Source: a virus (taxonomy: Duplodnaviria > Caudoviricetes). From it: 64,000 bases of DNA. Location of the stretch: the IMG/VR virus record IMGVR_UViG_3300021255_002694; one strand, written 5' to 3'. The position numbers were made by a program, and so were the translations under genes. Shown here in pieces: positions 1 through 64,000 of this stretch; position 1 is the stretch's first letter; the number at the start of each line of letters is the position of its first letter. The notes below the pieces were generated by a model. It did not search any database, had not been told where the DNA came from, and saw only the letters and a program-made list of their open reading frames with translations.

Positions 1-69
1 TAACAATAAGTCATGTAATGGTTGTTAAGCCTGAACATGACTTATATTTTATGAAAGGATTTGATCTAT

Positions 70-288
70 ATGAGAAATAAAATATTAACAGAAAGTGGCG
101 TCTATGGGCTGTCACTCACATATATTGCAAATAAGTTGAAAGACATTGCAAACGATTTAGACTATAATATTGATTCAGATGAAAATTTTTATTCCGATGA
201 TTTAAGATCATATGCCGATTTTATTGAAAGATTTGCTGATGTTACAGAGCGGCGCATGGATGAAATTGATAAATATATAAATGGTTGA
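70..288 (+). CDS. Small acidic protein with N-terminal I/L-x-E leader (MRNKILTES)
   Basis: ORF 61..288; ATG at 70 follows GAAAGG SD; leader shared with many other ORFs in the window. Confidence 0.65.
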   Translation: MRNKILTESGVYGLSLTYIANKLKDIANDLDYNIDSDENFYSDDLRSYADFIERFADVTERRMDEIDKYING

Positions 289-361
289 TGTATATATATA
301 ATGCACAAATGTATACTTACTTTTATGTATACATTTGTGCGTTTTTTATTCTCAAAAACAC

Positions 362-390
362 TTGACATGTGAAATAAAATGTGGTATACT
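362..390 (+). promoter_or_regulatory. Recurring sigmaA-type phage promoter, copy 1
   Basis: TTGACA(362)-N17-TATACT(385), extended -10 TG, followed by ATATTTGTAA. Confidence 0.85.
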
Positions 391-437
391 ATATTTGTAA
401 GTACGAAAATCGTGATTTGAAAGTGAGGTATTATATT

Positions 438-950
438 ATGGCAAGATTTGATGAAATTACACCGTTTACTGTTGGAACTTATGAGGTAGACATTCATGTT
501 AGATATCTGCTTGATGAGTTAAAAAGTTATGATCAGGACTATATTCTTGAACTTAATCCTGATTTTCAGCGCGGAAATGTTTGGACCGAAGAACAACAGA
601 TTGCGTACCTTGAATTCTTTTTCAAGGGTGGTAGATCGGCTAGAGTTATTTACTTCAATATCGGTGAGTGGAGTCTTGATCCTAATACGGATATTCCCCA
701 TATGGTATGTGTTGACGGGTTACAGAGATTAACTGCATTCATCCGTTTTCTCAATAATGAGATTCCTGTTTTCGGGGCGTACTACAGAGAATATGAGGAT
801 AAGACAAGAGATACAATTAAGTTCAACATCAATAATCTTGCATATAAGAAAGATGTTCTTAAATGGTATCTTGAAATGAACTCTGGCGGAACTGTACACT
901 CTGATTCTGAACTCAATCGTGTTCGGGAAATGATTAAGGAATATGAGTAA
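438..950 (+). CDS. Stand-alone DUF262 (ParB/Srx-like, GmrS-type) domain protein
   Basis: LNPDFQRGNVW and VDGLQR motifs; ATG 438 after GAGGT SD. Confidence 0.8.
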   Translation: MARFDEITPFTVGTYEVDIHVRYLLDELKSYDQDYILELNPDFQRGNVWTEEQQIAYLEFFFKGGRSARVIYFNIGEWSLDPNTDIPHMVCVDGLQRLTAFIRFLNNEIPVFGAYYREYEDKTRDTIKFNINNLAYKKDVLKWYLEMNSGGTVHSDSELNRVREMIKEYE

Positions 951-965
951 TGGGGGTTTTGGATC

Positions 966-1295
966 ATGAAGAAAGTTTTTGATTTGAAAGATGGATCGGT
1001 TTTGAAGATTGATTATAATTCAGAACGGACTACAATGGGATGTCCTACTTGTGGTTACGGTGCTAAATATATCGACTGGATTATACTAGAACTTACTCAT
1101 TACACAATTAAATATGCAACTGATAACAGCGAAGGAAAATTGTCTGATTTTGACCTCATTCAGCTTTTCGGAGATGTTAGCAATGATATGACTGAGTTTG
1201 AATTTTTGCACCATGTTATTGATCACATGGGTGATTTTGAAGAATTTACAATTTCAATCACTAAGAATGATTTTGATGGAGTAACGCATGACTGA
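966..1295 (+). CDS. Hypothetical protein with CPTC motif
   Basis: ORF in + strand gene run. Confidence 0.6.
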   Translation: MKKVFDLKDGSVLKIDYNSERTTMGCPTCGYGAKYIDWIILELTHYTIKYATDNSEGKLSDFDLIQLFGDVSNDMTEFEFLHHVIDHMGDFEEFTISITKNDFDGVTHD

Positions 1296-1315
1296 ATAAT
1301 GCAAAAGGAGATTTT

Positions 1316-2320
1316 ATGAAAGCATATAAAGGTTTCGACAAAGATTTTAAGTGTAGAGATTTTCAGTATGAAGTTGGTCGGCTTTATACCTTTGACGGAA
1401 AAACATCAATCTGTCATGCTGGATTTCATGCTTGTGTTGAACCGATTGATGTTCTAAGATTTTACTGTGATCCTGATTCAAGATATGGAGTTGTAGATGT
1501 TGAGCAAACAGCAGATATTTCTTATCTGGAAACGGAATTTAGAAAAAAGCATTTGAAAAATAATTCTAAAATTGTCGGTGATCGAATTTCAATCGAGAAA
1601 GAGATCACGATTGACGATCTAATTAAGGAACAGATTAAAAGAGTTGCAGAACATAATACAACAAGAGATATCGTTGTTACAGATTGGGCAAATATTGTTG
1701 CATCTGATAATGATATGTACAAATCAGAACCAGCAACATCTATTTCAACAACCAGAAAGAACGCAATTTCATGTTCCGCATCATTAGATAATGCTATTGC
1801 TGTCTCAACAGGAGACAGGTCTATTTCAGCAAGTAATTCTGCATATGCAAAGTCAATTACACTCGGAGATCAATCAATCGCTGCTTCTCCCCGTATGAAT
1901 TCAAGATCAACATGTTTAGGTGATGTGTCTATTGCATCTGCAACGGGAAGCTACTCTTGCTCAAAGACATACGGAGAATATTCTGTTGCTTCATCTGTCG
2001 GTTATCAAGTAAATTCAGCGGCATATGGAGATAAATCGGTTGCTGTTTCTGTTGGTGATGCTCCATATGCTATTGCAGATGGTAAAGATTCTATCGCAGT
2101 TGCATACGGGAATAGAGCATATGCACAAGGTTCACTCGGATCGTACCTTGTGATCGCATATGTAGATAAAGAAACAGGAGAATTTGTTGTAAAGTCGGCA
2201 TTTGTTGACGGAGAGAAAATTAAAGCAGATACAATATATTCTATCCGCAACGGAGAGTTTGTTGAAATGGTTGTTGATGATCGTGGTGTATTGGTGGTAA
2301 AAGATGGAAAAAGTAATTGA
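1316..2320 (+). CDS. Phage protein, DUF7666-like N-terminus plus Ser/Ala/Gly repeat region
   Basis: KAYKGFDKDFKCRDFQYEVG...GFHAC..P N-terminus; 11-residue A/S/G repeats; VDGEKIKADT C-terminus. Confidence 0.75.
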   Translation: MKAYKGFDKDFKCRDFQYEVGRLYTFDGKTSICHAGFHACVEPIDVLRFYCDPDSRYGVVDVEQTADISYLETEFRKKHLKNNSKIVGDRISIEKEITIDDLIKEQIKRVAEHNTTRDIVVTDWANIVASDNDMYKSEPATSISTTRKNAISCSASLDNAIAVSTGDRSISASNSAYAKSITLGDQSIAASPRMNSRSTCLGDVSIASATGSYSCSKTYGEYSVASSVGYQVNSAAYGDKSVAVSVGDAPYAIADGKDSIAVAYGNRAYAQGSLGSYLVIAYVDKETGEFVVKSAFVDGEKIKADTIYSIRNGEFVEMVVDDRGVLVVKDGKSN

Positions 2321-3526
2321 ATTGTTAAAAGGCGAGAGAAAAAAGCTAAAAAGTTCAATTAGGTTCTATAAAGAAGAAATTGAACAAGATAAGAAGGGTA
2401 TACAGGAGTTACAAAGCGACTTGTTTATTGAAAAGCATAAGGACGCTTCATGTTGGTCTGATGATTGGACAATTCATGATTATATCAAAGTGAATGTTGA
2501 ATCAAGAAACAGAGCCATTGATGATTTTTCAAAAAGGCTTGAAGAAGCAGAGGAATATCTTTCTCAGATTGAGAAAGCATTGAAGATTTTGAAAGGTGGT
2601 AAATGACATGAGTCTGACAGAAAAGATTGCTTTCTTGGAACGGTTCTATAATAAGTTTGGTGATTTTGTAAGGAACGCTGATCAGTCCGATCCGATTCTA
2701 TATAAGCTGTCTGAACTTAAACAGTCTTACGATGCTTTGAAGTGTTCCGAATATTATTCAAGAGAGCTTGTTCCGCACAATCCATATAATGATATCATGA
2801 GGGATCACATTTTAGAGGTATCATATTGTCTTGCGGATGAGTGGTGTCGTGTTTTCGGACATGATTTATCTGCAAAGGAGTGATATTTGAATGAATTATG
2901 ATCTATCTATAAAACTTCTAAATGAAGAAAAACATAGACTTACTGGTGAACTATCATGGTTAAAAGCAGAGATTAAAAGAGCATCTAATATAGCAAATGA
3001 TTTTGATAATTATGATAAACACTCATTGGATGCTATATATCACAACTACAGAGAACCAAGTGAACCAGCATCTATTGATAAGATTTTAAGTCTTATTGAG
3101 AAGTACGAGAATAGAGTAAATGAACTAGAAACGGAAATTGAAGAACTAGGATCAGCAATAAGCATTCTATCAAAGAAATTGACATGACTATTAAAACTTT
3201 GAATGGTGGTGAGAACGATGTTTGAAGATGTAAAAAGGATACTTACCGAAGGAAAAGATGGATATTTAGATCATAAAAAATATTCAGAAAAAGAGATTAA
3301 AAGAATCACAGAAGTTTTGGATGATTTTGAAAACTATTACAAGTTTTCTATCGAAGCACTTTTTAGTGGATGGAGAGAACCTACAGAAGAAGTAACGGAG
3401 GATGGTCTGCTGTCATGTTTGGAAAGGCATAAGAATTATGTAAAGTCTGATCAGGATAGAATTGACGAAATTGACCTTGCTTTAAGTGTTTTACAAGAAT
3501 ACGAAGCACTTAGACAGAAAGAATAA
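2304..3526 (+). CDS. Cluster of four ~100-aa hypothetical genes (2304, 2596, 2891, 3203); three are likely coiled-coil paralogs
   Basis: Similar L..E+ N-termini and E(I/L)..A(L/I)..L C-termini. Confidence 0.6.
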
Positions 3527-3630
3527 AAAAAAACAAATAGTCAGTAAAAAATAAACAATCGTATACTATATGTGATAGGTTCATCTGTGAGCCGTTTATA
3601 TATTGTTTATGAAAGAAAGGTTGATTTAAT

Positions 3631-4152
3631 ATGATTACTCTTAGAAATGAGTCATTTGATGCAGATGATTTTGATTTTGGTTCTCTTAGAAATGCTGATG
3701 AATTGAGAGATGAATTTATCGAAATTCTAAAACAGTTCGACAAAGACCTTAACGAGTACCAGACAGACGTTTATTTGTATGTTGATGAAAACAACAACGG
3801 AGAGTGGTATCTGTTTACAAATGTAGGCGGAAACTCTTGGTTGGACGATGATCACATCACTGTGTATTCAGATAAGCCTCATTATAACGATATTTTTGAT
3901 TATTTTGACGATGAGAGTTATATCGCAGATGTTCTTGGAATGTCTCTATCTGATCTCATTGCAGAGGTATATGCATCTGCTGATCATGATTGGTATGATA
4001 TTGATGATATCGGCTATGGTGAAATCGTTGATTACATTAAATCGAATGATGTTTACTTTGATAAGTTGCAAGATGAGTATAACAGAGTAATTGATGATGA
4101 ACTTAATTCTGAATATGCTGAACAGGCTGATAGCATTCTCTATGGATATTGA
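3631..4152 (+). CDS. Very acidic protein with hydrophobic-x-E-type leader (MITLRNES)
   Basis: SD GAAAGG; D/E/Y-rich; preceded by ACTATA-hairpin element. Confidence 0.75.
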   Translation: MITLRNESFDADDFDFGSLRNADELRDEFIEILKQFDKDLNEYQTDVYLYVDENNNGEWYLFTNVGGNSWLDDDHITVYSDKPHYNDIFDYFDDESYIADVLGMSLSDLIAEVYASADHDWYDIDDIGYGEIVDYIKSNDVYFDKLQDEYNRVIDDELNSEYAEQADSILYGY

Positions 4153-4174
4153 TAAACGCTTGTTAGTGTTGAAC

Positions 4175-4206
4175 AAAAATCCGCGCAATTATTTGTGCGG
4201 ATTTTT
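4175..4206 (+). terminator. Intrinsic terminator-like hairpin overlapping an ACAAA-N14-TTTGT site
   Basis: AAAAATCCGCGCAA-TTAT-TTGTGCGGATTTTT. Confidence 0.7.
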
Positions 4207-4228
4207 CTTATTTATTTTCAAAAACCTC

Positions 4229-4257
4229 TTGACAAATGAACTATAATATGTTATACT
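4229..4257 (+). promoter_or_regulatory. Recurring sigmaA-type promoter
   Basis: TTGACA-N17-TATACT. Confidence 0.85.
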
Positions 4258-4878
4258 ATATTTACAAGGTTAAGGTGATATAATGACAACGAAGCAGAGA
4301 GATTCAGTAAAGAAATTAAAATCAGATGTGTTTGATTTTAGATATGATATGGATAATGGGTATTCAGTTGATGGATTTAACATTGTTGATTCTATAAATG
4401 GACTACGTGTTGAAATTCATCTAACTTCACCAATAGCAACTCATATTATTGATCTTAAAATCTCAAACAGCGGCAAAATCTATTTCCCGTACAGAGATAA
4501 TAATGTTTCAAGATATGAGAAGTATACAAATATGAAAGAAACTGTGAGTAAAATGTTTGGAGGTATTGATTATGAAAATTGTTGCAATGTATGATCTGGA
4601 TGAATTTGCAAAAATTACAGGTATTATCACTATAAGTGTTCAGACAGCTCTTTTCTACCCTGGTTACAATGACGTAATTTATGTGGATGATGAATACATT
4701 GAAAGTTTGCATGAGCGCTATAATAGAGATGCTTCAAGATGCTCTGATATAACAAAAGAAATTTTGAGAGACAGAAAAAATACTCTTGATGAAATCTTAC
4801 TTAAAATGGACTCTGGTGTTATTCCGAGACAGTTTATTCTGAGAGCATGATTTGTTTAATTTGAAAGTGTGGTAAATT

Positions 4879-5493
4879 ATGGGTTGGACATCATACAATG
4901 CTAAATATTACACAAGAAAAGGTACAGTAGACAGAAAAAGAGAATGTGATGCATACTGGCTTGAAGGTCTTAATTCAGGTCATTTCAATGTTATTCGATC
5001 TACTATGATAGGTTCTACTTACTATGCGGCTGTTCAGCCGATTCAGAGAAAAATTGGTGAAGATGAATCTGGAAATTCTATTTATGAGGACATTCCGGAT
5101 GATCAGCGTGAAACATTCGGTGTTGTAATGCTGACAAAGACTGACATGAAAGATTATTTCAACTTTTACTACAAAGAAATGACAGAAGATGTTGGACCGT
5201 ATGAATCCAAGTGTCCGAAGTCTATTATTGATATTCTATCTCCAACAGATTCAGAATATGCTCTTGCATGGCGACAGAGATGTATTGACTATGCAAAGAC
5301 AAAATGTGTGAGAAATCTCCCTATCGGAACTGTCATCGAGTTTGAAAAGTATGACGGAACAACTGTACGCCTTATCAAATGCTCTCCGCAGTATCAGTTC
5401 AAAACGGCTTGGTGGAAGTTTGTAAACGAGAGAAAATACTTCCAGAAGAAAGATATTCCGTGGGATAAAGTAAGAATCATTGAAAATATTTAA
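4879..5493 (+). CDS. DUF6927-like mobile-element protein
   Basis: MGWT start, YYAAV, YKEMTEDVGP.E..CP..I...LSP, A..WR.RC motifs. Confidence 0.7.
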   Translation: MGWTSYNAKYYTRKGTVDRKRECDAYWLEGLNSGHFNVIRSTMIGSTYYAAVQPIQRKIGEDESGNSIYEDIPDDQRETFGVVMLTKTDMKDYFNFYYKEMTEDVGPYESKCPKSIIDILSPTDSEYALAWRQRCIDYAKTKCVRNLPIGTVIEFEKYDGTTVRLIKCSPQYQFKTAWWKFVNERKYFQKKDIPWDKVRIIENI

Positions 5494-5737
5494 TGAGAAA
5501 GGATGTTATACTGTGAACGATTTTCCGAAACCTTATGTAATCGAATCCTTGAAAAAGAGATACCCCGTAGGATGCACAGTTGAACTTGTGCAGATGAATG
5601 ATCGTCATGCTCCGCCTGTAGGAACTCGTGGAAAAGTAATCGCTGTTGATGATATTGGAACAATCCATGTTAAATGGGATAACGGCAGTTCGCTTGGAGT
5701 TGCTTACGGTGAAGATTTCTGTAAGGTAGTTGAATAA
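5480..5737 (+). CDS. DUF4314 family protein
   Basis: YPVG..VELV.MND...PP.GTRG.V..VDDIGTIHV.WDNGSSLG..YGED. Confidence 0.85.
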   Translation: MKIFNEKGCYTVNDFPKPYVIESLKKRYPVGCTVELVQMNDRHAPPVGTRGKVIAVDDIGTIHVKWDNGSSLGVAYGEDFCKVVE

Positions 5738-6849
5738 AGTTTAGAAAGTGAGGTAACTGTTATGACACCTGAAATGAATGGACTTATTTATCTGATTATG
5801 TGGATCATTCTTGTGCTGTGTGATATCTTTCTTGGGAAGTATTATATCAATGACTATTTTGATGCAGATGATGTACAGTATAAGAAAAAGTGCATCAAAA
5901 ATTTGTTTGAGGTCATTGTATCTGTTATCGCCGGAAGCGCATTCTTCGTAATGATGATTCTCAAATCTCTTATGAAAGTAGGGTAATTAAGTATGTTTGA
6001 ATCTTATGAACTCTATACAAAGAACTCTGAGAGGAACAGAGGTAAATATAATTTGCCGATCATTGATAAGGAGTTTATTCTTGCCATTAAAGCGACACGG
6101 GATTTTATTGATGATTATATCAGAGAAATTAACTATCGCGGTTTTGAACTTGATGATCTTCTATACAGCTTGACAAATGAATCCATTGTAGACAGTTCTT
6201 CATATGCTGATCCGGAAAGAGACTTTGCATCTATTCCGGCATCTGATGTTGAAGCTACGCTTATTCTCTGCTCAGATCAAATGACAGATTTTGAAGAACT
6301 GATTGAATGGCTTAATTATAGACTTGTTGACTAATTTTTAACAGATAGGAGTGTGTATAATATGAGAAAAAGAGTTGAACATTCTGCAACTGGAAAAGTT
6401 GTAGATTTGGAATTACACGATAAACTGTGTTCCTATGCAAAAGAGGTTGCAGATAAGGTCTGCAATGAAATTGCACCTGAATATGATATTATTGATATTG
6501 AGGGGCTTTTTAAAAGTGCGCTTGGATATCCATTCGCATATCAACTCATGAAATATTCTGCCAAATGTGATAAGGAGTGAGTTTATGTCTGTATCTATCT
6601 GTATCTGTGGTGCTGTAATTATTTCGTGTTTGATCATTGGAGATGCTTTAGCAGAAAGACTTATTAAAGCAGACTCAGTAGAAAAGAAAATAAAGTACAA
6701 AGATTCTATTTTTGCACTTATATTCATTTGCTTCATGTCTCTTTTAATCATGCTTATGTTCTTTATATAATTTAATGTGTGTTGCGGAGATTGTGCATAT
6801 TTAACATAATCTCCGCAATATGTTTGTGCAACATTTATTCGATAAACTA

Positions 6850-6878
6850 TTGACAAATGAAGATAAATATGATATACT
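6850..6878 (+). promoter_or_regulatory. Recurring sigmaA-type promoter
   Basis: TTGACA-N17-TATACT. Confidence 0.85.
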
Positions 6879-7132
6879 ATATTTACAAGGACAGAAACCT
6901 GATGGATAAGGAGAAAATTATGGATTTCACGAAGCTCATGATGATTACTGGAATGACTATGAAAGAACTTCACCAGATTCCGAAGGTTGCAATTTATAAC
7001 ATCATTAAGGTAATCAATGATCGTCTTGAAAATACATATGTAAGAAAAGATCAGAGAGATGAACTTGATTATCAGATCAAGTGCTATGAAGAACTTATGT
7101 TGACTGCAAAATAAAATAAGGAGTGATTAGAT

Positions 7133-10100
7133 ATGAAGGCATATACTGTTCATTATAGAATGTATCTCGCCGCAGATACGAAGTCGATTTCTTTCCTTGC
7201 AAAGAACAAACAGGACGCATATGATAAGGCAGTGTATGAGATCATTCCGAAGATGGAACACGAACCGCCGTATGAAGCATATGTGTATTCTGTAACTTAT
7301 CAGAACGGAAACCAGAAGATTTTTTAAGTGAGGTGTAATAATTATGACCAATGAAGAGAATATTTATCGTTGGATTAATGGTCATCTTAAAAGAGCAATG
7401 AAAGAGGCAGACTGGATTTGGTTTGACCATGTTAGTACCTGGAATCCTAATCACCATACAATCAAGGTCATTGTTGATAAGGAAAGAAATACTATTACGG
7501 TAATTAACACAGAAAATCCGAAAAGATTTGGCAAATCTAAATGCCGACCGGATGACAAATTTGACTATAAGTTCGGCGTGGCTCTTGCTTATGCAAGATA
7601 TTCCAAAGAGACAATTCCAGATTATATTTTAGATATGTGAGGTGTTAGCTATGCTTACATATGAAGAATGGCTTGAGGAAACAGGGAGAGAAGCTAATGA
7701 AGATTCTTACTGGGAGTATCTTGGTTACGTTGAAAATGCAGAAGAATCTTAATCATAGAGGAATGGAGTGCAATCATGAACACATATTACCCGATGGCAA
7801 CATATGATGGAAAGACTGATAATTTCCATACACTAACAACATATGATTCCCTTGATAGTGAGAGTGCTTGCATTGATGTGATCAGCAAGTGGATTTCTAT
7901 GGGATATAAGATTGATAGGTGTTGGATTCAAGAATATCTTGATTGTGTTGATGGTCCTATTGATATTGATGTAAAAATTTCTCCTAAAGGAACACCATAT
8001 ATTGTAACTGGTTGAATTGAGGTGTTATGAATGAATCTCGGCTATTTATCTCCATCTGGTAAGATGTATACATGTAGTTCCTATGGTCACATGGAACTCG
8101 CAACTAGGATTTGTAATACATATGAGAAACCAGTTTTTGAATTAAAAAATTCTTTAGATTGTGAATTGTATCTGCTTGATATTGGATATGTGTGTATAAG
8201 ATCGCGGTCTGTTGAGTATAGTGCATTCACAACTAGAAAATTCGGAAAATATTTTGGAGCAAAGGTATGTGTAAATCTACTAACTGACGCACAAAAAGAT
8301 TTCATTAAAAATCTTTTTGGAACAGACAGTTGGTACAACACAGATCAAATGGATGCCACACAAATGATTCTTGATTACGATGATCTTCTTAGAGATACAG
8401 AGTTTAGCGATGGAGAATTGATGAATCCACTAAATAGAAAGGAGTAATACAATGAAAACTGTGTGGGCTGTAGAAGAACTTGTAGACAAGAACACTCCAA
8501 TTCTTGTTGAACTATATCCAAGTAAATATGCAGCACTTAAAATGTTGCAGAAAGATTACTGTGGATTCCTTGAACGTAATGACGGTATTGTTACATTCAA
8601 TAAGGGAACTATGGATAGTCACTATGGCGTATTTAGACTTAGAGAAGTTCCTGTTATTGGATTAAATTAAAAAGGAGTTAATTATTATGAGAGTATATCT
8701 TAGAGATTTCAAGGTAGTCGAAGCTGCTGATATCTACATTAAAAATGTGTATAATGACAGAAACAGTACACCTACAGCAGTTCCAAAGTCTGTTGATGTT
8801 TATATAACATATTACGATCATTTCAGTAAGAATTACAATAGTTTGAAAATTGGTTCTTTCAGCGTGAACGAAGATAGAGATACATATGTAGATGTCATGA
8901 AGAAATACAAAGAAATGATCCTTGCTCCGATGCTTAGAAATGGTTATTGTGAATTTAATTTTCTTGGTAAGTATTGGACTGGTTACTGCGTTTAATTAGA
9001 TTTTTGATAATCGTGGTTGATTATATTCCTGAAAGTGAGGTTAAAACTATGGATATTAAAAATATGAATGAAGAAGAATTGATTGATGTGATGACTCAGA
9101 TTAAGGAAATCTGTAAGGAAGCACCTGACTGTGATGAATGTATTTTCTATAAACTTTATTATAACAACCCGACACAGGTTTGTCCTTTTAACCATGCACC
9201 TTTCCGGTGGAACTTTGAAGGCGGTGAAACATCATGACCAATTATGAAACTATTATGAAAATGACACCTGATGAACTTGCTTTGTTTCTTGGTAAGGTAT
9301 TTTGTCAGGGAGAGATTTACGGTGAACTTTTGAGATCAGATTATTACGGTAATAAGTTGATCACAGAAGATGAGTTGCACGAACAAACAGTTAAAGCACA
9401 TGCAAAAAATTATGTTAAGTTTCTTAAACAGGAGAATGAGTCTGATACTGTGAGAGTTCCTGATGTTAAGTATTGAATGAGGTTTGCTATGAATCATAAG
9501 AGTAATGAAAAATTAGATTCAATACTTTATCATATTTGTATGGCTTTGACTGTATTATCAGCCGTTCCGATCTTATATGGTGTTTTTGCAGATAACACAA
9601 AGATATTTTTTATTGGCATTGGTATATTTTCTATATGTGCGATATGTGCAGCGATAAATGATCCGCCATATTATTACGATGATAAAGGAGATTAAAATGG
9701 ATATTATCAAATTAAAAGATTGTACCGTAACAAATATTGATTCGGACATTACAAAATATGAAGCAAGATATTATTATGAAGTAGATGAGACAATTCAGCG
9801 CATTACTATGACATTTAGCGATGGAGAATCAGTTGATTTTGATTTTTATGAATATAAGGGAGTTTTTGGAAACGTGATCGGATTCTTCTATGGAAAAGAT
9901 TTCTCCAATATCACGAAAGAGAGATTTATTCAGATGTTTGTGAAAGAGTTTCAGTGTGAATGCTCATTGTACGATACAAATGATTGGGCTAGAGCGGTTT
10001 CCGGAGGTTGGAATGAAAATGAATAACAACTATATAATTACAACACAGAAAGAACTTGATGAAATAAATTCTCTTACAGAAGAAATTAAACAGAAAAAAC

Positions 10101-13100
10101 TGAAAGTAAGAGAAATGAACGAGAAGATTGTTGAAAACATCAATGAGATTCTTTTCCACACATTCAAACCAGATCACAAAAAGCCGGATATTGATGGTAT
10201 TAAAACAACTAGACGGTTTTCTGATGTAGGTACATTCTACTTCACAAGAAATAAGTTGTTTGAACGTCATAAGAAATTATATGATCTTTTTGTATCTTGG
10301 AATGGAGAAGATGAAAAACTATATACAACACACGATGATGTAGATGAACCCAATCCGGTATACAGAGAGAATAAGTATATTCCGCTGTATGTATCTGTGG
10401 ATGTAAACTATGCTGAACGAACAAATGAAATAACTATTCAGGTTAGTGCGGAACTTGGTGATGTGAGAGATTGGTTTGCATTTACTCTTGTTTCCGAAAA
10501 CACATTTAGTATGCTTGATGGTCGTGATTGGGAACATGTGGACGGTAAGTACACAATGTCAGATGTAATTGATTTTATCAGATGGTATATTGATAATTCT
10601 GTTGAGGTGTAATTATGAGTATCATAACACTTGGAGAAGTTGAAAAACTGAAATTATATAGAGATATTGAACAGGAGTACAGAGCTAAACGCCGAGACAT
10701 GCAACATCACATTTTACAGAAAATGGAAGGAACATTTGTATACGGTATCGGATTTGACAATATTGAGCGATTAGATGTTGAGGATGACTGCGTAGAATCA
10801 TCATTTGATCTCGGTAAAAAATACTATAACAAAAATGATTTCATGAAAGATCACAATGATCTTTACGAACTATTTATGTGTGCAGAATATGCTGATGGTG
10901 CTGTAAATCCGTTTCTTTCTGACGGCAATTTGATTGAAATTTCCGTTAAGATCAAACTATATTTCTATTCAGCAACAGCAGGACCACAAGTACATGTATA
11001 TCTTGGTTTCGATAATGTTGGAGAACTACTTTTAAAATTTACTATCTGCGAAGATAGTCAAAACAAGTCTGAAACAGAGACATTTGATACATGTAGCGAA
11101 GAACATGTTGAAGATTTTATAAAGTGGTTCTGCGAACATGACGTTTTTAAGCTGTAATTTTATACGGGGTGAGTTACATGGGTAGATACTATCTTTGTTG
11201 GATTGATCTAAGAAACGGTAAACACATAAAACAGAGCTTTGATACAATGTACGAGCGGTGGAGAACGGACAAATGGTTGCGCGAAAAACATTATGGTACA
11301 CATATTGTTTACTATGATGCTGAGACTGGGAAATACGGATTCGATTATTCGGAACACACCGATGAACTTTTACAAGAACGAAAAGAATTCTTTGAACGCA
11401 GAAATGCGGCTAAGAATGAAGAAGAAAGTCATAAAGAAGAAACATAACTTGATCATTACAAGGAGGAATAAATATGAAAGAATATTCGCAAATCGCTAAC
11501 CTGCTTGGTGGAAGTGGTGTTGACATTAAAAAGAGAAAAGAGATTCTTCAAATTGTAAAGAATCTTTGCGAGATGTGTGATCATGCTGACAAGTATTGGA
11601 CACAAGCTGTAGAGGAAAATCAGAAACTTATAGAGAGAAACAATGAACTTGAAAAGAAACTTGCAGAAGCAGTAACAGGAAAACCTGATTTCGGTAAATA
11701 TGCTTATCTTGTAGAATCTGAAAGCTATAAGAAACTTGAAAAGATCAGGGAGATTCTTGAACCTGATTCTGATTCATATGATTATGAAGATTGGGGAGAG
11801 GATAGGTGATAGTATATGACTCAATTTCTACCTAATGAAGCTAATCAAGCATTTGAAGCAACAAATGGTGATCCTACTGTAGTACAGACACTTGTTGCAT
11901 TACTTTATTCCATTGATAGACTTACAAAATATGAGTGGGAAGCACTGTTTTATCTTCTTAGAAGTACATACGGACTAAGCGAAAAGATGTTTGCAAAGAT
12001 TTTCTTACATATTTCACTAGATCAAGATTATTCTGATTTAGAGAATATTTCACAAAGTAATTAAAAAATATTTAATATAGAGGTATTGAAGATGGATAAT
12101 AGATGTGATGAATGTGTAAATAAAAATGCATGTGATGAATGCAGAGAAAATCCTAAGTGGGCAAATGTTCCTAAGTTTTCTCAATTTATGGCTTATATTC
12201 CAACTTGTCCTAGAGGATATGTGGACTGTGTTCGTGATCCGGCATATACTAAATATCATAATCCTGAATGGTACGCAAAAATCTATGGTAATAAAACACC
12301 GGAAGAAGCATCTAAGACAGGAAGTTGTCAAGAGGCATTTGAGAATGATCCAGATGAAGAATACTATTGCTATGATGATGAGGACAAATAAGCATGAAAA
12401 TTTTAACAGAAAAAGGAATTAGAGAAATTATCAGCATTAGTCTTGATGATAGCAATGATGATAAGTTTCTTATTGTTGCAGAGTGGTTTGAATATACTGC
12501 AAACGGTTGTTTTACAGCGAGAAAAGAACCTATTGCATATTTCCCTATTCGATCTGAATGGGGAGATGATGATAAACATAGAGCGCGTGATACTTTTGAT
12601 GAAATTTGTGCTGATATTATTGAAAAAGATATCGCAAAAATTTTTGAATATTATACAAACTGTCACTCAATTCTAGTTAAGTGAGGTATTCATATGGAAA
12701 CGAAAACAGTTAGAAGATATATAGCAAAGAGTAGCTTACCTGATGGTGATTGGATGACACAAGCTGCAAAGGGGTATAGTAATATTCCAGAGGGTGAAGA
12801 GGTTAAATTTGTAAGGGAATTCAGTAATTTCTATGGTTGGTGGGTTGATGTTGCTTGGGGCGGCAGAAGATATGATGTAAGGCATAGTGATTTAATTGTA
12901 AGAGAAGAAACAAGAAATATTCTTGATGCTCCGGAACCAAACTGCATTGCTGATTTCAATAAATCAAAGATAAAAATGATCGGAAAACTCGCACTTATTG
13001 ATAATAATAACAGCAGTATTGATTCCGGCATTTGGCTTGCAAAAACAAATGATAACAGTATTATTTATGTTGATCAAGCTGATTGTTCACAATTTTATAT

Positions 13101-14550
13101 TGTTGTTTCTTCTGAGGATAAACCATTTCAGCATAATGCAAATTCATATTGGTAATGTAAAACGGTTGTCTTATTTAATTGTGTAGATTGGTATGATTAA
13201 ATAAAAAGGAGTTAATAATTATGGGTTTTGTTTCTGAAAAACAAACTTATTATATCGTAGATCGTCTAAAAGATATTCTTAATTCATATCAACTATTTAC
13301 TGAAAAGAGTGAGTATGAAGAACTTAGTGATGATGATAAAGAACTTATTAGTTTAACAAAAGACCTTCTTGCAATTCAATCCGGCATTATCTCAAAAGAA
13401 CTTGAACAGATTGCTCCACTAGAAGTGCTTTGTGATGAAACATACTTTGATGTCGAAAAAAGCATCTTTAATGCATATCAGAGATTGACAAAGATTTTAA
13501 TTTTTGGTAAAATACTTAAAAGGAATGATGTAAAATGACTATTAAAGAACTTATTGATATTTTGAAAGAAAATGACATTGATCTTAATTGTACAGTTGAG
13601 TGTGATACTGCTTGGGAATGTGGCGCAGTAAGTGTTGATGATATTTTCTATGACAATAGTAAGAAAATCATTTATCTTGCACAAAAATATACAAATCTTG
13701 AACACTTTGTAGGGTGCATTCATTTATATGGTGATCATGTAGAGCAAACAGGATATAGATATGATTTCTATGTTGATCCTGAATCAAAGATTGTTCTACA
13801 AGGTGAAGATAAGTTTCCTGAAAAGAGTACAGAAATTCCGTCTATATTCTTTGGATAAAATAAGGTGATATTGTGAATTTGTATTGATGGAGTGCTTTTG
13901 AGATGAAAAAGAGTTGTGATTCTGAGTACATCAGATTGAAAAAGAAAATTTCCGATCTTAAAAATAAAATGCATATTTCACATTCAAGATCACAGTTTAA
14001 GAAATTACAAGATGAATTAACATTAGCAGAGAATAAATTAAGAGAATATCAGAAAGGTGCGATTGTGGTTGAAAAAGCTGATTAAAGGTGATGCAAAAAT
14101 GAATTATTTAGGATGTACTGAACAGTACAAGTGCAATGATTGCAATAATTCTTTTGAGTTTACATGGAATTCCGCTGTTAGTCCTATTCCGGAAAATGTA
14201 ACATGTCCAAAATGTAATTCAAAGAATGTAGTAAAAACAAGCAACATTTGATTTTATGGATTGAATTTAGGTGAATTAGAATGAAGAAAATTATTTTATC
14301 TTTTATCGCGGTAGTAGCTATTCTTTCCCTTACAGGATGTGGGAATGATTATAGTTTTGAACCGTGCTATGCAGAAGTGAACGGAAAATTATATGAGATC
14401 ACATCTTATGTTAAAAGTTCAGTCGGAACAGTTACGCTATATCTAAAGGATGGTTACACTTTCACAACGAGTGATGGTAGTGTTGTAACGTCTCATACTA
14501 TTTCTACATCCTGTGTAAATGTTATTATCTATACTGATTGCGAAAATTAG
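7133..14550 (+). other. Run of about 25 tightly packed small hypothetical phage genes
   Basis: Consecutive + strand ORFs with GAGG/GGAG SD sequences and short gaps; no family recognised. Confidence 0.7.
7344..7640 (+). CDS. Hypothetical phage protein (C.P.D.F...G..LA.AR type); paralog of ORF at 63712
   Basis: GKSKCRPDDKFDYKFGVALAYARY vs AYAHAHPNDVPSVTAGIAVAWARY. Confidence 0.65.
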   Translation: MTNEENIYRWINGHLKRAMKEADWIWFDHVSTWNPNHHTIKVIVDKERNTITVINTENPKRFGKSKCRPDDKFDYKFGVALAYARYSKETIPDYILDM

Positions 14551-14602
14551 TAGATAGTAGAAATCACGGTAGATATGTTTTCTTATAAGTTATGAAAAAT
14601 GC

Positions 14603-14631
14603 TTGACAAAAACAAATAAATGTGGTATACT
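14603..14631 (+). promoter_or_regulatory. Recurring sigmaA-type promoter
   Basis: TTGACA-N17-TATACT. Confidence 0.85.
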
Positions 14632-14696
14632 ATATGTACGTAAAGTTGATTGATTGAAACTAATGAAGTGCATCAAATTATTTGAGGTGATTATAA

Positions 14697-15122
14697 TTGA
14701 GAATGTCAGAACATGTTGAAATTAAAGAACATGGTAATACTTATGAAGATATCACATTTTGTCCTGAGTGCGGTTGCAGAAAAAGCACGATAATTAAAAA
14801 AGACACATATGTAGATGATAAGCCTTTTCTACTTATCTTTAATAGATATGGTGATGGTAAGACATATAGGTGCAATGAGTGCGGATGTAAATATGTAGTT
14901 TGTAATCTTGATAAAGTAGAATTGAGAAAAGCTAAAGGTTTCGCAAGTGTTGTATGTGTATGTTTTGCGTGTATTTTAGTCATAGTTGCACTGGTCATAC
15001 TATTCTGCATGTTTGGTGATCTCATTTCATCAAAAGGGATGCTTGAATTTTTTAAACATACAGTTTTATGTGTACTATCAACTATATCAAGTGCTTTCTT
15101 CTTTTACATTGGGCTTGATTAA
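14697..15122 (+). CDS. Zn-ribbon membrane protein; paralog of 56346..56927
   Basis: HG.TY...CPECG and CxxCGC motifs plus two C-terminal hydrophobic segments. Confidence 0.65.
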   Translation: MRMSEHVEIKEHGNTYEDITFCPECGCRKSTIIKKDTYVDDKPFLLIFNRYGDGKTYRCNECGCKYVVCNLDKVELRKAKGFASVVCVCFACILVIVALVILFCMFGDLISSKGMLEFFKHTVLCVLSTISSAFFFYIGLD

Positions 15123-15251
15123 AGTATCAGCAACTCTTTCAAGTGTAGCTTTATTCGTTCAACACTTTGAATAGGATAACATACTGTCAGGTCTTTCGTT
15201 TATTTGTACAAATCTGTTATTTTTATAACATAAAAATAAAGGAGAAAAATC

Positions 15252-15896
15252 ATGGATAAATTTTTTCTGAGTGATAAAACAAAAGAACTTTTTAGAAAAG
15301 TGTTCATGCTCCGAAAGTATCTGACAGCAGATATTGATACTGGTGGAGAACTCATAAACCTTTTAGAGTCAAGTACATGGTCTATTGAAATACCAGATGA
15401 CAAGTTCACAGGCAAGGACTTCAACGCATGTCGATGGATGAAATTTGGAAATATTGCGATCAATTTTTGGGAAATGAAACTTAGAACAAACAGCGGAGAT
15501 CATTGGTACAGAGTTGATTGCGGTTGGAGTGGCGGTGACATTGCCAGAGCTATTCAGGATGAAAGAGAGGGTTTTGAGAAGTGGAGAACGGAATTCATGA
15601 AGAATATCCACGAAATCAAGCCCGAGATTATAAATGACAAATACATTGTTCCGGTCATGGTAGACGAAAAGAAATGCATTTGTCCTAAGTGTAACAAAGT
15701 TCTATCAAAAGTCCGCACAAGACATCCATCTAATGTTTACTGGTGGGGCGAAGATGAGGCATATGGTTTTAATTACGGATTCCTCTGCCAGAACTGCGGT
15801 TTTGAGAATACAGTCGAAGTTGATCCATATGATGATAAGTACAGGACAAGAGAACATTTTTGGCAGAGTCTTGAAGTAAAGTTGCTTGCAAAGTAA
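15252..15896 (+). CDS. Hypothetical protein with C-terminal Zn-ribbon
   Basis: CPKC and CQNC motifs; GGAG SD. Confidence 0.65.
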   Translation: MDKFFLSDKTKELFRKVFMLRKYLTADIDTGGELINLLESSTWSIEIPDDKFTGKDFNACRWMKFGNIAINFWEMKLRTNSGDHWYRVDCGWSGGDIARAIQDEREGFEKWRTEFMKNIHEIKPEIINDKYIVPVMVDEKKCICPKCNKVLSKVRTRHPSNVYWWGEDEAYGFNYGFLCQNCGFENTVEVDPYDDKYRTREHFWQSLEVKLLAK

Positions 15897-16511
15897 TATG
15901 TATAAAATGCGACACAGTATGTGTAATAGATAATATAAAGTGGGTGTGAATGTATATGAAAAAGACAGCAGATATTTTCGCAGAAGAAAATGCATATCTT
16001 CTTGATAAGAAATATATTGATTGTTTGGAACGTAACTATCATCTTTGCAGTTTAAGCGAAAGATCGGTGAAAACATCATGTGGATGCATGGTGCTTCATT
16101 TAATGACAGTTGGATGCTGGCATCATGATCCGTATGATTACGGTTTGCATGAATACGAAAAACATTTTCCGGAAGAAGACCTAAGTGCCTGTAAAACTTA
16201 TATTAAAGCATTTTTCGATGCCCCTGATTTTAACTACTATGTAGCAAGCAAATTTCCGGCAACAGAAGAAGGCTTTGAGTCGGCTTGTCATTGGCTTGAC
16301 AATAAACGTGAAATGCTCATGGAAAGGATCACAGACTGGTTTGATACTCCTAAAATTGTGCGTGAATATTCAGATACCGGAAAAGAATCTGTAATAAGTG
16401 TAACAAAGTCAAGCACTCTGTAAAATTCAATTTGATGTGATATTGTTCAATATAAACAAAAACCTCACATATTATTTGTGAGGTTTTTCTATGAAAAATA
16501 TCGAAATATGC

Positions 16512-16540
16512 TTGACAAATCAGAATAAATATGATATACT
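16512..16540 (+). promoter_or_regulatory. Recurring sigmaA-type promoter; probably drives the cassette running into the methyltransferase, nuclease and cas8e
   Basis: TTGACA-N17-TATACT; preceded by hairpin AAAAACCTCACA..TGTGAGGTTTTT. Confidence 0.85.
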
Positions 16541-17135
16541 ATATTTACAAGGTTAATGGAAAGCATGTGAAAGGAGAATAATATGACTAATACGAATAAT
16601 TTTAATGTTGGAGATATCGTGAAAGAATATAATGCCTATGGCGAATGCTATGGCTTTCGCAAGGTAGTCCGCATTCGTCTTGATAATGGTGGATTTTATA
16701 AGGCAGATGGAACATCGGTTGCTACAACGCCTGGTTACGGCAACGGTTGGATTGTGAAGGTTGAACAGGAAAACGAAAAGTGAGGTAAATTACCATGACA
16801 ATTACACAGATTAAGATTCTTGGAATCCTTGATTATTGTAATGATGATCTCATGACGCACATTGTACATTATGTTGATGATACTATCAACAAGGAATTCA
16901 AGATTGAGATTGTTCCGAAGGATGGAGTTACATTTTTCCGGATTATTGTAGACGGAGAGTTTGTCAAACGAACTGTTAGCAATATAATCAATCTGATCAA
17001 TAATCTTATCGGAAATTCAAACTATGACGCAGTACAGGTCATCCTTACTTTTGACGGCGGAGAAAAGAAGAAGTATAATGTTGAGGGAGATCATGATATC
17101 GTTATCTGATCTATACTGAAAGTGAGGTAAAAGAA

Positions 17136-17639
17136 ATGTCTAAGATCATTAAATTCTATAACACTCTTCACTGGTTTGCATATGGCGAAAATAGTGAAGT
17201 CAACCTTGATTCAAGACAGTTTGAATTTTATGGTGATCTCTATGATGCACTTGAAGCTGACGATACAGACCTTGCTTCGTATGCAGACAGCTATCATGGT
17301 GATACATATTATGAAAAGCTGATCTCCACAAAAATCACATGTGAAAAAATCAACAATACTATTTTCGGCGTTGCTGAATGTGAAGTATCTGATGACTGGA
17401 CAGACGATGATACTGAACAGTTGAAAGAATACCTCTCCGGACAGTATAGTGATGGTTGGGGTGAGGGCTTTGAACAGCGCGAAATCGCATCCTATGAAGA
17501 AGAAGATGAATTTTGGGATGACGAAGATGAAGAATACTACTATGATACCACAACATATTATGTTTACGTGTCTTTCTGGCAGTGTATCGGTTTCAAAATC
17601 ATGACAGAAGATGAACTGAAAGAATATATTGGAAAGTGA
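17136..17639 (+). CDS. Acidic conserved mobile-element protein
   Basis: LSGQYSDGWGEGFEQREI motif. Confidence 0.65.
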   Translation: MSKIIKFYNTLHWFAYGENSEVNLDSRQFEFYGDLYDALEADDTDLASYADSYHGDTYYEKLISTKITCEKINNTIFGVAECEVSDDWTDDDTEQLKEYLSGQYSDGWGEGFEQREIASYEEEDEFWDDEDEEYYYDTTTYYVYVSFWQCIGFKIMTEDELKEYIGK

Positions 17640-17650
17640 GGTAATGTAAC

Positions 17651-19717
17651 ATGTTCGATCTTTATGAGAAGAAAGAAACAAAGTCTAAAGCAACTAATGG
17701 TAATTTGCATAAAGCAAAAGTAAATAAAAACGATGAATTCTATACACAGCTTACAGATATTGAAAAAGAACTTATGCACTATAAAGAACATTTCAAGGAT
17801 AAGATCGTATACTGTAACTGTGATGATCCGGAGTGGAGTAATTTCTGGAAGTATTTTCACCTTAATTTTGCACACCTCGGCTTGAAGAAATTGATCGCAA
17901 CATTTTATCATATCGGAGCATCCGTATATAAAATGGAATATACTGGTGGAGATGATAATAATATTTCTGCCGGAGTTAAGATTCCTCTTACTGGAAATGG
18001 TGATTTCAGATCGGAAGAATGTGTTGAAACTTTGAAAGAGTCTGATATTGTGGTTACTAATCCACCGTTTAGCTGTTACTCTAGCGATACTGAGGTCATG
18101 ACAAATAACGGCTGGAAACTGATTAAGGATGTTGACATCTCAACTGATTTAATTATGTCTCTGAATCCAGATACACATGAAATTGAATTTGTAAAAGCAG
18201 TTGACTTTATAACAAGCCCTGTAAATGGAGAACTTTATCACTATCAGTCAAGAAACATGGATTTCTGTGTTACTGGAAATCATAATATGTATGCTTATTA
18301 TAAAGATTGTCATGATGTTCCTAGAAGCATTCCTCTTGTAGAAGCTAGTTCCGTCAAGAAATCTTACATGCTTCCCATTACTGGCTTTTCATGGAGTGGT
18401 AACGATCAGGAATATTTTGTATTGCCAGAAACAAAGCAACTTGAACAATATACAAGAAAAGAAATCACTGTTCCGGAAAAGATGATCCCGATGGAAGATT
18501 GGCTTGAATTTTTCGGATTTTATCTTGCAGATGGATGTTATAGAGATCATATAAATTCACTCGGAAAAAGAGACTATACAATTTCAATTAAGCAAAATGT
18601 AAGCAATGAAGATTACGTGATTGATCTTATCCGGAGAATTGGATTTGATGCAAGAATCAGTGCAGGAAGTTCTGATTCCAATAAGAATTATAGTATCTAC
18701 TCAAAACAGCTTTGGGAATACTTGATGCAGTTTGGAAGAAGCCAGGATAAATATATTCCAAGAGAATTTCTCGATCTTGATGTAAAGTATCTCAAAGCAC
18801 TGTATAAAGGGTATACAAATGGCGATAGTTCTTTGTGTGCAGACGGTCATATTCACTTTTCAACTGTATCTGAAAAATTGATTTCAAACATTCAGGAACT
18901 TATCTTGAAAATTTTTGGACGCATTACACAAGTTAGAAAGTCTGTGCGTAAACACTCCTATGATGATAATTATGGAACATGTTACAGTATTAACGTAAAA
19001 CTAGATAAAAATAGAGATAACTTTAGTAAATATGTAACACCAAAAATGATTCCATATAATGACAATGTGTACTGTCTTACACTTGAAAAGAATCATATTA
19101 TGCTTGTTAGACATAATGGTATTATCGGGTGGTGTGGAAACTGTTTTAGAGATTATGTTGCACAGTTGATGAAGTATGAGAAGAAGTTTCTGATTATTGG
19201 AAATGTGAGTGCAATCACATATAAAGAGTTCTTCCCTTTAATTAAAAATGGAATGGTGTGGATTGGTCAATCAATTCACTCTGGAGATAGAAAATTTTAT
19301 GTTCCAGACTCGTATCCATTAAATGCATCTGGTTGTGGAATTGATGAAAATGGAAAAAGATACATACGAGTTAAGGGTGTTCGTTGGTACACTAATATGG
19401 ATTATGCTAAAAGGCACGAAAAACTTGTATTGTATAAAAAGTATGATTCGCAACATTACAGTAAATATGATAATTATGATGCAATCAACGTAGATAAGGT
19501 TATAGATATTCCTGTTGACTATGACGGAGTTATGGGTGTTCCTATCACTTTTTTGGATAAATACTGTCCTGAACAATTTGACATAGTGGATATAAACCCA
19601 CACTTTTTTAGCATTATTGAGCAGGGGCTACCTAAACCGAAGCAGCTAACTTTGCATAGTGTAGGAAAAAAAGATCCTTATGCCCGTATTCTTATACGCA
19701 AGAAAGTAGGTGCTTGA
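17651..19717 (+). CDS. EcoRI-family adenine-specific DNA methyltransferase containing an intein
   Basis: AK..KNDEFYT, YCNCDDP..SNF, GDFRS.EC, DIVVTNPPFS, GVMGVPITFLDKY.P.QF motifs. Confidence 0.92.
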   Translation: MFDLYEKKETKSKATNGNLHKAKVNKNDEFYTQLTDIEKELMHYKEHFKDKIVYCNCDDPEWSNFWKYFHLNFAHLGLKKLIATFYHIGASVYKMEYTGGDDNNISAGVKIPLTGNGDFRSEECVETLKESDIVVTNPPFSCYSSDTEVMTNNGWKLIKDVDISTDLIMSLNPDTHEIEFVKAVDFITSPVNGELYHYQSRNMDFCVTGNHNMYAYYKDCHDVPRSIPLVEASSVKKSYMLPITGFSWSGNDQEYFVLPETKQLEQYTRKEITVPEKMIPMEDWLEFFGFYLADGCYRDHINSLGKRDYTISIKQNVSNEDYVIDLIRRIGFDARISAGSSDSNKNYSIYSKQLWEYLMQFGRSQDKYIPREFLDLDVKYLKALYKGYTNGDSSLCADGHIHFSTVSEKLISNIQELILKIFGRITQVRKSVRKHSYDDNYGTCYSINVKLDKNRDNFSKYVTPKMIPYNDNVYCLTLEKNHIMLVRHNGIIGWCGNCFRDYVAQLMKYEKKFLIIGNVSAITYKEFFPLIKNGMVWIGQSIHSGDRKFYVPDSYPLNASGCGIDENGKRYIRVKGVRWYTNMDYAKRHEKLVLYKKYDSQHYSKYDNYDAINVDKVIDIPVDYDGVMGVPITFLDKYCPEQFDIVDINPHFFSIIEQGLPKPKQLTLHSVGKKDPYARILIRKKVGA
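18074..19141 (+). mobile_element. Intein (356 aa) with LAGLIDADG homing endonuclease
   Basis: Starts CYSSDTEV after NPPFS; block B VTGNH; FFGFYLADG and YTNGDS endonuclease motifs; VYCLT block F; ends WCGN followed by +1 Cys. Confidence 0.9.
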
Positions 19718-19756
19718 TACGCATGTGGATAATAAAATATTTGAAAGGAGTAAATT

Positions 19757-20893
19757 ATGAAAATCACAAAAACACAAGTAAAAGTATCTGATCTTGTAAA
19801 AGATTATCAAGATAAAGATGATCTTGGTGTTACAGGATTTGGTGGAAAACTGCAAATTAGACCTAATTACCAGCGAGAATTTGTATATTCTGATGCTAAA
19901 AGAAATGCTGTTATTGATACAGTAATTAAAGGATTTCCTCTTAATACAATGTACTGGAATGATCGTGGAGATGGTGAATATGAAGTTCTTGACGGTCAGC
20001 AACGTACAATTTCTATTTGCAGATATGTTTCCGGTGATTTCTCTATGAATATCGGCGGAGTCGCACAGTTCTTCCACAATCTTGATGATGAAATTAAGAA
20101 TAAGATTCTTAACTATGAACTTGAAGTATATATTTGTACCGGAACACAAGCCGAACGGCTTGAGTGGTTCAAAGTAATCAATATCGGCGGAGAGACATTG
20201 ACAGATCAAGAACTTCTTAATGCAACATATGCAGGTACATGGCTTAGTGATGCAAAACTGTATTTTTCTAAGCGTGGATGTTCTGCACAGAAAATGTCTG
20301 ATGGTTACTTAAAGGGAAATCCAATTAGACAGGAGATTCTTGAAAAAGCATTAAAGTGGATTTCTGATAGAGATGGATATAAGTCCATTGATATGTATAT
20401 GGCAAAACATCAGCATGATCCTGATGCAAATGATCTCTGGCAGTATTTTCAACAAGTAATCGCATGGGCAAAGATGATTTTCCCGAAAGCACGAAAAGGT
20501 ATTACAGACTGTCAGGAATGGGGAATTCTATACAATAAGTATCATTCTAATTCTTATAATACAAATACTATTGAAACAGATATTCAAAGACTTATTGCAG
20601 ATGATGATGTTACAAAGAAATCTGGAATCGTTCAATATCTTCTTTCTCCTAGAACAGAATTTGATGAAAAGTATCTTTCTATTCGCGCATTTACACAAAC
20701 ACAGAAACTTCGTGCTTATGAAGCGCAAAATCATAAATGCCCAATTTGTATGAGAAGCGGAATTGAGGTTGAATATACCATTGATGAAATGCAAGCAGAT
20801 CACATCATTCCGTGGTCTAAAGGTGGAAGAACTGTTGACGATAACTTGCAAATGCTTTGTAAGAAGTGTAATAGTGAAAAAAGTAATAAATAA
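19757..20893 (+). CDS. DUF262 plus HNH endonuclease (GmrSD-like restriction nuclease)
   Basis: IRPNYQREFVY and LDGQQRT (DUF262); CPIC...ADHIIPWSKGGRT..DNLQMLC..CN (HNH). Confidence 0.9.
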   Translation: MKITKTQVKVSDLVKDYQDKDDLGVTGFGGKLQIRPNYQREFVYSDAKRNAVIDTVIKGFPLNTMYWNDRGDGEYEVLDGQQRTISICRYVSGDFSMNIGGVAQFFHNLDDEIKNKILNYELEVYICTGTQAERLEWFKVINIGGETLTDQELLNATYAGTWLSDAKLYFSKRGCSAQKMSDGYLKGNPIRQEILEKALKWISDRDGYKSIDMYMAKHQHDPDANDLWQYFQQVIAWAKMIFPKARKGITDCQEWGILYNKYHSNSYNTNTIETDIQRLIADDDVTKKSGIVQYLLSPRTEFDEKYLSIRAFTQTQKLRAYEAQNHKCPICMRSGIEVEYTIDEMQADHIIPWSKGGRTVDDNLQMLCKKCNSEKSNK

Positions 20894-20915
20894 AAGTTGA
20901 AAGAGATGGAACGGT

Positions 20916-22466
20916 ATGACATATAATCTAATTGATGAACCTTGGATTAAGGTGAAATACCTTGACGGAACAACTACAGAAGTTGGAATTAGAAAATGTT
21001 TTGAAGATGCTGAAATCATTGATGATATTCTTGCTCCTAGTTTTCGCAGAGATACAATGCATATTTATTATATTCCAACACTAAGACTTCTAACAACTAT
21101 TGTTATGGCTGCGTATTTCAAGCCGGAACAGGACTTCACATCAAGAAATTTCAAGTATTTGCGTAAATTTGAAACCGGAATTTATACAGATGTTATTAAA
21201 GAATATCTTGATAAATTCCATGATCGGTTTGATGTTCTTTCTGTCGATTATCCTTTCTTGCAGAATAAAGACATTCTTGGAAAAGTTGAAGAAAACAAAA
21301 ACTGTGTTACATGGAACCCATTTATTCCGAGTGCGAATAACAAAGTTTTTGGTAAAAACAGATCACAAGATATGCAAGCAAATGATATTCTATCTCAATA
21401 TGAAATGACCGTAAAAGAATATGTATACTATCTTCTTTACACAGCAGTCATGGGTGTATATCCGTCAACGAAAGTTTCAAAGGAGACTGCACTTGAAGCA
21501 AAAGCAATGATTTATATTTCACTGAAAGGTAAAAATCTTTTGCAGACAATTTGTAATAATGTTTTCAAACTTAATAAAAGCAATGATTCAGACAATGATT
21601 ATGACAGACCTATTTGGGAACTTGAAAGAGTTGCAGATGTAGAAACATTGTTTCCTGTTAATTGTGATATACCTAGACAGAACAATAAGCTGATCTGTAG
21701 TTTCTATCCTGGCATCTCAATAATGAACACCGGAGCATCTGGATCAATGATTTCTGGATTTGTTAGAACAGGAACAGAAACGCTTGAAAACACAACAATC
21801 AATCAGGATGAGACAGCGGCTCTAGCTGATCCAAACGTATATTGTTGTGATTCTGCTGTATCAAAATCAGACAAAGACGGTAATAAGTCATATAAGGAAT
21901 TTAGTATTGATTCTGGTTTCGCAAGTTCAATCTGTATCGCGGCAACATCTCACATTGGAGATAACATGGCTTGCAATATCCTGAGTAATAACCGAGATTT
22001 TTCAGATTGTTCAGTAAGAATCTTTTTCAGAATGTTCGATGGCATGAAAGTTAGTCTTTTTCAATGTGGTGAAATTTCTGGAAATAATGCTAAGACATGG
22101 GAAATTTTACAGAATACTGATAAACATAACATAGCAGTTAAGTATAGCGAAACATATTATAAGATTAGAAAATGCTTAACAGGCTGTATTGCTGATATGT
22201 TCTCAGGAAAGAAAGTATCAGACAGTTTTATTAAAAAAGCTGTCAAGAATTTTTCTGATTTCATGGAACATGATTTCTTCAATGATTTCACAGTTGATCT
22301 TATAGAAGATGCAGAGAATGCTATTTATAAATTTGTTGAAAGATCGAGTGATGTTACGAAACAGATAGTCTCTGAAATTGTATGTTTCTCGGATAACATG
22401 ATCGGAAGTGCTAACGCTGTTTCAAAATTTAATAAGAACATGAAAAAATTGATTGAGGGGTGTTAA
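20916..22466 (+). CDS. cas8e: Type I-E Cascade large subunit Cas8e (Cse1/CasA)
   Basis: YNLIDEPWIKV, YL.+F.DRFD....PFLQ, G.NL.QT..N, PIWE motifs; operon position. Confidence 0.88.
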   Translation: MTYNLIDEPWIKVKYLDGTTTEVGIRKCFEDAEIIDDILAPSFRRDTMHIYYIPTLRLLTTIVMAAYFKPEQDFTSRNFKYLRKFETGIYTDVIKEYLDKFHDRFDVLSVDYPFLQNKDILGKVEENKNCVTWNPFIPSANNKVFGKNRSQDMQANDILSQYEMTVKEYVYYLLYTAVMGVYPSTKVSKETALEAKAMIYISLKGKNLLQTICNNVFKLNKSNDSDNDYDRPIWELERVADVETLFPVNCDIPRQNNKLICSFYPGISIMNTGASGSMISGFVRTGTETLENTTINQDETAALADPNVYCCDSAVSKSDKDGNKSYKEFSIDSGFASSICIAATSHIGDNMACNILSNNRDFSDCSVRIFFRMFDGMKVSLFQCGEISGNNAKTWEILQNTDKHNIAVKYSETYYKIRKCLTGCIADMFSGKKVSDSFIKKAVKNFSDFMEHDFFNDFTVDLIEDAENAIYKFVERSSDVTKQIVSEIVCFSDNMIGSANAVSKFNKNMKKLIEGC

Positions 22467-22467
22467 T

Positions 22468-22995
22468 ATGAGTACAAGTTCCGAGTTTGTTAAAAGTCTA
22501 TGGGCTAATCTATATGCTAAGTCTGGAAGCATCTATTGCTTGAAACGCGCATTTGGAAACTCTGTGAGCAGTTCCGATATCAACACATATATGTCTTTTT
22601 TAGATGTGTCAGGTAACACTTTTCCGGATAAACAGAAAGAGGTATACTTCCTTGTAGCAACAATGTTCTACAACTTTGAAAGACCTAATCAGGCAGAGAA
22701 AGATAACAGAACATTTGTGACATTCGAGAGACTTATTTCAAGAATCTACGGTAAGTCTAAATCTACAGACAAGATGATCCGGAATTTCATTGACAGTGAT
22801 TTTGACTCAAACGGTATTTTTGTCAATAGACTTGTAAGGCTGTCTAACAGATGTAAAAAAGAACTTCACAGCGGAGAGCATCTTGATTTCAACTCACTGA
22901 TCAATGATCTTGTTAGATGGAATGACGAATCCAAGTCTGTTAAGTTTAAGTGGGCATCTCAGATTGTGTCAAAATACACAAAAAATGACAAGTAA
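22468..22995 (+). CDS. cas11: Type I-E small subunit Cas11 (Cse2/CasB)
   Basis: LKRAFG, LDF..L..DL..W, V+.+W motifs; between cas8e and cas7. Confidence 0.8.
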   Translation: MSTSSEFVKSLWANLYAKSGSIYCLKRAFGNSVSSSDINTYMSFLDVSGNTFPDKQKEVYFLVATMFYNFERPNQAEKDNRTFVTFERLISRIYGKSKSTDKMIRNFIDSDFDSNGIFVNRLVRLSNRCKKELHSGEHLDFNSLINDLVRWNDESKSVKFKWASQIVSKYTKNDK

Positions 22996-23052
22996 CATTG
23001 TGACACTTTATATTCAAAAACACTTGACAGGATATAATATTTATAGTATACT
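22978..23052 (+). promoter_or_regulatory. Internal phage-type promoter with upstream site, in front of cas7
   Basis: ACAAA-N14-ATTGT (22978-23001); TTGACA(23024)-N17-TATACT(23047)ATATTTAC. Confidence 0.8.
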
Positions 23053-23103
23053 ATATTTACAGCAAAAGGCTGTAAACAGTAATTATTAAAAGGAGTAAAA
23101 ATT

Positions 23104-24321
23104 ATGGGAAAATTCGTAAGTCTGTCTATGTTGAAGAATTATTCTCCATCACTTGTGAACAGAGATGATTCCGGTGATGCAAAACAGGTTGTTGTTGGTG
23201 GAGTAAACCGTGCTAGAATTTCAAGCCAATGCTTGAAGAGGGCTGTGCGAGAGGAAATCGGAAACAGAGGTATTACAACCGCACATCTTGAAGACCTTGT
23301 TGAGCAGATTCTTTCCGATGAGTGTGTAAAAGGAACTATCTCTGAATCTGATATTGAAACTATTGGAAAAGCCGTTTGCTGTGAAGATGTACTCAACTGT
23401 GATTGGTCTAAGAGAGCATCAAAGACTGGTGAGAAGAAAGATGATGACGGAAAAGGCAGAACAGTCAATCAGGTTAATATGGTTGAGATCGGAACTGTAA
23501 TTAGGGTTGCAATCGAAAACAAGGACGCAAATCAGAAGGAACTTGTTAAAGCGATTAGAAATGCTCTTAATGATGTAAGAATTTCTGTAGATAAAGCAAT
23601 GTTTGGAACAATGGCAACATCCGGTTTGATTGAGACTGTTGATGGTGCTGTTCAGGTTGCACAGACATTCAGCATTGATGAGTACATCCCCGAAGATGAT
23701 TTTATCGTAGCAAAATTCTCTGCTGAAAATACAGATGACTTTGATCCGTTTTTCGGTAGTTACAAGAAATTTGAGAATGACAACATGAGAAAAACAGGAA
23801 GTGAAACACTTGCAAGTTCATGTCTGCACTCTAACACAATGCTTACATGCACATCCGTGAATGTTACAGAACTTAAAAGAAATCTATCTAGCAGTATTCA
23901 GCATACAGCGATTGATGTTGAAAATATTGATTCTGATGTTGCAAAAAGTGTATGTGACTATATCGAAACTGTAATCACAGCAGAACCGTCCGCAAAACAG
24001 AATGCCATGTCTGCACACTCTGTTCCGGCAGTTGTATATATTGAAGTTATTGAAGATGGTGCTGTTAAGTATCCGCAAGGTTCTTTTGAAAAGATCGTAA
24101 GGAGAACGGAATCCGATTCTGTATCTGAAATCGGAATTAAGCGAATTTCAGAATTTGCTGCCGATGATACTTTCAGAACAGGTAACATTAAGAAGTATGT
24201 CATGCTTTCTGCACCGTATAAGCGTCTTGAAGATATGTTTACAGATTCCGGAGTTACTGTAATTAAGAATCTAAGTAATCTTAGAGAAATTCTTGGTTCG
24301 GATATTCTTGGCATGATTTAA
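23104..24321 (+). CDS. cas7: Type I-E Cas7 (Cse4/CasC)
   Basis: PS.VNRDDSG..K....GG..RARISSQC.KRA.R, D.AMFG.M, VDGAVQVA, PSAKQN motifs. Confidence 0.93.
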   Translation: MGKFVSLSMLKNYSPSLVNRDDSGDAKQVVVGGVNRARISSQCLKRAVREEIGNRGITTAHLEDLVEQILSDECVKGTISESDIETIGKAVCCEDVLNCDWSKRASKTGEKKDDDGKGRTVNQVNMVEIGTVIRVAIENKDANQKELVKAIRNALNDVRISVDKAMFGTMATSGLIETVDGAVQVAQTFSIDEYIPEDDFIVAKFSAENTDDFDPFFGSYKKFENDNMRKTGSETLASSCLHSNTMLTCTSVNVTELKRNLSSSIQHTAIDVENIDSDVAKSVCDYIETVITAEPSAKQNAMSAHSVPAVVYIEVIEDGAVKYPQGSFEKIVRRTESDSVSEIGIKRISEFAADDTFRTGNIKKYVMLSAPYKRLEDMFTDSGVTVIKNLSNLREILGSDILGMI

Positions 24322-24392
24322 ATGTACCGTGCATGGATTGAAGCTAAATAATTTTGTGTGACATGCATATCGAAATCCACGTATTTCATAGT

Positions 24393-25148
24393 CTTTTTCC
24401 CACGCACATGGGGGTTATCCTATGCAGGTTTCCATGCACCTGATTTTCTTCCACTTTTTCCCACGCACATGGGGGTTATCCTCAAGCAAAAGGTCCTGAT
24501 TACTTTGAAGATATCTTTTTCCCACGCACATGGGGGTTATCCTGCCATCTTACTGGTTTCATAAAATCAAATCCTCTTTTTCCCACGCACATGGGGGTTA
24601 TCCCATCTTTCAATTCCTCCTCTGGAATTAGTTTGACTTTTTCCCACTCACACGGGGGTTATCTCAAAATCAAGATATTCCTGCTGCTGCAATTCGGATT
24701 TTTCCAACTCATACGGGTGGTTATCCTTTTCCAGTGATCGGATCAAAACCATCCTTTAACTTTTTCCTACTTTCGTGGAGTTATCCCTATTACAGGACTT
24801 GCACAATCAATACCTGAACCTTTTTCCACTCGCGTGGTGGTTATCCGCATTCGAGTCTTTCAGTCTGTGTTCCAGTACAGCTTTTCCCACCTGCATGGGG
24901 GTTATCCTTACTAGAAGAATTCCTTTCATAATATGTCTCATTTTCCCACTCGAATTGGGTTATCCAGATATTCCACAGGTATTGGTCCAAATCCAAGTCT
25001 TTTTCTCCACACACATGGGGTTATCCTTGATTTGTCAGAGTTCCTGGTGTACAAGCACACTTTTTCCCATGCAAGTTGGGGGTTATCCTACTCTGCTGTT
25101 TTGATAATTGCATCCGTTGTCCTTTTCCCGTGCAAACGGGGGTTATCC
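24393..25148 (+). CRISPR. CRISPR array 1, type I-E: 13 repeats, 12 spacers of 33 nt; consensus CTTTTTCCCACGCACATGGGGGTTATCC
   Basis: R1-R4 identical 28-mers at 61-nt period (24393, 24454, 24515, 24576); R5-R13 degenerate but keep the TTTT start and GTTATCC-like end. Confidence 0.97.
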
Positions 25149-25170
25149 TTAAAAGAGAGGGGTTTACTTT

Positions 25171-25692
25171 ATGAAATATATTAAGCTAATGTTTAAAGGT
25201 GTATTGCAGCATTACGCACCACCTAAATATGTTGTTATTGCACCATCAAGCACATATTATAGAACAGAGAGATGTCCAACAAAATCATCTATTGTAGGTC
25301 TTATTGGAGCATCTTCCGGATATGATAGAGATGATATTAGACTTATAGAATTAAAAAATAAAATTGACTGTAAGTATTCTATTATTAGAAATGGAACAGT
25401 TATTGTTGATTTTCAAACTGTAAGACCAATCGGTGATGAAAAATTCAGAAAAGTTGATGGTGGACTATCAACTGGTGCAATCATTAAGAAAGTTGAGTAT
25501 CTTCAAAATTATTCTTTTAATGTATATGTTGGTGCAGACGATGGAACTTTGAAACAGATTTACGATGCGCTTAGAAATCCTGTTTACCACCAATATTTTG
25601 GAAAAAGAAGTTGTGTTCCATCAGAACCTATTGTTACAGATTTTAATGTTGTTGATTTGGGGGTGCTTGAAAATGTATATGACTGTCCTTAA
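25171..25692 (+). CDS. cas5: Type I-E Cas5 (CasD), compact
   Basis: R.T..CPTKS.IVGLIGA..G..R, DFQTV, EYL...F, AL.NP....FG+RSC.PS.P. Confidence 0.9.
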   Translation: MKYIKLMFKGVLQHYAPPKYVVIAPSSTYYRTERCPTKSSIVGLIGASSGYDRDDIRLIELKNKIDCKYSIIRNGTVIVDFQTVRPIGDEKFRKVDGGLSTGAIIKKVEYLQNYSFNVYVGADDGTLKQIYDALRNPVYHQYFGKRSCVPSEPIVTDFNVVDLGVLENVYDCP

Positions 25693-26248
25693 AATTGATT
25701 TTGATTCACTTCAAACAAGATCATATCTTATGAAGATTGATGATGGTGATTTCATGCATAGATGGCTTACATCACAGATGGATTGTGAAAGAGTAGATCA
25801 GCATATTCTATACAGGGTTGACAAGTTTACAGACTCAATCTATATTTATATTCAATCTGACTCTGCATTCAATCTTAAAAATGTGCAGAAGTCTGGAATG
25901 AGTGTTGTTAAGCAGTTTGAAATTAACTGTGTCGGAGATAAAATCGCATTTGCTGTAAGATGTTTCCCGACTCACAGAGTAGGAGATAAAAGACTTTACA
26001 TCCTTAATACAGATGATCGCATGAACTATGTTAAAAGAATTTTATCGAGATATATTGATGTTGAGTCACTGACAGAAAATAGGTCTGCAATGTATTCAGT
26101 TAAAGGGAACGTAAAGTTGACATTTTGTGATTTCTCCGGTGTTGGAACTGTGAAGAACATGGGTAATTTTATGAATATTGTTAGGAATGGTATTGGAAAA
26201 TGCAAATGCTATGGCGCTGGAATGCTTCTTTTTAAGGGTGTGAATTGA
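25673..26248 (+). CDS. cas6e: Type I-E Cas6e (Cse3/CasE)
   Basis: MHR, ILYRVD, IQS motifs and C-terminal Gly-rich loop GIGKCKCYGAGML. Confidence 0.88.
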   Translation: MYMTVLKIDFDSLQTRSYLMKIDDGDFMHRWLTSQMDCERVDQHILYRVDKFTDSIYIYIQSDSAFNLKNVQKSGMSVVKQFEINCVGDKIAFAVRCFPTHRVGDKRLYILNTDDRMNYVKRILSRYIDVESLTENRSAMYSVKGNVKLTFCDFSGVGTVKNMGNFMNIVRNGIGKCKCYGAGMLLFKGVN

Positions 26249-28981
26249 GTGAAAAAATCTTGGTGTGTACTTGCATATGTGAATCCAACAAATGAAGTAA
26301 GAGGAAAAACAAGAAGATACCTCTATGAGGTCAAGCCAAATGTGTTTGTCGGTACTGTATCTACTTTAGTCAGAGAAACACTCTGGAATAAGATTAAAGA
26401 AACAAATACACTTGCTTCTATTATCTATTCAGCTAATACTGAACAGGGATTTAAGTCTGAAAGTACATACGGAGATGCAATGTTTTCGGATTTCGATGGA
26501 GTTATTCTTCCGACTTTTGAAAAAAGCATTCTGTCTGTAAAAGACATTTATGCAAAATCTGACGGCAAGAAACTGATTGATCATCTATTTGAAGCCGGAT
26601 ATATTGCACATGCACTTCTTACATATGGTAGAGGAAAGAATGCGATTCAACACATTGCAAAGTTGCTCAATGTAGATGTAGATAAACTAATTGATCTTAC
26701 TTGTTTTCTTATTGGAACGCATGATATCGGTAAAGCACATCCAACTTTTCAATTAAATCTAAATGATTCCAATACGTGCTGTGATGAAATTCATGACACA
26801 GTAATTAAACTCTTTCTCAGTGGATCATTCGATGTTACCGATAGCGGAGAAATGCGACATGAAAGATATTCAAGAGATATTTTATATGACTATTTTAATG
26901 ATCTTGGATTAGATGAATATTCATATGAATACCTTGCAGATATTATTGCATTTCACCATCAAGGCAAACTTGGAGATGCCGAAGAACTGACTGTATGTTA
27001 TGGATCAGAGACAGAAGATCGCTGGAAAGAGTGGAGAAATGTTCAGAGGCAGATGATTGAAAAAGTGCGATCAATCTGGAATATTGACACAGACTTCATC
27101 AAAAGCCTTGAGGATAAAAAATATACAAACGGTCTTTGTTACTTTATTCTTTCTGTAATGGTAACATCTGATTGGATTGTATCTGGAAAACATTTTGTGC
27201 AAACACTCAGTAATTGTAAAGGTGATATTGAAAAAGCCGCAAAAAGTTTTATCTGTACAAATCATTTAGATTGTTCTTCTATCAAGGATTCTTTGAAAAA
27301 TATATCTTGGGGTTCAGTATTTTCATTTGATAAGAATGCACTACAGACTTTTGTAACATCTGAAAAAGTTTCAGTAGATACTGATGAATGTCCGATGTAT
27401 GTTATCGAATATCCATGTGGCTATGGAAAGACCGAAGCCGCTCTTGCACTTGCGTTAAAAATCGGCGCAGATAAGAGTGGAATTTATCTCGCTGCACCTA
27501 CAATGTCTACAGCAAAAGGTCTTGCTAATAGATGCCGAGATATTGCAAAAAATGCCGGAATTGAAATGAACATTCCAGAGTTCGACAGCAGTATGATCTG
27601 GGAAGATAATGAGATGGAGAAAATTCCAAGAGAACTGTGGACGAGTAAGACAAGACATCAAATGCTTTATCCATTTGCTGTAGGAACTATTGACCAAGTT
27701 CTTAAATCTGTGATCAAGTATAGGTACTCATGTATCGGTATGCTCGGACTTTCAGATAAGGTCGTTATTATTGATGAAGTTCATGCCTATGATGCTTATA
27801 TGCTGACAGAACTTAAAACGCTGATTAGGTGGTGTAAGTTTCTAGGAGTTCCGATTATTCTTCTGTCTGCAACACTTCCAACTGAAACAAAACAGCAGTT
27901 GTTCTCTGCATCTGGAATAGCGACAGACATTAAAGAGTACAGCAATGAGTATCCACTTATCACATATGCATATAATGGAAAACTTATTCAGGAGCATATT
28001 GATTGTGTTGGAAAAGATGTGAACATTAAAACAGTTGAATCGAATGATATCATTGTGTCAATGCTGAATTCAGCAATGTCTGTTGAATCTGGATGTATTG
28101 CACTTATTGCACCGACAGTTGATGATGCTTTTGCACTGTATGATATGTTGAATGAAGAAGTGACTGATTGTGATGTTATTCTGTATCATGGAAGAATGTC
28201 AGTTTCGGATAAATCTGATAAGGTAAAAGAATTACTAAGACTTTTTGGAAAAGATAGATCAAATAGACCGAAGAAAGCCATTGTTGTTGCGACATCTATC
28301 ATCGAACAATCTCTTGATGTTGATTTTGACTATATGTTCACTGCGCTTGCTCCTATTGATCTTCTTATTCAAAGACTCGGCAGAGTTCACAGACATTCGG
28401 ATAAGGGAACTATTAGAGAGTTTACAAAAATCGACAGTCCTTTTACAGTAGTTATTCCAAGATCATATGATAATCTTGCAAGAATTTATGATTCGGAAAT
28501 TCTAAATAGAACTAAAACAGAACTATCTAAGATTAAAAAATTGAATACCGTTGATGACGTTCGGAGTATTATTGACAGTGCATATAATGGCTATTCTCCA
28601 CAGAGAGATAATATTTCTAGGATCAGAGCAAATTCTGTAACTTTGAATGATCCTGTAAAAAGAGATGCCATTGAAACATCTCCTGAAAATTATAGATCAT
28701 TCGATCCGGTTCTTCCAATAACAAGAGAAGAAAGATATCCTACAACTGATGTAATCATCATTCGTGAAATCAAAGATGAATATAGTTTTGCAGAAATTCG
28801 TGATATCATGTTGAATAACTGTATTAGCGTTGCTTCATACAAACTTAATCCGTTCCATGAACTTGCAATTACGGATTTTGAATTTTTTAGAGATGCAGAA
28901 ATATATGTCAGCGATAGCATGTTCATCACTTCCGGAGAGCATATTATGACACTTACAGGAGATGGGTTGAGGATTGAATGA
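26249..28981 (+). CDS. cas3: Cas2-Cas3 fusion: I-E-type Cas2 (about aa 1-90), HD nuclease, SF2 helicase
   Basis: N-terminal RG...RYLYEV.PNVFVG.VS..VRE.LW...NTEQGF...DFDG.IL (I-E Cas2); DHL, HDIGK, RHE, HHQG, SDW (HD); PCGYGKT, DEVH, SAT, QRLGRVHR (helicase). Confidence 0.93.
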   Translation: MKKSWCVLAYVNPTNEVRGKTRRYLYEVKPNVFVGTVSTLVRETLWNKIKETNTLASIIYSANTEQGFKSESTYGDAMFSDFDGVILPTFEKSILSVKDIYAKSDGKKLIDHLFEAGYIAHALLTYGRGKNAIQHIAKLLNVDVDKLIDLTCFLIGTHDIGKAHPTFQLNLNDSNTCCDEIHDTVIKLFLSGSFDVTDSGEMRHERYSRDILYDYFNDLGLDEYSYEYLADIIAFHHQGKLGDAEELTVCYGSETEDRWKEWRNVQRQMIEKVRSIWNIDTDFIKSLEDKKYTNGLCYFILSVMVTSDWIVSGKHFVQTLSNCKGDIEKAAKSFICTNHLDCSSIKDSLKNISWGSVFSFDKNALQTFVTSEKVSVDTDECPMYVIEYPCGYGKTEAALALALKIGADKSGIYLAAPTMSTAKGLANRCRDIAKNAGIEMNIPEFDSSMIWEDNEMEKIPRELWTSKTRHQMLYPFAVGTIDQVLKSVIKYRYSCIGMLGLSDKVVIIDEVHAYDAYMLTELKTLIRWCKFLGVPIILLSATLPTETKQQLFSASGIATDIKEYSNEYPLITYAYNGKLIQEHIDCVGKDVNIKTVESNDIIVSMLNSAMSVESGCIALIAPTVDDAFALYDMLNEEVTDCDVILYHGRMSVSDKSDKVKELLRLFGKDRSNRPKKAIVVATSIIEQSLDVDFDYMFTALAPIDLLIQRLGRVHRHSDKGTIREFTKIDSPFTVVIPRSYDNLARIYDSEILNRTKTELSKIKKLNTVDDVRSIIDSAYNGYSPQRDNISRIRANSVTLNDPVKRDAIETSPENYRSFDPVLPITREERYPTTDVIIIREIKDEYSFAEIRDIMLNNCISVASYKLNPFHELAITDFEFFRDAEIYVSDSMFITSGEHIMTLTGDGLRIE

Positions 28982-28983
28982 TG

Positions 28984-29940
28984 CTTTTCCTCACTTCACG
29001 GGGGTTATCCTACTGCCGCAACCTTGACTACAAGTTCAATGCACTTTTCCACACTGCATGTGGGTTATCCTATTAAGTTGCAAGTCAAGGAATTGAATTA
29101 CGTCTTTTTCCAACACACGGTGGTTATCCACCATGAGAACGATCCTGCGATACAGCGGTTGACTTTTCAAACGCACACGATGTGGGGGGGGGTATCCAAA
29201 ATCATGCACTGATCGAGTCAAACGGACATACCTTTTCCAACGCACACATGGGGGTTATCCTGGCTACCCTGTAAAATTACACTACTTTCAAATCTTTTCC
29301 CCATACATAGGGGGTTATCCTCTGCCAGTCGTGTCGTTTTCATACTCGTTTCAGTCTTTTCCATACATATTGGGGTTATCCAAAGTATTTATTGCTGTTG
29401 ACAAAAGAGCAAATCTTTTTCCACTTATATGGTGGTTATCCTGCCGAAGCTGGCAATGCACTAGGAAAAGGTCACTTTTCCCATTACACTGGGGTTATCC
29501 GTTGTCATTGTGATCTCTTGACCAAATCTATACTTTCCCATACACACATGGGTTATCCTGACATTACAGATAAGACAATGATTACTGCAATCTTTTTCTC
29601 ACACATACGAGTGGGGGTTATCCTGAAAGAATGGATATAAATGGGCAGAACGACAGTCCCACCCCCCCCAATACACATTGGGGGAGGGGGCTTATCCATT
29701 GTTTACTGATAGCGCAGTTTGAACTAATGACTTTTCACGTATACATGTGGGAGTTATCCTTCATTACAAAGTTCGTATGAGTTTGACTTAAACTTTTCCA
29801 CACACATAGGGGTGGTTATCCTCGATATTCGGTTTAGATATCAACCGATCAAGCATTTTCCCCATATACACGGGGGTTATCCGGAGATTGCCGATATTTA
29901 CATTGAAGCAACAAACTTTTCCCAATCACACAGGGGTTAT
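28984..29940 (+). CRISPR. CRISPR array 2: 16 repeats, all different, with 15 spacers of about 33 nt
   Basis: About 60-nt periodic CTTTTC...GGTTATCC units starting 2 nt after the cas3 stop; repeat lengths about 25-41 nt. Confidence 0.93.
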
Positions 29941-29976
29941 AATTATTACAATTTGGTTACAGATGTAAATAGACCA

Positions 29977-30005
29977 TTGACTTTTTATCCGTGCTGTGTT
30001 ATAAT
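29977..30005 (+). promoter_or_regulatory. sigmaA-type promoter for the tandem RNA units and the TROVE/TerD gene
   Basis: TTGACT-N17-TATAAT with TG extension, about 10 nt before the first RNA unit. Confidence 0.75.
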
Positions 30006-30014
30006 ATGATCATA

Positions 30015-30110
30015 GGTTAAGCGTGTAAATGTTCATTATATGCAACATACTTTTCTTTATAGTGAATAAAAGTCATGAACATTTACTATGTGTTGCAAAA
30101 TAGCTTGACC
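30015..30110 (+). ncRNA. Structured RNA unit 1 (predicted pseudoknot)
   Basis: GGTTAAGC/GCTTGACC, GTAAATGTTCAT/ATGAACATTTAC, crossing TGCAAC/GTTGCA. Confidence 0.7.
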
Positions 30111-30119
30111 GTTTCTTTG

Positions 30120-30221
30120 TTGATAAGCGTTACTGGTACTTTATGTGACATACTTTTAATAGTCTTTTTTGGAAGAGATAACAGTCTGTATCAGTATATT
30201 CGTCACAAAGTAGCTTATCAA
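30120..30221 (+). ncRNA. Structured RNA unit 2 (same topology as unit 1)
   Basis: TTGATAAGC/GCTTATCAA, TACTGGTAC/GTATCAGTA, crossing TGTGAC/GTCACA; shares AAGCGT, ACATACTTTT and TAGCTT with unit 1. Confidence 0.7.
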
Positions 30222-30226
30222 TACAC

Positions 30227-30257
30227 AGAGCGGTTTGACAGATCATCAAGCCGCTCT
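30227..30257 (+). terminator. Strong hairpin between the RNA units and the downstream gene (terminator or processing stem)
   Basis: AGAGCGGTTTGA...TCAAGCCGCTCT followed by AT-rich tract. Confidence 0.5.
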
Positions 30258-30283
30258 ATATTTATGTTTGGAGGTATTAAAAA

Positions 30284-32329
30284 ATGAAAATATCGTTGAA
30301 CAATTTGCTTTTATCAGAACTCCGTGCATTTCCTGTAACCATGATTCCAGATAATGACGTTACAGATTCAACTCTAACAGCCGCGATTACTGCAAATGAA
30401 GAATTACTTAATCTAGGCTATACTTTATCAGCAGAAGATGTTGTTAATCTTGCAAAGTGTGGTGAACTGTATTCATTTGTAGAGATGTTCAAAGATGCTC
30501 TCTCGGATGTAAAAGCAAAACCAATGTATCCAAATTTCCCGAATCAAGTTATGGATATGGATGAAGCAACATTCAGATTTCATCAGATGATGCATTATTT
30601 TTCAACATATGGTGCAGAACTGTTTTTCGGTCTAAATGTATCTAAAGGATGGCTACCGAATGTAGAAGATACTCCTAAGATCAATGATGATAATACTTTG
30701 CTAAAAGCAAAGGTAATTACTCTTATTGATTCATATGACATTCCAGAATACGTTTATTCAAGAATTATGTCTAAATGCGAGAGATTGACAGATAAGGATC
30801 AGATGCTCCTTGACTATGTTCTTCCGAACATTGATGCAAGCACTATAAAGAGTGTTCAAATTCCGTTTAAGGAAAATATCATGCCTGTATTTTACAGTAT
30901 TGTCAATTCAACTGCAATTTCGCAAGAAGATAAACTTTGTTTTCTTAACTGTATTTGCAAGCATACCGGAGATGTTTTCAAGTGCATTGATTACACTCTT
31001 ACAAGATGCAAGTATCATTTCAAGACTTCTCAAAAAAGACTTTTCACAAAGTTGCTTGAAACATACAGTAACAGTGACTTTGAGGAAAATATAATTATCT
31101 CAGACAAGCGATCAAACAGAACAGAACTCTTGCTTAGATATATTGACTTTAACACATATTCACGTATTCCTGTATTCAAAACTATTGTCAATGAACTTCG
31201 ATCTGGTGAACTGCACTCTTGGATGTCTAAGGTCGAAGCAAAGTTGAAAACAAGAGATGTTGATGCTCTTAAGATGCTATCGAAAAGACCTGGCATCATG
31301 CTTAGAATGTTGACAAGACTTTTAAGACTCGGTTACAATCCTACAGATATTCTTGTATATCTGTATCCACATGCACCAGAACTTAGAACGCAGACACTTG
31401 TATCTATTCTAAACGCATTCAATGCTAAATTGGATGATCTTGAAAATAGTGATCAAAGTGAACTTAGTAGAGCAACAAGATCAGAGGTACAAAATGTGAT
31501 TACAATTTGTGCTGGATTACTTAGAGATAATCTTCACTCCAAAGATTCTCCGTTCAAAGGCAAAAGAGTTTATATTGATCACGGAGAGTACAATTTTGCA
31601 CGATCTATCATTGAAACAAACGGCAAATCTGATGAGGGCGGATATGTAAGATCAGGACTTTCATATAATATTCCAGATAATGTCAGTAGACTTAGATTCT
31701 TTGTTTACTGGAATCACAAGTATCGTGCAGATGTTGATTTGCACTCAAGACTTGTAGACTTCTGTGGCTGCACACAGGATATTGGATGGAATGCTAGTTT
31801 TAAAGAACCTGTTGCTGTATTTAGTGGAGACATTACACATTCAGATGCCGCAGAATATATTGACATTGATCTCGATGCAGCTAGAAATAACAATATCGAG
31901 TATGCAACAACATCAATTAAACTATATTCATCTGAGGATATAACAAACGGTCTTGGTGATCTTGATGAGTGTTATGTTGGATGCATGGCTGTTTCATCGC
32001 TTAATGAACATGTAAAACTGTATAATCCTAAAAATTGTTTCTTCTCACATAGTCTAATAACTAAGTCTAAGATACTTGGATACGGCTTTATCGACATTAA
32101 GAATAGATGCATTACAGTTTCAGCAAAGCCCAGTGTTGATGTATACCAATCTTCCATGCACATTCAGAAAAATCTATTCTCACTTAATACATATGTTAAT
32201 ATTCTTCTTTCATCACAAGATTGCGATATTGTAACAAGTAGAGAAGATGCTGATTTTGTTATTGTACTTGATAAGCCTATGAATGATATTGAGATCAGCT
32301 TGATTGACAATAATTTCTTTATGGATTGA
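30284..32329 (+). CDS. ROT/TROVE-like repeat plus C-terminal TerD-like protein (MXAN_6230/SCO0854-related, no RING seen)
   Basis: PMYPNFP.QV, IPFKEN, L..RPG..LR.L.RLLR, RFFVYW, DVDLHS, FSGDIT...AAEYIDIDL motifs. Confidence 0.7.
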   Translation: MKISLNNLLLSELRAFPVTMIPDNDVTDSTLTAAITANEELLNLGYTLSAEDVVNLAKCGELYSFVEMFKDALSDVKAKPMYPNFPNQVMDMDEATFRFHQMMHYFSTYGAELFFGLNVSKGWLPNVEDTPKINDDNTLLKAKVITLIDSYDIPEYVYSRIMSKCERLTDKDQMLLDYVLPNIDASTIKSVQIPFKENIMPVFYSIVNSTAISQEDKLCFLNCICKHTGDVFKCIDYTLTRCKYHFKTSQKRLFTKLLETYSNSDFEENIIISDKRSNRTELLLRYIDFNTYSRIPVFKTIVNELRSGELHSWMSKVEAKLKTRDVDALKMLSKRPGIMLRMLTRLLRLGYNPTDILVYLYPHAPELRTQTLVSILNAFNAKLDDLENSDQSELSRATRSEVQNVITICAGLLRDNLHSKDSPFKGKRVYIDHGEYNFARSIIETNGKSDEGGYVRSGLSYNIPDNVSRLRFFVYWNHKYRADVDLHSRLVDFCGCTQDIGWNASFKEPVAVFSGDITHSDAAEYIDIDLDAARNNNIEYATTSIKLYSSEDITNGLGDLDECYVGCMAVSSLNEHVKLYNPKNCFFSHSLITKSKILGYGFIDIKNRCITVSAKPSVDVYQSSMHIQKNLFSLNTYVNILLSSQDCDIVTSREDADFVIVLDKPMNDIEISLIDNNFFMD

Positions 32330-32749
32330 GGTATATAAAATGAAAATTTATATCATTACGGCAACATACTGTTTAAATGCTAATGGCTGTGAGATTGAAT
32401 TTGAGGAATTTATTGACATGTTCACAGAGTATTTCGATGCTGATGCATGGTTTGCTCACGAGTTTGAATCTGTTAGAAATTCGGTAGCAGTTTCCGGCGC
32501 AAAATACGCAACATTAAAACTGTGTGCTGTTCCTCTAGTTGGAAATGTTCTTAAAAAACAGGATGCCTCTGTACTAAGAACAGTTCATATTTAATTTAGA
32601 AAATATATAACATATATCGCAAAAAGCTGATTCATAATTTAACTTACCAAAAATAATGAAAGAAACATGTAAAAAAAAAACAAGTATATTACTATAATAT
32701 GCAGATCGTATTTCGCGGTCTGCATATTATTTGAAAGGTTGGTTGTCTT

Positions 32750-33217
32750 ATGGTTAGAATCACCGAGAGTAAGAAATATACTCTTATAATGAATGGTGCT
32801 AGTGGTAATTTATCAGATGAGTTTGAATTCGATAACGTGGCGGATGCCGTTAAGTATGCTTCAAGATGTGATTTATACAACTATTATTTTATTTCGGATG
32901 AAAATGGTAATGTAATTAAAAGAGGAAGATGTAATACTGTGAAAGAATCAAAGCGTAATACGCGCCGCAGAAGCATTAGAGAACAGTATTATGCACCTTT
33001 CAACGATGATGTTGATTACACATTTTACCTTGATGAGTTCAAAAATTTTGAAAAGGCACTATCTAATAGCGAAAGAAAACTAAAAGATTTTTCAAGAGAT
33101 GCGAAATATCTCAAAACATCTGAAAACTTTAATGAATACGAAGATGAATATTATCATATTGCAGACAGAGTGAGAGAACTTATTGCAATAATGTCTGAAT
33201 ATGCAGAAAAAATGTAA
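32750..33217 (+). CDS. Protein with I-x-E leader (MVRITES) and internal basic linker
   Basis: Preceded by ACTATA-hairpin and GAAAGG SD; internal TVKES-KRNTRRRS-IRE. Confidence 0.7.
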   Translation: MVRITESKKYTLIMNGASGNLSDEFEFDNVADAVKYASRCDLYNYYFISDENGNVIKRGRCNTVKESKRNTRRRSIREQYYAPFNDDVDYTFYLDEFKNFEKALSNSERKLKDFSRDAKYLKTSENFNEYEDEYYHIADRVRELIAIMSEYAEKM

Positions 33218-33306
33218 GCTATCACTTTAGTTTGTGTTTATAGATGGTTTGTACATGAATTAGTAATTTATTACAATAATATAACAATAAAAGCTGTCAA
33301 TACTAC

Positions 33307-33335
33307 TTGACAGCTTTTACTTTTTATGATATAAT
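33307..33335 (+). promoter_or_regulatory. sigmaA-type promoter whose -35 lies in an inverted repeat
   Basis: TTGACA-N17-TATAAT; AAAAGCTGTCAA-N6-TTGACAGCTTTT. Confidence 0.65.
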
Positions 33336-33749
33336 ATAAATATGGATACAACTATATAAATACAGGCGGTGATTAAAAATGATGGCTAGAGATATTAAGG
33401 GTTGGGAGATCGAGAATCCGGCTTGGAGAGACTATTCAAAAACAATTTGTACAGAAGATCACTTTTGGAGAGGTATATACGGAAGTGGTTTTTATCTTGG
33501 TGAAGAAATAGAACGTGTGATGTTTGATTATCCAAATATAGCTGATCATTTTTATTATTTGTGGTACAACGGATATCAGCTTGATGTAATTTTTGCATCA
33601 TATAAAATAGATGAGATCAAGAGATTTATCAATAGCCTTAACTTTACAGATTTTAATGCAAGAACTAAATTGTACGTGATAGATGCGGTTACAAAAGAAC
33701 ACTTTGTAGGCAAGGATTTTGAAGATATATTTATAGGTGGTGATTAAAA

Positions 33750-34337
33750 TTGTCAGTTGATCGTGTATCGAGATATATAATTTCAAATGGGGAACAGTTT
33801 GTAAAGAATCAAAATGCAACAACCATAACGTCAAATTCAGATGATGCTTACATGTGGTCGCTGAAAACATCTGCTGAAAATGTTTTAGCGGATGCCAGAA
33901 ACAGATCAAGTAATTCTCCACATGCAACAATAGATAATTCATACAAAGTAGAACCTGTTTATATTTATGTAAGCGATATTGAACCAGATATTTCAAATGA
34001 TTTAGATACTATAAAACTATTTGCTGATATTGTTCAGGATTCCGCTGAAAGAGAAGAAAGTCTGCTTGCGCAACTAAGTAAAGTAGATCGTGAACTATCT
34101 GATATTGAACATTTCATAGAATTTGTTGATCTTAACGGTGTTGACGGATTCAGAATATATAAAAAGATGCAATCAATTAGACAAATTCGCAGAGAGATAA
34201 AACACAGACTAAAGATAGTGCAGACAATAAATTCGCAATCCATTGATCCGGAAGTTCTTAAAAGACTTGTAAAAGGATTCGGAAACATCTACTATAAGCC
34301 GAGAGAGGTTGACTTTGATGATATCTTAAAAGGGTGA
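33750..34337 (+). CDS. Conserved Firmicutes-phage hypothetical protein
   Basis: LS.VD.ELSDI.H.IE...LN...G...YK......RR.IK and Y.PR motifs. Confidence 0.65.
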   Translation: MSVDRVSRYIISNGEQFVKNQNATTITSNSDDAYMWSLKTSAENVLADARNRSSNSPHATIDNSYKVEPVYIYVSDIEPDISNDLDTIKLFADIVQDSAEREESLLAQLSKVDRELSDIEHFIEFVDLNGVDGFRIYKKMQSIRQIRREIKHRLKIVQTINSQSIDPEVLKRLVKGFGNIYYKPREVDFDDILKG

Positions 34338-34516
34338 TTTTGCATGGAAGAACACATAAATTTTGGAATTTTTATGAAATATGTAGTAACTTGTGCGACA
34401 CTTGTTTTGATCCTTAAATTCGCTTTTGAAACTTTGCAAGTCTATATAAAAACTCGCGGAGCAAAGAAAGAAGAACATGATCCAGACGATATTTGCGGAA
34501 GAAAACCATGACAAAT

Positions 34517-34565
34517 ATACAATATGTTGTGATATATTTGAACAACTTATCACAACATATTGTAT
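34517..34565. promoter_or_regulatory. Tandem NrdR-box-like sites upstream of nrdD
   Basis: ATACAATATGTTGTGA (34517) and TCACAACATATTGTAT (34550) fit acaCwAtATaTwGtg; 33 bp apart. Confidence 0.6.
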
Positions 34566-34753
34566 TTTTCATATCTATGAAATAGAATTTTCTACTAAAT
34601 TTGTCTATCAATTTTGTGACGTTCGTAGAATTTGAAAATTTCATCCAAACTACTGCAAACATAACTGCAAAAAATAAAAATCATGTACTCTAATATAACC
34701 ACCTGATAGGTGGTTAAGGAGGAAAATAAAATTTTTAAGTGGAGTGATGATAT

Positions 34754-37192
34754 ATGTATCAAGTAAAAAAGAGAAACGACGATCTTGAAATGTTTGAGTT
34801 ATCAAAAATTAAATCAGCGATAACACGAACATTTGAAGCATGTGGTAGAAATTACCAAGACTCAATAGTAGAAACACTTGCAATAAAATCAGTTGCAAAT
34901 GCAGAAAAGAAAATAAAAGATGATGTTCTTAGTGTAGAGGATATTCAAGATTCAGTAGAATCAATACTGATGGGCTATGGATATGAAGATGTATCTAAAG
35001 CATATATACTATATAGAAAACAACATGAAAAAGCAAGGAATGCTAAAAACTCAGTGCTTGATTATAAGAAAACTATGGACGGTTACTTAAAGGCAAGCGA
35101 TTGGAGAGTAAAGGAAAACTCTACAGTTACATATTCTTTAGGTGGTTTAATACTTGGAAATTCTGGTGCAATGACTGCAAATTACTGGCTATCTGAAATT
35201 TATGATGATGAAATTGCAAATGCGCATAGAAATTGTGATTTTCATATTCATGATCTATCAATGTTAAGCGCCTATTGCGGCGGATGGTCATTAAAGCAAC
35301 TTATACAAGAGGGACTTGGTGGTGTTCCAGGAAAGATAACATCCGGACCAGCAAAACATCTTTCAACACTTTGTAACCAGATTGTCAATTTCCTCGGCGT
35401 TATGCAGAATGAATGGGCTGGCGCACAAGCATTTTCAAGTGTAGATACATATTTAGCTGCGTTTGTAAAAGCAGAAAACCTTTCATACATAGAAGTAAAG
35501 CAATGTATTCAGTCCCTTGTATTCGGTTTGAATATTCCGTCAAGATGGGGCAGTCAGGCACCCTTCACTAACTTCACATTTGACTGGACTGTTCCGGATG
35601 ATCTTGCAGAATTGAATTGCATTGTAGGTGGTAAGGAAGTTGACTTCAAGTACAAAGACTGTAAGCGCGAAATGGACATGATAAATAGAGCATTCATGGA
35701 AGTTATGTTAGAGGGTGATGATAACGGTAGAGGGCACCAGTATCCAATACCTACTTACTCAATAACAAAAGATTTTGATTGGGATGAAGAAGTTAAAAAC
35801 AATCAACTTCTATTTGAAATGACAGCAAAGTATGGAATTCCTTATTTCAGCAATTATGTAAATAGTGATATGAAGCCTAGTGATATCAGAAGCATGTGCT
35901 GTCGATTGCGCTTGGATTTGCGTGAACTTCGTAGAAAAAATGGTGGTTATTTCGGTAGTGGAGAATCAACTGGATCAATCGGAGTTGTCACGATAAATCT
36001 TCCAAGATTGGCATATAAGTCAAAGTCAGAAGATGAGTTCTATAAAAATCTTGATAGATTGATGGACATTGCTGCAAGAAGTCTACATATCAAAAGAGCC
36101 GTTGTATCTCAATATCTTGAACAAGGTCTTTATCCATATACAAAGAGATATTTAGGTAATTTTGATAATCACTTTTCTACCATTGCAACAAACGGCATGA
36201 ATGAGATGTGTCTCAATGCATGTTGGATAAGAGATAACATAGCATCTGAAAAAGGATATGAATTTTCAAAGAACGTATTAGATCACATGAGAGAAAAACT
36301 ATCTGATTATCAGGAGATGTATGTTGGTGAGTTATTCAATCTTGAATCGGCACCAGCAGAATCAACTTCACTCCGTTTTGCTATGCATGATAAAAAAGAT
36401 TTTCCTGACATTATCACAGCAGGAGATAAAACTGATGGTTCTCCTTATTACACTAATAGTTCACATCTTCCTGTTGGATATACAGATGATATATTTGAAG
36501 CACTTGATCATCAAGATGATTTGCAGACTAAATATACATCTGGAACTGTTTTCCATGCTTTCTTGGGAGAGAAACTACCTAATTGGCAATCTGCAATGAT
36601 GCTTACTAGAAAAATTGCTGAGAATTATAAACTCCCTTATTTTACATTCTCCCCGACATATTCTATTTGTCCGGAACATGGATATATTAAAGGTGAAGAA
36701 TGGACATGTCCTCATTGTGGTAAACCTACAGAAGTTTATTCTCGTGTTACTGGATACTATCGTGCTGTTCAAAACTTTAATGATGGTAAGGCTCATGAAT
36801 TTAGGGATCGTAAAGAATATAAGTTTGATTCTAATACTCTTAATACTCCTACTGAGAGTGAGTGTGAATCATGTAAAACAGATTTCACAGAACTTCCAAC
36901 TACTGATTTTGAAAAAGAATCAAGTGTTGGTGACGCAGTAAGATCAATTCTTGCCGATACAAGAAAACCAATGCTTTTCACTACAGCAACATGTCCGAAT
37001 TGCAAAATGGCTAAGAAGTTTATTGCTGATGCTAAATTTGATTGTGATATTCTTCTCGCAGAGGAAAATCAAGAACTTGTGAAACTGTATGAAATTACAT
37101 CTGCGCCGACATTGATTGTATTTGATAATGGTAGTCCGGTTAAGATTCAGAATGTGTCTAATATTAGAAAGTTCTTAGATGAGTTGAAATGA
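34754..37192 (+). CDS. nrdD: Class III anaerobic ribonucleoside-triphosphate reductase with ATP cone and C-terminal glutaredoxin-like domain
   Basis: VKKR ATP cone, HIHDL, AYC.GW, SMCCRL, YSRVTGYYR glycyl-radical loop, CPEH/CPHC Zn site, C-terminal TCPNCK...APTL. Confidence 0.95.
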   Translation: MYQVKKRNDDLEMFELSKIKSAITRTFEACGRNYQDSIVETLAIKSVANAEKKIKDDVLSVEDIQDSVESILMGYGYEDVSKAYILYRKQHEKARNAKNSVLDYKKTMDGYLKASDWRVKENSTVTYSLGGLILGNSGAMTANYWLSEIYDDEIANAHRNCDFHIHDLSMLSAYCGGWSLKQLIQEGLGGVPGKITSGPAKHLSTLCNQIVNFLGVMQNEWAGAQAFSSVDTYLAAFVKAENLSYIEVKQCIQSLVFGLNIPSRWGSQAPFTNFTFDWTVPDDLAELNCIVGGKEVDFKYKDCKREMDMINRAFMEVMLEGDDNGRGHQYPIPTYSITKDFDWDEEVKNNQLLFEMTAKYGIPYFSNYVNSDMKPSDIRSMCCRLRLDLRELRRKNGGYFGSGESTGSIGVVTINLPRLAYKSKSEDEFYKNLDRLMDIAARSLHIKRAVVSQYLEQGLYPYTKRYLGNFDNHFSTIATNGMNEMCLNACWIRDNIASEKGYEFSKNVLDHMREKLSDYQEMYVGELFNLESAPAESTSLRFAMHDKKDFPDIITAGDKTDGSPYYTNSSHLPVGYTDDIFEALDHQDDLQTKYTSGTVFHAFLGEKLPNWQSAMMLTRKIAENYKLPYFTFSPTYSICPEHGYIKGEEWTCPHCGKPTEVYSRVTGYYRAVQNFNDGKAHEFRDRKEYKFDSNTLNTPTESECESCKTDFTELPTTDFEKESSVGDAVRSILADTRKPMLFTTATCPNCKMAKKFIADAKFDCDILLAEENQELVKLYEITSAPTLIVFDNGSPVKIQNVSNIRKFLDELK

Positions 37193-37305
37193 TCTAATTC
37201 TTACAAGAATAATAAAATACTTTCATAAAAAATAGAACATACTTAAACTATATCTGTGTCATATGTTATGACACAGATATTTTTTTAGAAAGTAGATGAT
37301 TTTAT

Positions 37306-38583
37306 ATGCTGTATACTATAAAGTTTACTAATACGCACAAGGCAATAAACTTAGATCAAATTGTAAAATATGATCTTTCAACAATATCTCCAACATTGAT
37401 TGTTGATAGTACATATGTAAGCCATGTATCTGATCAATTTGATAATACTGATGATTTTATATCAATTCCGCTATATAAGAGAAATCAGTTTTGTTTACTT
37501 CCGGCAAACTCATCATTGACAATCGAAACAGAAAACAGTCAGGAAGCAATATACTATAAGCAACTTACCATTGATAATTGTCATATAGATGTATATGATT
37601 CTTCCGGTGGTGGCGGAAGTGATGATAATTTCGTAAAAATGTTGCTGTCAAATGATTTCAGTCCAGTTGATAACACTCTTGTTGTTCCTGATTATGTTCA
37701 GACAATAGATGCATCTGCTATAACTTGGAGCAGTAAATGTTCTAGTTTAGTAATAAATAATTCTTTAGATATAACCGCAAAAGGTGCAACCGATTTTATA
37801 CCGTATCAACCACAGTCCGTTGATTTAGCTCGTTTTTATGAGGGAAACGGCAACACTTATGCAAAATACCCATTTAAAGAAAATAATGGAATAACATATG
37901 TTGACATAAATCAAAACCTATCTACATATATTAAAGATTGCGATATTGACATAAACAGTATTGAAAACAGACAATCTTTTAATTTCATCGACAACGGTAC
38001 AGAACGTATAGCAGACTATGAAAATTTATTTGCCAATGTATTTAATAAAATTGGCAGTGTAATTCACCCGAGAGACTTGGACTTTCAAAATTGCTACAGC
38101 ACCATACATATACAAGGAGACAACTATCATGTTATATTTTTATACAATGTTGAATTCAATGATGACATTAGTTCATTTGTTGTTTTAGATTTAACAGACA
38201 CACTTCCACAAGATCGTGAAAATTATGTTATATTTGAGTGGGTAGAGGAAACAAAGGAGTTAAGGAATAGCATAATGCATGAAATTAACTATGATAGACA
38301 TGAACCTGTGTATGCATATCAAGTAATTGGACAATACCCGACAGTTCAACCTCCTAATGTTGCTTCATATGAGGAATACACGAGAGATTATATATCAGCG
38401 AATGAACGCATATACATAGGATCGGATTCTCTGAAAATAGATTTCTCTCCGGTATATTTAATCAAAAACAATGCAGAACTTATACCTGTATATTGTATAG
38501 AACCACTGTGTTTATGCGGAGATAGAACAAGACTTATTGTAACTGATAGCTTTAAGTCTTGCTATGAGGAAATAAGCCAGTGA
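37306..38583 (+). CDS. Hypothetical 425-aa protein, possibly virion-associated
   Basis: Long ORF with SGGGGS linker; preceded by ACTATA-hairpin element. Confidence 0.6.
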   Translation: MLYTIKFTNTHKAINLDQIVKYDLSTISPTLIVDSTYVSHVSDQFDNTDDFISIPLYKRNQFCLLPANSSLTIETENSQEAIYYKQLTIDNCHIDVYDSSGGGGSDDNFVKMLLSNDFSPVDNTLVVPDYVQTIDASAITWSSKCSSLVINNSLDITAKGATDFIPYQPQSVDLARFYEGNGNTYAKYPFKENNGITYVDINQNLSTYIKDCDIDINSIENRQSFNFIDNGTERIADYENLFANVFNKIGSVIHPRDLDFQNCYSTIHIQGDNYHVIFLYNVEFNDDISSFVVLDLTDTLPQDRENYVIFEWVEETKELRNSIMHEINYDRHEPVYAYQVIGQYPTVQPPNVASYEEYTRDYISANERIYIGSDSLKIDFSPVYLIKNNAELIPVYCIEPLCLCGDRTRLIVTDSFKSCYEEISQ

Positions 38584-38662
38584 ATCTATTGAACCAACTT
38601 ACTAATATAAAAATGCACAAACATGTACTGTGTTTCAAGTATATGTTTGTGCATATTTTTTA

Positions 38663-38691
38663 TTGACAAATTCTATAAAATATGATATACT
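38663..38691 (+). promoter_or_regulatory. Recurring sigmaA-type promoter
   Basis: TTGACA-N17-TATACT. Confidence 0.85.
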
Positions 38692-40202
38692 ATATTTACA
38701 GAAAGGAGTGGTATATCATGACAACAAATAATCAGAAACTCAGTAATGTAATTCAGCAATGCAGAGAAACAGGAGTTAAACTTCCTGAATCAATGCTTGC
38801 GCTTGTTGCAAATCTTCTGTCAATTACATCACTTCCGTTCGCTGTTTTTCCGACACTGAGACAATCTATTCAGATTGAACATGAAACGGAAGACAACTAC
38901 ATTGAGTTTGAAATTTTCGATGATAAGATCATTATGCTAAGAATGACAGATGATCGTATTGATCCGAATCAATCACTAGATGAAAGAGAAGTTACCATTG
39001 ATGAAATGTATGAAATCGTGTGGGGGTTAGAGAAATGAAAGGTATTTTTAAGTGCGAGGATTTTGACAGCGAGAACTGCATTGATGAAGTTAGCAAGGAT
39101 ATTCAAGATTTGATCTATGGTCAGAGTGTTGTTGAAGTTAGACACATAGATTGTTACAACATTGAACTGTTCTTGTCTAATGGTCTTGTACTCCGCGCAA
39201 TGTCTAATGAGGGTTGTGGCGGATGTTCAAATGGGTGGTACGATATTGACAATATTCTTGATCTCGGTATTACCGGAAATGTTATCACAAAGGTCGAAGT
39301 AGAAAGCCCAAAGTTTGCAGAAGATGGAACATATAAGCTGTTTATCTATTCATTAGATAAAAGAATGCTTGAAGTTGATTTTACAGGTTGTGATAATGGA
39401 TATTATGGTACTGGAATTGTCATTTACGTAAAATCCATTGATGAAAATTACTGAAAGTTATGATAAATATATGGAGGTTGGAAAAATGAATAGTTTTATT
39501 ATTTTTTCGGACAGAAATAAACAGGCATGTGAATTAAGATCAGCGGCTCAATATCTTTCTTTACTTGCAGACATTATCCAAGTTGAAAACGGAAGAATTG
39601 ACAATAATAAATATATGCTTGCGGAATCCGAAATTAAAGAACTTGTATCTTCCTCTGCGGCATTACTTTCAATCATTACAGCCAAACTTACTAAAGAATG
39701 AGGAATGAATATGTCATATATTGTGCAAGATGTTGATATGGATTATCTAAAAGGATATGTAAATGATCCGGTAGAAAGGAATCTTGTTGAAGAATATAAA
39801 TCATGGTGTGATTCATGTACACAAATACATGATCATAAATGTTCCGGCGAAGATGCTGAAAAATGCCGTAAGAAAAAACATGATCTTCTAATGAAAATAT
39901 ATGAAATCATGGATAAAAGAACATTTTGTGTTGTTACAAATTCACAATATAAAGTTGTCAGACATATCATGCAAGTTACAGATAGTGCATCAGATAATCT
40001 ACCATTACTAAAACAAGAATACTATGAAATATATGCTGTACTCGATGGTGATGAGTTTCATTTCTTTACAGGGCTACAAAATGCACAGAATTTTGCATGT
40101 GACTTCAATTTTAATGCATGAGTGAGATAAAAAATATAACTACAATTAACTATAAAGTGTGTGAGTTGATCACACACTTTATAATTTATAGGCGGTGAAA
40201 AT

Positions 40203-40580
40203 ATGATAAAATTAGTTGTAGAGAGTTTTGGAAGTTTTGAAGATACACTTGATAAAAGTAGAAAATATGAACTTTTCGGTCCAGACAAAGATACTTGGCA
40301 GATTTACAGGAAACTAACAATAAAAGGAAAAATGAAATACAACACTGTCGATAAAGCATATAATGAAATGACTGAACTTGAAGAAATCATGGATGATGTT
40401 ATTGATTCTGGTAATGATGGTAAGGCTGAACAGAGCGCTTACTACATGGCGTATAATAAGTGGTGGAAACTTTTTGATGATTACAAGAGGGAAGCAGATG
40501 CATGGTTTCAAGACCTAATAGATCGAGGATATGTTGAACTTGATCCTATTGACGGATTTATTGCTGTATATTTAGATTGA
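40203..40580 (+). CDS. Leader-bearing acidic protein (MIKLVVES)
   Basis: ACTATA-hairpin upstream; shared leader. Confidence 0.7.
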   Translation: MIKLVVESFGSFEDTLDKSRKYELFGPDKDTWQIYRKLTIKGKMKYNTVDKAYNEMTELEEIMDDVIDSGNDGKAEQSAYYMAYNKWWKLFDDYKREADAWFQDLIDRGYVELDPIDGFIAVYLD

Positions 40581-40604
40581 TATTTTATGAAAGGTTGATA
40601 TGAA

Positions 40605-40934
40605 GTGGTTAGAAGAACTAATATAGTTAAACATAGAAGATTCACAGAAAGTAATGGGATGCCTTTTTATGGAGTTAAATTGTATGATCCTGATTCCGGT
40701 GAATACATTGTTTGGTGGTCAAAAGATAAAAACATTATAAAAGACATATATAAAAGCCTTCAATCTAACATGCACAGAGAGTATGATGATCTTCACGATC
40801 TAGCAAATCCAATACTTCAACGTCTTAGCAGATATGATAACTGGGAGTGGGATTATAGTGATTCTTTCATTAAAGACGGAGTTCATGAATCTGGGGATGT
40901 TATTGATATTCTATATGAACTCCAGATCAGATAA
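40605..40934 (+). CDS. Protein with basic leader ending F-T-E-S
   Basis: GAAAGG SD; within leader-protein cluster. Confidence 0.65.
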   Translation: MVRRTNIVKHRRFTESNGMPFYGVKLYDPDSGEYIVWWSKDKNIIKDIYKSLQSNMHREYDDLHDLANPILQRLSRYDNWEWDYSDSFIKDGVHESGDVIDILYELQIR

Positions 40935-40997
40935 ATAAATTTTAATATATATTAGAATTTAGTTTTAATATGTACATTTTGAAATGAGGATTAACAT

Positions 40998-41228
40998 ATG
41001 ATAAGAAAACTAGAAGAATCAAAAGGAAAGAATATTCGTTTACGCGATCTTGACGGTATGATTGTCGGAAGTGTAATGATAGAAGATTTTGAAACAAATG
41101 AATATATAACAGAAAGACCAATGTTTCTTGATGATGCACTTAAATACTATCCTGAACTGAATAAAGCATCTGTATTGAATATTGGTGTTTATAGAGATAG
41201 TATTGTATGGATTGAAGTTGAATTTTGA
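40998..41228 (+). CDS. Leader-bearing protein (MIRKLEES)
   Basis: GAGG SD; shared leader. Confidence 0.65.
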   Translation: MIRKLEESKGKNIRLRDLDGMIVGSVMIEDFETNEYITERPMFLDDALKYYPELNKASVLNIGVYRDSIVWIEVEF

Positions 41229-41352
41229 ATTAAATATGGTATAAAAAATAATATAGTATTGTAGCAAAAAAAGAACAATGATTTACTATAGTTGTGTAGC
41301 TGATTGATAAGGTTACGCAACTATTTTTTTTTCTATGAAAGGATGTTTTTAT

Positions 41353-42465
41353 ATGATAAGATTGATTATGGAGTCAGGTGAATCTACTAATGGTTCTCTT
41401 GCAAATTCAAAATATGCAAAGTATCTAACAACAGATCAGATTAAAGAATTTGATAATCAGTATAAGATGCTTGCATCTCTGGCAAAACTGATAAATGACA
41501 ATATTGAAATTCTGAAAGAACAGGATACTAAAGTTCCTGATGTATTTTGGAATGCTGGTGATGGAGAAGATGAGTATATCTATGCTTGGTTAGATGATGC
41601 TTGGGATCAGTTCAAAGATTATGTAGATTCTATTGGTTGTGAAATTGATGTTCGTGACGGTAGAAGTTCTCCACATGTTACATTTAATTGTGATTTCTTG
41701 TATAATCTAAGAGAAGAATTGCGCGGCGGATATAAGGTCACTGTTGATGATGTTGCACACGCTATTTTTGAAACACGATACGGCGGATATGACGATATAT
41801 GTACATCTGTAAAGGACTTTGATTTTAGCGTAGATTATAACCTAGAGAAGTATGATTATGATGATACAAGAGATGCTGTTCAAAGCACTTTTAATGATTT
41901 TACATTCTATGATACAACTGACTATGCATCTACATATGAAGATATAGATAGAGCAATACAAGCACTTGACTACATTGATTCTTTCAAAAATAATGCTACT
42001 GACAATTATAGATCATGGTATGTTAATAATGGTTATGGTGGTTATGCCGATGATGATTTTGATGAATCTGTCAACAGCAGAAGAAGAAACAGAAAACTTG
42101 TCAAAGAGGATATTGATGATAATTATACAAATGAAGAAAAAGATGAAATTATAGATGAAAAGGGATTACGACACTATCTTCTCGATGATAATTATTATTC
42201 TTGGGATGCGTGGAATTTTAATAAAGTTATAGATGCTTTGTCAGAAATGGATAAAAAACATAAAGAATTATTTAGATCAGGTAAAAAGAAGAATAGAGTC
42301 TCAAAGAGAAATCTTCATCGTTCTAGTATGCATGTTGACGCTCTTATTCAAGACGCTGATAGGGAAGCAGGAAATCCTGTTAGAGCTATTGATTACTCTG
42401 AAATTTTCGATGAATTTCCAGAACTAGAACAAGATGCAAAGCGTATTGGTCTGAAAACAAAATAA
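41353..42465 (+). CDS. Leader-bearing acidic protein (MIRLIMES) with internal basic linker
   Basis: ACTATA-hairpin upstream; internal FDES-VNSRRRNRK-LVKE. Confidence 0.75.
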   Translation: MIRLIMESGESTNGSLANSKYAKYLTTDQIKEFDNQYKMLASLAKLINDNIEILKEQDTKVPDVFWNAGDGEDEYIYAWLDDAWDQFKDYVDSIGCEIDVRDGRSSPHVTFNCDFLYNLREELRGGYKVTVDDVAHAIFETRYGGYDDICTSVKDFDFSVDYNLEKYDYDDTRDAVQSTFNDFTFYDTTDYASTYEDIDRAIQALDYIDSFKNNATDNYRSWYVNNGYGGYADDDFDESVNSRRRNRKLVKEDIDDNYTNEEKDEIIDEKGLRHYLLDDNYYSWDAWNFNKVIDALSEMDKKHKELFRSGKKKNRVSKRNLHRSSMHVDALIQDADREAGNPVRAIDYSEIFDEFPELEQDAKRIGLKTK

Positions 42466-42598
42466 TATTACATAAATATAAGAAAAATATAGTTTTTAGA
42501 GTTAGAAAATAAATGATACTTTAACTTTAGATTGTGTGATCGGAATGATGATCACACAATCTATTTTTATTGCTTGCATAGAAAGGAATGTTTTTAAT

Positions 42599-42868
42599 AT
42601 GATTAAATTGATCGAAAATAATGGTTCTTCAAAAGGAAATAAAAGAACAGTAAAAGAAAGCGGAAATACACCTAGATTTGAATATAGTTCTATGGCAGAT
42701 GTAGCACTAGATGTTTTAGCAAGAATACAAAAAGCATGTGATCTTCTTGAAGATACAGAAGGATTTACAGAGACAGATAGTGAGTATATTCATAGAGCAT
42801 TTGATCTACTTGAAATTGCTTATAGAGATCAAAAAGACCTTTGTGATGAATTGGAAAATTATGCTTGA
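42599..42868 (+). CDS. Leader-bearing acidic protein (MIKLIEN...TVKES)
   Basis: AACTTTA-hairpin upstream; GAAAGG SD. Confidence 0.7.
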   Translation: MIKLIENNGSSKGNKRTVKESGNTPRFEYSSMADVALDVLARIQKACDLLEDTEGFTETDSEYIHRAFDLLEIAYRDQKDLCDELENYA

Positions 42869-42922
42869 AGATACAAATTTTATTCAATTATTTTTGATTA
42901 GAAAGGATTAGTGATTATATAT

Positions 42923-43126
42923 ATGATTAAGCGAATATGTGAGACATCTGATTCAAACATTGATTATAAGTTTGCACTAATTGAACTATATGAATATGTT
43001 TTTGGAAAAAGATTAGATGATCCAGAAGCAATGAAGAATAGACTAATTGCAAGATTTGATGATCTATGCGACATAGAGGATAGGTGGAATACAAGATGGT
43101 CTAATTATACAGAATATGGTGAGTGA
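42923..43126 (+). CDS. Leader-bearing protein (MIKRICETS)
   Basis: GAAAGG SD; shared leader. Confidence 0.6.
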   Translation: MIKRICETSDSNIDYKFALIELYEYVFGKRLDDPEAMKNRLIARFDDLCDIEDRWNTRWSNYTEYGE

Positions 43127-43317
43127 TAATTTAGTGTGATTAGATTACTACATGAATCTGCCGAAGATAGAAAGCTATATAAGTTTTAATATATCAAAAA
43201 AAATACAGAGTTTATTGATATAAGATATTAAAAAAAACAACAGATAACTATAGTTCATGTGATCTGGTTAAAGGTCACATAATACTTATATTTTTTGATT
43301 AGAAAGGATTTGTTATT

Positions 43318-43869
43318 ATGATAAAGATTATAAATGAAAATTCAAACTTTGAACAATATGTGGTTGGAATTGCTTTTAAGTGTATTGATGGTGAGCCATA
43401 TATTGTATCTGGAACTAACCTATCAACGGAAAACGGTAATGCTGTTGATAGACAGTATTACAGAGGTGACTACATGTTCAAAGAAAAAGTGTTTGATAAT
43501 ATTAAAGATGCTAAGAAGTACAAAGCAATGTTTGATAGATACATTGGTCAAGACTTTAGTGAAGTTCAGGATATGGTTGACGAATCATTAACAATAAATG
43601 AAAGGCATGAATTTAGACATACTCTTTCAAATGATCCGACTGGTTATGAAAGATATGTAAACTATGCTGAAACACTTGTTACTGTATGTGAAAACTTAGT
43701 AGACGCCGCAGAAGTTTATTTGAAACGTGTTGAGGATAATGAATATTTCTACACTGATCCAAAGAACGAGAGATGGTATGGTTTAGATGAAAAGATGGAG
43801 CAGATTTCAAAAGTAATGCGTCAGATAGAGTCCTTGAAAAATAAAATATACAATAAACTTGAATCATGA
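43318..43869 (+). CDS. Leader-bearing protein (MIKIINEN)
   Basis: AACTATA-hairpin upstream; internal VDESLTINE. Confidence 0.7.
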   Translation: MIKIINENSNFEQYVVGIAFKCIDGEPYIVSGTNLSTENGNAVDRQYYRGDYMFKEKVFDNIKDAKKYKAMFDRYIGQDFSEVQDMVDESLTINERHEFRHTLSNDPTGYERYVNYAETLVTVCENLVDAAEVYLKRVEDNEYFYTDPKNERWYGLDEKMEQISKVMRQIESLKNKIYNKLES

Positions 43870-43968
43870 TCTATCTGATAGGGTAATACATTGCAACATT
43901 GTAAATAGTAGACAAAAACTCCACATATTATTTGTGGAGTTTTTTATACACTAATTTTTGAAAAGGTA

Positions 43969-43997
43969 TTGACAAGTTTATGATAATGTGTTATACT
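43969..43997 (+). promoter_or_regulatory. Recurring sigmaA-type promoter
   Basis: TTGACA-N17-TATACT; preceded by AAAAACTCCACA..TGTGGAGTTTTT hairpin. Confidence 0.85.
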
Positions 43998-44856
43998 ATA
44001 TTCAGAAAGTCAAGATAATGCATGTGTTAAAAATGATTGGAGGTTTATTATGTATAACAAGTATGCGGATAGAACAATGAAAAGGGTACTTAAAGTTATC
44101 AAGGTCGGCAATACGAAAATGGCATTTTACGTGTGGAGATGTGTTACAAAATGAAATTTTATTTTAGAAGTGTCTGGGGAAATACAGTTCTCTGTAATTC
44201 AGATGGTTCTGTTGTTGATATTACCGATACATACATTTTTGAGAATTTTGTTATTCCGATTGTAGATTTTTTATCCGAACACGGTTTACGTGGATTTTAT
44301 GGCGGCGGAATGTGCATCATTGATAATGCTGATGAAGCACCGTTCAATGTCACTGGATGTACTTTTACCGTAGATAACAAAAATGTTACAATTACTGATT
44401 GAAAGTGAGAAATAAATTATGTTAAATTTTGCAGATTTTACAGAGGGTAGAACAGTATATGTTCTTAATTTTCACCACAGAGATAATTTTGAAAGGGCAA
44501 CTTTGGAAGAAACTGTAATTGATTCTGTCGGAAGAAAATATGTGTCTGTTGGTAGAGATAAGTTCTTTCTGAATAATGCAAGAAATGATCTGTACCTCAC
44601 ACAGAAAGTTGATGGTGGTACAGCAAACTATCTGTTCCTGACCAAAGAGGACTATGATCGTTATTCTGAATACAGAGAACTCTATAAGTGGTTTCATCAT
44701 ATTGCATCCGGTAAGCTGACATATGAACAGCTTAAAGCGATTAAAGAAATTATTGATAATGATCAGTAAAAATAGTAATGATATAAACTATATCAATGTG
44801 ATTGTTTAATGCAGTCACATTGATTATTTATATAGTAATGAAAGGGTTGTTGATAT

Positions 44857-45144
44857 ATGATTAAACTGATTAAAGAGGGATCAAGAGTAACTGATTCTAA
44901 AGAGTGGTTTGATATGTGGTTTGAGGATAAGAAATCTATTATTTCTACTATGTATTCTAATATGGGTTCTGATTTGGCGGCTGGATATGACTATTTTGGA
45001 AAGTCTATTCAGCGTCAAAAACAGGAGATCGCAAACTATGAAGCTGAATTTGAAAGACAGCTAGATAAGTTTAAGTCTATGTCAGATGATGAAGTAAATA
45101 GATGGTGTTTCTATGATATGAAGAAGCGCGGCGCGATTGATTGA
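44857..45144 (+). CDS. Leader-bearing protein (MIKLIKEG)
   Basis: AACTATA-hairpin upstream. Confidence 0.7.
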   Translation: MIKLIKEGSRVTDSKEWFDMWFEDKKSIISTMYSNMGSDLAAGYDYFGKSIQRQKQEIANYEAEFERQLDKFKSMSDDEVNRWCFYDMKKRGAID

Positions 45145-45155
45145 GGTTGATTTAT

Positions 45156-45482
45156 ATGATAAAGTTAATTTCTGATAGTGGTGAGTACAATAGGTTTGAA
45201 AGTTCTCTTAGAATGGTTGCAAGTAAATATAAATTCGGTATTGGTAGGACATTAACACAGCCAGGATATTCATACACCAAGATTAAAGGAAATGAAAATT
45301 CACCAAAATATATTGGTAGCATAGTAATAGAATATAATTTTGAAGAATATAAGAATTATCCTATAAGCCTAACTATTGAGCGTAGTGATGGTGATGAAGA
45401 TACTTGGTATTGTACAACATTTAGAGAGGCACTTGATTATGTTGATCGTTGGCTTCACGATGAATATGATTGGTTTAATTGA
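45156..45482 (+). CDS. Protein with variant leader (MIKLISDS)
   Basis: GAGG SD; follows the previous leader gene. Confidence 0.65.
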   Translation: MIKLISDSGEYNRFESSLRMVASKYKFGIGRTLTQPGYSYTKIKGNENSPKYIGSIVIEYNFEEYKNYPISLTIERSDGDEDTWYCTTFREALDYVDRWLHDEYDWFN

Positions 45483-45565
45483 TAACTATTGACTTTTAGT
45501 TATTTCATACAAAAATCCGTGCATTTATTTGTGCGGATTTTTTCTATTTATTTTTCAAAAAATGC

Positions 45566-45594
45566 TTGACAAAACAAATATAATGTGTTATACT
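45566..45594 (+). promoter_or_regulatory. Recurring sigmaA-type promoter
   Basis: TTGACA-N17-TATACT; upstream region closely resembles that at 4173-4260. Confidence 0.85.
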
Positions 45595-46649
45595 ATATTT
45601 GTAAGGTTAAGACAAACCAAATGTGAAGTGAGGTAAATATGAGAGTTTCGTATAAAGGTCAGGATCAGAATTTCAAATACAGAGTGGCTGAGATCGGATA
45701 TGATGATGCTAAAGAACTAACACTTCTCGAAAATACCGCAGAACTCATGGAAGATCGTGGATGGAATATCGACATCTGCGGATGCGGATATGCAAGTTGT
45801 AAGGTAGACGATGCTGACGATTTCAGATCGTTTATGAGAGATTGGAAAGAGTGCAAGAGGATTGCACGTAACAGAAAGTGAGGATAACTGTGATGAGAAA
45901 AATACCGATTTGTTCTGTAGAAGAACTTAAAAACATTTTGACAACTTTTTACGGCATTGATTTTGGTGATACTCGTATCCTCGGGATCACCAGAATTCGT
46001 GATAGTCTACTTGATAAATATGAAACAATCACGATCATAGACAAGAATGAAATTGAAAGACTCAGATATAGAAATCCAGATTATGATTTCCTGTACGATG
46101 ATATAATTGAGTGCATGGAATGCGAAGTTCTGCCGTATCAGTTTGTTTTACATCTAGGATAAAGGAGTGATTTATATGGCAAAAGAGTTTTGGGGTTGTA
46201 CTGGTTGTGATCATTCCAAATATGATGAATTCTGTACTGAATGTGGTACATGTGTGAATGGTAGCAACTATGAGAAGTCTTGTTGCTATGAATGTGACGG
46301 ATGTATACACGCTATATTTAATGATGGTGAATGGTACTGTGAGAAATCGAACATGCTGTGTGAAGATATTAACGGCTGTGATGACTACAAAGAAAGGTGA
46401 TATAAAATGTATGCTATTATTTCTGATGGTGAGTATGTCGAGGGATTCTGTAATACTCTCGAAGAAGCTAAATCTTGGCTCGGAAATTCTGATGGATATA
46501 GAATTGAAGAAGTTTCAAACCGCTGCTCAAGATGCGAGGGATGCGATCTTGTAAAAATAACTGATGGCAAATTCTACTGCTCTACTTGTGAAGTTCCTTG
46601 TGATGAAATCAGAAAGTGTCCTTGGTCTATTACTTTTTCTTAAATTGTA

Positions 46650-46678
46650 TTGACAAATCACAAATAATATGTTATACT
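46650..46678 (+). promoter_or_regulatory. Recurring sigmaA-type promoter
   Basis: TTGACA-N17-TATACT. Confidence 0.8.
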
Positions 46679-46725
46679 ATATTTGTAATGTAAGTAATAA
46701 CCAAAACAGAGAAGGGGGGGGCATT

Positions 46726-47019
46726 ATGGCAAACATTAAAAATTCTGAGATCGAATTCCTTAAAGAACTGAGAGATAAACTCTCAAGATATAAGAGATTC
46801 AAAGAAGATTGTGCAGAACTCGATGCACTTCTTGTAAGGCAAGAGGAAATGATTGTCAAGAGAAATGCTAGAACTTGGGAACACATTAAAGAAAAGAGAG
46901 AAACCGATCCCACCTACGGTAGATCAAAAGCAGACATTGAAAAGTATAAATGCTATCAGAGAGAAACCAATACTGTTGTCAATGAAATGTTTGATACATG
47001 GTTTGGGGATAAGGAGTGA
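46726..47019 (+). CDS. Hypothetical protein; paralog of 49684..49941
   Basis: NIKN.+.E.L and RT.E..KEKR..DP.YGR shared. Confidence 0.7.
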   Translation: MANIKNSEIEFLKELRDKLSRYKRFKEDCAELDALLVRQEEMIVKRNARTWEHIKEKRETDPTYGRSKADIEKYKCYQRETNTVVNEMFDTWFGDKE

Positions 47020-48818
47020 TCGCTATGTTGAAATATGAGTTTGAACAGATTTCCGGATATGAAGTTTCGGATGATGATTATAACAAGTACATTGAGCCTA
47101 TGTATATGGCTTTGCCGGATGGAATTACAAAACAAGAATTCGTAAAAATGATCAGCAAAAAGCGTTTTGCTTTACCGACAAAACAGCAGATGAAGAAACA
47201 GATGCGAGAGATCGCAAAACATCTGTATGAAATCTGTGGAAGATATACAGATTGGAAGTCTGTTGACGAACTTATGAAAATCGCAAGAAGATACGCAAAG
47301 CTGTTTCATGGTCTTGACTGGGGAAACGATATTGAGTGCTTCGTGTACACGCATGATGAATATGAGTTTCCTGAAATCAAGCGTGGATGTACATATCCGA
47401 AAACACTTGTGATCGGAAAAGGTAATACAGTCTATGAGGAAATCGAACTGGTAAAAGGAGATATGTGATCATGAGAAAGTTAAAGGATGCAAACAATTTT
47501 ATTGACAGAATAAATGAAACAAATGATATTGATATTCTGTTTAATGGTATATATGAGGAAATAAGGGTAGAACTGGAAGCATATGTTGACGGAGATGCAG
47601 ACGGTGATCCTAACCCGTTGATTGATGCTAGCAATTACATATTGGAAAAGGTTTCAAAACTTAGGAAACTCAATAATTGTCAGTAATTTTGACAGCACCT
47701 TAAAAGAGAATGAACTTATCCAGCTAAACCTGTGATCGGTAGAAAATATATGATCTATAAAAAAAAATCGAACTGGTGAAAGGAGAATAACAATGTTAGT
47801 TTATTCTGTATATGACAATATGAAAAATCCGAACTCTGTTGTTCTTGATGCTCTTACAGCACTTGAAGCTATTGCTTGTGCAAGAGAGATTATTTTGGCG
47901 AAGATTAAGGATATTGGAATTCCAACTCCGTCTACAGAATCTCGGTACAATGATCTTAAAGCCGATCTTAATTATACTGATATGAAAATGTTTGAGCATC
48001 TTCTTTTCAGTTTCGCAGATACAACACCAAATGGTTGTGTATCTGTTGCTGTACGGGAAGTTTGATATACAGATCAGAAAGGAGAACGATTATGAACATT
48101 CCGGAAATTGTACCATTTAAGAAAGCCTTTACAGAGGCTTTTGAGAAGAAGTTTGGTGTTGAATTTAATGAGGATACGATCAATACTCTGAAAAATAATA
48201 GCTTTCACTTTATGATTCATTACGGAAAAATCTTTTTCGCTATCTCCAATACTGTTAAGCATAAATATGATGACGAATACAGCATGTTCACAGTTGATGT
48301 GATTGATTGCACTCAGAATAGCAGATACACTAATCATGATCCGGACATCAAAAGCGAACGTAAATCTGAAATCAGCATGAAAGGTCTTGACAATATCTGC
48401 AAATTTGTAGATAAGACAAGAAAAGCCTTTGCTCAGAAGTGGATTGGTTTGCTGTTTGGTGATGCAACAAAAATTGACTGAATGATATGGAGAGTATGTA
48501 ACATGAGAAATAAAAGAATTGAGTATGACGGTCTTTTTGTAAAGAAAGAATATGAAGCTGTTGAAAAGCATATCAGGATGGCATGTGATGAATTTATCAA
48601 AAATTTACTGAATGATGATATGTGTAAAGACTTCATTATTCCTGACCTTGAACCGCATGTAATGGGACATCTTCAATGTGCGATCAGTGATTTGGCAATT
48701 AACGAAGCATATGATGACTATATGAAGCGTCATAATGACACCCCGTAACTATAAAAATTATACAAAAATCTGCCCATAAATTTGGGCAGATTTTTTGTAT
48801 AATGATAGGAATAAACAC

Positions 48819-48847
48819 TTGACATTTTACGATAAATATGGTATACT
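48819..48847 (+). promoter_or_regulatory. Recurring sigmaA-type promoter
   Basis: TTGACA-N17-TATACT; preceded by AAAAATCTGCCCA..TGGGCAGATTTTT hairpin. Confidence 0.85.
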
Positions 48848-49683
48848 ATATTTGTAAAATGTAAGCCATAACCGTGAAAGATTGAAGAATCTGAATATGA
48901 GTGAGGTAATTAAAATGAAAGTTTCTGATTGGAAATCTGTAGTAACTCCGGAAATGATTGAAGAAACTAAAAAGAATATCACAGATGAATTCATCCGTCG
49001 TTTCTATGAGTTCATCGAGGATGTTAAGAAGTATATCAATGGTGAACTTGCTCAGAGAGACTTCGGTTGGAAGTATGGATGGGCATTCAGCACCGTTGAA
49101 AATGCTCAGAAACATGTTAAGGATACTCTCTCCAATATTGCATTCTTCCAGAAGAATGTATATTGTGGTAAGTGGTCTTTCAAGTGGGAGAACGAAGGAT
49201 ACAACATGAAAGTGATCTGGAAACTCGTTGAATCCGGATTTCTTTCCCACGATCAGTATTGGAACCATAATGCAAGAGCATCCGGTCAGACTGATTTATA
49301 TTATATCAGTCAGGCAACAGCAAAGCAGATTTTGAAAGAGCATAAGAATAGGGGGTGATTTTATTGTCCGTTTTGGAAAGTGTAAAGTGTAACTCCTATG
49401 ATTTTGAAACTGTTAAATCTGTTTTGGAGTTTTTCAAGATAAACTATAATGTGAGCGCTCCTGATAGTTTGTCAGATGTTTTTATTTCAATCTTCTATAT
49501 TATTGACGATATTACCGAACCAAAAGTAAAGAATCTTGCAAACTGGTTTTATGATCTTATAACAAAAGATGAAATCAGTATGGTTTGGTTTGAATATAGA
49601 AACAGAGATAATGACTATAAGACAGAAGCAATCACCTGTTGCTTTCCGCCCGAACTACATGATTTTTAAGGAGTGATTTACAC

Positions 49684-49941
49684 ATGGCTATGAACATTAA
49701 GAATAATGATCTTGAACTTTTAAGAACAATCTGTGCTGATCTTGACAGAGCCGCACACAGTATGCTCGATGCAGATATGATTAAGAGGTCTGTTGATCTT
49801 GAAATTCTTGTTGAGCGACTTGAACAGCAGAGAGATGTGGCAAGAAAAAGGACAGCAGAGTTTGTGAAAGAGAAGCGAAAGGCTGATCCTGCATATGGCA
49901 GAGGTGCGTCTGAACGTAAAAGATATAAGAGAGGTGTTTAA
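49684..49941 (+). CDS. Hypothetical protein; paralog of 46726..47019
   Basis: Shared N- and C-terminal motifs. Confidence 0.7.
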   Translation: MAMNIKNNDLELLRTICADLDRAAHSMLDADMIKRSVDLEILVERLEQQRDVARKRTAEFVKEKRKADPAYGRGASERKRYKRGV

Positions 49942-50682
49942 TTATGTGGAGAACATTTCCAAAAAATGATGCATATGAACTGAGAGATTTTGTTTCTAAG
50001 AAACAGTACATGAGAGCATATATGAAACTACGTACTTGTTATCAAATTCTGCATGATCTCGAACCAAGCAAATTCACAGAGTTTGATCTTGATTTAGCTA
50101 TCAATGATGTGAATAGTGCGATTGATAATTACATGTACAGTGATGCAGAGTTCAAAGCTGTTTTTGATAACTTCATTGCAACATGTGATAATCTGAACAT
50201 TCTTGTGCCGACAAAAACATCAATTTAATAATTAGCATATATTAAAAATAAAAAGAAACATGAACTATATTTATATGTTTTAAGGAGCTTAATATGATCT
50301 CAAAAGAAACATTCAGATGTGGAAATAATACTCTTGTTGGTCTTGATGCAAAAGAGGTTCTTGAATTTTTATTTAGTCGCAATATGGGATGTGGTTATCA
50401 TCTTGTTACAGATTACATGAATGTCGGTTTCTCTATTGGAATCCCTTACGGTAATGCTAGATTTAATGTAATTCACTTTGATGATAGGAATAGTTACAAC
50501 AAAGGCTTTATTGAATTTGAGTTTGATTACATTAAACCTAGTATTTGGAACAATAAAAGAAATATCATCAACTATACTCTTACTGCTGGAAAGATTACAA
50601 GTTCTTCAGTTGGTTTGAATCCAGAATATATTGATGAAATCTTTAGACCTGCATAATATAAAATAATTAAATGGGTGATTGT

Positions 50683-51099
50683 ATGAAACTCATATATGAA
50701 AACATGAGCGTTGATGAGTTTATGAAAAGATACAATTATATGTATGATAAAGAGTGGTATGACGAAAACTTAAAAAGACCGCTACTTGTTGACACAAATG
50801 AGGATTTTGATGATCCTATTAAACTCATTACAAATAACGATTTCATGTTGATTCTCCACAGTTTTGAAAAAGAAGCACTAGAGTATGTAACAGATATTTT
50901 CGGAAAAATTGATATTCCGTTGATTGGAAGTTTTGATTTTGGCGATTTAGTTGATACTTTTTGTGATACATTTAACGGAATACGCATGACAATAGAAAAA
51001 ATATATCTTGAAGATGAACTTGAAAAATTGTATGATATGATTGATAGAAGTTTGGATGGAGTTGCATACTATGACGGTAGATATTTCAAGTTCGCTTGA
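50683..51099 (+). CDS. Leader-bearing acidic protein (MKLIYEN)
   Basis: GGGTGA SD; shared leader. Confidence 0.65.
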   Translation: MKLIYENMSVDEFMKRYNYMYDKEWYDENLKRPLLVDTNEDFDDPIKLITNNDFMLILHSFEKEALEYVTDIFGKIDIPLIGSFDFGDLVDTFCDTFNGIRMTIEKIYLEDELEKLYDMIDRSLDGVAYYDGRYFKFA

Positions 51100-51123
51100 T
51101 CTATGCCGGAAAGGAGTACGTAA

Positions 51124-51771
51124 ATGATATTGACATATGAGAACGATTTTTCCGATACTGATGACTGGACAGATTACTCTGATAGCGATTCTTATGATGA
51201 TAGTGTCGGAGAGGCTTTTTGTGCTGATATCACAGATATACTAAATGATCTTATTGATGAATCAGATATTATTGAAGAAGATTTCACTTCTGAGAGAAAC
51301 ATGAGAAATCACTTTGAGAAACATTGTTTAGGTCATAGTAGAAATAAACATTCTACACGGCAAAACGTCTACTATGACTTTAATGACAATAGCAAATACT
51401 GCGATTATGAGAGATTTATTTCAAATAGATTTGCAGATGCAGATGTAATTTTCGGATCATTATATGCATATGATGATATAATTAAAGCACTTAAAAAGTT
51501 ATTTACTGGTGATTATTTAATTAGATTTGGAACTGGCTGTGGTTTACGCAGTGGTGGAAGACCTGTTAGTTTGTCTATATATGCATTTTCTAGTAATGTA
51601 ACTGAAAATTATCAAGGTGGAAATACTGTCGATATTTGCATTAAGAACGGCGGCGGAAAAACAATTACACTTTATGCTGTTGACGCAAATTATCTTCAAA
51701 ATAAGTTCAATAACTTAATTAAGAAATACTGTGTATATACAGATATTTCTGATTTTGAGTTTAATAGCTGA
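51124..51771 (+). CDS. Protein with leader-like start (MILTYEN)
   Basis: AAGGAG SD; acidic N-terminal region. Confidence 0.65.
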   Translation: MILTYENDFSDTDDWTDYSDSDSYDDSVGEAFCADITDILNDLIDESDIIEEDFTSERNMRNHFEKHCLGHSRNKHSTRQNVYYDFNDNSKYCDYERFISNRFADADVIFGSLYAYDDIIKALKKLFTGDYLIRFGTGCGLRSGGRPVSLSIYAFSSNVTENYQGGNTVDICIKNGGGKTITLYAVDANYLQNKFNNLIKKYCVYTDISDFEFNS

Positions 51772-52475
51772 GAGGTTTAAAATGAGTTACTATATCTGCA
51801 TGTCAGTTATTCCAAAGATCATTGAACAAAGTGATGTTGTTCCGGTTGCTTTGGAGTTCTGTAAATATATGCTGAGACAAGAAAATATAGAAGAAATTAT
51901 TGGATGTAATATCAGTTGGCTACCTAATTATGCAAATCTTCTCCATGATAAAGAATTAGCTATTTGGAGTTTTAGTGATTCTGATAGTGATTTTCTTTAC
52001 AGCATTTTTAGATATACATTTGTTTACTATAAGAAATATAAGATGCTTTGTGTTATCGGTGATTATTCTGATTATAAGCACATCATATTCCAGAATTCAT
52101 GTGATCAAGATGAAGATTTTAACACATGGCAAGCATTGTATGCTGATAATCCGTGCAGAGATATTTTCAAAGAACTTGTCGATAAAACAGTATCAGGTGA
52201 AAATATTGCAGAAATACGCAAATATTTCAATGATGTTGATTGGGACAGCAATATTGATACTGAACTTGATACTGAATATTTTAAACGATGGTATGTCTAT
52301 AAGAAGATTGAAGATGCTCTATGCATTGATGGTGTTTTATGGGATGCTGACAGCGAGGACTTTTTCAAATTTGAGCTTGGAAAAAGACTCACTATAAGTA
52401 ATATGACAAATATAAAAGTAGCCGCAGTAAAGGCACTTAGTAAAGAAATTGAAAAACTGAAAGGGTTGATGAGTA

Positions 52476-52988
52476 ATGAAACTGATGATTCGTGAATCAG
52501 CGGAAAATGGATCGGAAATGACAATTAAAGAATTTTTAAGTGATGTTAAGAAGATTTATGCAGAGCATTTTCCGGACAGTCAGTGTCAGGCAAAACTAGC
52601 AAAGAATCTAGGCAGAGCAATTTTTATTGATTTTTACCTTGCAAAAGATTCATCTGAGGTTTCACATGGATACGCACAGAATGACATGTTTAAGTGTGGT
52701 TTTGTAATTCATCTGGACGATAATGTTGAAGCTGATTCTCCGATGCCTGATGCAACACTTGAGGCAATGAGTTCTGTGATCGCAACAAAGCCATCAAACA
52801 AGTGGCTTGCTTATGATGCAACTAAAGTTCCGTTTAGAAAGACAACTGGAAATGCAAAGAAGTTGCTTAGTACCATTGAAAAATATGTTCAGAAACTTGC
52901 AAATGCTATTCATACTGAATATGAGAATGATAACATTGCAGATAACTATAAATCTATTGTAAAATCAAAAATCGGTAACATTAAGTAA
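52476..52988 (+). CDS. Leader-bearing protein (MKLMIRES)
   Basis: AAAGGG SD; shared leader. Confidence 0.7.
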   Translation: MKLMIRESAENGSEMTIKEFLSDVKKIYAEHFPDSQCQAKLAKNLGRAIFIDFYLAKDSSEVSHGYAQNDMFKCGFVIHLDDNVEADSPMPDATLEAMSSVIATKPSNKWLAYDATKVPFRKTTGNAKKLLSTIEKYVQKLANAIHTEYENDNIADNYKSIVKSKIGNIK

Positions 52989-53001
52989 TGGGGTGATATA
53001 A

Positions 53002-53268
53002 ATGAAGTTGCAAAATGAAGAACTTGAATTTGACAGAGATGATATGCTTGATGATGTTGAACTACAAGTATTTTCTAAACTGCGCAAATATGCAGAGCGA
53101 CTTAACCATGTTGCAAATTATGAATCAAATCTAGTTCAAAAGAATGATGAAGAACTTGAATTTGTGTTTAATCACTATTTTAAGGATAGTCAGGATTTAA
53201 AAGATGCCATTAGAGATTTAAGAAACTCTATTGATGAGATAGAAAGAATTTTAGGAGTTGATCTATAA
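53002..53268 (+). CDS. Acidic protein with leader-like start (MKLQNEE)
   Basis: GGGGTG SD. Confidence 0.65.
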   Translation: MKLQNEELEFDRDDMLDDVELQVFSKLRKYAERLNHVANYESNLVQKNDEELEFVFNHYFKDSQDLKDAIRDLRNSIDEIERILGVDL

Positions 53269-62087: not shown

Positions 62088-63368
62088 ATGAAGTATGTTA
62101 CAACTAAGGTCAGATTTGAAGAAATGGAAAAAGCACTTGCAAGAGTGTTTAAGAAGATGGATAAGATCGGTGCAACATACACATTTGAAAAACTCAATGA
62201 GTTTGTTCGTAATGTTCCGGTTTATAATGTAGATCACTATGAAAAGATCAAGTACGCTCGTCCGGCAGAGTTTGTCCGAGTTGAGTGTGTTGAATTTGAA
62301 CTTGACTTTGATACATACATTGTCGGTGATTACAGAGTTGGTGCAGTAGTCGAGAGAGTTGACGGCAATGAGAATCTTGTCTATGCTCTTGATGAAGCAG
62401 TCGATTTCAATGATTATGTTCACGCTGAACTCCGCTGTGATCACTGCAACAGAAAGCATACTCGCAATAAGACCATTGTTCTGATTGACAACAATACCGG
62501 AAATCAGGTAATGGTCGGTAAGGGTTGCCTGAACGAGTTTGTAGGTATCGGTGTTGAAAACTTTGCAAAGTACATTGAGGATGTTCAGGAATACATCAAT
62601 GAACTCGAAGATAGTCCTGTTCTCTATGGTGGTTGGACATATCATCCTTGCATCGAGCCGAAAACATATCTTGCGGCTTGCATCGAGATCATTGCAGATC
62701 GTGGATATTATAAAGAGTTGAAGTATGATGCTATTGACTGGATGAAGAAGAATACTCCGGCAGAGAAAAATCTTGCAGAAGCAGAAACAGTAATCAAGTA
62801 TTTTAAGAACCTTGATCCAACAGATGATTTTGACAACAATGCAAAAATCTATCTGACAGAGAAGAAAGCAACAACCAAAGCAAACGGATATATCGCATAC
62901 GCATACATCCGCTACTGCAAACTGGTTGAAAGAGAAATCGAGATTGCTAAGAGAGCAGAGGACAGAAAGAAGTCTCAGCATGTTGGCAATGTCGGTGATA
63001 AGATTACTGTTACTGGAAAGCCGTCTGTTGTAACATCTTGGCAGACTCAGTGGGGATATACCACGATCTATAAGATTGTTGATACTAATGGTAATGTCTA
63101 TATCTGGAAAACAAGCAATGATCTGGAAGCCTATGAGGAAGATGGTACTTGGGTTCCGGCTAATGACATGGAAGAAGTTACCGTTAAGGCAACAATTAAG
63201 GAACACAATGAGTACAATGGTGAGAAGCAGACTGTCATTACTCGTTGCAAGGTTATCGGATTTAAGAAGGTTGAGCCTGAAAAGACTGAAACCGCTGAGA
63301 ACAATGTAGAAGATGTTACAGATTGTTTTGATTCCATTGCAGAACTTATGAATGTGTGGGATGCATAA
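62088..63368 (+). CDS. Phage protein with CDHC...VG..C Zn motif and probable C-terminal OB fold
   Basis: CDHCN..H.R, VGKGCL; S.HVG.VGD+...GN...WKTS...KATIKEH.EY.G.KQT..TR. Confidence 0.7.
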   Translation: MKYVTTKVRFEEMEKALARVFKKMDKIGATYTFEKLNEFVRNVPVYNVDHYEKIKYARPAEFVRVECVEFELDFDTYIVGDYRVGAVVERVDGNENLVYALDEAVDFNDYVHAELRCDHCNRKHTRNKTIVLIDNNTGNQVMVGKGCLNEFVGIGVENFAKYIEDVQEYINELEDSPVLYGGWTYHPCIEPKTYLAACIEIIADRGYYKELKYDAIDWMKKNTPAEKNLAEAETVIKYFKNLDPTDDFDNNAKIYLTEKKATTKANGYIAYAYIRYCKLVEREIEIAKRAEDRKKSQHVGNVGDKITVTGKPSVVTSWQTQWGYTTIYKIVDTNGNVYIWKTSNDLEAYEEDGTWVPANDMEEVTVKATIKEHNEYNGEKQTVITRCKVIGFKKVEPEKTETAENNVEDVTDCFDSIAELMNVWDA

Positions 63369-63388
63369 AAACATCCCACACAGAATAC

Positions 63389-63480
63389 TGGCGGATGACA
63401 TAATCAAAGCATTTTGTTCTTTTCCACTATAGGGGGTTATCCACAGTGTGTTCGGGGTTCGAGTCCATGTTCGCCCATCA
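63389..63480 (+). pseudogene. tRNA-like scaffold (degenerate tRNA) containing a CRISPR repeat
   Basis: TGGCGGA/TTCGCCC acceptor-like stem, GGTTCGAGTCC T-loop, 3' ATCA; no canonical D or anticodon arm. Confidence 0.5.
63419..63442 (+). CRISPR. Solitary repeat of the same family as arrays 1 and 2
   Basis: CTTTTCCACTATAGGGGGTTATCC; compare array 2 R6 CTTTTCCCCATACATAGGGGGTTATCC. Confidence 0.75.
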
Positions 63481-63687
63481 GATCAAACATCACGGCTGTT
63501 GATATTAGGGTTGAAATAATGATAAGGTGGCTACGGTTTGTGGATAGGTAGTTGAAAGAACTCCCAAACCGCCCGATGTGTGATTAAATCGTTAGAGTTG
63601 CACATCTTAAATAGTCTTAACTCAAATCGAATCGCCTAATGTGATGCCTAGAAAATAAAACAGGGAATATCTAGGTTTATTTGATCT
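63480..63687 (+). ncRNA. Candidate ~208-nt structured non-coding RNA
   Basis: Six mutually compatible helices closed by AGATCAAA/TTTGATCT; no ORF of 60 aa or more. Confidence 0.5.
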
Positions 63688-63711
63688 AAACTTATATTGG
63701 AGGTAATAAAA

Positions 63712-64000
63712 ATGAAAGTTGTAACTAAAAAGATGTTTGATCGTTGGATCACCGATCTCTATGAATCCTGGTTAAACAGGGATATGAAAATCTATAAGAA
63801 CCTTGAATATCATACGGTTGACGCTAACACTGTATACATCATCAACAAGAAAACTGGAAAAACTGCTTATGCTCATGCACATCCTAATGATGTACCGTCC
63901 GTTACTGCTGGAATTGCCGTTGCGTGGGCAAGATACCGCAATATGGAAATCCCAAAGATCGGCAGACTTGTAACAGATGAATCTGATATCTTTGACTTGA
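63712..64000 (+). CDS. Partial hypothetical protein running off the window; paralog of 7344..7640
   Basis: GGAGG SD, ATG 63712, open to window end; HPND....GIAVAWARY. Confidence 0.65.
   Translation, partial: MKVVTKKMFDRWITDLYESWLNRDMKIYKNLEYHTVDANTVYIINKKTGKTAYAHAHPNDVPSVTAGIAVAWARYRNMEIPKIGRLVTDESDIFDL

What the first reader, a model, noticed from the sequence alone, without database searches (positions are those of the whole stretch)
20916..29940. Probable phage-borne type I-E CRISPR-Cas with a Cas2-Cas3 fusion and no cas1
Seen: a complete I-E Cascade gene set plus a 910-aa protein whose first ~90 aa are I-E (CT1978-type) Cas2 joined in frame to a Cas3 with intact HD and helicase motifs. 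cas3 is last in the locus and no cas1 is in the window. Known: Cas2-Cas3 fusion is the hallmark of type I-F, whereas I-E Cas2 is normally separate or fused to DnaQ; many phage CRISPR systems lack nuclease or adaptation genes. Inference: an independent fusion producing an interference-competent I-E variant that may recruit host Cas1 through its Cas2 domain for primed adaptation.
Basis: partly seen in the sequence, partly recalled or inferred. Interest (0 to 1): 0.88.

Follow-up and report, generated by a model that had tools for sequence, protein, structure and literature searches.

The report
Phage I-E CRISPR, fused Cas2-Cas3, cas1 deleted
A probable giant phage from an animal gut carries a working-looking type I-E CRISPR system whose Cas2 is fused to Cas3, aims it at its own sibling phages, and has recently lost the spacer-capturing gene cas1 by one clean deletion while keeping the Cas2 part.

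Summary
The window encodes cse1, cse2, cas7, cas5, cas6e and a 910-aa in-frame Cas2::Cas3, and has no cas1.

The fusion is not an artefact and is not unique. At least 58 protein clusters (36-92% identical) share it, mostly on large phage-like contigs and once in a cultured rumen Lachnospiraceae. It is ancestral to that clade and arose independently of type I-F Cas2/3.

Cas1 normally belongs to this variant. Sibling phages 80-86% identical carry cas1 overlapping the cas2-cas3 stop. The window and two siblings share one identical deletion junction that removed cas1 and the leader of array 2.

Spacers match sibling phages (up to 32/32 nt) next to an AAN PAM, so the system serves phage-versus-phage competition.

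The Cas2 domain is still under strong purifying selection (dN/dS about 0.1). More reduced relatives have lost both cas1 and the Cas2 domain. Recruitment of a foreign Cas1 is possible but not shown.

The scan noted this same stretch in an overlapping window, not on other DNA. I class it as a new variant of a known kind, of moderate to high interest.

The parts
20916..22466 (+). cse1/cas8e (516 aa), large Cascade subunit
   Evidence: PF09481, E 4.8e-25, N-terminal half only. TIGR02547 scores 46.6 bits, below its cutoff. Syntenic in siblings.
22453..22995 (+). cse2/cas11e (about 175-180 aa), small subunit
   Evidence: PF09485, 29 bits against a cutoff of 24.6. The sibling genes are 175 aa.
23104..24321 (+). 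cas7e (405 aa)
   Evidence: PF09344, E 7e-46.
24322..24392 (+). leader of CRISPR array 1
   Evidence: Homologous to the leaders of siblings L003, L014 and L015.
24393..25149 (+). CRISPR array 1, inside the operon: 13 repeats of 29 nt and 12 spacers of about 32 nt. The first four repeats are identical and the rest are degenerate.
   Evidence: RNA-library contig at 24858-25029. Spacers at 24605, 24848 and 25090 match sibling phages.
25171..25692 (+). cas5e (173 aa)
   Evidence: TIGR01868, 72.9 bits against 68.95; PF09704.
25673..26248 (+). cas6e (191 aa by comparison with siblings), the repeat-cutting endoribonuclease
   Evidence: PF08798, E 3.6e-17. The sibling gene models are 191 aa and overlap cas5 by 20 nt.
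26249..26533 (+). Cas2 domain (aa 1-95) of the Cas2::Cas3 fusion
   Evidence: PF09707, 53.6 bits. Aligns to E. coli Cas2 residues 5-91. dN/dS 0.07-0.15 among cas1-less genomes.
26534..28981 (+). Cas3 part: HD nuclease (aa 107-316), SF2 helicase (aa 384-721) and a C-terminal domain
   Evidence: PF18019, TIGR01587 and PF22590. HD residues H112, H158, D159, H204, H236, H237, D308 and helicase motifs GxGKT 391-395, DEvH 509-512 and QRxGR 708-712 are invariant in 16 diverse relatives. Nearest solved structure is I-E Cas3 4q2c, 1e-54.
28978..28984 (+). cas1 deletion junction: the cas3 stop overlaps the remnant ATGATG of the cas1 start, which is joined directly to repeat 1 of array 2
   Evidence: The junction is identical in the window, L003 and L014. 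Siblings L011 and L008 have a 918-bp cas1 plus a leader of about 20 nt at this place. A contig from another study bridges 28704-29151.
28983..29943 (+). CRISPR array 2: 16 degenerate repeats, 15 spacers, no leader
   Evidence: Several spacers are shared with L003, L014 and L011, with point changes and a shuffled order.
20222..20254 (+). protospacer in the window's GmrSD-HNH gene, hit by a spacer of cas1-plus sibling L011 (32 of 33 aligned bases, PAM AAT)
28883..28914 (+). protospacer in the 3' end of the window's own cas3, hit by the first array-2 spacer of sibling L014 (29/32)
31118..31149 (+). protospacer in the 681-aa ORF, hit 32/32 by a spacer of cas1-plus sibling L008 (PAM AAC)
36206..36236 (+). 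protospacer in nrdD related to the first array-2 spacer of L003 (24 of 25 aligned bases here; 31/31 in L012 and L013)

Best explanation
The locus is a phage-borne member of an apparently undescribed type I-E variant. The ancestral layout of that variant is cse1-cse2-cas7-(array)-cas5-cas6e-cas2::cas3-cas1-(array).

In this genome, one precise deletion removed cas1 and the short leader of the downstream array. What remains is an interference-only weapon.

Mechanism (the steps in this paragraph are inferred; only the presence and intactness of the parts is shown):
- The operon and both arrays are transcribed together.
- Cas6e cuts at the repeat hairpins.
- Cascade, loaded with 61-nt crRNAs, finds protospacers next to a 5'-AAN PAM.
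- Cascade recruits the HD-helicase part of Cas2::Cas3, which shreds the DNA.

The targets are closely related phages that co-infect the same host. They include allelic versions of the very genes around the CRISPR locus. The phage's own alleles differ enough to escape.

The arrays change mostly by recombination between siblings. Any new spacers after the cas1 loss would need Cas1 supplied in trans.

The Cas2 domain is not needed for interference, because relatives have deleted it cleanly many times, yet here it is still under selection. The most likely reason is that the cas1 deletion is a young allele circulating in a recombining population of cas1-plus siblings, and/or that the domain still contributes to Cas3 assembly or to Cas1-coupled priming.
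For: Genes and motifs.

Arrays: 29-nt repeats, a 61-nt period and hairpins placed 5' of a conserved GTTATCC handle.

The fusion is clade-wide and ancestral:
- 58 fused clusters.
- In the tree, the fused forms are basal and monophyletic against canonical I-E Cas3.

Cas1 sits next to cas2-cas3 in L011 (86% identical), L008 and L012 (80-81%), L010, L005, and in the bacterial chromosome of Lachnospiraceae NK4A144.

The deletion junction is identical in the window, L003 and L014 and is seen in another study's contig.

Targeting of siblings:
- Ten distinct spacers match sibling loci. Examples are 32/32 and 32 of 33 onto the window, and 31/31 from cas1-less L003 onto L012.
- AA occupies PAM positions -3 and -2 in nine of the ten. 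The tenth (L014) reads GAA and gives AA only after a one-base shift.
- The window's own spacers match its own genome at 24/32 at most.

The Cas2 domain is dispensable for interference. L097 and L098 have Cascade plus Cas3 without a Cas2 domain and without cas1 within 8 kb. The tree needs at least 11 such losses.

Purifying selection: dN/dS of the Cas2 domain is 0.07-0.15 at dS 0.14-0.17 among the three cas1-less genomes, the lowest of any part of the protein.

Recombination: the 3' end of cas3 is mosaic, spacer order is shuffled, and the deletion allele lies in two subclades of the Cas3 tree.

RNA-library contigs identical to the window lie on array 1, cas5 and cas6e.
Against: - No phage structural gene was identified in the window by me. 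Forty-eight ORFs were scanned and gave only PHROG families of unknown function plus NrdD, Thg1, a methyltransferase and GmrSD-HNH. 'Phage' is therefore probable, not proven.
- Only 64 kb of a genome of roughly 300 kb could be searched for cas1.
- Transcription is not shown, because RNA libraries can contain DNA.
- No activity was measured.
- The first four repeats of array 1 are identical. This looks like recent canonical acquisition and is not explained by an interference-only reading unless the deletion allele arrived later by recombination.
- The tree is FastTree only, with long branches. Some 'unfused' forms could be gene-calling truncations; three loci were checked, and in all three the Cas3 lacks the Cas2 domain.
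Confidence: 0.8

Rival explanations
1. Adaptation in trans. The retained Cas2 domain docks Cas1 made by a co-infecting cas1-plus sibling phage, or by a host I-E system. The cas1-less phage then still gains spacers, coupled to its own Cas3 (priming).
For: - The Cas2 domain is the most conserved part of the protein in cas1-less genomes (dN/dS about 0.1). It is 96% identical to that of sibling L011, which has a cognate Cas1.
- Array 1 keeps its leader, and its first four repeats are identical, as after recent acquisitions.
- L003 and L014 each carry a different first spacer in array 2. One of them matches a sibling perfectly.
- Co-infection with siblings must be common, since they target one another.
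- NK4A144 has nearly the same repeat ends.
- Co-fold of NK4A144 Cas1 (2 copies) with the window's Cas2 domain (2 copies) gave weak support. The score was 0.34 and the best of 3 controls was 0.00. In calibration the mark was reached by 58 of 80 solved complexes and 2 of 110 mismatched pairs. At 0.60 or under it was reached by only 7 of those 80 and by both mismatches. The runs agree in at least 80% of contacts and the partner's pLDDT is at least 69. A similar complex is solved, so the pass may come from memory.
Against: - A sibling or host would supply Cas1 together with its own Cas2, so the phage's Cas2 is not needed for plain trans-integration.
- Array 2 lost its leader in the deletion.
- Spacer order differs between siblings, so recombination can explain unique spacers without any acquisition.
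- The deletion allele itself seems to move by recombination, so 'acquired after the loss' cannot be inferred.
- The fused variant was found in only 1 of 401 sampled genomes of the Lachnospiraceae NK4A144 family.
- Other lineages lost the Cas2 domain once cas1 was gone.
Confidence: 0.25
2. The Cas2 domain is kept for Cas3 itself, for example for dimerisation, stability or control of the nuclease as in I-F Cas2/3, and has nothing to do with adaptation any more.
For: Strong purifying selection without cas1. The architecture is the same as in I-F Cas2/3, where the Cas2 part organises a higher-order complex (background knowledge; ICP1 work, bioRxiv 10.1101/2024.03.09.584257).
Against: At least 11 independent clean losses of the domain within the clade, with Cas3 otherwise intact.
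Confidence: 0.2
3. A cognate cas1 lies elsewhere in the roughly 300-kb genome, so the system is fully autonomous.
For: Only 64 kb could be searched. In L005, cas1 sits upstream of the array and cse1 rather than after cas3, so its position is not fixed.
Against: - The deletion junction shows that the resident copy was removed.
- None of the 120 Cas1 relatives listed, and none of the cluster members listed for the four closest Cas1 clusters and the 170-aa fragment cluster (5 of the 20 members of the largest were not shown), lies on the 326,405-bp contig of sibling L003.
- Notes on eight windows of this genome mention no cas1 (unchecked notes).
Confidence: 0.08
4. The fusion or the missing cas1 is an assembly or gene-calling artefact.
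For: The window is metagenomic. Repeats invite misassembly.
Against: Fifty-eight fused clusters from many samples. An independent assembly reproduces the stretch with 0 differences. Other-sample contigs bridge both junctions. Three genomes share the junction.
Confidence: 0.02

Closest known systems
Canonical type I-E CRISPR-Cas (E. coli K-12, Thermobifida fusca, Streptococcus thermophilus CRISPR4)
   Same: Cse1, Cse2, Cas7e, Cas5e and Cas6e. A 29-nt hairpin repeat with 32-nt spacers. An AA-type 5' PAM. Cas3 of the I-E lineage (4q2c, 4qqw). Cas2 of the CT1978 type.
   Different: Cas2 is fused to the N-terminus of Cas3. cas3 is last rather than first. One array sits inside the operon. cas1 is absent here. 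The proteins are very divergent, and most score below NCBIfam equivalog cutoffs.
Type I-F Cas2/3 (Pseudomonas aeruginosa, Pectobacterium; phage ICP1)
   Same: The domain order Cas2-HD-helicase in one polypeptide, and a cas1 neighbour in complete loci. ICP1 shows that a phage can carry such a system.
   Different: No specific homology: TIGR02562 scores 37.7 bits against a cutoff of 566, and the PDB I-F hits cover only a helicase motif. The effector is Cse-type, not Csy-type Cascade. ICP1 keeps Cas1 and even needs it for interference (bioRxiv 10.1101/2024.03.09.584257), whereas this phage has lost it.
CRISPR-Cas systems of huge phages without adaptation genes (Al-Shayeb et al. 2020, PMC7162821; jumbo-phage survey PMC13037316)
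   Same: A large phage-like genome, compact arrays, no cas1, and spacers aimed at competing phages.
   Different: Those reports describe I-C variants, type V and others lacking both Cas1 and Cas2. Here an I-E variant keeps a Cas2 domain inside Cas3, and the deletion that removed cas1 can be seen against cas1-plus siblings.
I-E Cas2-DnaQ (Cas2-DEDDh) and Cas3-Cse1 fusions of Actinobacteria
   Same: I-E components fused to other domains. The Cas2 part aligns to Cas2-DEDDh (8fyc, E 6e-6). Streptomyces Cas3-Cse1 fusions appear as distant hits.
   Different: The fusion partners and the clades are different.

Membership tests
Type I-E CRISPR-Cas | Signature large subunit Cse1/Cas8e | tested here: met
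   PF09481, 89 bits against 24.7, but only the first 235 of 516 aa align. TIGR02547 is below its cutoff.
Type I-E CRISPR-Cas | Small subunit Cse2/Cas11e | tested here: met
   PF09485, 29 bits against 24.6. TIGR02548 is below its cutoff.
Type I-E CRISPR-Cas | Cas7e, Cas5e and Cas6e | tested here: met
   PF09344 7e-46; TIGR01868 72.9 bits against 68.95; PF08798 3.6e-17.
Type I-E CRISPR-Cas | 29-nt hairpin repeat, spacers of about 32 nt, 5' AA-type PAM | tested here: met
   61-nt period. Hairpins. AA at -3 and -2 in 9 of 10 distinct protospacers; the tenth fits only after a one-base shift.
Type I-E CRISPR-Cas | Cas3 with HD nuclease and SF2 helicase of the I-E lineage | tested here: met
   NF007248 E 1.6e-70 (238 bits, below its 569-bit cutoff); 4q2c E 1e-54; motifs invariant.
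Type I-E CRISPR-Cas | Separate cas1 and cas2 adaptation genes in the locus | tested here: not met
   No Cas1 in the window. Cas2 exists only as a domain of Cas3.
Type I-F Cas2/3 | Homology to Cas3f (TIGR02562) and a Csy-type effector | tested here: not met
   37.7 bits against 565.95, covering only aa 464-557. The effector genes are Cse-type.
Type I-F Cas2/3 | Cas2 fused N-terminally to Cas3 | tested here: met
   The architecture is the same. This is likeness of design, not membership.
Cas2, I-E type (CT1978) | Match to the family model over the whole domain | tested here: met
   PF09707, 53.6 bits against 24.7, aa 12-87. TIGR01873, 30.6 bits against 33.15, just below. E. coli Cas2 residues 5-91 aligned.
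Cas2, I-E type (CT1978) | Binds a Cas1 dimer | tested here: inconclusive
   Co-fold with NK4A144 Cas1 gave weak support only: 0.34 against a best control of 0.00. In calibration the mark was reached by 58 of 80 solved complexes and 2 of 110 mismatches, and at 0.60 or under by only 7 of those 80 and both mismatches. The runs agree in at least 80% of contacts and the partner's pLDDT is at least 69. A similar complex is solved.
Phage-encoded CRISPR-Cas without adaptation module | Carried by a phage genome | tested here: inconclusive
   Genes on one strand, mostly ORFans with PHROG-only families, NrdD, Thg1. Sibling contigs are 300-326 kb. No capsid or terminase gene was found in the window.
Phage-encoded CRISPR-Cas without adaptation module | Spacers target competing phages | tested here: met

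The most novel reading that the evidence does not exclude
cas1-less phages of this group act as 'adaptation cheaters'. They keep a selected Cas2 domain on Cas3 so that, during the frequent co-infections with cas1-plus siblings (or in hosts with a compatible I-E system), foreign Cas1 is captured onto their own Cas3. Primed spacer uptake is then directed into their own leader-bearing array 1. This would be a natural case of Cas1 sharing between competing viruses.
Probability: 0.2. Interest if true: 0.85.

Novelty: new variant of a known kind. Interest (0 to 1): 0.62.

Why it matters
- It shows that the Cas2-Cas3 fusion, taken as the hallmark of type I-F, arose a second time inside the type I-E lineage and founded a sizeable, mostly phage-borne clade. 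I found no paper describing this.
- The sibling genomes form a natural series in which the adaptation module decays: cas1 intact, cas1 split, cas1 deleted with Cas2 kept, and both gone. That gives a direct handle on what the Cas2 domain does when Cas1 is missing.
- The spacer matches show close relatives of one giant phage shooting at each other's genomes, including each other's cas genes, with allele replacement at the targeted sites. This is a clear, testable example of CRISPR-mediated virus-virus competition.
- The compact operon with internal arrays and an AAN PAM could also be of practical interest as a self-contained I-E effector.

Tried and rejected
- No whole genome is held for the window, and the ENA contigs of siblings cannot be searched whole. 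A genome-wide cas1 search was therefore not possible.
- INPHARED phages gave no near match to 22 kb of the window and no match to either array at E<=0.1. By protein they gave only distant Cas3 hits.
- IMG/VR gave only two distant Cas3 loci. An exact search for one new spacer found nothing.
- JGI metagenome contigs held no exact match to the newest spacer or to the array-1 repeat. The targets of the three youngest spacers remain unknown.
- The IQ-TREE run did not finish, so a FastTree tree was used.
- Rfam found no known intron or RNA in the 291-bp insertion that splits cas1 in L015.
- I considered that the window's array 1 had lost its leader and first repeat. The four-way alignment shows the leader is present but diverged, and that L014 carries two leader copies. 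I rejected the idea.
- I considered using unique first spacers in cas1-less genomes as proof of acquisition after the loss. I rejected it because spacer order is shuffled and the deletion allele is not monophyletic on the Cas3 tree.
- The RNA-library contigs (X20) cover only 9 of 30 bins and cannot prove transcription.
- The sigma-70 promoter scan did not exceed shuffles (50 found against 44.8 expected). I make no promoter claim.
Full report
**What is there**

The window is 34% GC. Nearly all genes lie on the + strand. It is filled with short ORFs of unknown function plus NrdD, a Thg1-like enzyme, an EcoRI-type methyltransferase and a GmrSD-HNH nuclease. Several ORFs match only phage protein families. 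I found no capsid or terminase gene in these 64 kb and no tRNA. Close relatives of the locus lie on contigs of 304-326 kb. I therefore call the element a probable giant phage, not a proven one.

Between 20916 and 28981, profile searches identify Cse1, Cse2, Cas7e, Cas5e and Cas6e, followed by a single 910-aa frame. That frame carries an I-E-type Cas2 domain (aa 12-87), a Cas3 HD domain (aa 107-316) and the Cas3 helicase core (aa 384-721). The DNA across the Cas2/HD join is an uninterrupted frame.

**Two CRISPR arrays that the finding did not list**

The 850 bp between cas7 and cas5 is a CRISPR array (24393-25149) with 13 repeats of 29 nt and spacers of about 32 nt. A second array of 16 repeats starts two bases after the cas3 stop (28983-29943).

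The repeats resemble I-E repeats. Each has a T-rich 5' end, a short C/G hairpin and a conserved GTTATCC 3' end that would form the crRNA 5' handle. They point the same way as the genes.

Only the first four repeats of array 1 are identical. The others differ from one another, mostly in the stem, yet nearly all can still fold a hairpin right before the handle.

**The fusion is real and old**

A search of 5.8 billion proteins returned about 75 clusters that group with this protein. Fifty-eight of them have the same Cas2-HD-helicase architecture, at 36-92% identity.

An independent assembly of the probable source run reproduces 24300-30300 without a single difference. Contigs from a second sample and from a different study bridge the Cas2/HD join and the cas3/array-2 join.

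In a tree of the Cas3 parts, the fused group is monophyletic against ordinary I-E Cas3 and its deepest branches are fused. That tree is FastTree only and has long branches.

The Cas3 part is closest to solved I-E Cas3 proteins (4q2c, 1e-54; T. fusca, 1e-41). The Cas2 part is closest to E. coli I-E Cas2 and Cas2-DEDDh. I-F Cas2/3 proteins match only a helicase motif, and the I-F model scores 37.7 bits against a cutoff of 566.

Among species-representative bacterial genomes, I found the fused form in the cultured rumen isolate Lachnospiraceae bacterium NK4A144 (confirmed as one 902-aa frame). It was absent from the other 400 sampled genomes of that family. A Selenomonas MAG has cas1, cas2 and cas3 adjacent but unfused, which is a plausible precursor arrangement.

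Three literature searches found no description of an I-E Cas2-Cas3 fusion.

**cas1 was there and was deleted**

In syntenic siblings, a 305-aa Cas1 gene overlaps the cas2-cas3 stop codon. This holds for L011 (86% identical Cas2::Cas3), L008 (80%), and L012 and L013 (81%). A more distant relative, L010, has it in the same place. L005 has it upstream, and NK4A144 has it just before cas2-cas3.

The window, L003/L004 (88%, on a 326-kb contig) and L014 (92%) lack it. All three read the same across the break: the cas3 stop, the remnant ATGATG of the cas1 start, then repeat 1 of array 2. Siblings L011 and L008 have 918 bp of cas1 plus a leader of about 20 nt at that place. A contig from an unrelated study shows the same cas1-less join.

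A profile HMM of 30 Cas1 proteins finds nothing in any of the 1032 six-frame ORFs of the window.

For the 326-kb sibling, none of the 120 Cas1 relatives listed lies on that contig, and neither does any listed member of the five clusters I looked up. Those were the four closest Cas1 clusters and the 170-aa fragment cluster. This is indirect evidence and not exhaustive, since 5 members of the largest cluster were not shown.

In L015 and L016 (88%), cas1 is split by a 291-bp AT-rich insertion.

On the Cas3 tree, the deletion-bearing genomes fall in two subclades, each with cas1-bearing sisters. The 3' end of cas3 is also mosaic between siblings. The deletion allele therefore probably spreads by recombination.

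**What the system is used for**

I compared all spacers of the fetched loci with all loci and with the window. Ten distinct spacers match genes of sibling phages outside arrays:
- A spacer of L008 matches the window 32/32 at 31118-31149.
- A spacer of L011 matches 32 of 33 aligned bases at 20222-20254.
- The first array-2 spacer of cas1-less L003 matches nrdD of L012 and L013 at 31/31.
- The first array-2 spacer of L014 matches the 3' end of the window's cas3 at 29/32. L014's own cas3 carries the other allele at that site.
- Window spacers at 24605, 24848, 25090 and 29560 match cas5/cas6, the GmrSD gene, cas5 and the 681-aa ORF of siblings.

Positions -3 and -2 upstream of the protospacers are AA in nine of the ten cases. 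The tenth fits only after a one-base shift. By my own estimate AA should occur about 12% of the time, so this is a PAM of the I-E kind (AAN).

The window's own genome matches its own spacers at no better than 24/32. The two best cases are diverged alleles of the same targeted genes.

The picture is CRISPR warfare among sibling phages. The phenomenon is already described in general terms for huge phages (PMC7162821; PMC13037316).

HD and helicase catalytic motifs are invariant across 16 diverse relatives including the window, so interference competence is supported at the motif level only.

RNA-library contigs identical to the window lie on array 1, cas5 and cas6e. This is suggestive of expression but is not proof.

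**The Cas2 domain without Cas1**

Two facts pull in different directions.

First, the domain is dispensable for interference. Seventeen relatives inside the fused clade lack it, and the tree needs at least 11 losses. In the two loci where flanks could be checked (L097, L098), neither a Cas2 domain nor cas1 is found within 8 kb, while Cascade, Cas3 and arrays remain. In the long run the whole adaptation module decays.

Second, in the window lineage the domain is not decaying. Among the three cas1-less genomes it is 95-98% identical. dN/dS is 0.07-0.15 at dS 0.14-0.17, lower than for the HD, helicase or C-terminal parts. By my own count that is roughly 5 amino-acid changes where about 50 would be expected if the domain were neutral.

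Three explanations remain open:
- Gene flow with cas1-plus siblings keeps the domain under selection.
- The domain has a role for Cas3 itself.
- The domain docks a foreign Cas1 for primed uptake.

In its favour, array 1 keeps a leader and shows three spacers between identical repeats. The co-fold of the domain with NK4A144 Cas1 reached only 'weak support'. The score was 0.34 against a best control of 0.00. In calibration the mark was reached by 58 of 80 solved complexes and 2 of 110 mismatches, but at 0.60 or under by only 7 of those 80 and by both mismatches. The runs agree in at least 80% of contacts and the partner's pLDDT is at least 69. A similar complex is solved, so the pass may come from memory.

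Against it:
- A sibling or host would bring its own Cas2.
- Array 2 lost its leader.
- Spacer order is shuffled between siblings, so recombination can account for unique spacers.
- Compatible bacterial systems look rare.

**Verdict**

- The fusion is real, of the I-E type and independent of I-F, but it is clade-wide and normally paired with its own cas1.
- The absence of cas1 is a young, shared deletion.
- The system most likely works as an interference-only weapon against sibling phages.
- Recruitment of foreign Cas1 is a minority possibility.

I class it as a new variant of a known kind. It deserves a short study because of the second origin of Cas2-Cas3 and the natural decay series.

The scan had noted this same stretch in an overlapping window (e1-5482144), not on other DNA.

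Noticed in passing
window 63420-63442 (context 63389-63480): A solitary copy of the CRISPR repeat (T-rich start, short hairpin, GGTTATCC end) lies 33 kb from the cas locus, inside a tRNA-like sequence with a T-arm and CCA-like end. The pattern is expected 0.01 times by chance in the window. ARAGORN calls no tRNA there.
   Followed up: partly
L015:12730-13959 (and L016): In an 88% sibling, cas1 is split into 158-aa and 170-aa ORFs by a 291-bp AT-rich insertion that folds strongly (-70.5 kcal/mol) and has no Rfam match. Arrays in that genome nevertheless have runs of identical repeats, so the gene may still work (an intron?) or was broken recently.
   Followed up: partly
P0149, P0152: Proteins of about 400 aa that combine an I-E Cas2 domain with Cas1 (PF09707 plus PF01867), about 53% identical to the sibling Cas1. 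This is a Cas2-Cas1 fusion in the same wider group.
   Followed up: no
L018 / G002:C9:7091-9231: A Selenomonas ruminantium MAG has cas1, a separate 105-aa cas2 frame and cas3 in a row. This is the likely unfused precursor arrangement of the fusion.
   Followed up: partly
window 28880-28950; L014:8262-8330; L008:3580-3650: The last 100 bp or so of cas3 exists in two very different allele types among siblings. L014 carries one type and has a spacer against the other. This looks like escape by allele replacement at a targeted site.
   Followed up: partly
L014:4118-4290: Array 1 of L014 has two leader copies: its own leader plus a degenerate repeat, then a 30-nt stretch identical to the window's leader, then the array. 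This is evidence of array recombination between siblings.
   Followed up: partly
window 24393-25149: Because array 1 sits between cas7 and cas5, Cas6e processing would cut a polycistronic transcript into a cse1-cse2-cas7 part and a cas5-cas6e-cas2::cas3 part. This is a possible built-in feedback on cas expression. The bacterial relative NK4A144 also has an internal array, between cas6e and cas1.
   Followed up: no
window 29170-29197 and 29657-29697: Two repeats of array 2 carry long G or C runs that lengthen both stem arms.
   Followed up: no
window 34754-37192; L003:17881-21262; L015:16338-21754: nrdD is intact in the window (812 aa with a glutaredoxin-like tail). In siblings it is interrupted by HNH_3 homing-endonuclease genes, so mobile introns or inteins are active in this phage group.
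   Followed up: no
window 17651-19717: The EcoRI-type adenine methyltransferase is 688 aa here, against 349-358 aa in siblings, with an extra N-terminal P-loop-like part. It and the GmrSD-HNH gene directly precede the cas operon.
   Followed up: no
window 30284-32329: The 681-aa ORF after array 2 is present in some siblings (L003, L011) and absent in others (L008, L012). It is a repeated target of sibling spacers.
   Followed up: no

What the first reader, a model, noticed from the sequence alone, without database searches (positions are those of the whole stretch)
24847..24879. Array 1 spacer 8 matches a synonymous-variant homolog of the element's own DUF262-HNH gene
Seen: the reverse complement of spacer 8 reads TGT ACT GGA ACA CAG ACT GAA AGA CTC GAA TGC (CTGTQTERLEC); the gene at 20135-20167 reads TGT ACC GGA ACA CAA GCC GAA CGG CTT GAG TGG (CTGTQAERLEW). 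That is 24/33 nt but 9/11 aa, with mismatches mostly synonymous. The site is flanked on the spacer strand by 5'-AA, the PAM known for the Streptococcus thermophilus I-E system, whose repeat is similar. The nucleotide identity alone could be chance; the codon pattern is the evidence. Inference: the system targets a related phage or element carrying the same R-M module, or the resident gene was recoded to escape self-targeting.
Basis: partly seen in the sequence, partly recalled or inferred. Interest (0 to 1): 0.76.

Follow-up and report, generated by a model that had tools for sequence, protein, structure and literature searches.

The report
Phage CRISPR spacer aimed at sibling phages
A CRISPR spacer carried by a large rumen/gut phage was copied from a sibling phage's version of a nuclease gene that this phage also has; its own copy differs enough to be spared, which is a known way for viruses to shut out close relatives.

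Summary
The reverse complement of spacer 8 (24847-24879) matches the resident DUF262-HNH gene at 20135-20167 in frame, at 24/33 nt and 9/11 aa, with 7 of 9 mismatches at third codon positions.

The nucleotide match alone is near chance. The peptide match beats all 160 shuffles.

What settles it is the relatives. Every sibling allele of this gene recovered from rumen and gut metagenome contigs, about 25 loci, matches the spacer at 29-30/33. All carry the same 5'-AA flank.

No exact protospacer was found. Every spacer-specific base except position 1 occurs in some natural allele. Position 1 is the unpaired N of the St-Cascade AAN PAM.

Read as a 32-nt guide under type I-E rules, most siblings show one effective non-seed mismatch. 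The resident allele shows six, one of them in the seed.

Three other window spacers behave the same way. Two hit the cas5 gene of a rival cassette variant (31/33 and 27/33). One hits the 681-aa gene next to array 2. A sibling's newest spacer matches a CRISPR-less sibling's nrdD at 32/32.

This is interviral CRISPR targeting: a new member of a known kind (Medvedeva 2019; Wei 2026). This scan has already found the pattern several times on other DNA. "Recoding to escape" cannot be separated from simple retention of compatible spacers.

The parts
24847..24879 (+). Array 1 spacer 8. Position 24847 is the PAM-derived N (G here). The 32-nt guide is 24848-24879.
   Evidence: Array parsed. The N/32-nt reading follows the St-Cascade rule and the position-1 mismatches.
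24820..24846 (+). Degenerate repeat upstream of spacer 8. It supplies the crRNA 5' handle TTATCC.
   Evidence: the hairpin is kept (-4.7 kcal/mol) and ends 6 nt before the repeat end.
24880..24907 (+). Degenerate repeat downstream of spacer 8. It supplies the 3' hairpin where Cas6e would cut.
   Evidence: the hairpin is kept (-6.5 kcal/mol).
20135..20169 (-). Resident cognate site of spacer 8 (20135-20167) plus the AA flank (20168-20169 on the - strand). It matches at 24/33, or 24/32 within the guide.
   Evidence: mismatches at guide positions 3, 6, 9, 11, 15, 17, 18 and 27.
19757..20893 (+). DUF262 (GmrSD_N)-HNH nuclease gene. It is conserved next to an EcoRI-family methyltransferase in all siblings.
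   Evidence: Pfam. Homologues. Gene contexts.
24393..25149 (+). CRISPR array 1: 13 repeats and 12 spacers. The first four repeats are identical and the rest are degenerate. It lies between cas7 and cas5.
28983..29943 (+). CRISPR array 2: 16 degenerate repeats and 15 spacers. It starts 2 nt after the cas2-cas3 stop codon.
   Evidence: Seven spacers are shared with sibling L005, each with 0-3 changes.
20916..24321 (+). cse1/cas8e (20916-22466), cse2 (22453-22995) and cas7 (23104-24321).
   Evidence: Pfam.
25171..28981 (+). cas5 (25171-25692), cas6e (ORF from 25565, ending at 26248) and the cas2-cas3 fusion (26249-28981).
   Evidence: Pfam.
24604..24636 (+). Array 1 spacer 4. It matches the cas5 gene of the rival cassette variant: L018/L019 31/33 and L005 27/33, with flank GAA. 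The phage's own cas5 site (25643-25675) matches at 16/33.
25089..25121 (+). Array 1 spacer 12. It matches cas5 of L018 (27/33) and L005 (26/33), with flank AAA. The phage's own site (25467-25499) matches at 23/33.
29559..29591 (+). Array 2 spacer 10. It matches the 681-aa gene of L007/L008 (28/33) and L005 (27/33), with flank TAA. The phage's own site (30355-30387) matches at 21/33 and carries a one-codon indel.

Best explanation
The window comes from a roughly 325-kb probable jumbo phage found in rumen and gut metagenomes. It carries its own type I-E-like CRISPR-Cas cassette (cse1, cse2, cas7, array 1, cas5, cas6e, cas2-cas3, array 2) and has no cas1.

Spacer 8 of array 1 was taken from a sibling phage's allele of the DUF262-HNH gene, which sits just upstream of the cassette in the whole phage group.

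The proposed mechanism runs as follows. The crRNA is read from the + strand. It has a 7-nt handle ending in a variable N and a 32-nt guide. It directs Cascade to the AAN-flanked site on the antisense strand of that gene in co-infecting siblings. Cas2-Cas3 then degrades the rival genome, which amounts to heterotypic superinfection exclusion.

The carrier's own allele keeps the PAM but has 8 mismatches in the guide. Six of these count under type I-E rules, one of them in the seed, so the carrier is spared.

What is shown: the origin of the spacer in a sibling allele, the AA flank, the self versus sibling contrast in mismatches, and the same pattern for other spacers. What is inferred: expression and processing of crRNA 8, current interference activity, and the every-sixth-base rule, which is carried over from E. 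coli Cascade.
For: (1) Sibling alleles. L004, L023, L017 and L026-L029 match at 30/33. L005, L006, L009-L016, L018-L022, L024 and L025 match at 29/33. All have a GAA or AAA flank. The resident allele matches at 24/33.

(2) As a 32-nt guide with PAM AAC, most siblings have a single effective mismatch, at position 15 or 27. The resident allele has six, including seed position 3. The St-Cascade rule (AAN PAM, 32-bp R-loop) is taken from PMC10281945.

(3) Each spacer-specific base occurs in a natural allele: CAG in L004, ACT in L005, CTC in L017, and CAG with ACT together in L026.

(4) Other spacers show the same pattern. A1-4 hits cas5 of L018 at 31/33. A1-12 hits cas5 at 27/33. A2-10 hits the 681-aa gene at 28/33. 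L005's leader-proximal spacer B2-1 hits nrdD of the CRISPR-less sibling L007 at 32/33, differing only at the N position. All have AA flanks. The background AA frequency is 0.11, so p is about 1.6e-5 for 5 of 5.

(5) Resident sites are locally hyperdivergent. The A1-8 site is the most diverged 33-nt window of the gene against L005: 5 differences against a mean of 1.1, with 2% of windows as high. The A2-10 site against L007 has 11 differences against a mean of 2.5, with 1.4% of windows as high.

(6) The cas genes are intact. All 29 repeats keep a hairpin ending 6 nt before the handle.

(7) Siblings lacking the cassette but carrying the target gene exist: L007-L015 and L023-L029.
Against: No exact protospacer was found in any collection searched.

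Spacer 8 lies in the degenerate, older part of the array, and the window has no cas1, so the spacer may be old.

Expression, crRNA processing and interference were not tested. The mismatch-tolerance rules are borrowed from E. coli and S. thermophilus Cascade.

Only about 10 kb either side of the gene is held for each sibling, so the share of the 27 spacers that hit siblings is unknown.

Phage identity rests on PHROG hits (NrdD, Thg1-like, clamp-loader-like), contig sizes and IMG/VR homologues. No capsid or terminase gene was seen in this window.
Confidence: 0.75

Rival explanations
1. Relic. The spacer did come from a sibling's DUF262-HNH allele, but it is now an inherited, drifting fossil in a decaying array. 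It no longer gives effective interference and has no present function.
For: The repeats around it are degenerate. The window has no cas1. The sibling L018 carries only a 158-aa cas1 remnant. No exact target was found. Spacers shared between the window and L005 differ by 0-3 nt, so spacers drift at roughly the rate of the flanking DNA.
Against: Every repeat keeps its hairpin and handle despite sequence change. The cas genes are intact. Most sibling alleles have only one effective non-seed mismatch. Resident sites are locally hyperdivergent exactly at spacer-matched places, which suggests that self-targeting is still a live constraint or was until recently.
Confidence: 0.15
2. Self-derived spacer with escape recoding. 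The spacer was taken from the carrier's own ancestral gene, and the resident gene then accumulated mostly synonymous changes to escape self-cleavage.
For: The resident allele (GCC GAA CGG) is the derived state compared with all other alleles, including the more distant P0122 group. Its four changes are clustered within 9 nt, in the most diverged window of the gene.
Against: The identical allele occurs in the CRISPR-less siblings L007 and L008 and in contigs from other runs. The derived changes are at guide positions 9, 11, 15 and 17, whereas single-step escapes normally hit the PAM or seed (established type I-E knowledge). The PAM is retained. A small recombination patch, or simple retention of spacers that happen to be compatible with this allele, explains the data equally well.
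Confidence: 0.06
3. Chance similarity between the spacer and the resident gene.
For: A 24/33 match is reached by 0.9% of shuffled spacers. A second, apparently spurious 24/33 hit exists (A1-4 against 17593-17625).
Against: The peptide score exceeds all shuffles. Matches of 29-30/33 occur at the homologous site of every sibling, with a conserved PAM.
Confidence: 0.01
4. Self-regulation. Partial complementarity lets Cascade bind the resident DUF262-HNH gene, or its mRNA, without cleavage and so tune its expression.
For: The PAM is retained at the resident site. The guide is antisense to the mRNA. The nuclease gene lies directly upstream of cse1.
Against: There are eight mismatches, including one in the seed and a mid-guide cluster. 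The same pattern for cas5 and the 681-aa gene fits targeting of rivals better.
Confidence: 0.03

Closest known systems
Virus-borne CRISPR arrays in interviral conflict (portogloboviruses SPV1/SPV2; Medvedeva et al. 2019, PMC6858448)
   Same: The spacers on a virus match closely related viruses. The orthologous loci in the carrier have point mutations or deletions that prevent self-targeting. The targets lie close to the array. All three features are seen here.
   Different: Those arrays hold 1-2 spacers, have no cas genes, and rely on the archaeal host's type I machinery. Here a bacterial jumbo phage brings a full Cascade and a Cas2-Cas3 fusion, with two arrays and 27 spacers. Some of its spacers hit the cas5 gene of a rival version of the same cassette.
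CRISPR-Cas systems of huge/jumbo phages that target other phages (Wei et al. 2026, PMC13037316, and the Al-Shayeb et al. 2020 work it cites)
   Same: These are jumbo phages whose CRISPR-Cas systems mostly lack cas1, cas2 and cas4. In that study 57% of 9,304 phage spacers matched other jumbo phages, often reciprocally.
   Different: That survey counted only matches with at most 1 mismatch. The present spacer, with 2-3 mismatches, would have been missed. The comparison between the resident allele and sibling alleles is worked out here for this one locus.
Streptococcus thermophilus DGCC7710 type I-E (CRISPR4, St-Cascade)
   Same: The PAM is AAN and the R-loop is 32 bp (PMC10281945). The Cascade gene set is the same by Pfam. 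The repeat has the same layout: T-rich start, GC hairpin and a short 3' handle.
   Different: This system is borne by a phage. cas3 is fused to cas2 and sits last. There is no cas1. One array sits inside the operon. The repeats are highly degenerate. The resemblance of the repeat sequence to CRISPR4 rests on my memory and was not tested.
Anti-cas spacers in orphan E. coli I-F arrays (Almendros et al. 2016; recalled from memory, not checked here)
   Same: The spacers are directed at cas genes of a related CRISPR-Cas system.
   Different: In that case the arrays are chromosomal orphan arrays blocking uptake of a system. Here two spacers on a phage hit the cas5 allele of sibling phages' cassettes.

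Membership tests
Type I-E CRISPR-Cas | Cascade genes cse1/cas8e, cse2/cas11, cas7, cas5e and cas6e | tested here: met
   Pfam hits CRISPR_Cse1, CRISPR_Cse2, Cas_CT1975, Cas_Cas5d and CRISPR_assoc, all above their cut-offs.
Type I-E CRISPR-Cas | Cas3 HD nuclease-helicase | tested here: met
   Cas3_HD, DEAD and Cas3-like_C_2 domains in the 910-aa protein, which also has an N-terminal I-E Cas2 domain.
Type I-E CRISPR-Cas | Adaptation module: cas1 plus a stand-alone cas2 | tested here: not met
   No cas1 in the window: tblastn with the L018 Cas1 fragment gives a best E-value of 0.6. cas2 is fused to cas3.
Type I-E CRISPR-Cas | Repeat of 28-29 nt with a hairpin and a 7-8-nt 3' handle, spacers of 32-33 nt, and a 5' PAM on the strand that matches the spacer | tested here: met
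   for repeats and spacers. The AA(N) flank is present at all five mapped protospacers.
Virus-borne CRISPR used in interviral conflict | The array lies on a virus genome | tested here: inconclusive
   PHROG hits to NrdD, Thg1-like and clamp-loader-like proteins. Sibling contigs are 160-326 kb with many small ORFs on one strand. Homologues occur on IMG/VR contigs. No capsid or terminase gene was examined.
Virus-borne CRISPR used in interviral conflict | Spacers match closely related viruses next to a functional PAM | tested here: met
   A1-8 at 29-30/33, A1-4 at 31/33, A1-12 at 27/33 and A2-10 at 28/33. L005's spacer B2-1 matches at 32/32. All have AA flanks.
Virus-borne CRISPR used in interviral conflict | The carrier's orthologous site is mutated so that it is not targeted | tested here: met
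   Resident sites match at 24/33, 16/33, 23/33 and 21/33, the last with a codon indel. The sites are locally hyperdivergent.
Virus-borne CRISPR used in interviral conflict | Reciprocal targeting between siblings | tested here: inconclusive
   L005's spacer B2-1 matches the window's nrdD at 30/33, with one mismatch in the seed. L005's B1-6 matches the window's cas6e at 26/33. L018's spacers gave no hits. Only partial sibling genomes are held.
Virus-borne CRISPR used in interviral conflict | Interference against the sibling shown in cells | not testable with these tools
   This needs an experiment.

The most novel reading that the evidence does not exclude
Sibling jumbo phages in the rumen may be fighting a CRISPR-against-CRISPR arms race. 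In it the cassettes target each other's cas5 and the genes flanking the cassette, and this drives allele replacement. The window's Cas5 is only 62% identical in amino acids to the sibling type it targets, while other Cas proteins are 75-96% identical and the flanking nuclease is 93-99%. If true, this would be CRISPR-driven diversification or speciation of phage lineages, with the guide register placing half of the wobble positions on bases that Cascade does not read.
Probability: 0.3. Interest if true: 0.6.

Novelty: new member of a known kind. Interest (0 to 1): 0.36.

Why it matters
This is a clean, well-sampled natural example of a phage turning a complete type I-E CRISPR-Cas system against its own close relatives. 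The target allele, the spared resident allele and the PAM are all visible in one gene family across about 25 metagenomic loci.

It also supports AAN as the PAM of this uncultivated system. It shows that stringent spacer matching (at most 1 mismatch) will miss older interviral spacers.

It does not reveal a new principle. The phenomenon is published, and this scan has met it repeatedly.

Tried and rejected
- **Exact 32-mer of spacer 8 in IMG/VR:** no hits.
- **blastn of the spacer against GenBank phages:** only 17-22-nt chance hits in Vibrio and Proteus phages, E about 4.
- **Megablast of both arrays against GenBank phages:** no match.
- **Codon-degenerate protospacer pattern:** 2 loci in JGI metagenome contigs, at 29/33 and 30/33. 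None in GTDB genomes or IMG/VR.
- **Repeat pattern in GTDB genomes and IMG/VR,** looking for a host or a donor array: none.
- **Whole genome of the window:** not held.
- **Record behind L017:** not held.
- **Contigs of four public runs laid on the gene:** the probable source sample shows only the resident allele. Two other runs also show the resident allele. One run shows a Ser variant that is further from the spacer. No exact protospacer appeared; since contigs drop rare variants, this says nothing about absence.
- **The 24/33 hit of spacer A1-4 at 17593-17625:** judged to be chance (mismatches not codon-patterned, peptide score within the null range), because the true relative of A1-4 is the sibling cas5.
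- **Peptide-level scan of all 27 spacers against the window:** only A1-8 stands out.
- **L018 array-1 spacers against everything held:** no hits.

Full report
**1. Observation**

Array 1 (24393-25149) has 13 repeats and 12 spacers. Array 2 (28983-29943) has 16 repeats and 15 spacers.

The + strand is the crRNA sense. The leader-side repeats of array 1 are identical and the distal ones are degenerate. Every repeat folds into a hairpin that ends 6 nt before the repeat end.

Spacer 8 is at 24847-24879. Its reverse complement aligns without gaps to 20135-20167 at 24/33 nt. The alignment is in frame 0 of ORF 19757-20893 and gives CTGTQTERLEC against CTGTQAERLEW.

Pfam identifies that ORF as GmrSD_N (DUF262) plus HNH. 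It follows an EcoRI-family methyltransferase and lies directly upstream of cse1.

**2. Is it more than chance?**

On nucleotides alone it is not. A match of at least 24/33 somewhere in the window is reached by 0.9% of shuffled spacers, so about 0.25 are expected over 27 spacers. A second 24/33 hit (spacer A1-4 at 17593-17625) looks spurious.

The codon pattern is significant. Seven of nine mismatches fall at third codon positions (binomial p about 0.008, my arithmetic). The peptide-level score of 47 exceeds the maxima of all 160 shuffled spacers, the largest being 42.

**3. Relatives decide it**

The protein has thousands of homologues. One 90%-identity cluster (P0001, 74 members) carries CTGTQTERLEW at this position.

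I fetched DNA for about 25 loci of that cluster from ENA, Logan and JGI rumen, bovine and gut metagenome contigs. Some of these contigs reach 326 kb.

At the homologous site every sibling matches the spacer at 29-30/33, always with a GAA or AAA flank on the spacer strand.

No allele is identical to the spacer. However, each spacer-specific base is seen in nature: CAG in L004, ACT in L005, CTC in L017, and CAG with ACT together in L026. The exception is position 1, which is G in the spacer and C in all targets.

**4. PAM and guide register**

St-Cascade uses an AAN PAM and a 32-bp R-loop (PMC10281945).

Position 1 of the 33-nt unit varies from repeat to repeat here. It is also the only mismatch between sibling L005's newest spacer and its otherwise perfect target. 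So it is best read as the N of the PAM.

With the guide taken as 24848-24879, all targets have PAM AAC. Siblings match at 29-30/32.

Cascade does not read every sixth base. This is established for E. coli Cascade and is only inferred here. Leaving those bases out, most siblings have one effective mismatch, at position 15 or 27. L005 has a single mismatch at seed position 3. The resident allele has six effective mismatches, including seed position 3.

Because the protospacer is antisense to the gene, wobble positions fall on multiples of 3 in the guide. Half of them are therefore bases that Cascade ignores.

**5. The same pattern in other spacers**

- A1-4 matches the cas5 gene of the L018/L019 cassette at 31/33 and of L005 at 27/33. 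The window's own cas5 site matches at 16/33.
- A1-12 matches the same cas5 type at 26-27/33, against 23/33 for the window's own site.
- A2-10 matches the 681-aa gene downstream of array 2 in L007/L008 at 28/33. The window's own site matches at 21/33 and has a one-codon indel.
- L005's leader-proximal spacer B2-1 matches nrdD of the CRISPR-less sibling L007 at 32/32 with PAM AAC. It matches the window's nrdD at 30/33.

All five protospacers carry AA. The background frequency of AA is 0.11, so p is about 1.6e-5.

The window's cas5 is an outlier. It is 70% identical in nucleotides and 62% in amino acids to the L005 and L018 cas5 genes, which are 90% identical to each other. The other cas genes are 78-92% identical in nucleotides.

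**6. Self-avoidance**

Against its closest sibling L005 (3.4% divergence across the gene), the spacer 8 site is the most diverged 33-nt window of the gene. It has 5 differences against a mean of 1.1, and 2% of windows are as high.

The A2-10 site against L007 shows 11 differences against a mean of 2.5, with 1.4% of windows as high.

This is what Medvedeva et al. reported for SPV1 and SPV2: carriers have point mutations or deletions at the orthologous loci, and targets lie near the array (PMC6858448).

It fits either escape recoding or simple survival of only those spacers that are compatible with the resident allele. I favour the second reading, for three reasons. The resident allele is also present in the CRISPR-less siblings L007 and L008 and in other runs. 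The PAM is retained. The derived changes lie mid-guide rather than in the PAM or seed.

**7. Context**

Siblings fall into three groups:

- With the cassette: the window, L005 and L018/L019.
- Without the cassette but with the same neighbouring genes: L007/L008.
- With other genes in that slot: L009-L015 and L023-L029.

So suitable targets without the weapon exist in the same habitats.

The window has no cas1. L018 has a 158-aa cas1 remnant after cas2-cas3.

Spacers shared between the window and L005 differ by 0-3 nt. The 2-3 mismatches between spacer 8 and the nearest alleles are therefore within ordinary drift for an old spacer.

**8. Comparison and novelty**

The behaviour matches published interviral CRISPR targeting (PMC6858448). 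It also matches the jumbo-phage phage-against-phage networks reported in PMC13037316. This scan has already reported the same kind of thing several times on other DNA.

It is therefore a new member of a known kind. The anti-cas5 spacers paired with a strongly diverged resident cas5 are the most interesting extra detail.

**9. Limits**

- No exact protospacer was found.
- There are no expression or interference data.
- The mismatch rules are transferred from model systems.
- Only about 10 kb on each side of the gene is held for each sibling.
- Phage identity is probable, not proven, from this window.

Noticed in passing
window 25171-25692 (cas5); L005:15078-15599; L018:16653-17174: The window's cas5 is only 70% nt and 62% aa identical to the cas5 of siblings L005 and L018, which are 90% identical to each other. 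The other cas genes are 78-92% nt identical. Two window spacers (A1-4 and A1-12) match the sibling-type cas5. This looks like anti-cas targeting combined with allele replacement.
   Followed up: partly
L005:18907-18939 (spacer B2-1); L007:19804-19836; window 36202-36234: Sibling L005 has one extra spacer at the cas3-proximal end of array 2. It matches nrdD of the CRISPR-less sibling L007 at 32/32 with PAM AAC, and the window's nrdD at 30/33. New spacers therefore seem to enter array 2 directly after the cas2-cas3 stop codon, even though no intact cas1 is seen.
   Followed up: partly
L018:20461-20937: In the L018/L019 cassette a 158-aa ORF with a weak Cas1 Pfam hit overlaps the end of cas2-cas3. 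It looks like a truncated cas1 remnant. The window has array 2 at that position instead.
   Followed up: partly
window 24393-25149 and 28983-29943: Nearly every repeat differs in sequence and length (25-41 nt), yet all 29 fold into a hairpin ending exactly 6 nt before the TTATCC handle. One repeat (29657-29697) has an extended G/C-rich stem of -21.6 kcal/mol.
   Followed up: partly
window 17651-19717; L005:8772-9848; L007:7148-9190: The EcoRI-family methyltransferase is 688 aa here, with a weak LAGLIDADG hit in its middle. It is 680-699 aa in L007 and L023 but only 349-368 aa in L005, L009, L018 and L026. The insertion, which looks like an intein, is therefore present in some siblings and absent in others.
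   Followed up: no
L007:9192-9986: The CRISPR-less siblings L007 and L008 carry an extra 260-264-aa gene (faint DUF4145 hit) between the methyltransferase and the DUF262-HNH gene. The 681-aa gene follows the nuclease directly, at the place where the window has the whole cas cassette. This marks the insertion slot of the cassette.
   Followed up: no
window 20135-20167 versus guide register: Because the protospacer is antisense and in this register, all wobble positions of the target codons fall on guide positions that are multiples of 3. Half of them are sixth positions, which type I-E Cascade does not read. The guide therefore tolerates much of the synonymous variation among siblings.
   Followed up: partly

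What the first reader, a model, noticed from the sequence alone, without database searches (positions are those of the whole stretch)
24393..29940. Arrays in which nearly every repeat is unique but handle, hairpin potential and 33-nt spacer length persist
Seen: only R1-R4 of array 1 are identical; the other 25 repeats differ from one another (about 25-41 nt). Variation is concentrated in the central stem-loop, while the 5' CTTTT and 3' GGTTATCC ends are largely kept and spacers remain 33 nt. Some variants look compensatory, e.g. the elongated C-run/G-run stem at 29657-29697 and CTC..GAG at 29592. Known: Cas1-Cas2 copies repeats exactly, and the 3' end of the repeat becomes the crRNA 5' handle. 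Inference: not neutral decay but selection for processable, non-identical repeats, which would resist recombinational spacer loss and imply a sequence-tolerant Cas6e. Such arrays may be missed by standard finders. The identical block next to cas7 suggests the most recent acquisitions occurred there despite only 71 nt of leader space.
Basis: partly seen in the sequence, partly recalled or inferred. Interest (0 to 1): 0.8.

Follow-up and report, generated by a model that had tools for sequence, protein, structure and literature searches.

The report
Ancient drifting CRISPR arrays of a jumbo phage
A probable rumen jumbo phage carries a type I-E CRISPR-Cas system in which almost every repeat differs but still looks usable, most likely because the arrays are very old, rarely gain spacers and are kept working to attack sister phages, not because differing repeats were themselves selected.

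Summary
Two arrays (13 and 16 repeats) sit inside a cas8e-cas11-cas7-[A1]-cas5-cas6e-cas2/3-[A2] operon without cas1. Of 29 repeats, 26 are unique. The ends CTTTT and GGTTATCC are 85-100% conserved and the centres about 40-60%. 24 of 26 unique repeats fold into a hairpin ending exactly 6 nt from the repeat end, and 22 of 27 spacers are exactly 33 nt. This is not sequencing error: an independent 60x contig is identical, and sister phages from three samples carry the same variant repeats.

Sister phages show the same polar pattern of 3-5 identical leader-side repeats followed by diverged ones. cas1 was lost at least three times independently. Spacers, including ones flanked by diverged repeats, hit sister-phage genes next to a 5'-AA PAM; one match is 33/33.

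Purifying selection for processable repeats is supported. Selection for non-identity is not: orthologous repeat centres diverge 8-16% and spacers 7%, against about 26% at synonymous sites of flanking cas genes. Great age, rare acquisition and drift under structural constraint are enough to explain the pattern. This scan had also flagged the same arrays from an overlapping window.

The parts
20916..22466 (+). cas8e (cse1)
   Evidence: Pfam CRISPR_Cse1 4.8e-25; PADLOC Cas8e 2e-25
22453..22995 (+). cas11e (cse2)
   Evidence: Pfam CRISPR_Cse2 1.7e-6; PADLOC Cas11e 3.8e-9
23104..24321 (+). cas7e
   Evidence: Pfam Cas_CT1975 7e-46; PADLOC Cas7e 1.9e-47. A promoter-like site (11 of 12 matches) lies upstream at 23024-23052.
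24322..24392 (+). 71-nt leader of array 1
   Evidence: Its repeat-proximal ~22 nt (GAAATCCACGTATTTCATAGT) resembles the leader between cas1 and array 2 in sister phages that have cas1.
24393..25148 (+). CRISPR array 1: 13 repeats and 12 spacers. R1-R4 (24393-24603) are identical; R5-R13 all differ.
   Evidence: An RNA-library contig from the same sample covers 24858-25029.
24604..24636 (+). array 1 spacer 4
   Evidence: Matches cas5 of sister phages L094 and L014 at 29 of 33 positions with a 5'-AA flank. Two of the mismatches are in the seed.
24847..24879 (+). array 1 spacer 8, flanked by diverged repeats R8 and R9
   Evidence: Matches the GmrSD-HNH gene of L008, L009 and L013 at 29 of 33 positions with a 5'-AA flank. 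Mismatches fall at index 1, 7, 19 and 28; 7 and 19 are positions that Cascade does not pair.
25171..25692 (+). cas5e
   Evidence: Pfam Cas_Cas5d 5.7e-21; PADLOC Cas5e 5e-27
25673..26248 (+). cas6e (crRNA endoribonuclease)
   Evidence: Pfam CRISPR_assoc 3.6e-17; PADLOC Cas6e 2.9e-19. A family profile hits CasE/Cse3 structures. His29 and the GIGKCKCYGAG loop are invariant.
26249..28981 (+). cas2-cas3 fusion (Cas2e domain, HD nuclease, helicase)
   Evidence: Pfam Cas_Cas2CT1978, Cas3_HD, DEAD and Cas3-like_C_2; PADLOC Cas3e 2.7e-131
28978..28983 (+). cas1 deletion junction. The stop/start overlap ATGATG of cas3/cas1 runs straight into the first repeat.
   Evidence: In L002, L005 and L096, cas1 follows at this point. 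W and L001 share this junction, while L008 and L094 have different ones.
28984..29942 (+). CRISPR array 2: 16 repeats and 15 spacers, all repeats different, with no leader
   Evidence: Some units are shared with L001, L008, L002 and L094.
29559..29591 (+). array 2 spacer 10, flanked by diverged repeats R10 and R11
   Evidence: 33/33 match with a 5'-AA flank to L002 17143-17175, inside the homologue of window gene 30284-32329. The window's own copy differs there.
29657..29697 (+). array 2 repeat 12: 41 nt, with C-run and G-run both expanded
   Evidence: MFE -21.6 kcal/mol

Best explanation
These are two old, slowly turning-over type I-E CRISPR arrays of a probable jumbo phage (323.5-kb contig). 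They appear to be co-transcribed with the cas genes and are still used to attack sister phages.

New units enter only rarely, in short bursts, at the leader end of array 1 as exact copies of the first repeat. Older units persist for so long, across about 26% synonymous divergence between phage lineages, that their repeats drift apart.

Drift is filtered by function. The 3' GGTTATCC must stay because it becomes the crRNA 5' handle bound by Cas5/Cas8. The 5' CTTTT and a C-rich/G-rich hairpin ending 6 nt from the repeat end must stay as the Cas6e binding and cleavage site. The loop and upper stem are free, and homopolymer slippage adds indels there.

cas1 and the array-2 leader were deleted, so array 2 is frozen and holds only old, mutually different repeats.

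Repeat heterogeneity is therefore mainly a by-product of age under purifying selection. As a side effect, diverged repeats may be the ones that survive recombinational deletion.

What is shown and what is inferred:
- Shown: the anatomy, the conservation pattern, the hairpin geometry, the divergence rates and the targets with their PAM.
- Inferred: processing by Cas6e, co-transcription with the cas genes, and interference.
For: The cas gene set and Cas6e catalytic motifs are intact.

The repeat ends are 85-100% conserved against about 31-65% for the centres. In orthologous repeats, the ends differ from the centres with p=7e-6.

The hairpin ends exactly 6 nt from the repeat end in 24 of 26 unique repeats. 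Native arm pairs fold better than chimeras.

Sister phages show the same polarity. L002, L005, L008 and L096 have 3-5 identical or near-identical leader-side repeats, then diverged ones. L011, with the canonical gene order and cas1, has 11 of 13 identical repeats. A bacterial relative, L099, has ordinary arrays with the same repeat ends.

Trailer-side units are shared in the same order between lineages that differ by 17-38% at 4-fold sites.

Orthologous repeat centres diverged 8-16% and spacers 7%, so there is no acceleration.

Spacer differences are enriched at the positions Cascade flips out: 10 of 30 against 4.5 expected, p=0.01.

Protospacers in sister phages carry 5'-AA in 6 of 7 cases. 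They include a 33/33 match for a spacer flanked by diverged repeats.

There are three different cas1 deletion junctions.

The array 1 leader shares a motif with the cas1-side leader.

The sequence is reproduced in an independent assembly and in other samples.
Against: No RNA ends or cleavage data exist. One metatranscriptome contig over array 1 could be DNA carry-over.

Paralogous repeat centres differ by about 36% while orthologous ones differ by 8-16%. Drift alone would therefore need units several times older than the lineage split, or an extra source of variation such as switching of the template repeat after leader-end deletions, or import of units by recombination. Neither was shown.

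Loops of the leader-side 'master' repeats differ at 4-5 of 6 positions between lineages. That is more than synonymous sites predict.

Arrays are less diverged than flanking synonymous sites. This could reflect recent exchange rather than constraint.

The window phage lacks cas1 in this locus yet has four fresh units. The source of the integrase is unknown: a co-infecting sister phage, the host, a recombined array, or a cas1 elsewhere in the 323-kb genome, which I could not search.
Confidence: 0.62

Rival explanations
1. This is adaptive recombination-proofing. Non-identical repeats are positively selected because they prevent homologous recombination between repeats, and so prevent spacer loss, in a highly recombinogenic phage.
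For: Identical blocks never exceed 4-5 repeats in this subclade, and every long-lived unit has diverged repeats. A distant jumbo phage without cas1 or cas2 (L100) has about 9 units whose stems are all different perfect palindromes. Master-repeat loops differ strongly between lineages.
Against: Orthologous repeat centres evolve no faster than spacers in the strict set (8% against 7%, p=0.6). They evolve 2-3 times slower than 4-fold sites. L011 keeps 11 identical repeats. The same pattern arises passively, because units with identical repeats are the ones that get deleted.
Confidence: 0.15
2. The diverged units are a non-functional relic. Only R1-R4, or nothing at all, yields crRNA, and conservation of the ends simply reflects limited time.
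For: cas1 is absent and array 2 has no leader or promoter of its own. Some repeats look damaged, such as A2 R4 with G9 and a TATCC end, R12 lacking CTTTT, and R16 ending in TTATAA. Most spacers have no known target.
Against: The centres have diverged while the ends have not, within the same 28-nt elements. The hairpin position is kept. There are PAM-flanked matches, perfect or differing mainly at positions Cascade does not pair, for spacers between diverged repeats. Spacer substitutions are biased to those non-pairing positions. All cas genes are intact in every lineage.
Confidence: 0.1
3. The apparent compensatory changes come from mutation, not selection. Intrastrand template switching at quasi-palindromes, plus slippage in C, G and T runs, copies one arm onto the other and expands the runs. 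This keeps hairpins without any RNA-level selection.
For: C-run and G-run are co-expanded in R12. G-run expansions to G9-G12 recur in many lineages and vary in length between samples. L100 stems are perfect Watson-Crick palindromes with 2-5-nt loops. The mechanism is documented for RNA hairpins (PMC8794818).
Against: It does not explain conservation of the unpaired CTTTT and TTATCC ends, the fixed distance of the hairpin from the repeat end, or the predicted G-U pairs in many stems. It can work alongside selection and need not replace it.
Confidence: 0.1
4. The repeat variation is a sequencing or assembly artefact.
For: Long homopolymer runs are error-prone. G-run length differs by 1 nt between L008 and L009.
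Against: An independent contig at about 60x is identical over 24300-30000. The same variant repeats occur in three samples (L008, L009, L010), and orthologous variants occur in L001, L002, L005 and L094. Flanking reading frames are intact.
Confidence: 0.02

Closest known systems
Canonical type I-E CRISPR-Cas (E. coli K-12, Thermus thermophilus, Thermobifida fusca Cascade)
   Same: It has the same gene set: cas8e, cas11e, cas7e, cas5e, cas6e and cas3. The unit is 61 nt. The repeat hairpin is followed by a handle of about 8 nt. The PAM is of the 5'-AA(N) type. Cas6e has a catalytic His and a glycine-rich loop.
   Different: The arrays lie inside the operon, between cas7 and cas5 and directly after cas3. 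Cas2 is fused to Cas3 and cas1 is absent. 26 of 29 repeats are unique, whereas canonical arrays have near-identical repeats. The system is carried by a probable jumbo phage.
CRISPR-Cas systems of huge phages (Al-Shayeb et al. 2020, PMC7162821)
   Same: The system is phage-borne and mostly lacks Cas1, Cas2 and Cas4. The arrays are compact and some spacers target other phages.
   Different: That paper, as searched, does not describe arrays in which nearly all repeats differ. Here there are also sister lineages with and without cas1, which show repeated loss, and spacers aimed at the sisters' own cas and restriction-modification genes.
Vibrio phage ICP1 type I-F system (Seed et al. 2013; PMC6452262)
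   Same: A complete phage-encoded class 1 system with a Cas2-Cas3 fusion and two arrays, used against a competing mobile element.
   Different: ICP1 is type I-F with cas1 and actively acquiring arrays with conserved repeats (my own knowledge plus the abstract listed). Here the type is I-E, cas1 is lost and the repeats have drifted.
Degenerate trailer-end repeats of ordinary CRISPR arrays (for example as used by CRISPRDetect, PMC4869251)
   Same: The degeneracy has the same polarity: identical repeats at the leader end and mutated repeats at the old end.
   Different: Ordinarily only the last one or two repeats are affected, as in L011 and L099. Here 9 of 13 and 16 of 16 are affected, while the functional elements are kept.
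Functional degenerate repeats outside arrays: CreA and other cr-like RNAs (PMC9458426; 10.1101/2023.03.03.530964), and atypical repeats of transposon-borne CRISPR systems (PMC10734217)
   Same: They show that effector complexes can use repeats that depart strongly from the consensus.
   Different: Those are single specialised guides with regulatory or homing roles. Here whole arrays of ordinary-looking 33-nt spacers are involved.

Membership tests
Type I-E CRISPR-Cas | Cascade genes cas8e, cas11e, cas7e, cas5e and cas6e, plus an HD-helicase Cas3 | tested here: met
   Pfam and PADLOC hits to all six. The Cas6e family profile hits CasE/Cse3 structures.
Type I-E CRISPR-Cas | Repeat-spacer unit of about 61 nt (28-29-nt repeat and 32-33-nt spacer) | tested here: met
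   The identical block has a 28-nt repeat and a 33-nt spacer. 22 of 27 spacers are 33 nt.
Type I-E CRISPR-Cas | Repeat hairpin whose 3' base defines Cas6e cleavage, leaving an ~8-nt 5' handle | tested here: inconclusive
   The predicted hairpin ends 6 nt from the repeat end in 24 of 26 unique repeats. Cleavage itself cannot be tested with these tools.
Type I-E CRISPR-Cas | 5'-AA(G)-type PAM next to protospacers | tested here: met
   5'-AA in 6 of 7 protospacers and A at -1 in 7 of 7, all found in sister phages.
Type I-E CRISPR-Cas | Adaptation module cas1 plus cas2 | tested here: not met
   A Cas2e domain is present, fused to Cas3. No cas1 is in the locus, and the deletion junction is at 28978-28983. 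cas1 is present in sisters L002, L005, L096 and L011. The rest of the 323-kb genome could not be searched.
CRISPR array in the strict sense (as standard finders define it) | Near-identical direct repeats | tested here: not met
   26 of 29 repeats are unique. Mean pairwise identity is 75% overall and 64% in the centre. Only about 10 right-anchored columns reach 75% conservation.
Phage-encoded CRISPR-Cas used in conflicts between mobile elements | Carried by a phage genome | tested here: inconclusive
   The contig is 323.5 kb. Small genes run in one direction with steady GC skew. PHROG hits include NrdD and a Thg1-like enzyme. No structural gene lies in this window. Sister contigs reach 304 kb.
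Phage-encoded CRISPR-Cas used in conflicts between mobile elements | Spacers match competing elements rather than the carrier itself | tested here: met
   Window spacers hit sister-phage genes, once at 33/33. No window spacer has a match of 20 nt or more elsewhere in the window.
Decayed or orphan array | Loss of cas effector genes, or of the functional elements of the repeat | tested here: not met
   All effector genes are intact and conserved in 8 lineages. The handle and hairpin are retained.
Viral mini-arrays / solitary repeat units | One or two spacers, no cas genes, reliance on host Cas proteins | tested here: not met
   There are 27 spacers and a full effector operon. A separate solitary repeat does exist at 63419-63442.

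The most novel reading that the evidence does not exclude
After repeated loss of cas1, these phage arrays have changed from adaptive memory into hard-wired, germline-like guide sets against conserved genes of sister phages, including the sisters' cas and restriction-modification genes. Spacers are held by purifying selection at the positions that pair with the target. Repeats are conserved only as a structure plus handles. The resulting heterogeneity is itself what makes such long-lived arrays stable against recombination. The same end state was reached independently in a second jumbo-phage lineage (L100).
Probability: 0.3. Interest if true: 0.75.

Novelty: new variant of a known kind. Interest (0 to 1): 0.6.

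Why it matters
It would show that CRISPR repeats can lose almost all sequence identity and still serve. Only two handles and a hairpin in the right place would be required. That has four consequences:

- It sets a natural lower bound on what Cas6e and Cascade need.
- Repeat-identity-based finders would be systematically missing old phage arrays.
- It offers natural templates for non-repetitive, recombination-stable multiplex guide arrays.
- It gives a tractable clade, with sister phages that have or lack cas1 and share some spacers, for measuring how long CRISPR memory can last and how phages use it against each other.

Tried and rejected
- **Close relatives in public collections.** Megablast of the locus against GenBank phages found no match. 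A Cas7 scan of IMG/VR found no relative. The metagenome scan with Cas2/3 gave only one close locus, L014; the rest were ordinary bacterial Cas3 at about 29% identity.
- **The window's own genome.** No whole genome is held for it, and the sister contig record could not be searched. So cas1 elsewhere in the genome, and further spacer targets, remain untested.
- **A Cas1 homologue search.** I had hoped it would reveal a cas1 on the 323.5-kb contig. It is uninformative, because the contig lengths listed describe cluster representatives.
- **Newest spacers.** A1 S1 and S2, with N at the positions Cascade does not pair, had no exact match in IMG/VR.
- **Standard detectors available here.** Tandem Repeats Finder and Rfam found nothing for the arrays. 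CRT and CRISPRCasFinder could not be run.
- **Cas6e against PDB.** A single-sequence search gave nothing; the family profile did.
- **Column-wise covariation counting.** I abandoned it because C-run/G-run register slippage and indels prevent a fixed pairing register. The chimera permutation test was used instead.
- **One split array.** I considered whether the two arrays are a single array split by cas5-cas6-cas2/3, and rejected it. Array 1 has its own duplicated cas1-end/leader motif, and L011 lacks array 1.
- **Read laying.** Parts of the stretch not covered by contigs of runs X2, X4 and X20 carry no meaning.
Full report
**1. What is there**

The region 20916-29942 is a co-directional type I-E locus. 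In order it holds:
- cas8e (20916-22466), cas11e (22453-22995) and cas7e (23104-24321)
- array 1 (24393-25148)
- cas5e (25171-25692), cas6e (25673-26248) and a cas2-cas3 fusion (26249-28981)
- array 2 (28984-29942)

All gene calls rest on Pfam and PADLOC hits.

No cas1 is present. The cas3 stop overlaps an ATGATG that runs straight into the first repeat of array 2. A promoter-like site lies before cas7 and another after array 2. I saw no convincing terminator between the genes and the arrays, so co-transcription with the cas genes is likely, though this is inference.

The element is probably a jumbo phage:
- The Cas7 protein sits on a 323.5-kb contig.
- GC content is 34%, with steady positive skew and small co-directional genes.
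- PHROG hits include NrdD and a Thg1-like enzyme.
- Holders of the sequence are ruminant gut and rumen metagenomes.

**2.

Assuming 33-nt spacers, almost every repeat starts with CTTTT and ends with GGTTATCC.
- Of 29 repeats, only A1 R1-R4 are identical, which leaves 26 unique sequences.
- With the 5' boundary placed at [C/A]TTT, 22 of 27 spacers are exactly 33 nt and the rest are 32-35 nt. Repeats are 26-41 nt.
- The last eight bases are 92-100% conserved and the first five 85-96%. The centre is only about 31-65% conserved.
- GGTTATCC occurs 24 times against 0.8 expected.
- Every repeat folds into a hairpin. In 24 of 26 unique repeats the hairpin ends exactly 6 nt before the repeat end. That geometry would give a constant crRNA 5' handle.
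- Joining the 5' arm of one repeat to the 3' arm of another gives weaker hairpins than the native pairs: -4.8 against -5.5 kcal/mol. The permutation p is 0.012 in the window, 1e-4 for 96 unique repeats of the clade, and 0.02 without the two expanded repeats. So there is arm-specific covariation beyond generic C-run/G-run pairing, although the effect is modest.

**3. It is not error**

An independently assembled contig at about 60x from the probable source run covers 24300-30000 with no difference. L008, L009 and L010, from three samples, carry the same variant repeats and differ only in one G-run length.

A metatranscriptome library of the source sample yields an identical 172-nt contig over array 1 R9-R11. 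This is only a weak hint of transcription, because DNA carry-over is possible.

**4. Sister phages**

Cas7 homologues at 69-96% identity led to eight related loci.
- L011 (73% Cas7 identity) has the canonical order cas8-11-7-5-6-2/3-cas1 followed by one ordinary array. In it, 11 of 13 repeats are identical and spacers begin with G.
- The closer subclade has a second array between cas7 and cas5. Its leader repeats the cas1 3' end and the leader motif of the original array, so array 1 arose by duplication and has a genuine leader.
- L002, L005 and L096 keep cas1. W/L001, L008 and L094/L014 have lost it through three different deletion junctions.
- In both kinds of phage, array 1 starts with 3-5 identical or near-identical repeats and then changes abruptly to diverged ones. 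Array 2 has an identical block only where cas1 and its leader remain (L005, L096). In L002 it has none.

So the identical block marks the acquisition end, acquisition is rare and comes in bursts, and repeat divergence is a property of the whole clade.

A bacterial relative (L099, 45% Cas7 identity) has ordinary arrays with the repeat CTTTTCCCCGTGTATACGGGGGTTATCC, which has the same ends. A distant jumbo phage without cas1 or a Cas2 domain (L100) has about nine units at a period of about 60 nt. Their stems are all different perfect palindromes, and several are followed by GTTTTTC. That is an independent and more extreme case of the same pattern.

**5. Age and rates**

Several trailer-side units are shared, in the same order, between lineages. 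Those lineages differ by 17-38% (mean 26%) at 4-fold degenerate sites of the flanking cas genes.

| Sequence class, in orthologous units | Divergence |
|---|---|
| Spacers | 30/429 = 7% |
| Repeat centres, orthologous spacers or trailer on both sides | 14/171 = 8% |
| Repeat centres, orthologous spacer on one side only | 45/273 = 16% |
| 5' T-tract | 0-6% |
| 3' handle | 3-8% |
| 4-fold sites of flanking cas genes | 17-38%, mean 26% |

The repeat centres are therefore not accelerated. They evolve like the spacers or up to twice as fast, and 2-3 times slower than synonymous sites.

Indels are about 15 times more frequent per base in repeat centres than in spacers, as I computed from the counts. 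They fall largely in T, C and G runs.

Spacer differences are enriched at index 7, 13, 19, 25 and 31, the positions that type I-E Cascade flips out and does not pair. That is 10 of 30 against 4.5 expected, p=0.01, or 9 of 29 with p=0.02 after removing one shared change. The sample is small and the pairs are partly non-independent. The result fits continued selection on guide function.

**6. Targets**

Spacers match genes of sister phages:

| Spacer | Target | Match |
|---|---|---|
| W A2 S10 | L002 homologue of gene 30284-32329 | 33/33 |
| W A1 S8 | GmrSD-HNH gene of L008, L009 and L013 | 29/33; mismatches at index 1, 7, 19, 28 |
| W A1 S4 | cas5 of L094 and L014 | 29/33; mismatches at index 4, 6, 22, 26 |
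| L001 spacers | sister cas6 and the 3' end of cas3 | 29-30/33 and 27/33 |
| L011 spacer | sister methylase gene | 32/33; mismatch at index 31 |

Six of seven protospacers are preceded by 5'-AA. Two of the three window spacers with targets lie between diverged repeats. No window spacer has a match of 20 nt or more elsewhere in the window, and the window's own copy of the S10 target differs at that site.

**7. Reading**

The most economical explanation is great age combined with rare acquisition and purifying selection. Repeats must keep the handle, the T-tract and a hairpin at a fixed distance. Everything else drifts and slips. Loss of cas1 and its leader froze array 2.

Cas6e keeps its invariant His29 and glycine-rich loop. 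The conserved repeat positions are those Cas6e and Cascade are known to read (established knowledge), so no exceptional tolerance needs to be assumed.

Three things remain unexplained:
- Paralogous repeat centres differ by about 36%, several times the orthologous divergence.
- Master-repeat loops differ at 4-5 of 6 positions between lineages.
- Arrays are less diverged than flanking synonymous sites.

Three further processes are plausible but were not shown:
- switching of the template repeat after leader-end deletions
- import of units by recombination; the locus is mosaic, with W cas5 98% identical to L008 but 64% to L001
- templated quasi-palindrome mutation (PMC8794818)

Positive selection for non-identity is not needed and finds no support in the rates. 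A passive survivorship effect, in which units between identical repeats are deleted, cannot be excluded.

The four fresh units in a phage without cas1 imply one of four things: an integrase supplied in trans, an array obtained by recombination, a recent loss of cas1, or a cas1 elsewhere in the genome.

**8. Comparison with what is known**

Huge phages are known to carry CRISPR-Cas systems that mostly lack Cas1, have compact arrays and sometimes target other phages (PMC7162821). ICP1 carries a complete I-F system (PMC6452262). Degenerate terminal repeats are routine. Single degenerate repeats can be functional, as in CreA and other cr-like RNAs (PMC9458426; 10.1101/2023.03.03.530964).

My literature searches found no description of whole arrays in which nearly every repeat is different yet the functional elements, targets and cas genes indicate use. 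I therefore class this as a new variant of a known kind, of moderate to high interest.

Noticed in passing
window 63419-63442: A solitary copy of the repeat (CTTTTCCACTATAGGGGGTTATCC) lies 33 kb downstream of the cas locus. It is the only GGTTATCC in the window outside the arrays.
   Followed up: partly
window 28978-28983; L008 15748-15782; L094 6813-7019: There are three different cas1 deletion junctions in sister phages. W and L001 keep only ATGATG. L008 keeps about 30 nt of the 5' end. L094 and L014 have an internal deletion that keeps both ends and the leader. So cas1 was lost repeatedly while the effector genes stayed intact.
   Followed up: yes
L100 13780-14240: A distant 426-kb jumbo phage has cas8e-cas11-cas7-cas5-cas6e-cas3 but no Cas2 domain and no cas1. 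It carries about nine units at a period of about 60 nt. Their stems are all different perfect palindromes (for example CTCCCTATATAGGGAG, CCCCAAATTTTGGGG, CTCAGTTTACTGAG), and several are followed by GTTTTTC.
   Followed up: partly
L099 11372-12026 and 15828-16298: A bacterial genome (GCA_000424365.1) has the same I-E variant with a Cas2-Cas3 fusion and two ordinary arrays. Its repeat CTTTTCCCCGTGTATACGGGGGTTATCC shares both ends with the phage repeats. It may represent the donor or host lineage, and a possible source of Cas1 in trans.
   Followed up: no
window 24604-24636; L001 6910-6942 and 11074-11106; L011 16670-16702: Spacers of these phages target each other's defence genes: cas5, cas6e, the 3' end of cas3, the GmrSD-HNH gene and the EcoRI-like methylase gene of sister phages.
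   Followed up: partly
L008 11479-11511 and L096 3593-3625: Two leader-side spacers in different phages come from the same protospacer. They differ at five positions (index 4, 13, 16, 19, 31), all spaced by multiples of three. This looks like independent acquisition from diverged copies of one coding gene.
   Followed up: no
window 29163-29197 and 29657-29697; L001 11658-11696; L002 16580-16614; L008 16155-16191; L096 3869-3900, 8777-8804 and 9022-9053: The G-run of the 3' stem arm has repeatedly expanded to G9-G12. Its length is polymorphic between samples: L008 has G10 and L009 has G9, and a contig of run X4 carries an extra GGGG after window 29118.
   Followed up: partly
L001 11562-11597; L002 11511-11543: In two lineages a shared spacer carries an extra TCC directly after the repeat end TTATCC. 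This looks like a 3-nt duplication at the repeat-spacer junction, and it shifts the unit.
   Followed up: no
window 24322-25692 compared with L001 and L008: The locus is mosaic. The window's cas7 is 96% identical to L001. Its cas5 is 98% identical to L008 (4-fold divergence 0.10) but only 64% to L001. The trailer of array 1 is shared with L008, which suggests a recombination breakpoint in or near array 1.
   Followed up: partly
window 17651-19717: The EcoRI-like adenine methyltransferase is 688 aa here, against 307-348 aa in sister phages. It matches the Pfam model in two separate stretches and has a weak LAGLIDADG hit at residues 386-441. It probably carries an intein or homing-endonuclease insertion.
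   Followed up: no

What the first reader, a model, noticed from the sequence alone, without database searches (positions are those of the whole stretch)
63389..63480. Solitary CRISPR repeat embedded in a tRNA-like scaffold, 33 kb from the cas locus
Seen: CTTTTCCACTATAGGGGGTTATCC (63419-63442) has both conserved ends of the array repeats with a shortened centre. It lies between an acceptor-like 5' strand TGGCGGA (63389) and a tRNA 3' half (GGTTCGAGTCC T-loop, TTCGCCC-A-TCA), replacing the anticodon region. The 33 nt after the repeat (63443-63475) cover almost exactly that tRNA 3' half. Known: solitary repeat units on phages can act as RNA anti-CRISPRs or regulatory guides, and tRNA 3' ends are common integration sites. 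Inference, alternatives: (a) a one-repeat guide whose 3' end is made by tRNA-processing enzymes and which points Cascade at tRNA-gene/att sequences; (b) an RNA anti-CRISPR stabilised by a tRNA fold; (c) ectopic repeat insertion that destroyed a tRNA gene.
Basis: partly seen in the sequence, partly recalled or inferred. Interest (0 to 1): 0.8.

Follow-up and report, generated by a model that had tools for sequence, protein, structure and literature searches.

The report
CRISPR repeat grafted into phage tRNA
In a rumen jumbo phage that carries its own CRISPR-Cas system, a methionine tRNA gene that is intact in sister phages has had its middle replaced by one copy of the phage's own CRISPR repeat; the lone repeat is conserved and found in RNA libraries, and may turn the leftover tRNA half into a guide against those sisters.

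Summary
63419-63442 is a short member of the phage's own type I-E repeat family. A profile built from the 29 array repeats alone finds it at E 0.045, the only off-array hit above noise. It sits inside the remains of a tRNA-Met(CAT) gene. Sister phages carry an intact, compensatorily evolving tRNA-Met at exactly this place. Here the D and anticodon arms are replaced by 21 nt plus the repeat, and tRNA homology resumes right at the repeat's 3' end. The gene is no longer a tRNA (ARAGORN and Rfam find none; stem pairs are broken differently in each strain). The same graft occurs in assemblies from at least five studies. One more diverged allele (L023) has lost the tRNA remnants but keeps a fuller repeat. 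The repeat-bearing part changes less than silent codon positions, while the tRNA 3' half drifts. RNA-library contigs from two studies cover just this region. Function is unproven. My best guess (0.35) is that Cas6e cuts the repeat and leaves an 8-nt handle on a 32-nt tRNA-derived guide whose seed matches the intact tRNA of sister phages. Rivals are a functionless recombination scar (0.3), a decoy or regulator, and an RNA processing site. This scan noted similar tRNA/I-E-repeat chimeras in other huge phages. Unchecked here, these notes are leads, not support.

The parts
62012..62040 (+). Nearest upstream promoter of the phage's TTGACA-N17-TATACT class; presumed source of the transcript that carries the element
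   Evidence: 11 of 12 consensus match; member of the 12-copy promoter family D1. No promoter-like site between it and the element.
62088..63368 (+). Upstream gene of unknown function (426 aa; 445 aa if started at 62031), used as the synteny anchor
   Evidence: phrog_2319, unknown function; homologues at 82-100% identity.
63353..63382 (+). Conserved hairpin across the stop codon, just before the (former) tRNA
   Evidence: Kept with compensatory or wobble changes in all relatives (alignments A1, A5, A6).
63389..63397 (+). Remnant of tRNA-Met positions 1-9 (5' acceptor strand plus two bases); position 1 is mutated to T in this strain
   Evidence: Aligns with intact tRNAs; G at 63389 in L011, L022, X2 and X6.
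63398..63418 (+). 21-nt filler with no source found; either a heavily decayed D arm or imported sequence
   Evidence: No match in the window or in the loci; identical in window, L011 and L022.
63419..63442 (+). Solitary CRISPR repeat unit of the phage's own type I-E repeat family, with a shortened centre
   Evidence: Orthologous units are in L011, L022 and L023.
63436..63443 (+). Predicted 8-nt crRNA 5' handle if Cas6e cuts as in E. coli type I-E (inferred by analogy, not shown)
   Evidence: The 13 bases 63432-63444 are identical in all five alleles, including L023.
63444..63475 (+). 32-nt spacer-position segment, equal to tRNA-Met positions about 41-71 (variable loop, T arm, 3' acceptor strand)
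   Evidence: Seed positions 1-5 and 7-8 match intact sister alleles; 3-4 mismatches in all. Diverges 15.8% between window and L011.
63480..63690 (+). Separate conserved ~208-nt non-coding element; not part of the graft (also found behind an intact tRNA in L014)
   Evidence: 3 of 231 changes; RNA contig 63484-63665; z -1.86.
25565..26248 (+). Cas6e gene (likely 191-aa form starting near 25673), the presumed partner of the solitary repeat
   Evidence: PF08798, E 3.6e-17; homologues are called as 191 aa.
24392..25148 (+). CRISPR array 1 (13 repeats) between cas7 and cas5
28982..29941 (+). CRISPR array 2 (16 heterogeneous repeats) after the cas2-cas3 fusion; holds the repeat most like the solitary unit (29294-29320)

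Best explanation
A tRNA-Met(CAT) gene of this rumen jumbo phage was rebuilt around one unit of the phage's own type I-E CRISPR repeat. The D and anticodon arms were replaced, and the repeat's 3' end was joined exactly to tRNA position about 40. This killed the tRNA (shown). The lone repeat has since been kept by selection (supported, not proven). It also appears in RNA libraries, consistent with co-transcription with the upstream gene; only contigs were available, so transcription is not proven. Inferred mechanism: the phage's Cas6e binds the small hairpin and cuts at its 3' base. That leaves the 8-nt handle 63436-63443 on the 32-nt tRNA remainder 63444-63475. Cascade loads this as a one-repeat crRNA whose seed matches the intact tRNA-Met allele of co-circulating sister phages, so Cascade-Cas3 can attack rivals that still have the tRNA. 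The phage's own copy is protected because the repeat replaces the PAM side. The graft most likely arose by recombination between a spacer against this tRNA in some array and the phage's own tRNA gene (inferred from the exact junction).
For: Origin:
- Intact tRNA-Met(CAT) sits at the same locus in L003, L004, L005, L006, L012, L013, L014 and L008. It has 22 pairs, 5 of them compensatory, and none broken in the acceptor, T or anticodon stems.
- Homology to the tRNA resumes at 63444, one base after the repeat ends.

Selection:
- The same graft is found in window/L007, L011, L022 and runs X2 and X6, from different studies.
- Window versus L011: 1 change in 54 nt over 63389-63442, against 10.2% at third codon positions (P 0.02). 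The tRNA 3' half shows 6 of 38.
- Allele L023 has flanks about 40% different and no T arm or acceptor stem. It still keeps a fuller repeat with the same private loop motif and an identical handle: 2 of 22 changes versus 18-20 of 46 in the flanks, Fisher 0.01.

Expression:
- RNA-library contigs of two studies cover 63280/63290-63496 but not the flanking ORFs.

Guide:
- Each graft allele matches an intact sister allele with seed positions 1-5 and 7-8 perfect and 3-4 mismatches overall.
- 3 of 6 derived changes fall on positions 12, 24 and 30, which Cascade flips out (PMC5965380).
- Unit-sized crRNAs work in E. coli type I-E without Cas6e (PMC4499155).
- A Cascade gene set (cas7, cas5 and cas6e by Pfam here; cas8e and cse2 by position only) plus Cas2-Cas3 is in the same genome.
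Against: - No cleavage or Cascade loading is shown. The RNA contigs run uncut across the repeat and end at 63496, not at a unit-size end.
- There is no second repeat to make a 3' end.
- This strain's hairpin is the weakest of all alleles (-2.1 kcal/mol against -5.5 for the array consensus), and run X2 shows poly-G length variants in the stem.
- The spacer-position segment diverges at about the neutral rate (15.8%). Position 11 changed twice, and the 6-nt periodicity is only P about 0.05 with a register chosen by analogy.
- In L023 a deletion has removed most of the tRNA-derived segment while the repeat stays, so the repeat's value cannot lie only in this guide.
- The base after the repeat is A, whereas the intact tRNA has C there. 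The candidate PAM AAC is untested; array spacers mostly begin with T.
- A T-arm hairpin lies inside the would-be guide.
Confidence: 0.35

Rival explanations
1. Functionless scar. The graft is a relic of illegitimate or spacer-protospacer recombination (perhaps an escape from a rival's CRISPR targeting of the tRNA gene). The repeat unit now does nothing. Its apparent conservation reflects recent spread by recombination, small numbers, or occasional gene conversion from the arrays.
For: - The tRNA is dead and its remaining stems break differently per strain.
- The window's hairpin is degraded (-2.1 kcal/mol), with indels and poly-G slippage in the stem.
- There is no own promoter and no second repeat.
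- The conservation tests are modest (P 0.02 and 0.01).
- The locus is mosaic: states with and without the graft occur at the same flank divergence, so recombination is frequent.
Against: - The segment immediately next to the repeat (63443-63480) is 15.8% diverged between window and L011, while the repeat-bearing 54 nt has one change. A recent sweep would have carried both.
- L023 keeps handle and hairpin through about 40% flank divergence and a deletion of the tRNA remnant. It shares a loop motif absent from the array repeats, which argues against refreshment by array conversion.
- The region is present in RNA libraries of two studies.
Confidence: 0.3
2. Decoy or regulator (Racr-like). The transcribed lone repeat binds Cas6e, and its handle binds Cas5/Cas7. 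This titrates or tunes Cascade assembly, either of the phage's own system (dosage or timing control) or of the near-identical systems of rival sister phages or the host.
For: - Viral solitary repeat units act as RNA anti-CRISPRs by binding Cas6 and Cas7 (PMC10651486).
- The handle and the C-run/G-run stem are the conserved parts, and the downstream segment is dispensable in L023.
- The unit can be co-transcribed with neighbouring genes, as RacrIC1 is with AcrIC5.
- Cas6e homologues are present in only some sister phages.
Against: - The repeat matches the phage's own arrays, and the cas genes lie 33 kb away in the same genome, so a decoy would blunt the phage's own system. Described SRUs are defined as not associated with cas genes and usually follow their own promoter; no promoter is found here.
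- One weak hairpin copy would have to compete with 29 array repeats.
Confidence: 0.2
3. RNA punctuation. The tRNA in sister phages served as an RNase P/Z processing signal between the upstream mRNA and the downstream non-coding RNA or gene. In this lineage a Cas6e site has taken over that role, cutting the operon transcript and capping the upstream fragment with bound Cas6e.
For: - Either a tRNA or the repeat occupies the same position in the transcript in all close relatives.
- There is no promoter between the upstream gene and the next gene.
- RNA contigs show a discrete, relatively abundant piece around the element.
Against: No precedent that I could find for a natural Cas6e site replacing a tRNA as punctuation. 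The RNA contigs span the repeat uncut. The idea does not explain the exact junction at the repeat end, or why the handle (needed for Cascade, not for Cas6e cleavage) is the most conserved part.
Confidence: 0.1

Closest known systems
Viral solitary repeat units / RNA anti-CRISPRs (Faure et al. 2019; Camara-Wilpert et al. 2023, PMC10651486)
   Same: A single CRISPR repeat in an intergenic region of a phage genome. No partial repeat nearby, transcribed, hairpin plus handle retained.
   Different: Here the repeat belongs to the phage's own arrays and cas genes (33 kb away). It has no promoter of its own. It lies inside a former tRNA gene, and a spacer-length stretch of conserved phage sequence follows it. 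Inhibition was not tested.
Canonical type I-E crRNA, and unit-sized crRNAs made without Cas6e (Semenova et al. 2015, PMC4499155)
   Same: Repeat-derived 8-nt handle followed by 32 nt. The phage carries a Cascade gene set plus Cas3. In E. coli, 3' ends made by other means still give working Cascade.
   Different: Only one repeat, so there is no 3' hairpin. The 3' end is undefined (RNA contigs end 21 nt past 63475). The guide sequence is the phage's own tRNA remnant rather than an acquired spacer.
Virus-borne mini-CRISPR arrays used in conflicts between viruses (e.g. Saccharolobus viruses SPV1/SPV2, Medvedeva et al. 2019; huge-phage arrays, Al-Shayeb et al. 2020; own knowledge)
   Same: Phage-encoded guides aimed at close relatives. 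The target is a sequence conserved among competitors.
   Different: Those have a leader and at least two repeats. This is one repeat embedded in a gene, with the native locus itself supplying the guide.
Recombination between spacers and phage protospacers (Varble et al. 2019, Nat Microbiol; own knowledge, not read here)
   Same: Would explain a repeat joined exactly at the start of a protospacer-length stretch of phage DNA.
   Different: The known cases move host CRISPR loci by transduction. Here the product is a stable, conserved replacement inside a phage tRNA gene. No donor array was found.
Synthetic polycistronic tRNA-gRNA arrays (Xie et al. 2015, PNAS; own knowledge)
   Same: Guide RNA joined to tRNA sequence, so that tRNA-processing enzymes could define an end.
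   Different: The synthetic designs use complete, foldable tRNAs. Here the tRNA is broken, its stems are decaying, and allele L023 lacks them altogether.
crRNA-like regulators (CreA/CreR; crlRNAs, bioRxiv 10.1101/2024.12.27.630466)
   Same: Degenerate repeat plus a pseudo-spacer outside an array, acting through Cascade.
   Different: Those carry a partial match to a promoter in the same genome. No partial target was found in this 64-kb window.

Membership tests
tRNA (Rfam RF00005; ARAGORN) | Cloverleaf detected by a tRNA model, with D arm and anticodon arm | tested here: not met
   ARAGORN finds 0 genes in the window and in L007 and L011. Rfam gives no tRNA hit even at E<=10 on 63300-63760. 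The D and anticodon arms are replaced.
tRNA (Rfam RF00005; ARAGORN) | Intact 7-bp acceptor stem and 5-bp T stem | tested here: not met
   Window: pair 1-72 is T/C, 6-67 is G/T, and T-stem 51-63 is G/A. L011: 4-69 is C/A and 50-64 is T/T. The six intact sister tRNAs have none broken.
Repeat family of this phage's type I-E arrays | Sequence match to a profile of the array repeats, including the invariant handle columns | tested here: met
   nhmmer E 0.045 in the window and 0.009 for the L011/L022 alleles. All invariant and nearly invariant columns are kept.
Repeat family of this phage's type I-E arrays | Stem-loop comparable to array repeats | tested here: inconclusive
   MFE is -2.1 (window), -4.9 (L011/L022) and -6.6 (L023), against -5.5 to -9.2 kcal/mol for array repeats.
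Repeat family of this phage's type I-E arrays | Regular repeat-spacer periodicity (member of an array) | tested here: not met
   No second profile hit within 33 kb in the window, and none in the flanks of L011, L022 or L023.
Solitary repeat unit / Racr (PMC10651486) | Lone repeat in a viral intergenic region with no partial repeat within 100 bp | tested here: met
Solitary repeat unit / Racr (PMC10651486) | Not associated with cas genes; mimics the host's repeats | tested here: not met
   The same genome carries Cas7e, Cas5e, Cas6e, Cas2-Cas3 and two arrays of this repeat family. The host and its repeats are unknown.
Solitary repeat unit / Racr (PMC10651486) | Own promoter immediately upstream | tested here: not met
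   The only strong promoter is at 62012-62040, 1.4 kb upstream.
Solitary repeat unit / Racr (PMC10651486) | Inhibits CRISPR-Cas by binding Cas proteins | not testable with these tools
   Needs interference assays and pull-downs.
Type I-E crRNA gene | Handle plus about 32-nt guide with a seed-matched target | tested here: met
   For 63444-63475, seed positions 1-5 and 7-8 match the intact alleles L012 and L004. The L011 allele matches L003.
Type I-E crRNA gene | Functional PAM beside the target | tested here: inconclusive
   The target flank is AAC. No protospacer of any array spacer was found from which to derive this system's PAM.
Type I-E crRNA gene | Processing by Cas6e at both ends and loading into Cascade | not testable with these tools
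   Only contigs of RNA libraries were available. They span the repeat and cannot show ends.
crRNA-like regulator (CreA/CreR/crlRNA) | Partial match of the pseudo-spacer to a promoter in the same genome | tested here: not met
   No other match of the first 15 nt with up to 3 mismatches in the 64-kb window. The rest of the ~323-kb genome was not available.

The most novel reading that the evidence does not exclude
Huge phages that carry their own type I-E CRISPR-Cas convert their own tRNA genes into single-repeat guide genes. Grafting one repeat at a former protospacer erases the phage's own target site and makes the remaining tRNA half a ready-made crRNA against sister phages that still have the intact tRNA. 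This would be a heritable, adaptation-independent weapon (no cas1 is seen here) that recurs in unrelated huge phages.
Probability: 0.25. Interest if true: 0.85.

Novelty: new variant of a known kind. Interest (0 to 1): 0.65.

Why it matters
Lone CRISPR repeats on phages are known as decoys against host immunity. Here the lone repeat belongs to the phage's own CRISPR-Cas system. It sits precisely inside a gene that close competitors keep intact, and it is conserved while the rest of that gene decays. If it yields a guide, it shows two things. Guides can be created without Cas1-Cas2 adaptation, by recombination at a target. And phage tRNA genes, the most conserved nucleotides shared by related phages, are battlegrounds of phage-against-phage CRISPR warfare. 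If it is a decoy or a processing site, it is still a new use of a repeat in cis to its own cas genes. Either way the locus offers a small, clean test system: one RNA, one Cas6e and one target allele.

Tried and rejected
- Rfam at gathering threshold on the whole window and at E<=10 on 63300-63760: no tRNA, tmRNA or CRISPR family.
- Minimum-free-energy fold of 63385-63482: no better than shuffles (z +0.47), and the cloverleaf is not recovered.
- Phage GenBank collection, blastn with 62000-64000: no match.
- IMG/VR pattern scans for the repeat-tRNA junction, the array repeat and the solitary-repeat motif: nothing. An IMG/VR protein scan gave only distant loci without tRNA.
- Own genome not held; records behind the loci not held. 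I therefore could not check whether graft-bearing relatives carry the cas locus, or whether this phage has another tRNA-Met.
- Genome-contig scan with the tRNA 3' end pattern: more than 100 hits in Alphaproteobacteria, Anaerolineae and others. The pattern is a generic tRNA end and gives no host or att information.
- BLAST of the 21-nt filler and the 208-nt element against the window and loci: no source found.
- All 27 array spacers against the window and 23 loci: no protospacer, so no PAM could be derived.
- Search for partial self-targets of the pseudo-spacer in the window: none.
- PDB sequence search with Cas6e: no hit, so catalytic residues were not checked.
- The JGI metagenome scan gave only L014 as a useful locus.
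- RNA contigs do not cover the flanking ORFs in runs X9 and X16. Being contigs, they cannot give levels, strand or true ends. I use the shared stop at 63496 only as a weak hint.
- Considered and rejected: a group I or other intron in the tRNA (the insert is only about 45 nt and the anticodon loop is gone); a tmRNA-like element (no model hit); a tRNA with a long variable arm (no D arm).

Full report
WHAT IS THERE

The window is part of a large phage; the contig that carries the identical flanking protein is 323.5 kb. Nearly all genes lie on the + strand, and there are twelve copies of a TTGACA-N17-TATACT promoter. It encodes a type I-E-like CRISPR-Cas set:
- Cas7e at 23104-24321
- array 1 at 24392-25148
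- Cas5e
- Cas6e at 25565-26248
- a Cas2-Cas3 fusion at 26249-28981
- array 2 at 28982-29941

The repeats are heterogeneous. All keep a T-rich 5' end, a C-run/G-run stem and the 3' handle GGTTATCC.

A profile built from the 29 array repeats alone finds it at E 0.045. It is the only hit outside the arrays above noise, and it scores above two genuine array repeats. It shares an exact 14-mer with the array-2 repeat at 29307-29320 and keeps every invariant or nearly invariant repeat column. Only its centre is 3-5 nt shorter.

WHAT THE SCAFFOLD IS

ARAGORN finds no tRNA in the window. Rfam finds no tRNA even at E<=10 on the 461 bases around the site. The local fold is no better than shuffled sequence (z +0.47).

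Homologues of the upstream 426/445-aa protein led to the orthologous locus in metagenome assemblies. Four states exist (alignments A1, A3, A5, A6):

| State | Content after the upstream gene | Loci |
|---|---|---|
| A | Intact tRNA-Met(CAT) directly after the conserved hairpin that ends the upstream gene | L003, L004, L005, L006, L012, L013, and the 53%-identity relative L008 |
| B | Intact tRNA plus a ~208-nt non-coding element | L014 |
| C | The graft seen here plus the 208-nt element | window, L007, L011, L022, and the DNA contigs of runs X2 and X6 |
| D | Neither tRNA remnant, nor the 208-nt element, nor the next gene; a fuller solitary repeat, then an AT-rich stretch and a strong terminator hairpin | L023 |

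ARAGORN calls the tRNA in every state A and B locus and in none of states C and D. The six intact tRNAs fold into a cloverleaf with 22 pairs. Five of these pairs show compensatory changes, and none is broken in the acceptor, anticodon or T stems. The intact tRNA is therefore a working, selected gene in sister phages. The scaffold here is its wreck.

ANATOMY OF THE GRAFT

- tRNA positions 1-9 remain at 63389-63397.
- Next come 21 nt with no identifiable source (63398-63418).
- Next comes the repeat (63419-63442).
- Homology to the tRNA resumes at 63444, one base after the repeat's end. It runs through the variable loop, T arm and 3' acceptor strand to 63477.

The right-hand junction thus coincides with the repeat/spacer boundary, while the left-hand one does not. 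That asymmetry is what recombination between an array spacer derived from this tRNA and the phage's own tRNA gene would give. No donor array was found, so this origin is an inference.

The 208-nt element is a separate matter, because L014 has it behind an intact tRNA.

IS THE REPEAT KEPT BY SELECTION?

Third codon positions of the flanking genes differ by 8-11.5% between the window and L011 (pooled 10.2%). Against that proxy:

| Segment | Changes | Test against the neutral proxy |
|---|---|---|
| 63389-63442 (5' strand, filler, repeat) | 1 substitution and 1 single-base indel in 54 nt | P 0.02 |
| 208-nt element plus ribosome-binding site | 3 of 231 | P 5e-8 |
| tRNA 3' half, lying between them | 6 of 38 (15.8%) | not different from neutral |

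The 3' half is significantly more diverged than the rest of the intergenic region (Fisher 0.0003). A recent sweep of the whole segment cannot produce this conserved-variable-conserved pattern.

The stem-breaking changes differ by strain:
- window: 1-72 T/C and 51-63 G/A
- L011: 4-69 C/A and 50-64 T/T
- X2: 53-61 G/T

So the tRNA fold is not maintained.

L023 has the same flank-gene divergence as L011 (10.8% at third positions). Yet its 34 nt before and 12 nt after the repeat differ from the window at about 40%. The repeat itself differs at 2 of 22 aligned positions plus two indels. It keeps an identical 13-nt handle stretch and shares a loop motif (ACTAT) that no array repeat has (Fisher 0.01). 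That private motif argues for orthology of the solitary units and against recent copying from the arrays.

On the other side, the window's own hairpin is the weakest: -2.1 kcal/mol, against -4.9 in L011/L022, -6.6 in L023 and -5.5 for the array consensus. Run X2 shows poly-G length variants in the stem. I put the chance that the solitary repeat is a selected, working element at about 0.65.

RNA

Two metatranscriptome runs from different studies hold contigs of 63280-63496 and 63290-63496. One of the runs is from the probable source sample, and it also holds 63484-63665. Neither run has anything on the flanking coding sequence within 62900-63999, whereas DNA runs cover the whole stretch.

These are contigs, so they show presence in RNA libraries but not levels, strand or true ends. 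The common stop at 63496 is only a weak hint of an RNA end. They span the repeat uncut. No promoter-like site lies between the 62012-62040 promoter and the element, so it is presumably made as part of the upstream gene's transcript.

THE GUIDE READING, TESTED

By analogy with E. coli type I-E (29-nt repeat, 8-nt handle, 32-nt spacer), Cas6e cleavage would leave the handle 63436-63443 on 63444-63475.

In that register each graft allele matches a co-circulating intact allele with a perfect seed (positions 1-5 and 7-8) and few mismatches:
- window against L012: mismatches at 6, 11, 24
- L022 against L004: mismatches at 6, 11, 24
- L011 against L003: mismatches at 11, 12, 24, 30

In Cascade the bases at positions 6, 12, 18, 24 and 30 are flipped out and do not pair (PMC5965380). 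Of six inferred derived substitution events, three fall on such positions. That gives P 0.05, or 0.007 if position 6 is counted. The result is suggestive only, because the numbers are small and the register was set by analogy.

Unit-sized crRNAs function in E. coli type I-E without Cas6e (PMC4499155), so a missing downstream repeat is not by itself fatal.

Points against:
- There is no evidence of cleavage.
- The PAM is unknown. The target flank is AAC, and no protospacers of array spacers were found.
- Position 11 changed twice.
- A T-arm hairpin lies inside the guide.
- L023 has deleted most of the tRNA-derived segment yet keeps the repeat.

I give this mechanism 0.35.

RIVALS

- Functionless scar: 0.3.
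- Racr-like decoy or regulator acting on Cas6e/Cascade: 0.2. This is awkward because the repeat is the phage's own and the cas genes are in cis, unlike described solitary repeat units (PMC10651486).
- Cas6e site replacing the tRNA as transcript punctuation: 0.1.

Close Cas6e homologues fall into only about a dozen clusters. The 326-kb and 313-kb sister contigs that carry the flanking gene do not appear among their longest contigs. This weakly suggests the cas island is variably present among sister phages, which is the setting a phage-against-phage weapon needs.

COMPARISON AND NOVELTY

The element works most like a viral solitary repeat unit. It fails two of that family's defining features: no cas genes in the genome, and an own promoter. 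It also differs in being grafted into a gene at a protospacer-like boundary. It is not a tRNA and not an array member.

I found no paper describing a natural CRISPR repeat inside a tRNA gene. This scan's notes record similar tRNA/type I-E-repeat chimeras in 437-kb and 444-kb phages, and a repeat fused to a tRNA-Met 3' half in a cyanophage. Those are unchecked AI notes and count as leads, not support. They do suggest the phenomenon recurs.

I rate it a new variant of a known kind, with interest 0.65.

LIMITS

- Only 64 kb of this genome and +-1.5-3 kb of each relative were readable.
- All functional steps (Cas6e binding, cleavage, Cascade loading, interference) are inferred.

Noticed in passing
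window 63480-63690: A ~208-nt non-coding element with 3 of 231 changes between window and L011, where third codon positions differ about 10%. It is also present behind an intact tRNA-Met in L014 and absent from L003, L004, L006 and L012. An RNA-library contig covers 63484-63665. There is no Rfam hit, and the fold z-score is -1.86. It looks like an independent, conserved, possibly mobile structured RNA.
   Followed up: partly
window 63353-63382: A hairpin spanning the stop codon of the upstream gene is kept in all relatives with compensatory or wobble changes. It lies directly before the tRNA or the graft and has no U-tract after it.
   Followed up: no
window 63431-63436 (run X2); compare 29162-29197 and 29657-29697: DNA contigs of run X2 show poly-G length variants (+3 or +4 G) inside the solitary repeat and break there. 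Two array-2 repeats carry similar G-run/C-run expansions on both stem arms.
   Followed up: no
L023:2860-2985: In this allele the solitary repeat is followed by about 48 AT-rich nt and a long terminator hairpin. The 148-aa gene that follows the locus elsewhere is missing. This gives a compact repeat-plus-terminator unit.
   Followed up: partly
window 57343-58341: A Thg1-like tRNA-His guanylyltransferase gene (phrog_4717, E 3e-73), although no tRNA gene is detected anywhere in this 64-kb window.
   Followed up: no
window 62012-62088: The strong promoter 62012-62040 lies inside the 445-aa ORF call (start 62031). The 426-aa form starting at 62088, as called in several assemblies, is the likelier gene.
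   Followed up: no
window 25565-26248: Cas6e homologues of sister phages are only 76-90% identical, while the flanking 426-aa protein is 85-97%. Two near-complete sister contigs (326 kb, 313 kb) do not appear among the Cas6e-bearing contigs. The cas island may be fast-evolving and variably present.
   Followed up: partly
L003:1-449: A sister phage carries an IS605-type OrfB/TnpB gene a few kb upstream of the tRNA locus. This window has none in the corresponding place.
   Followed up: no
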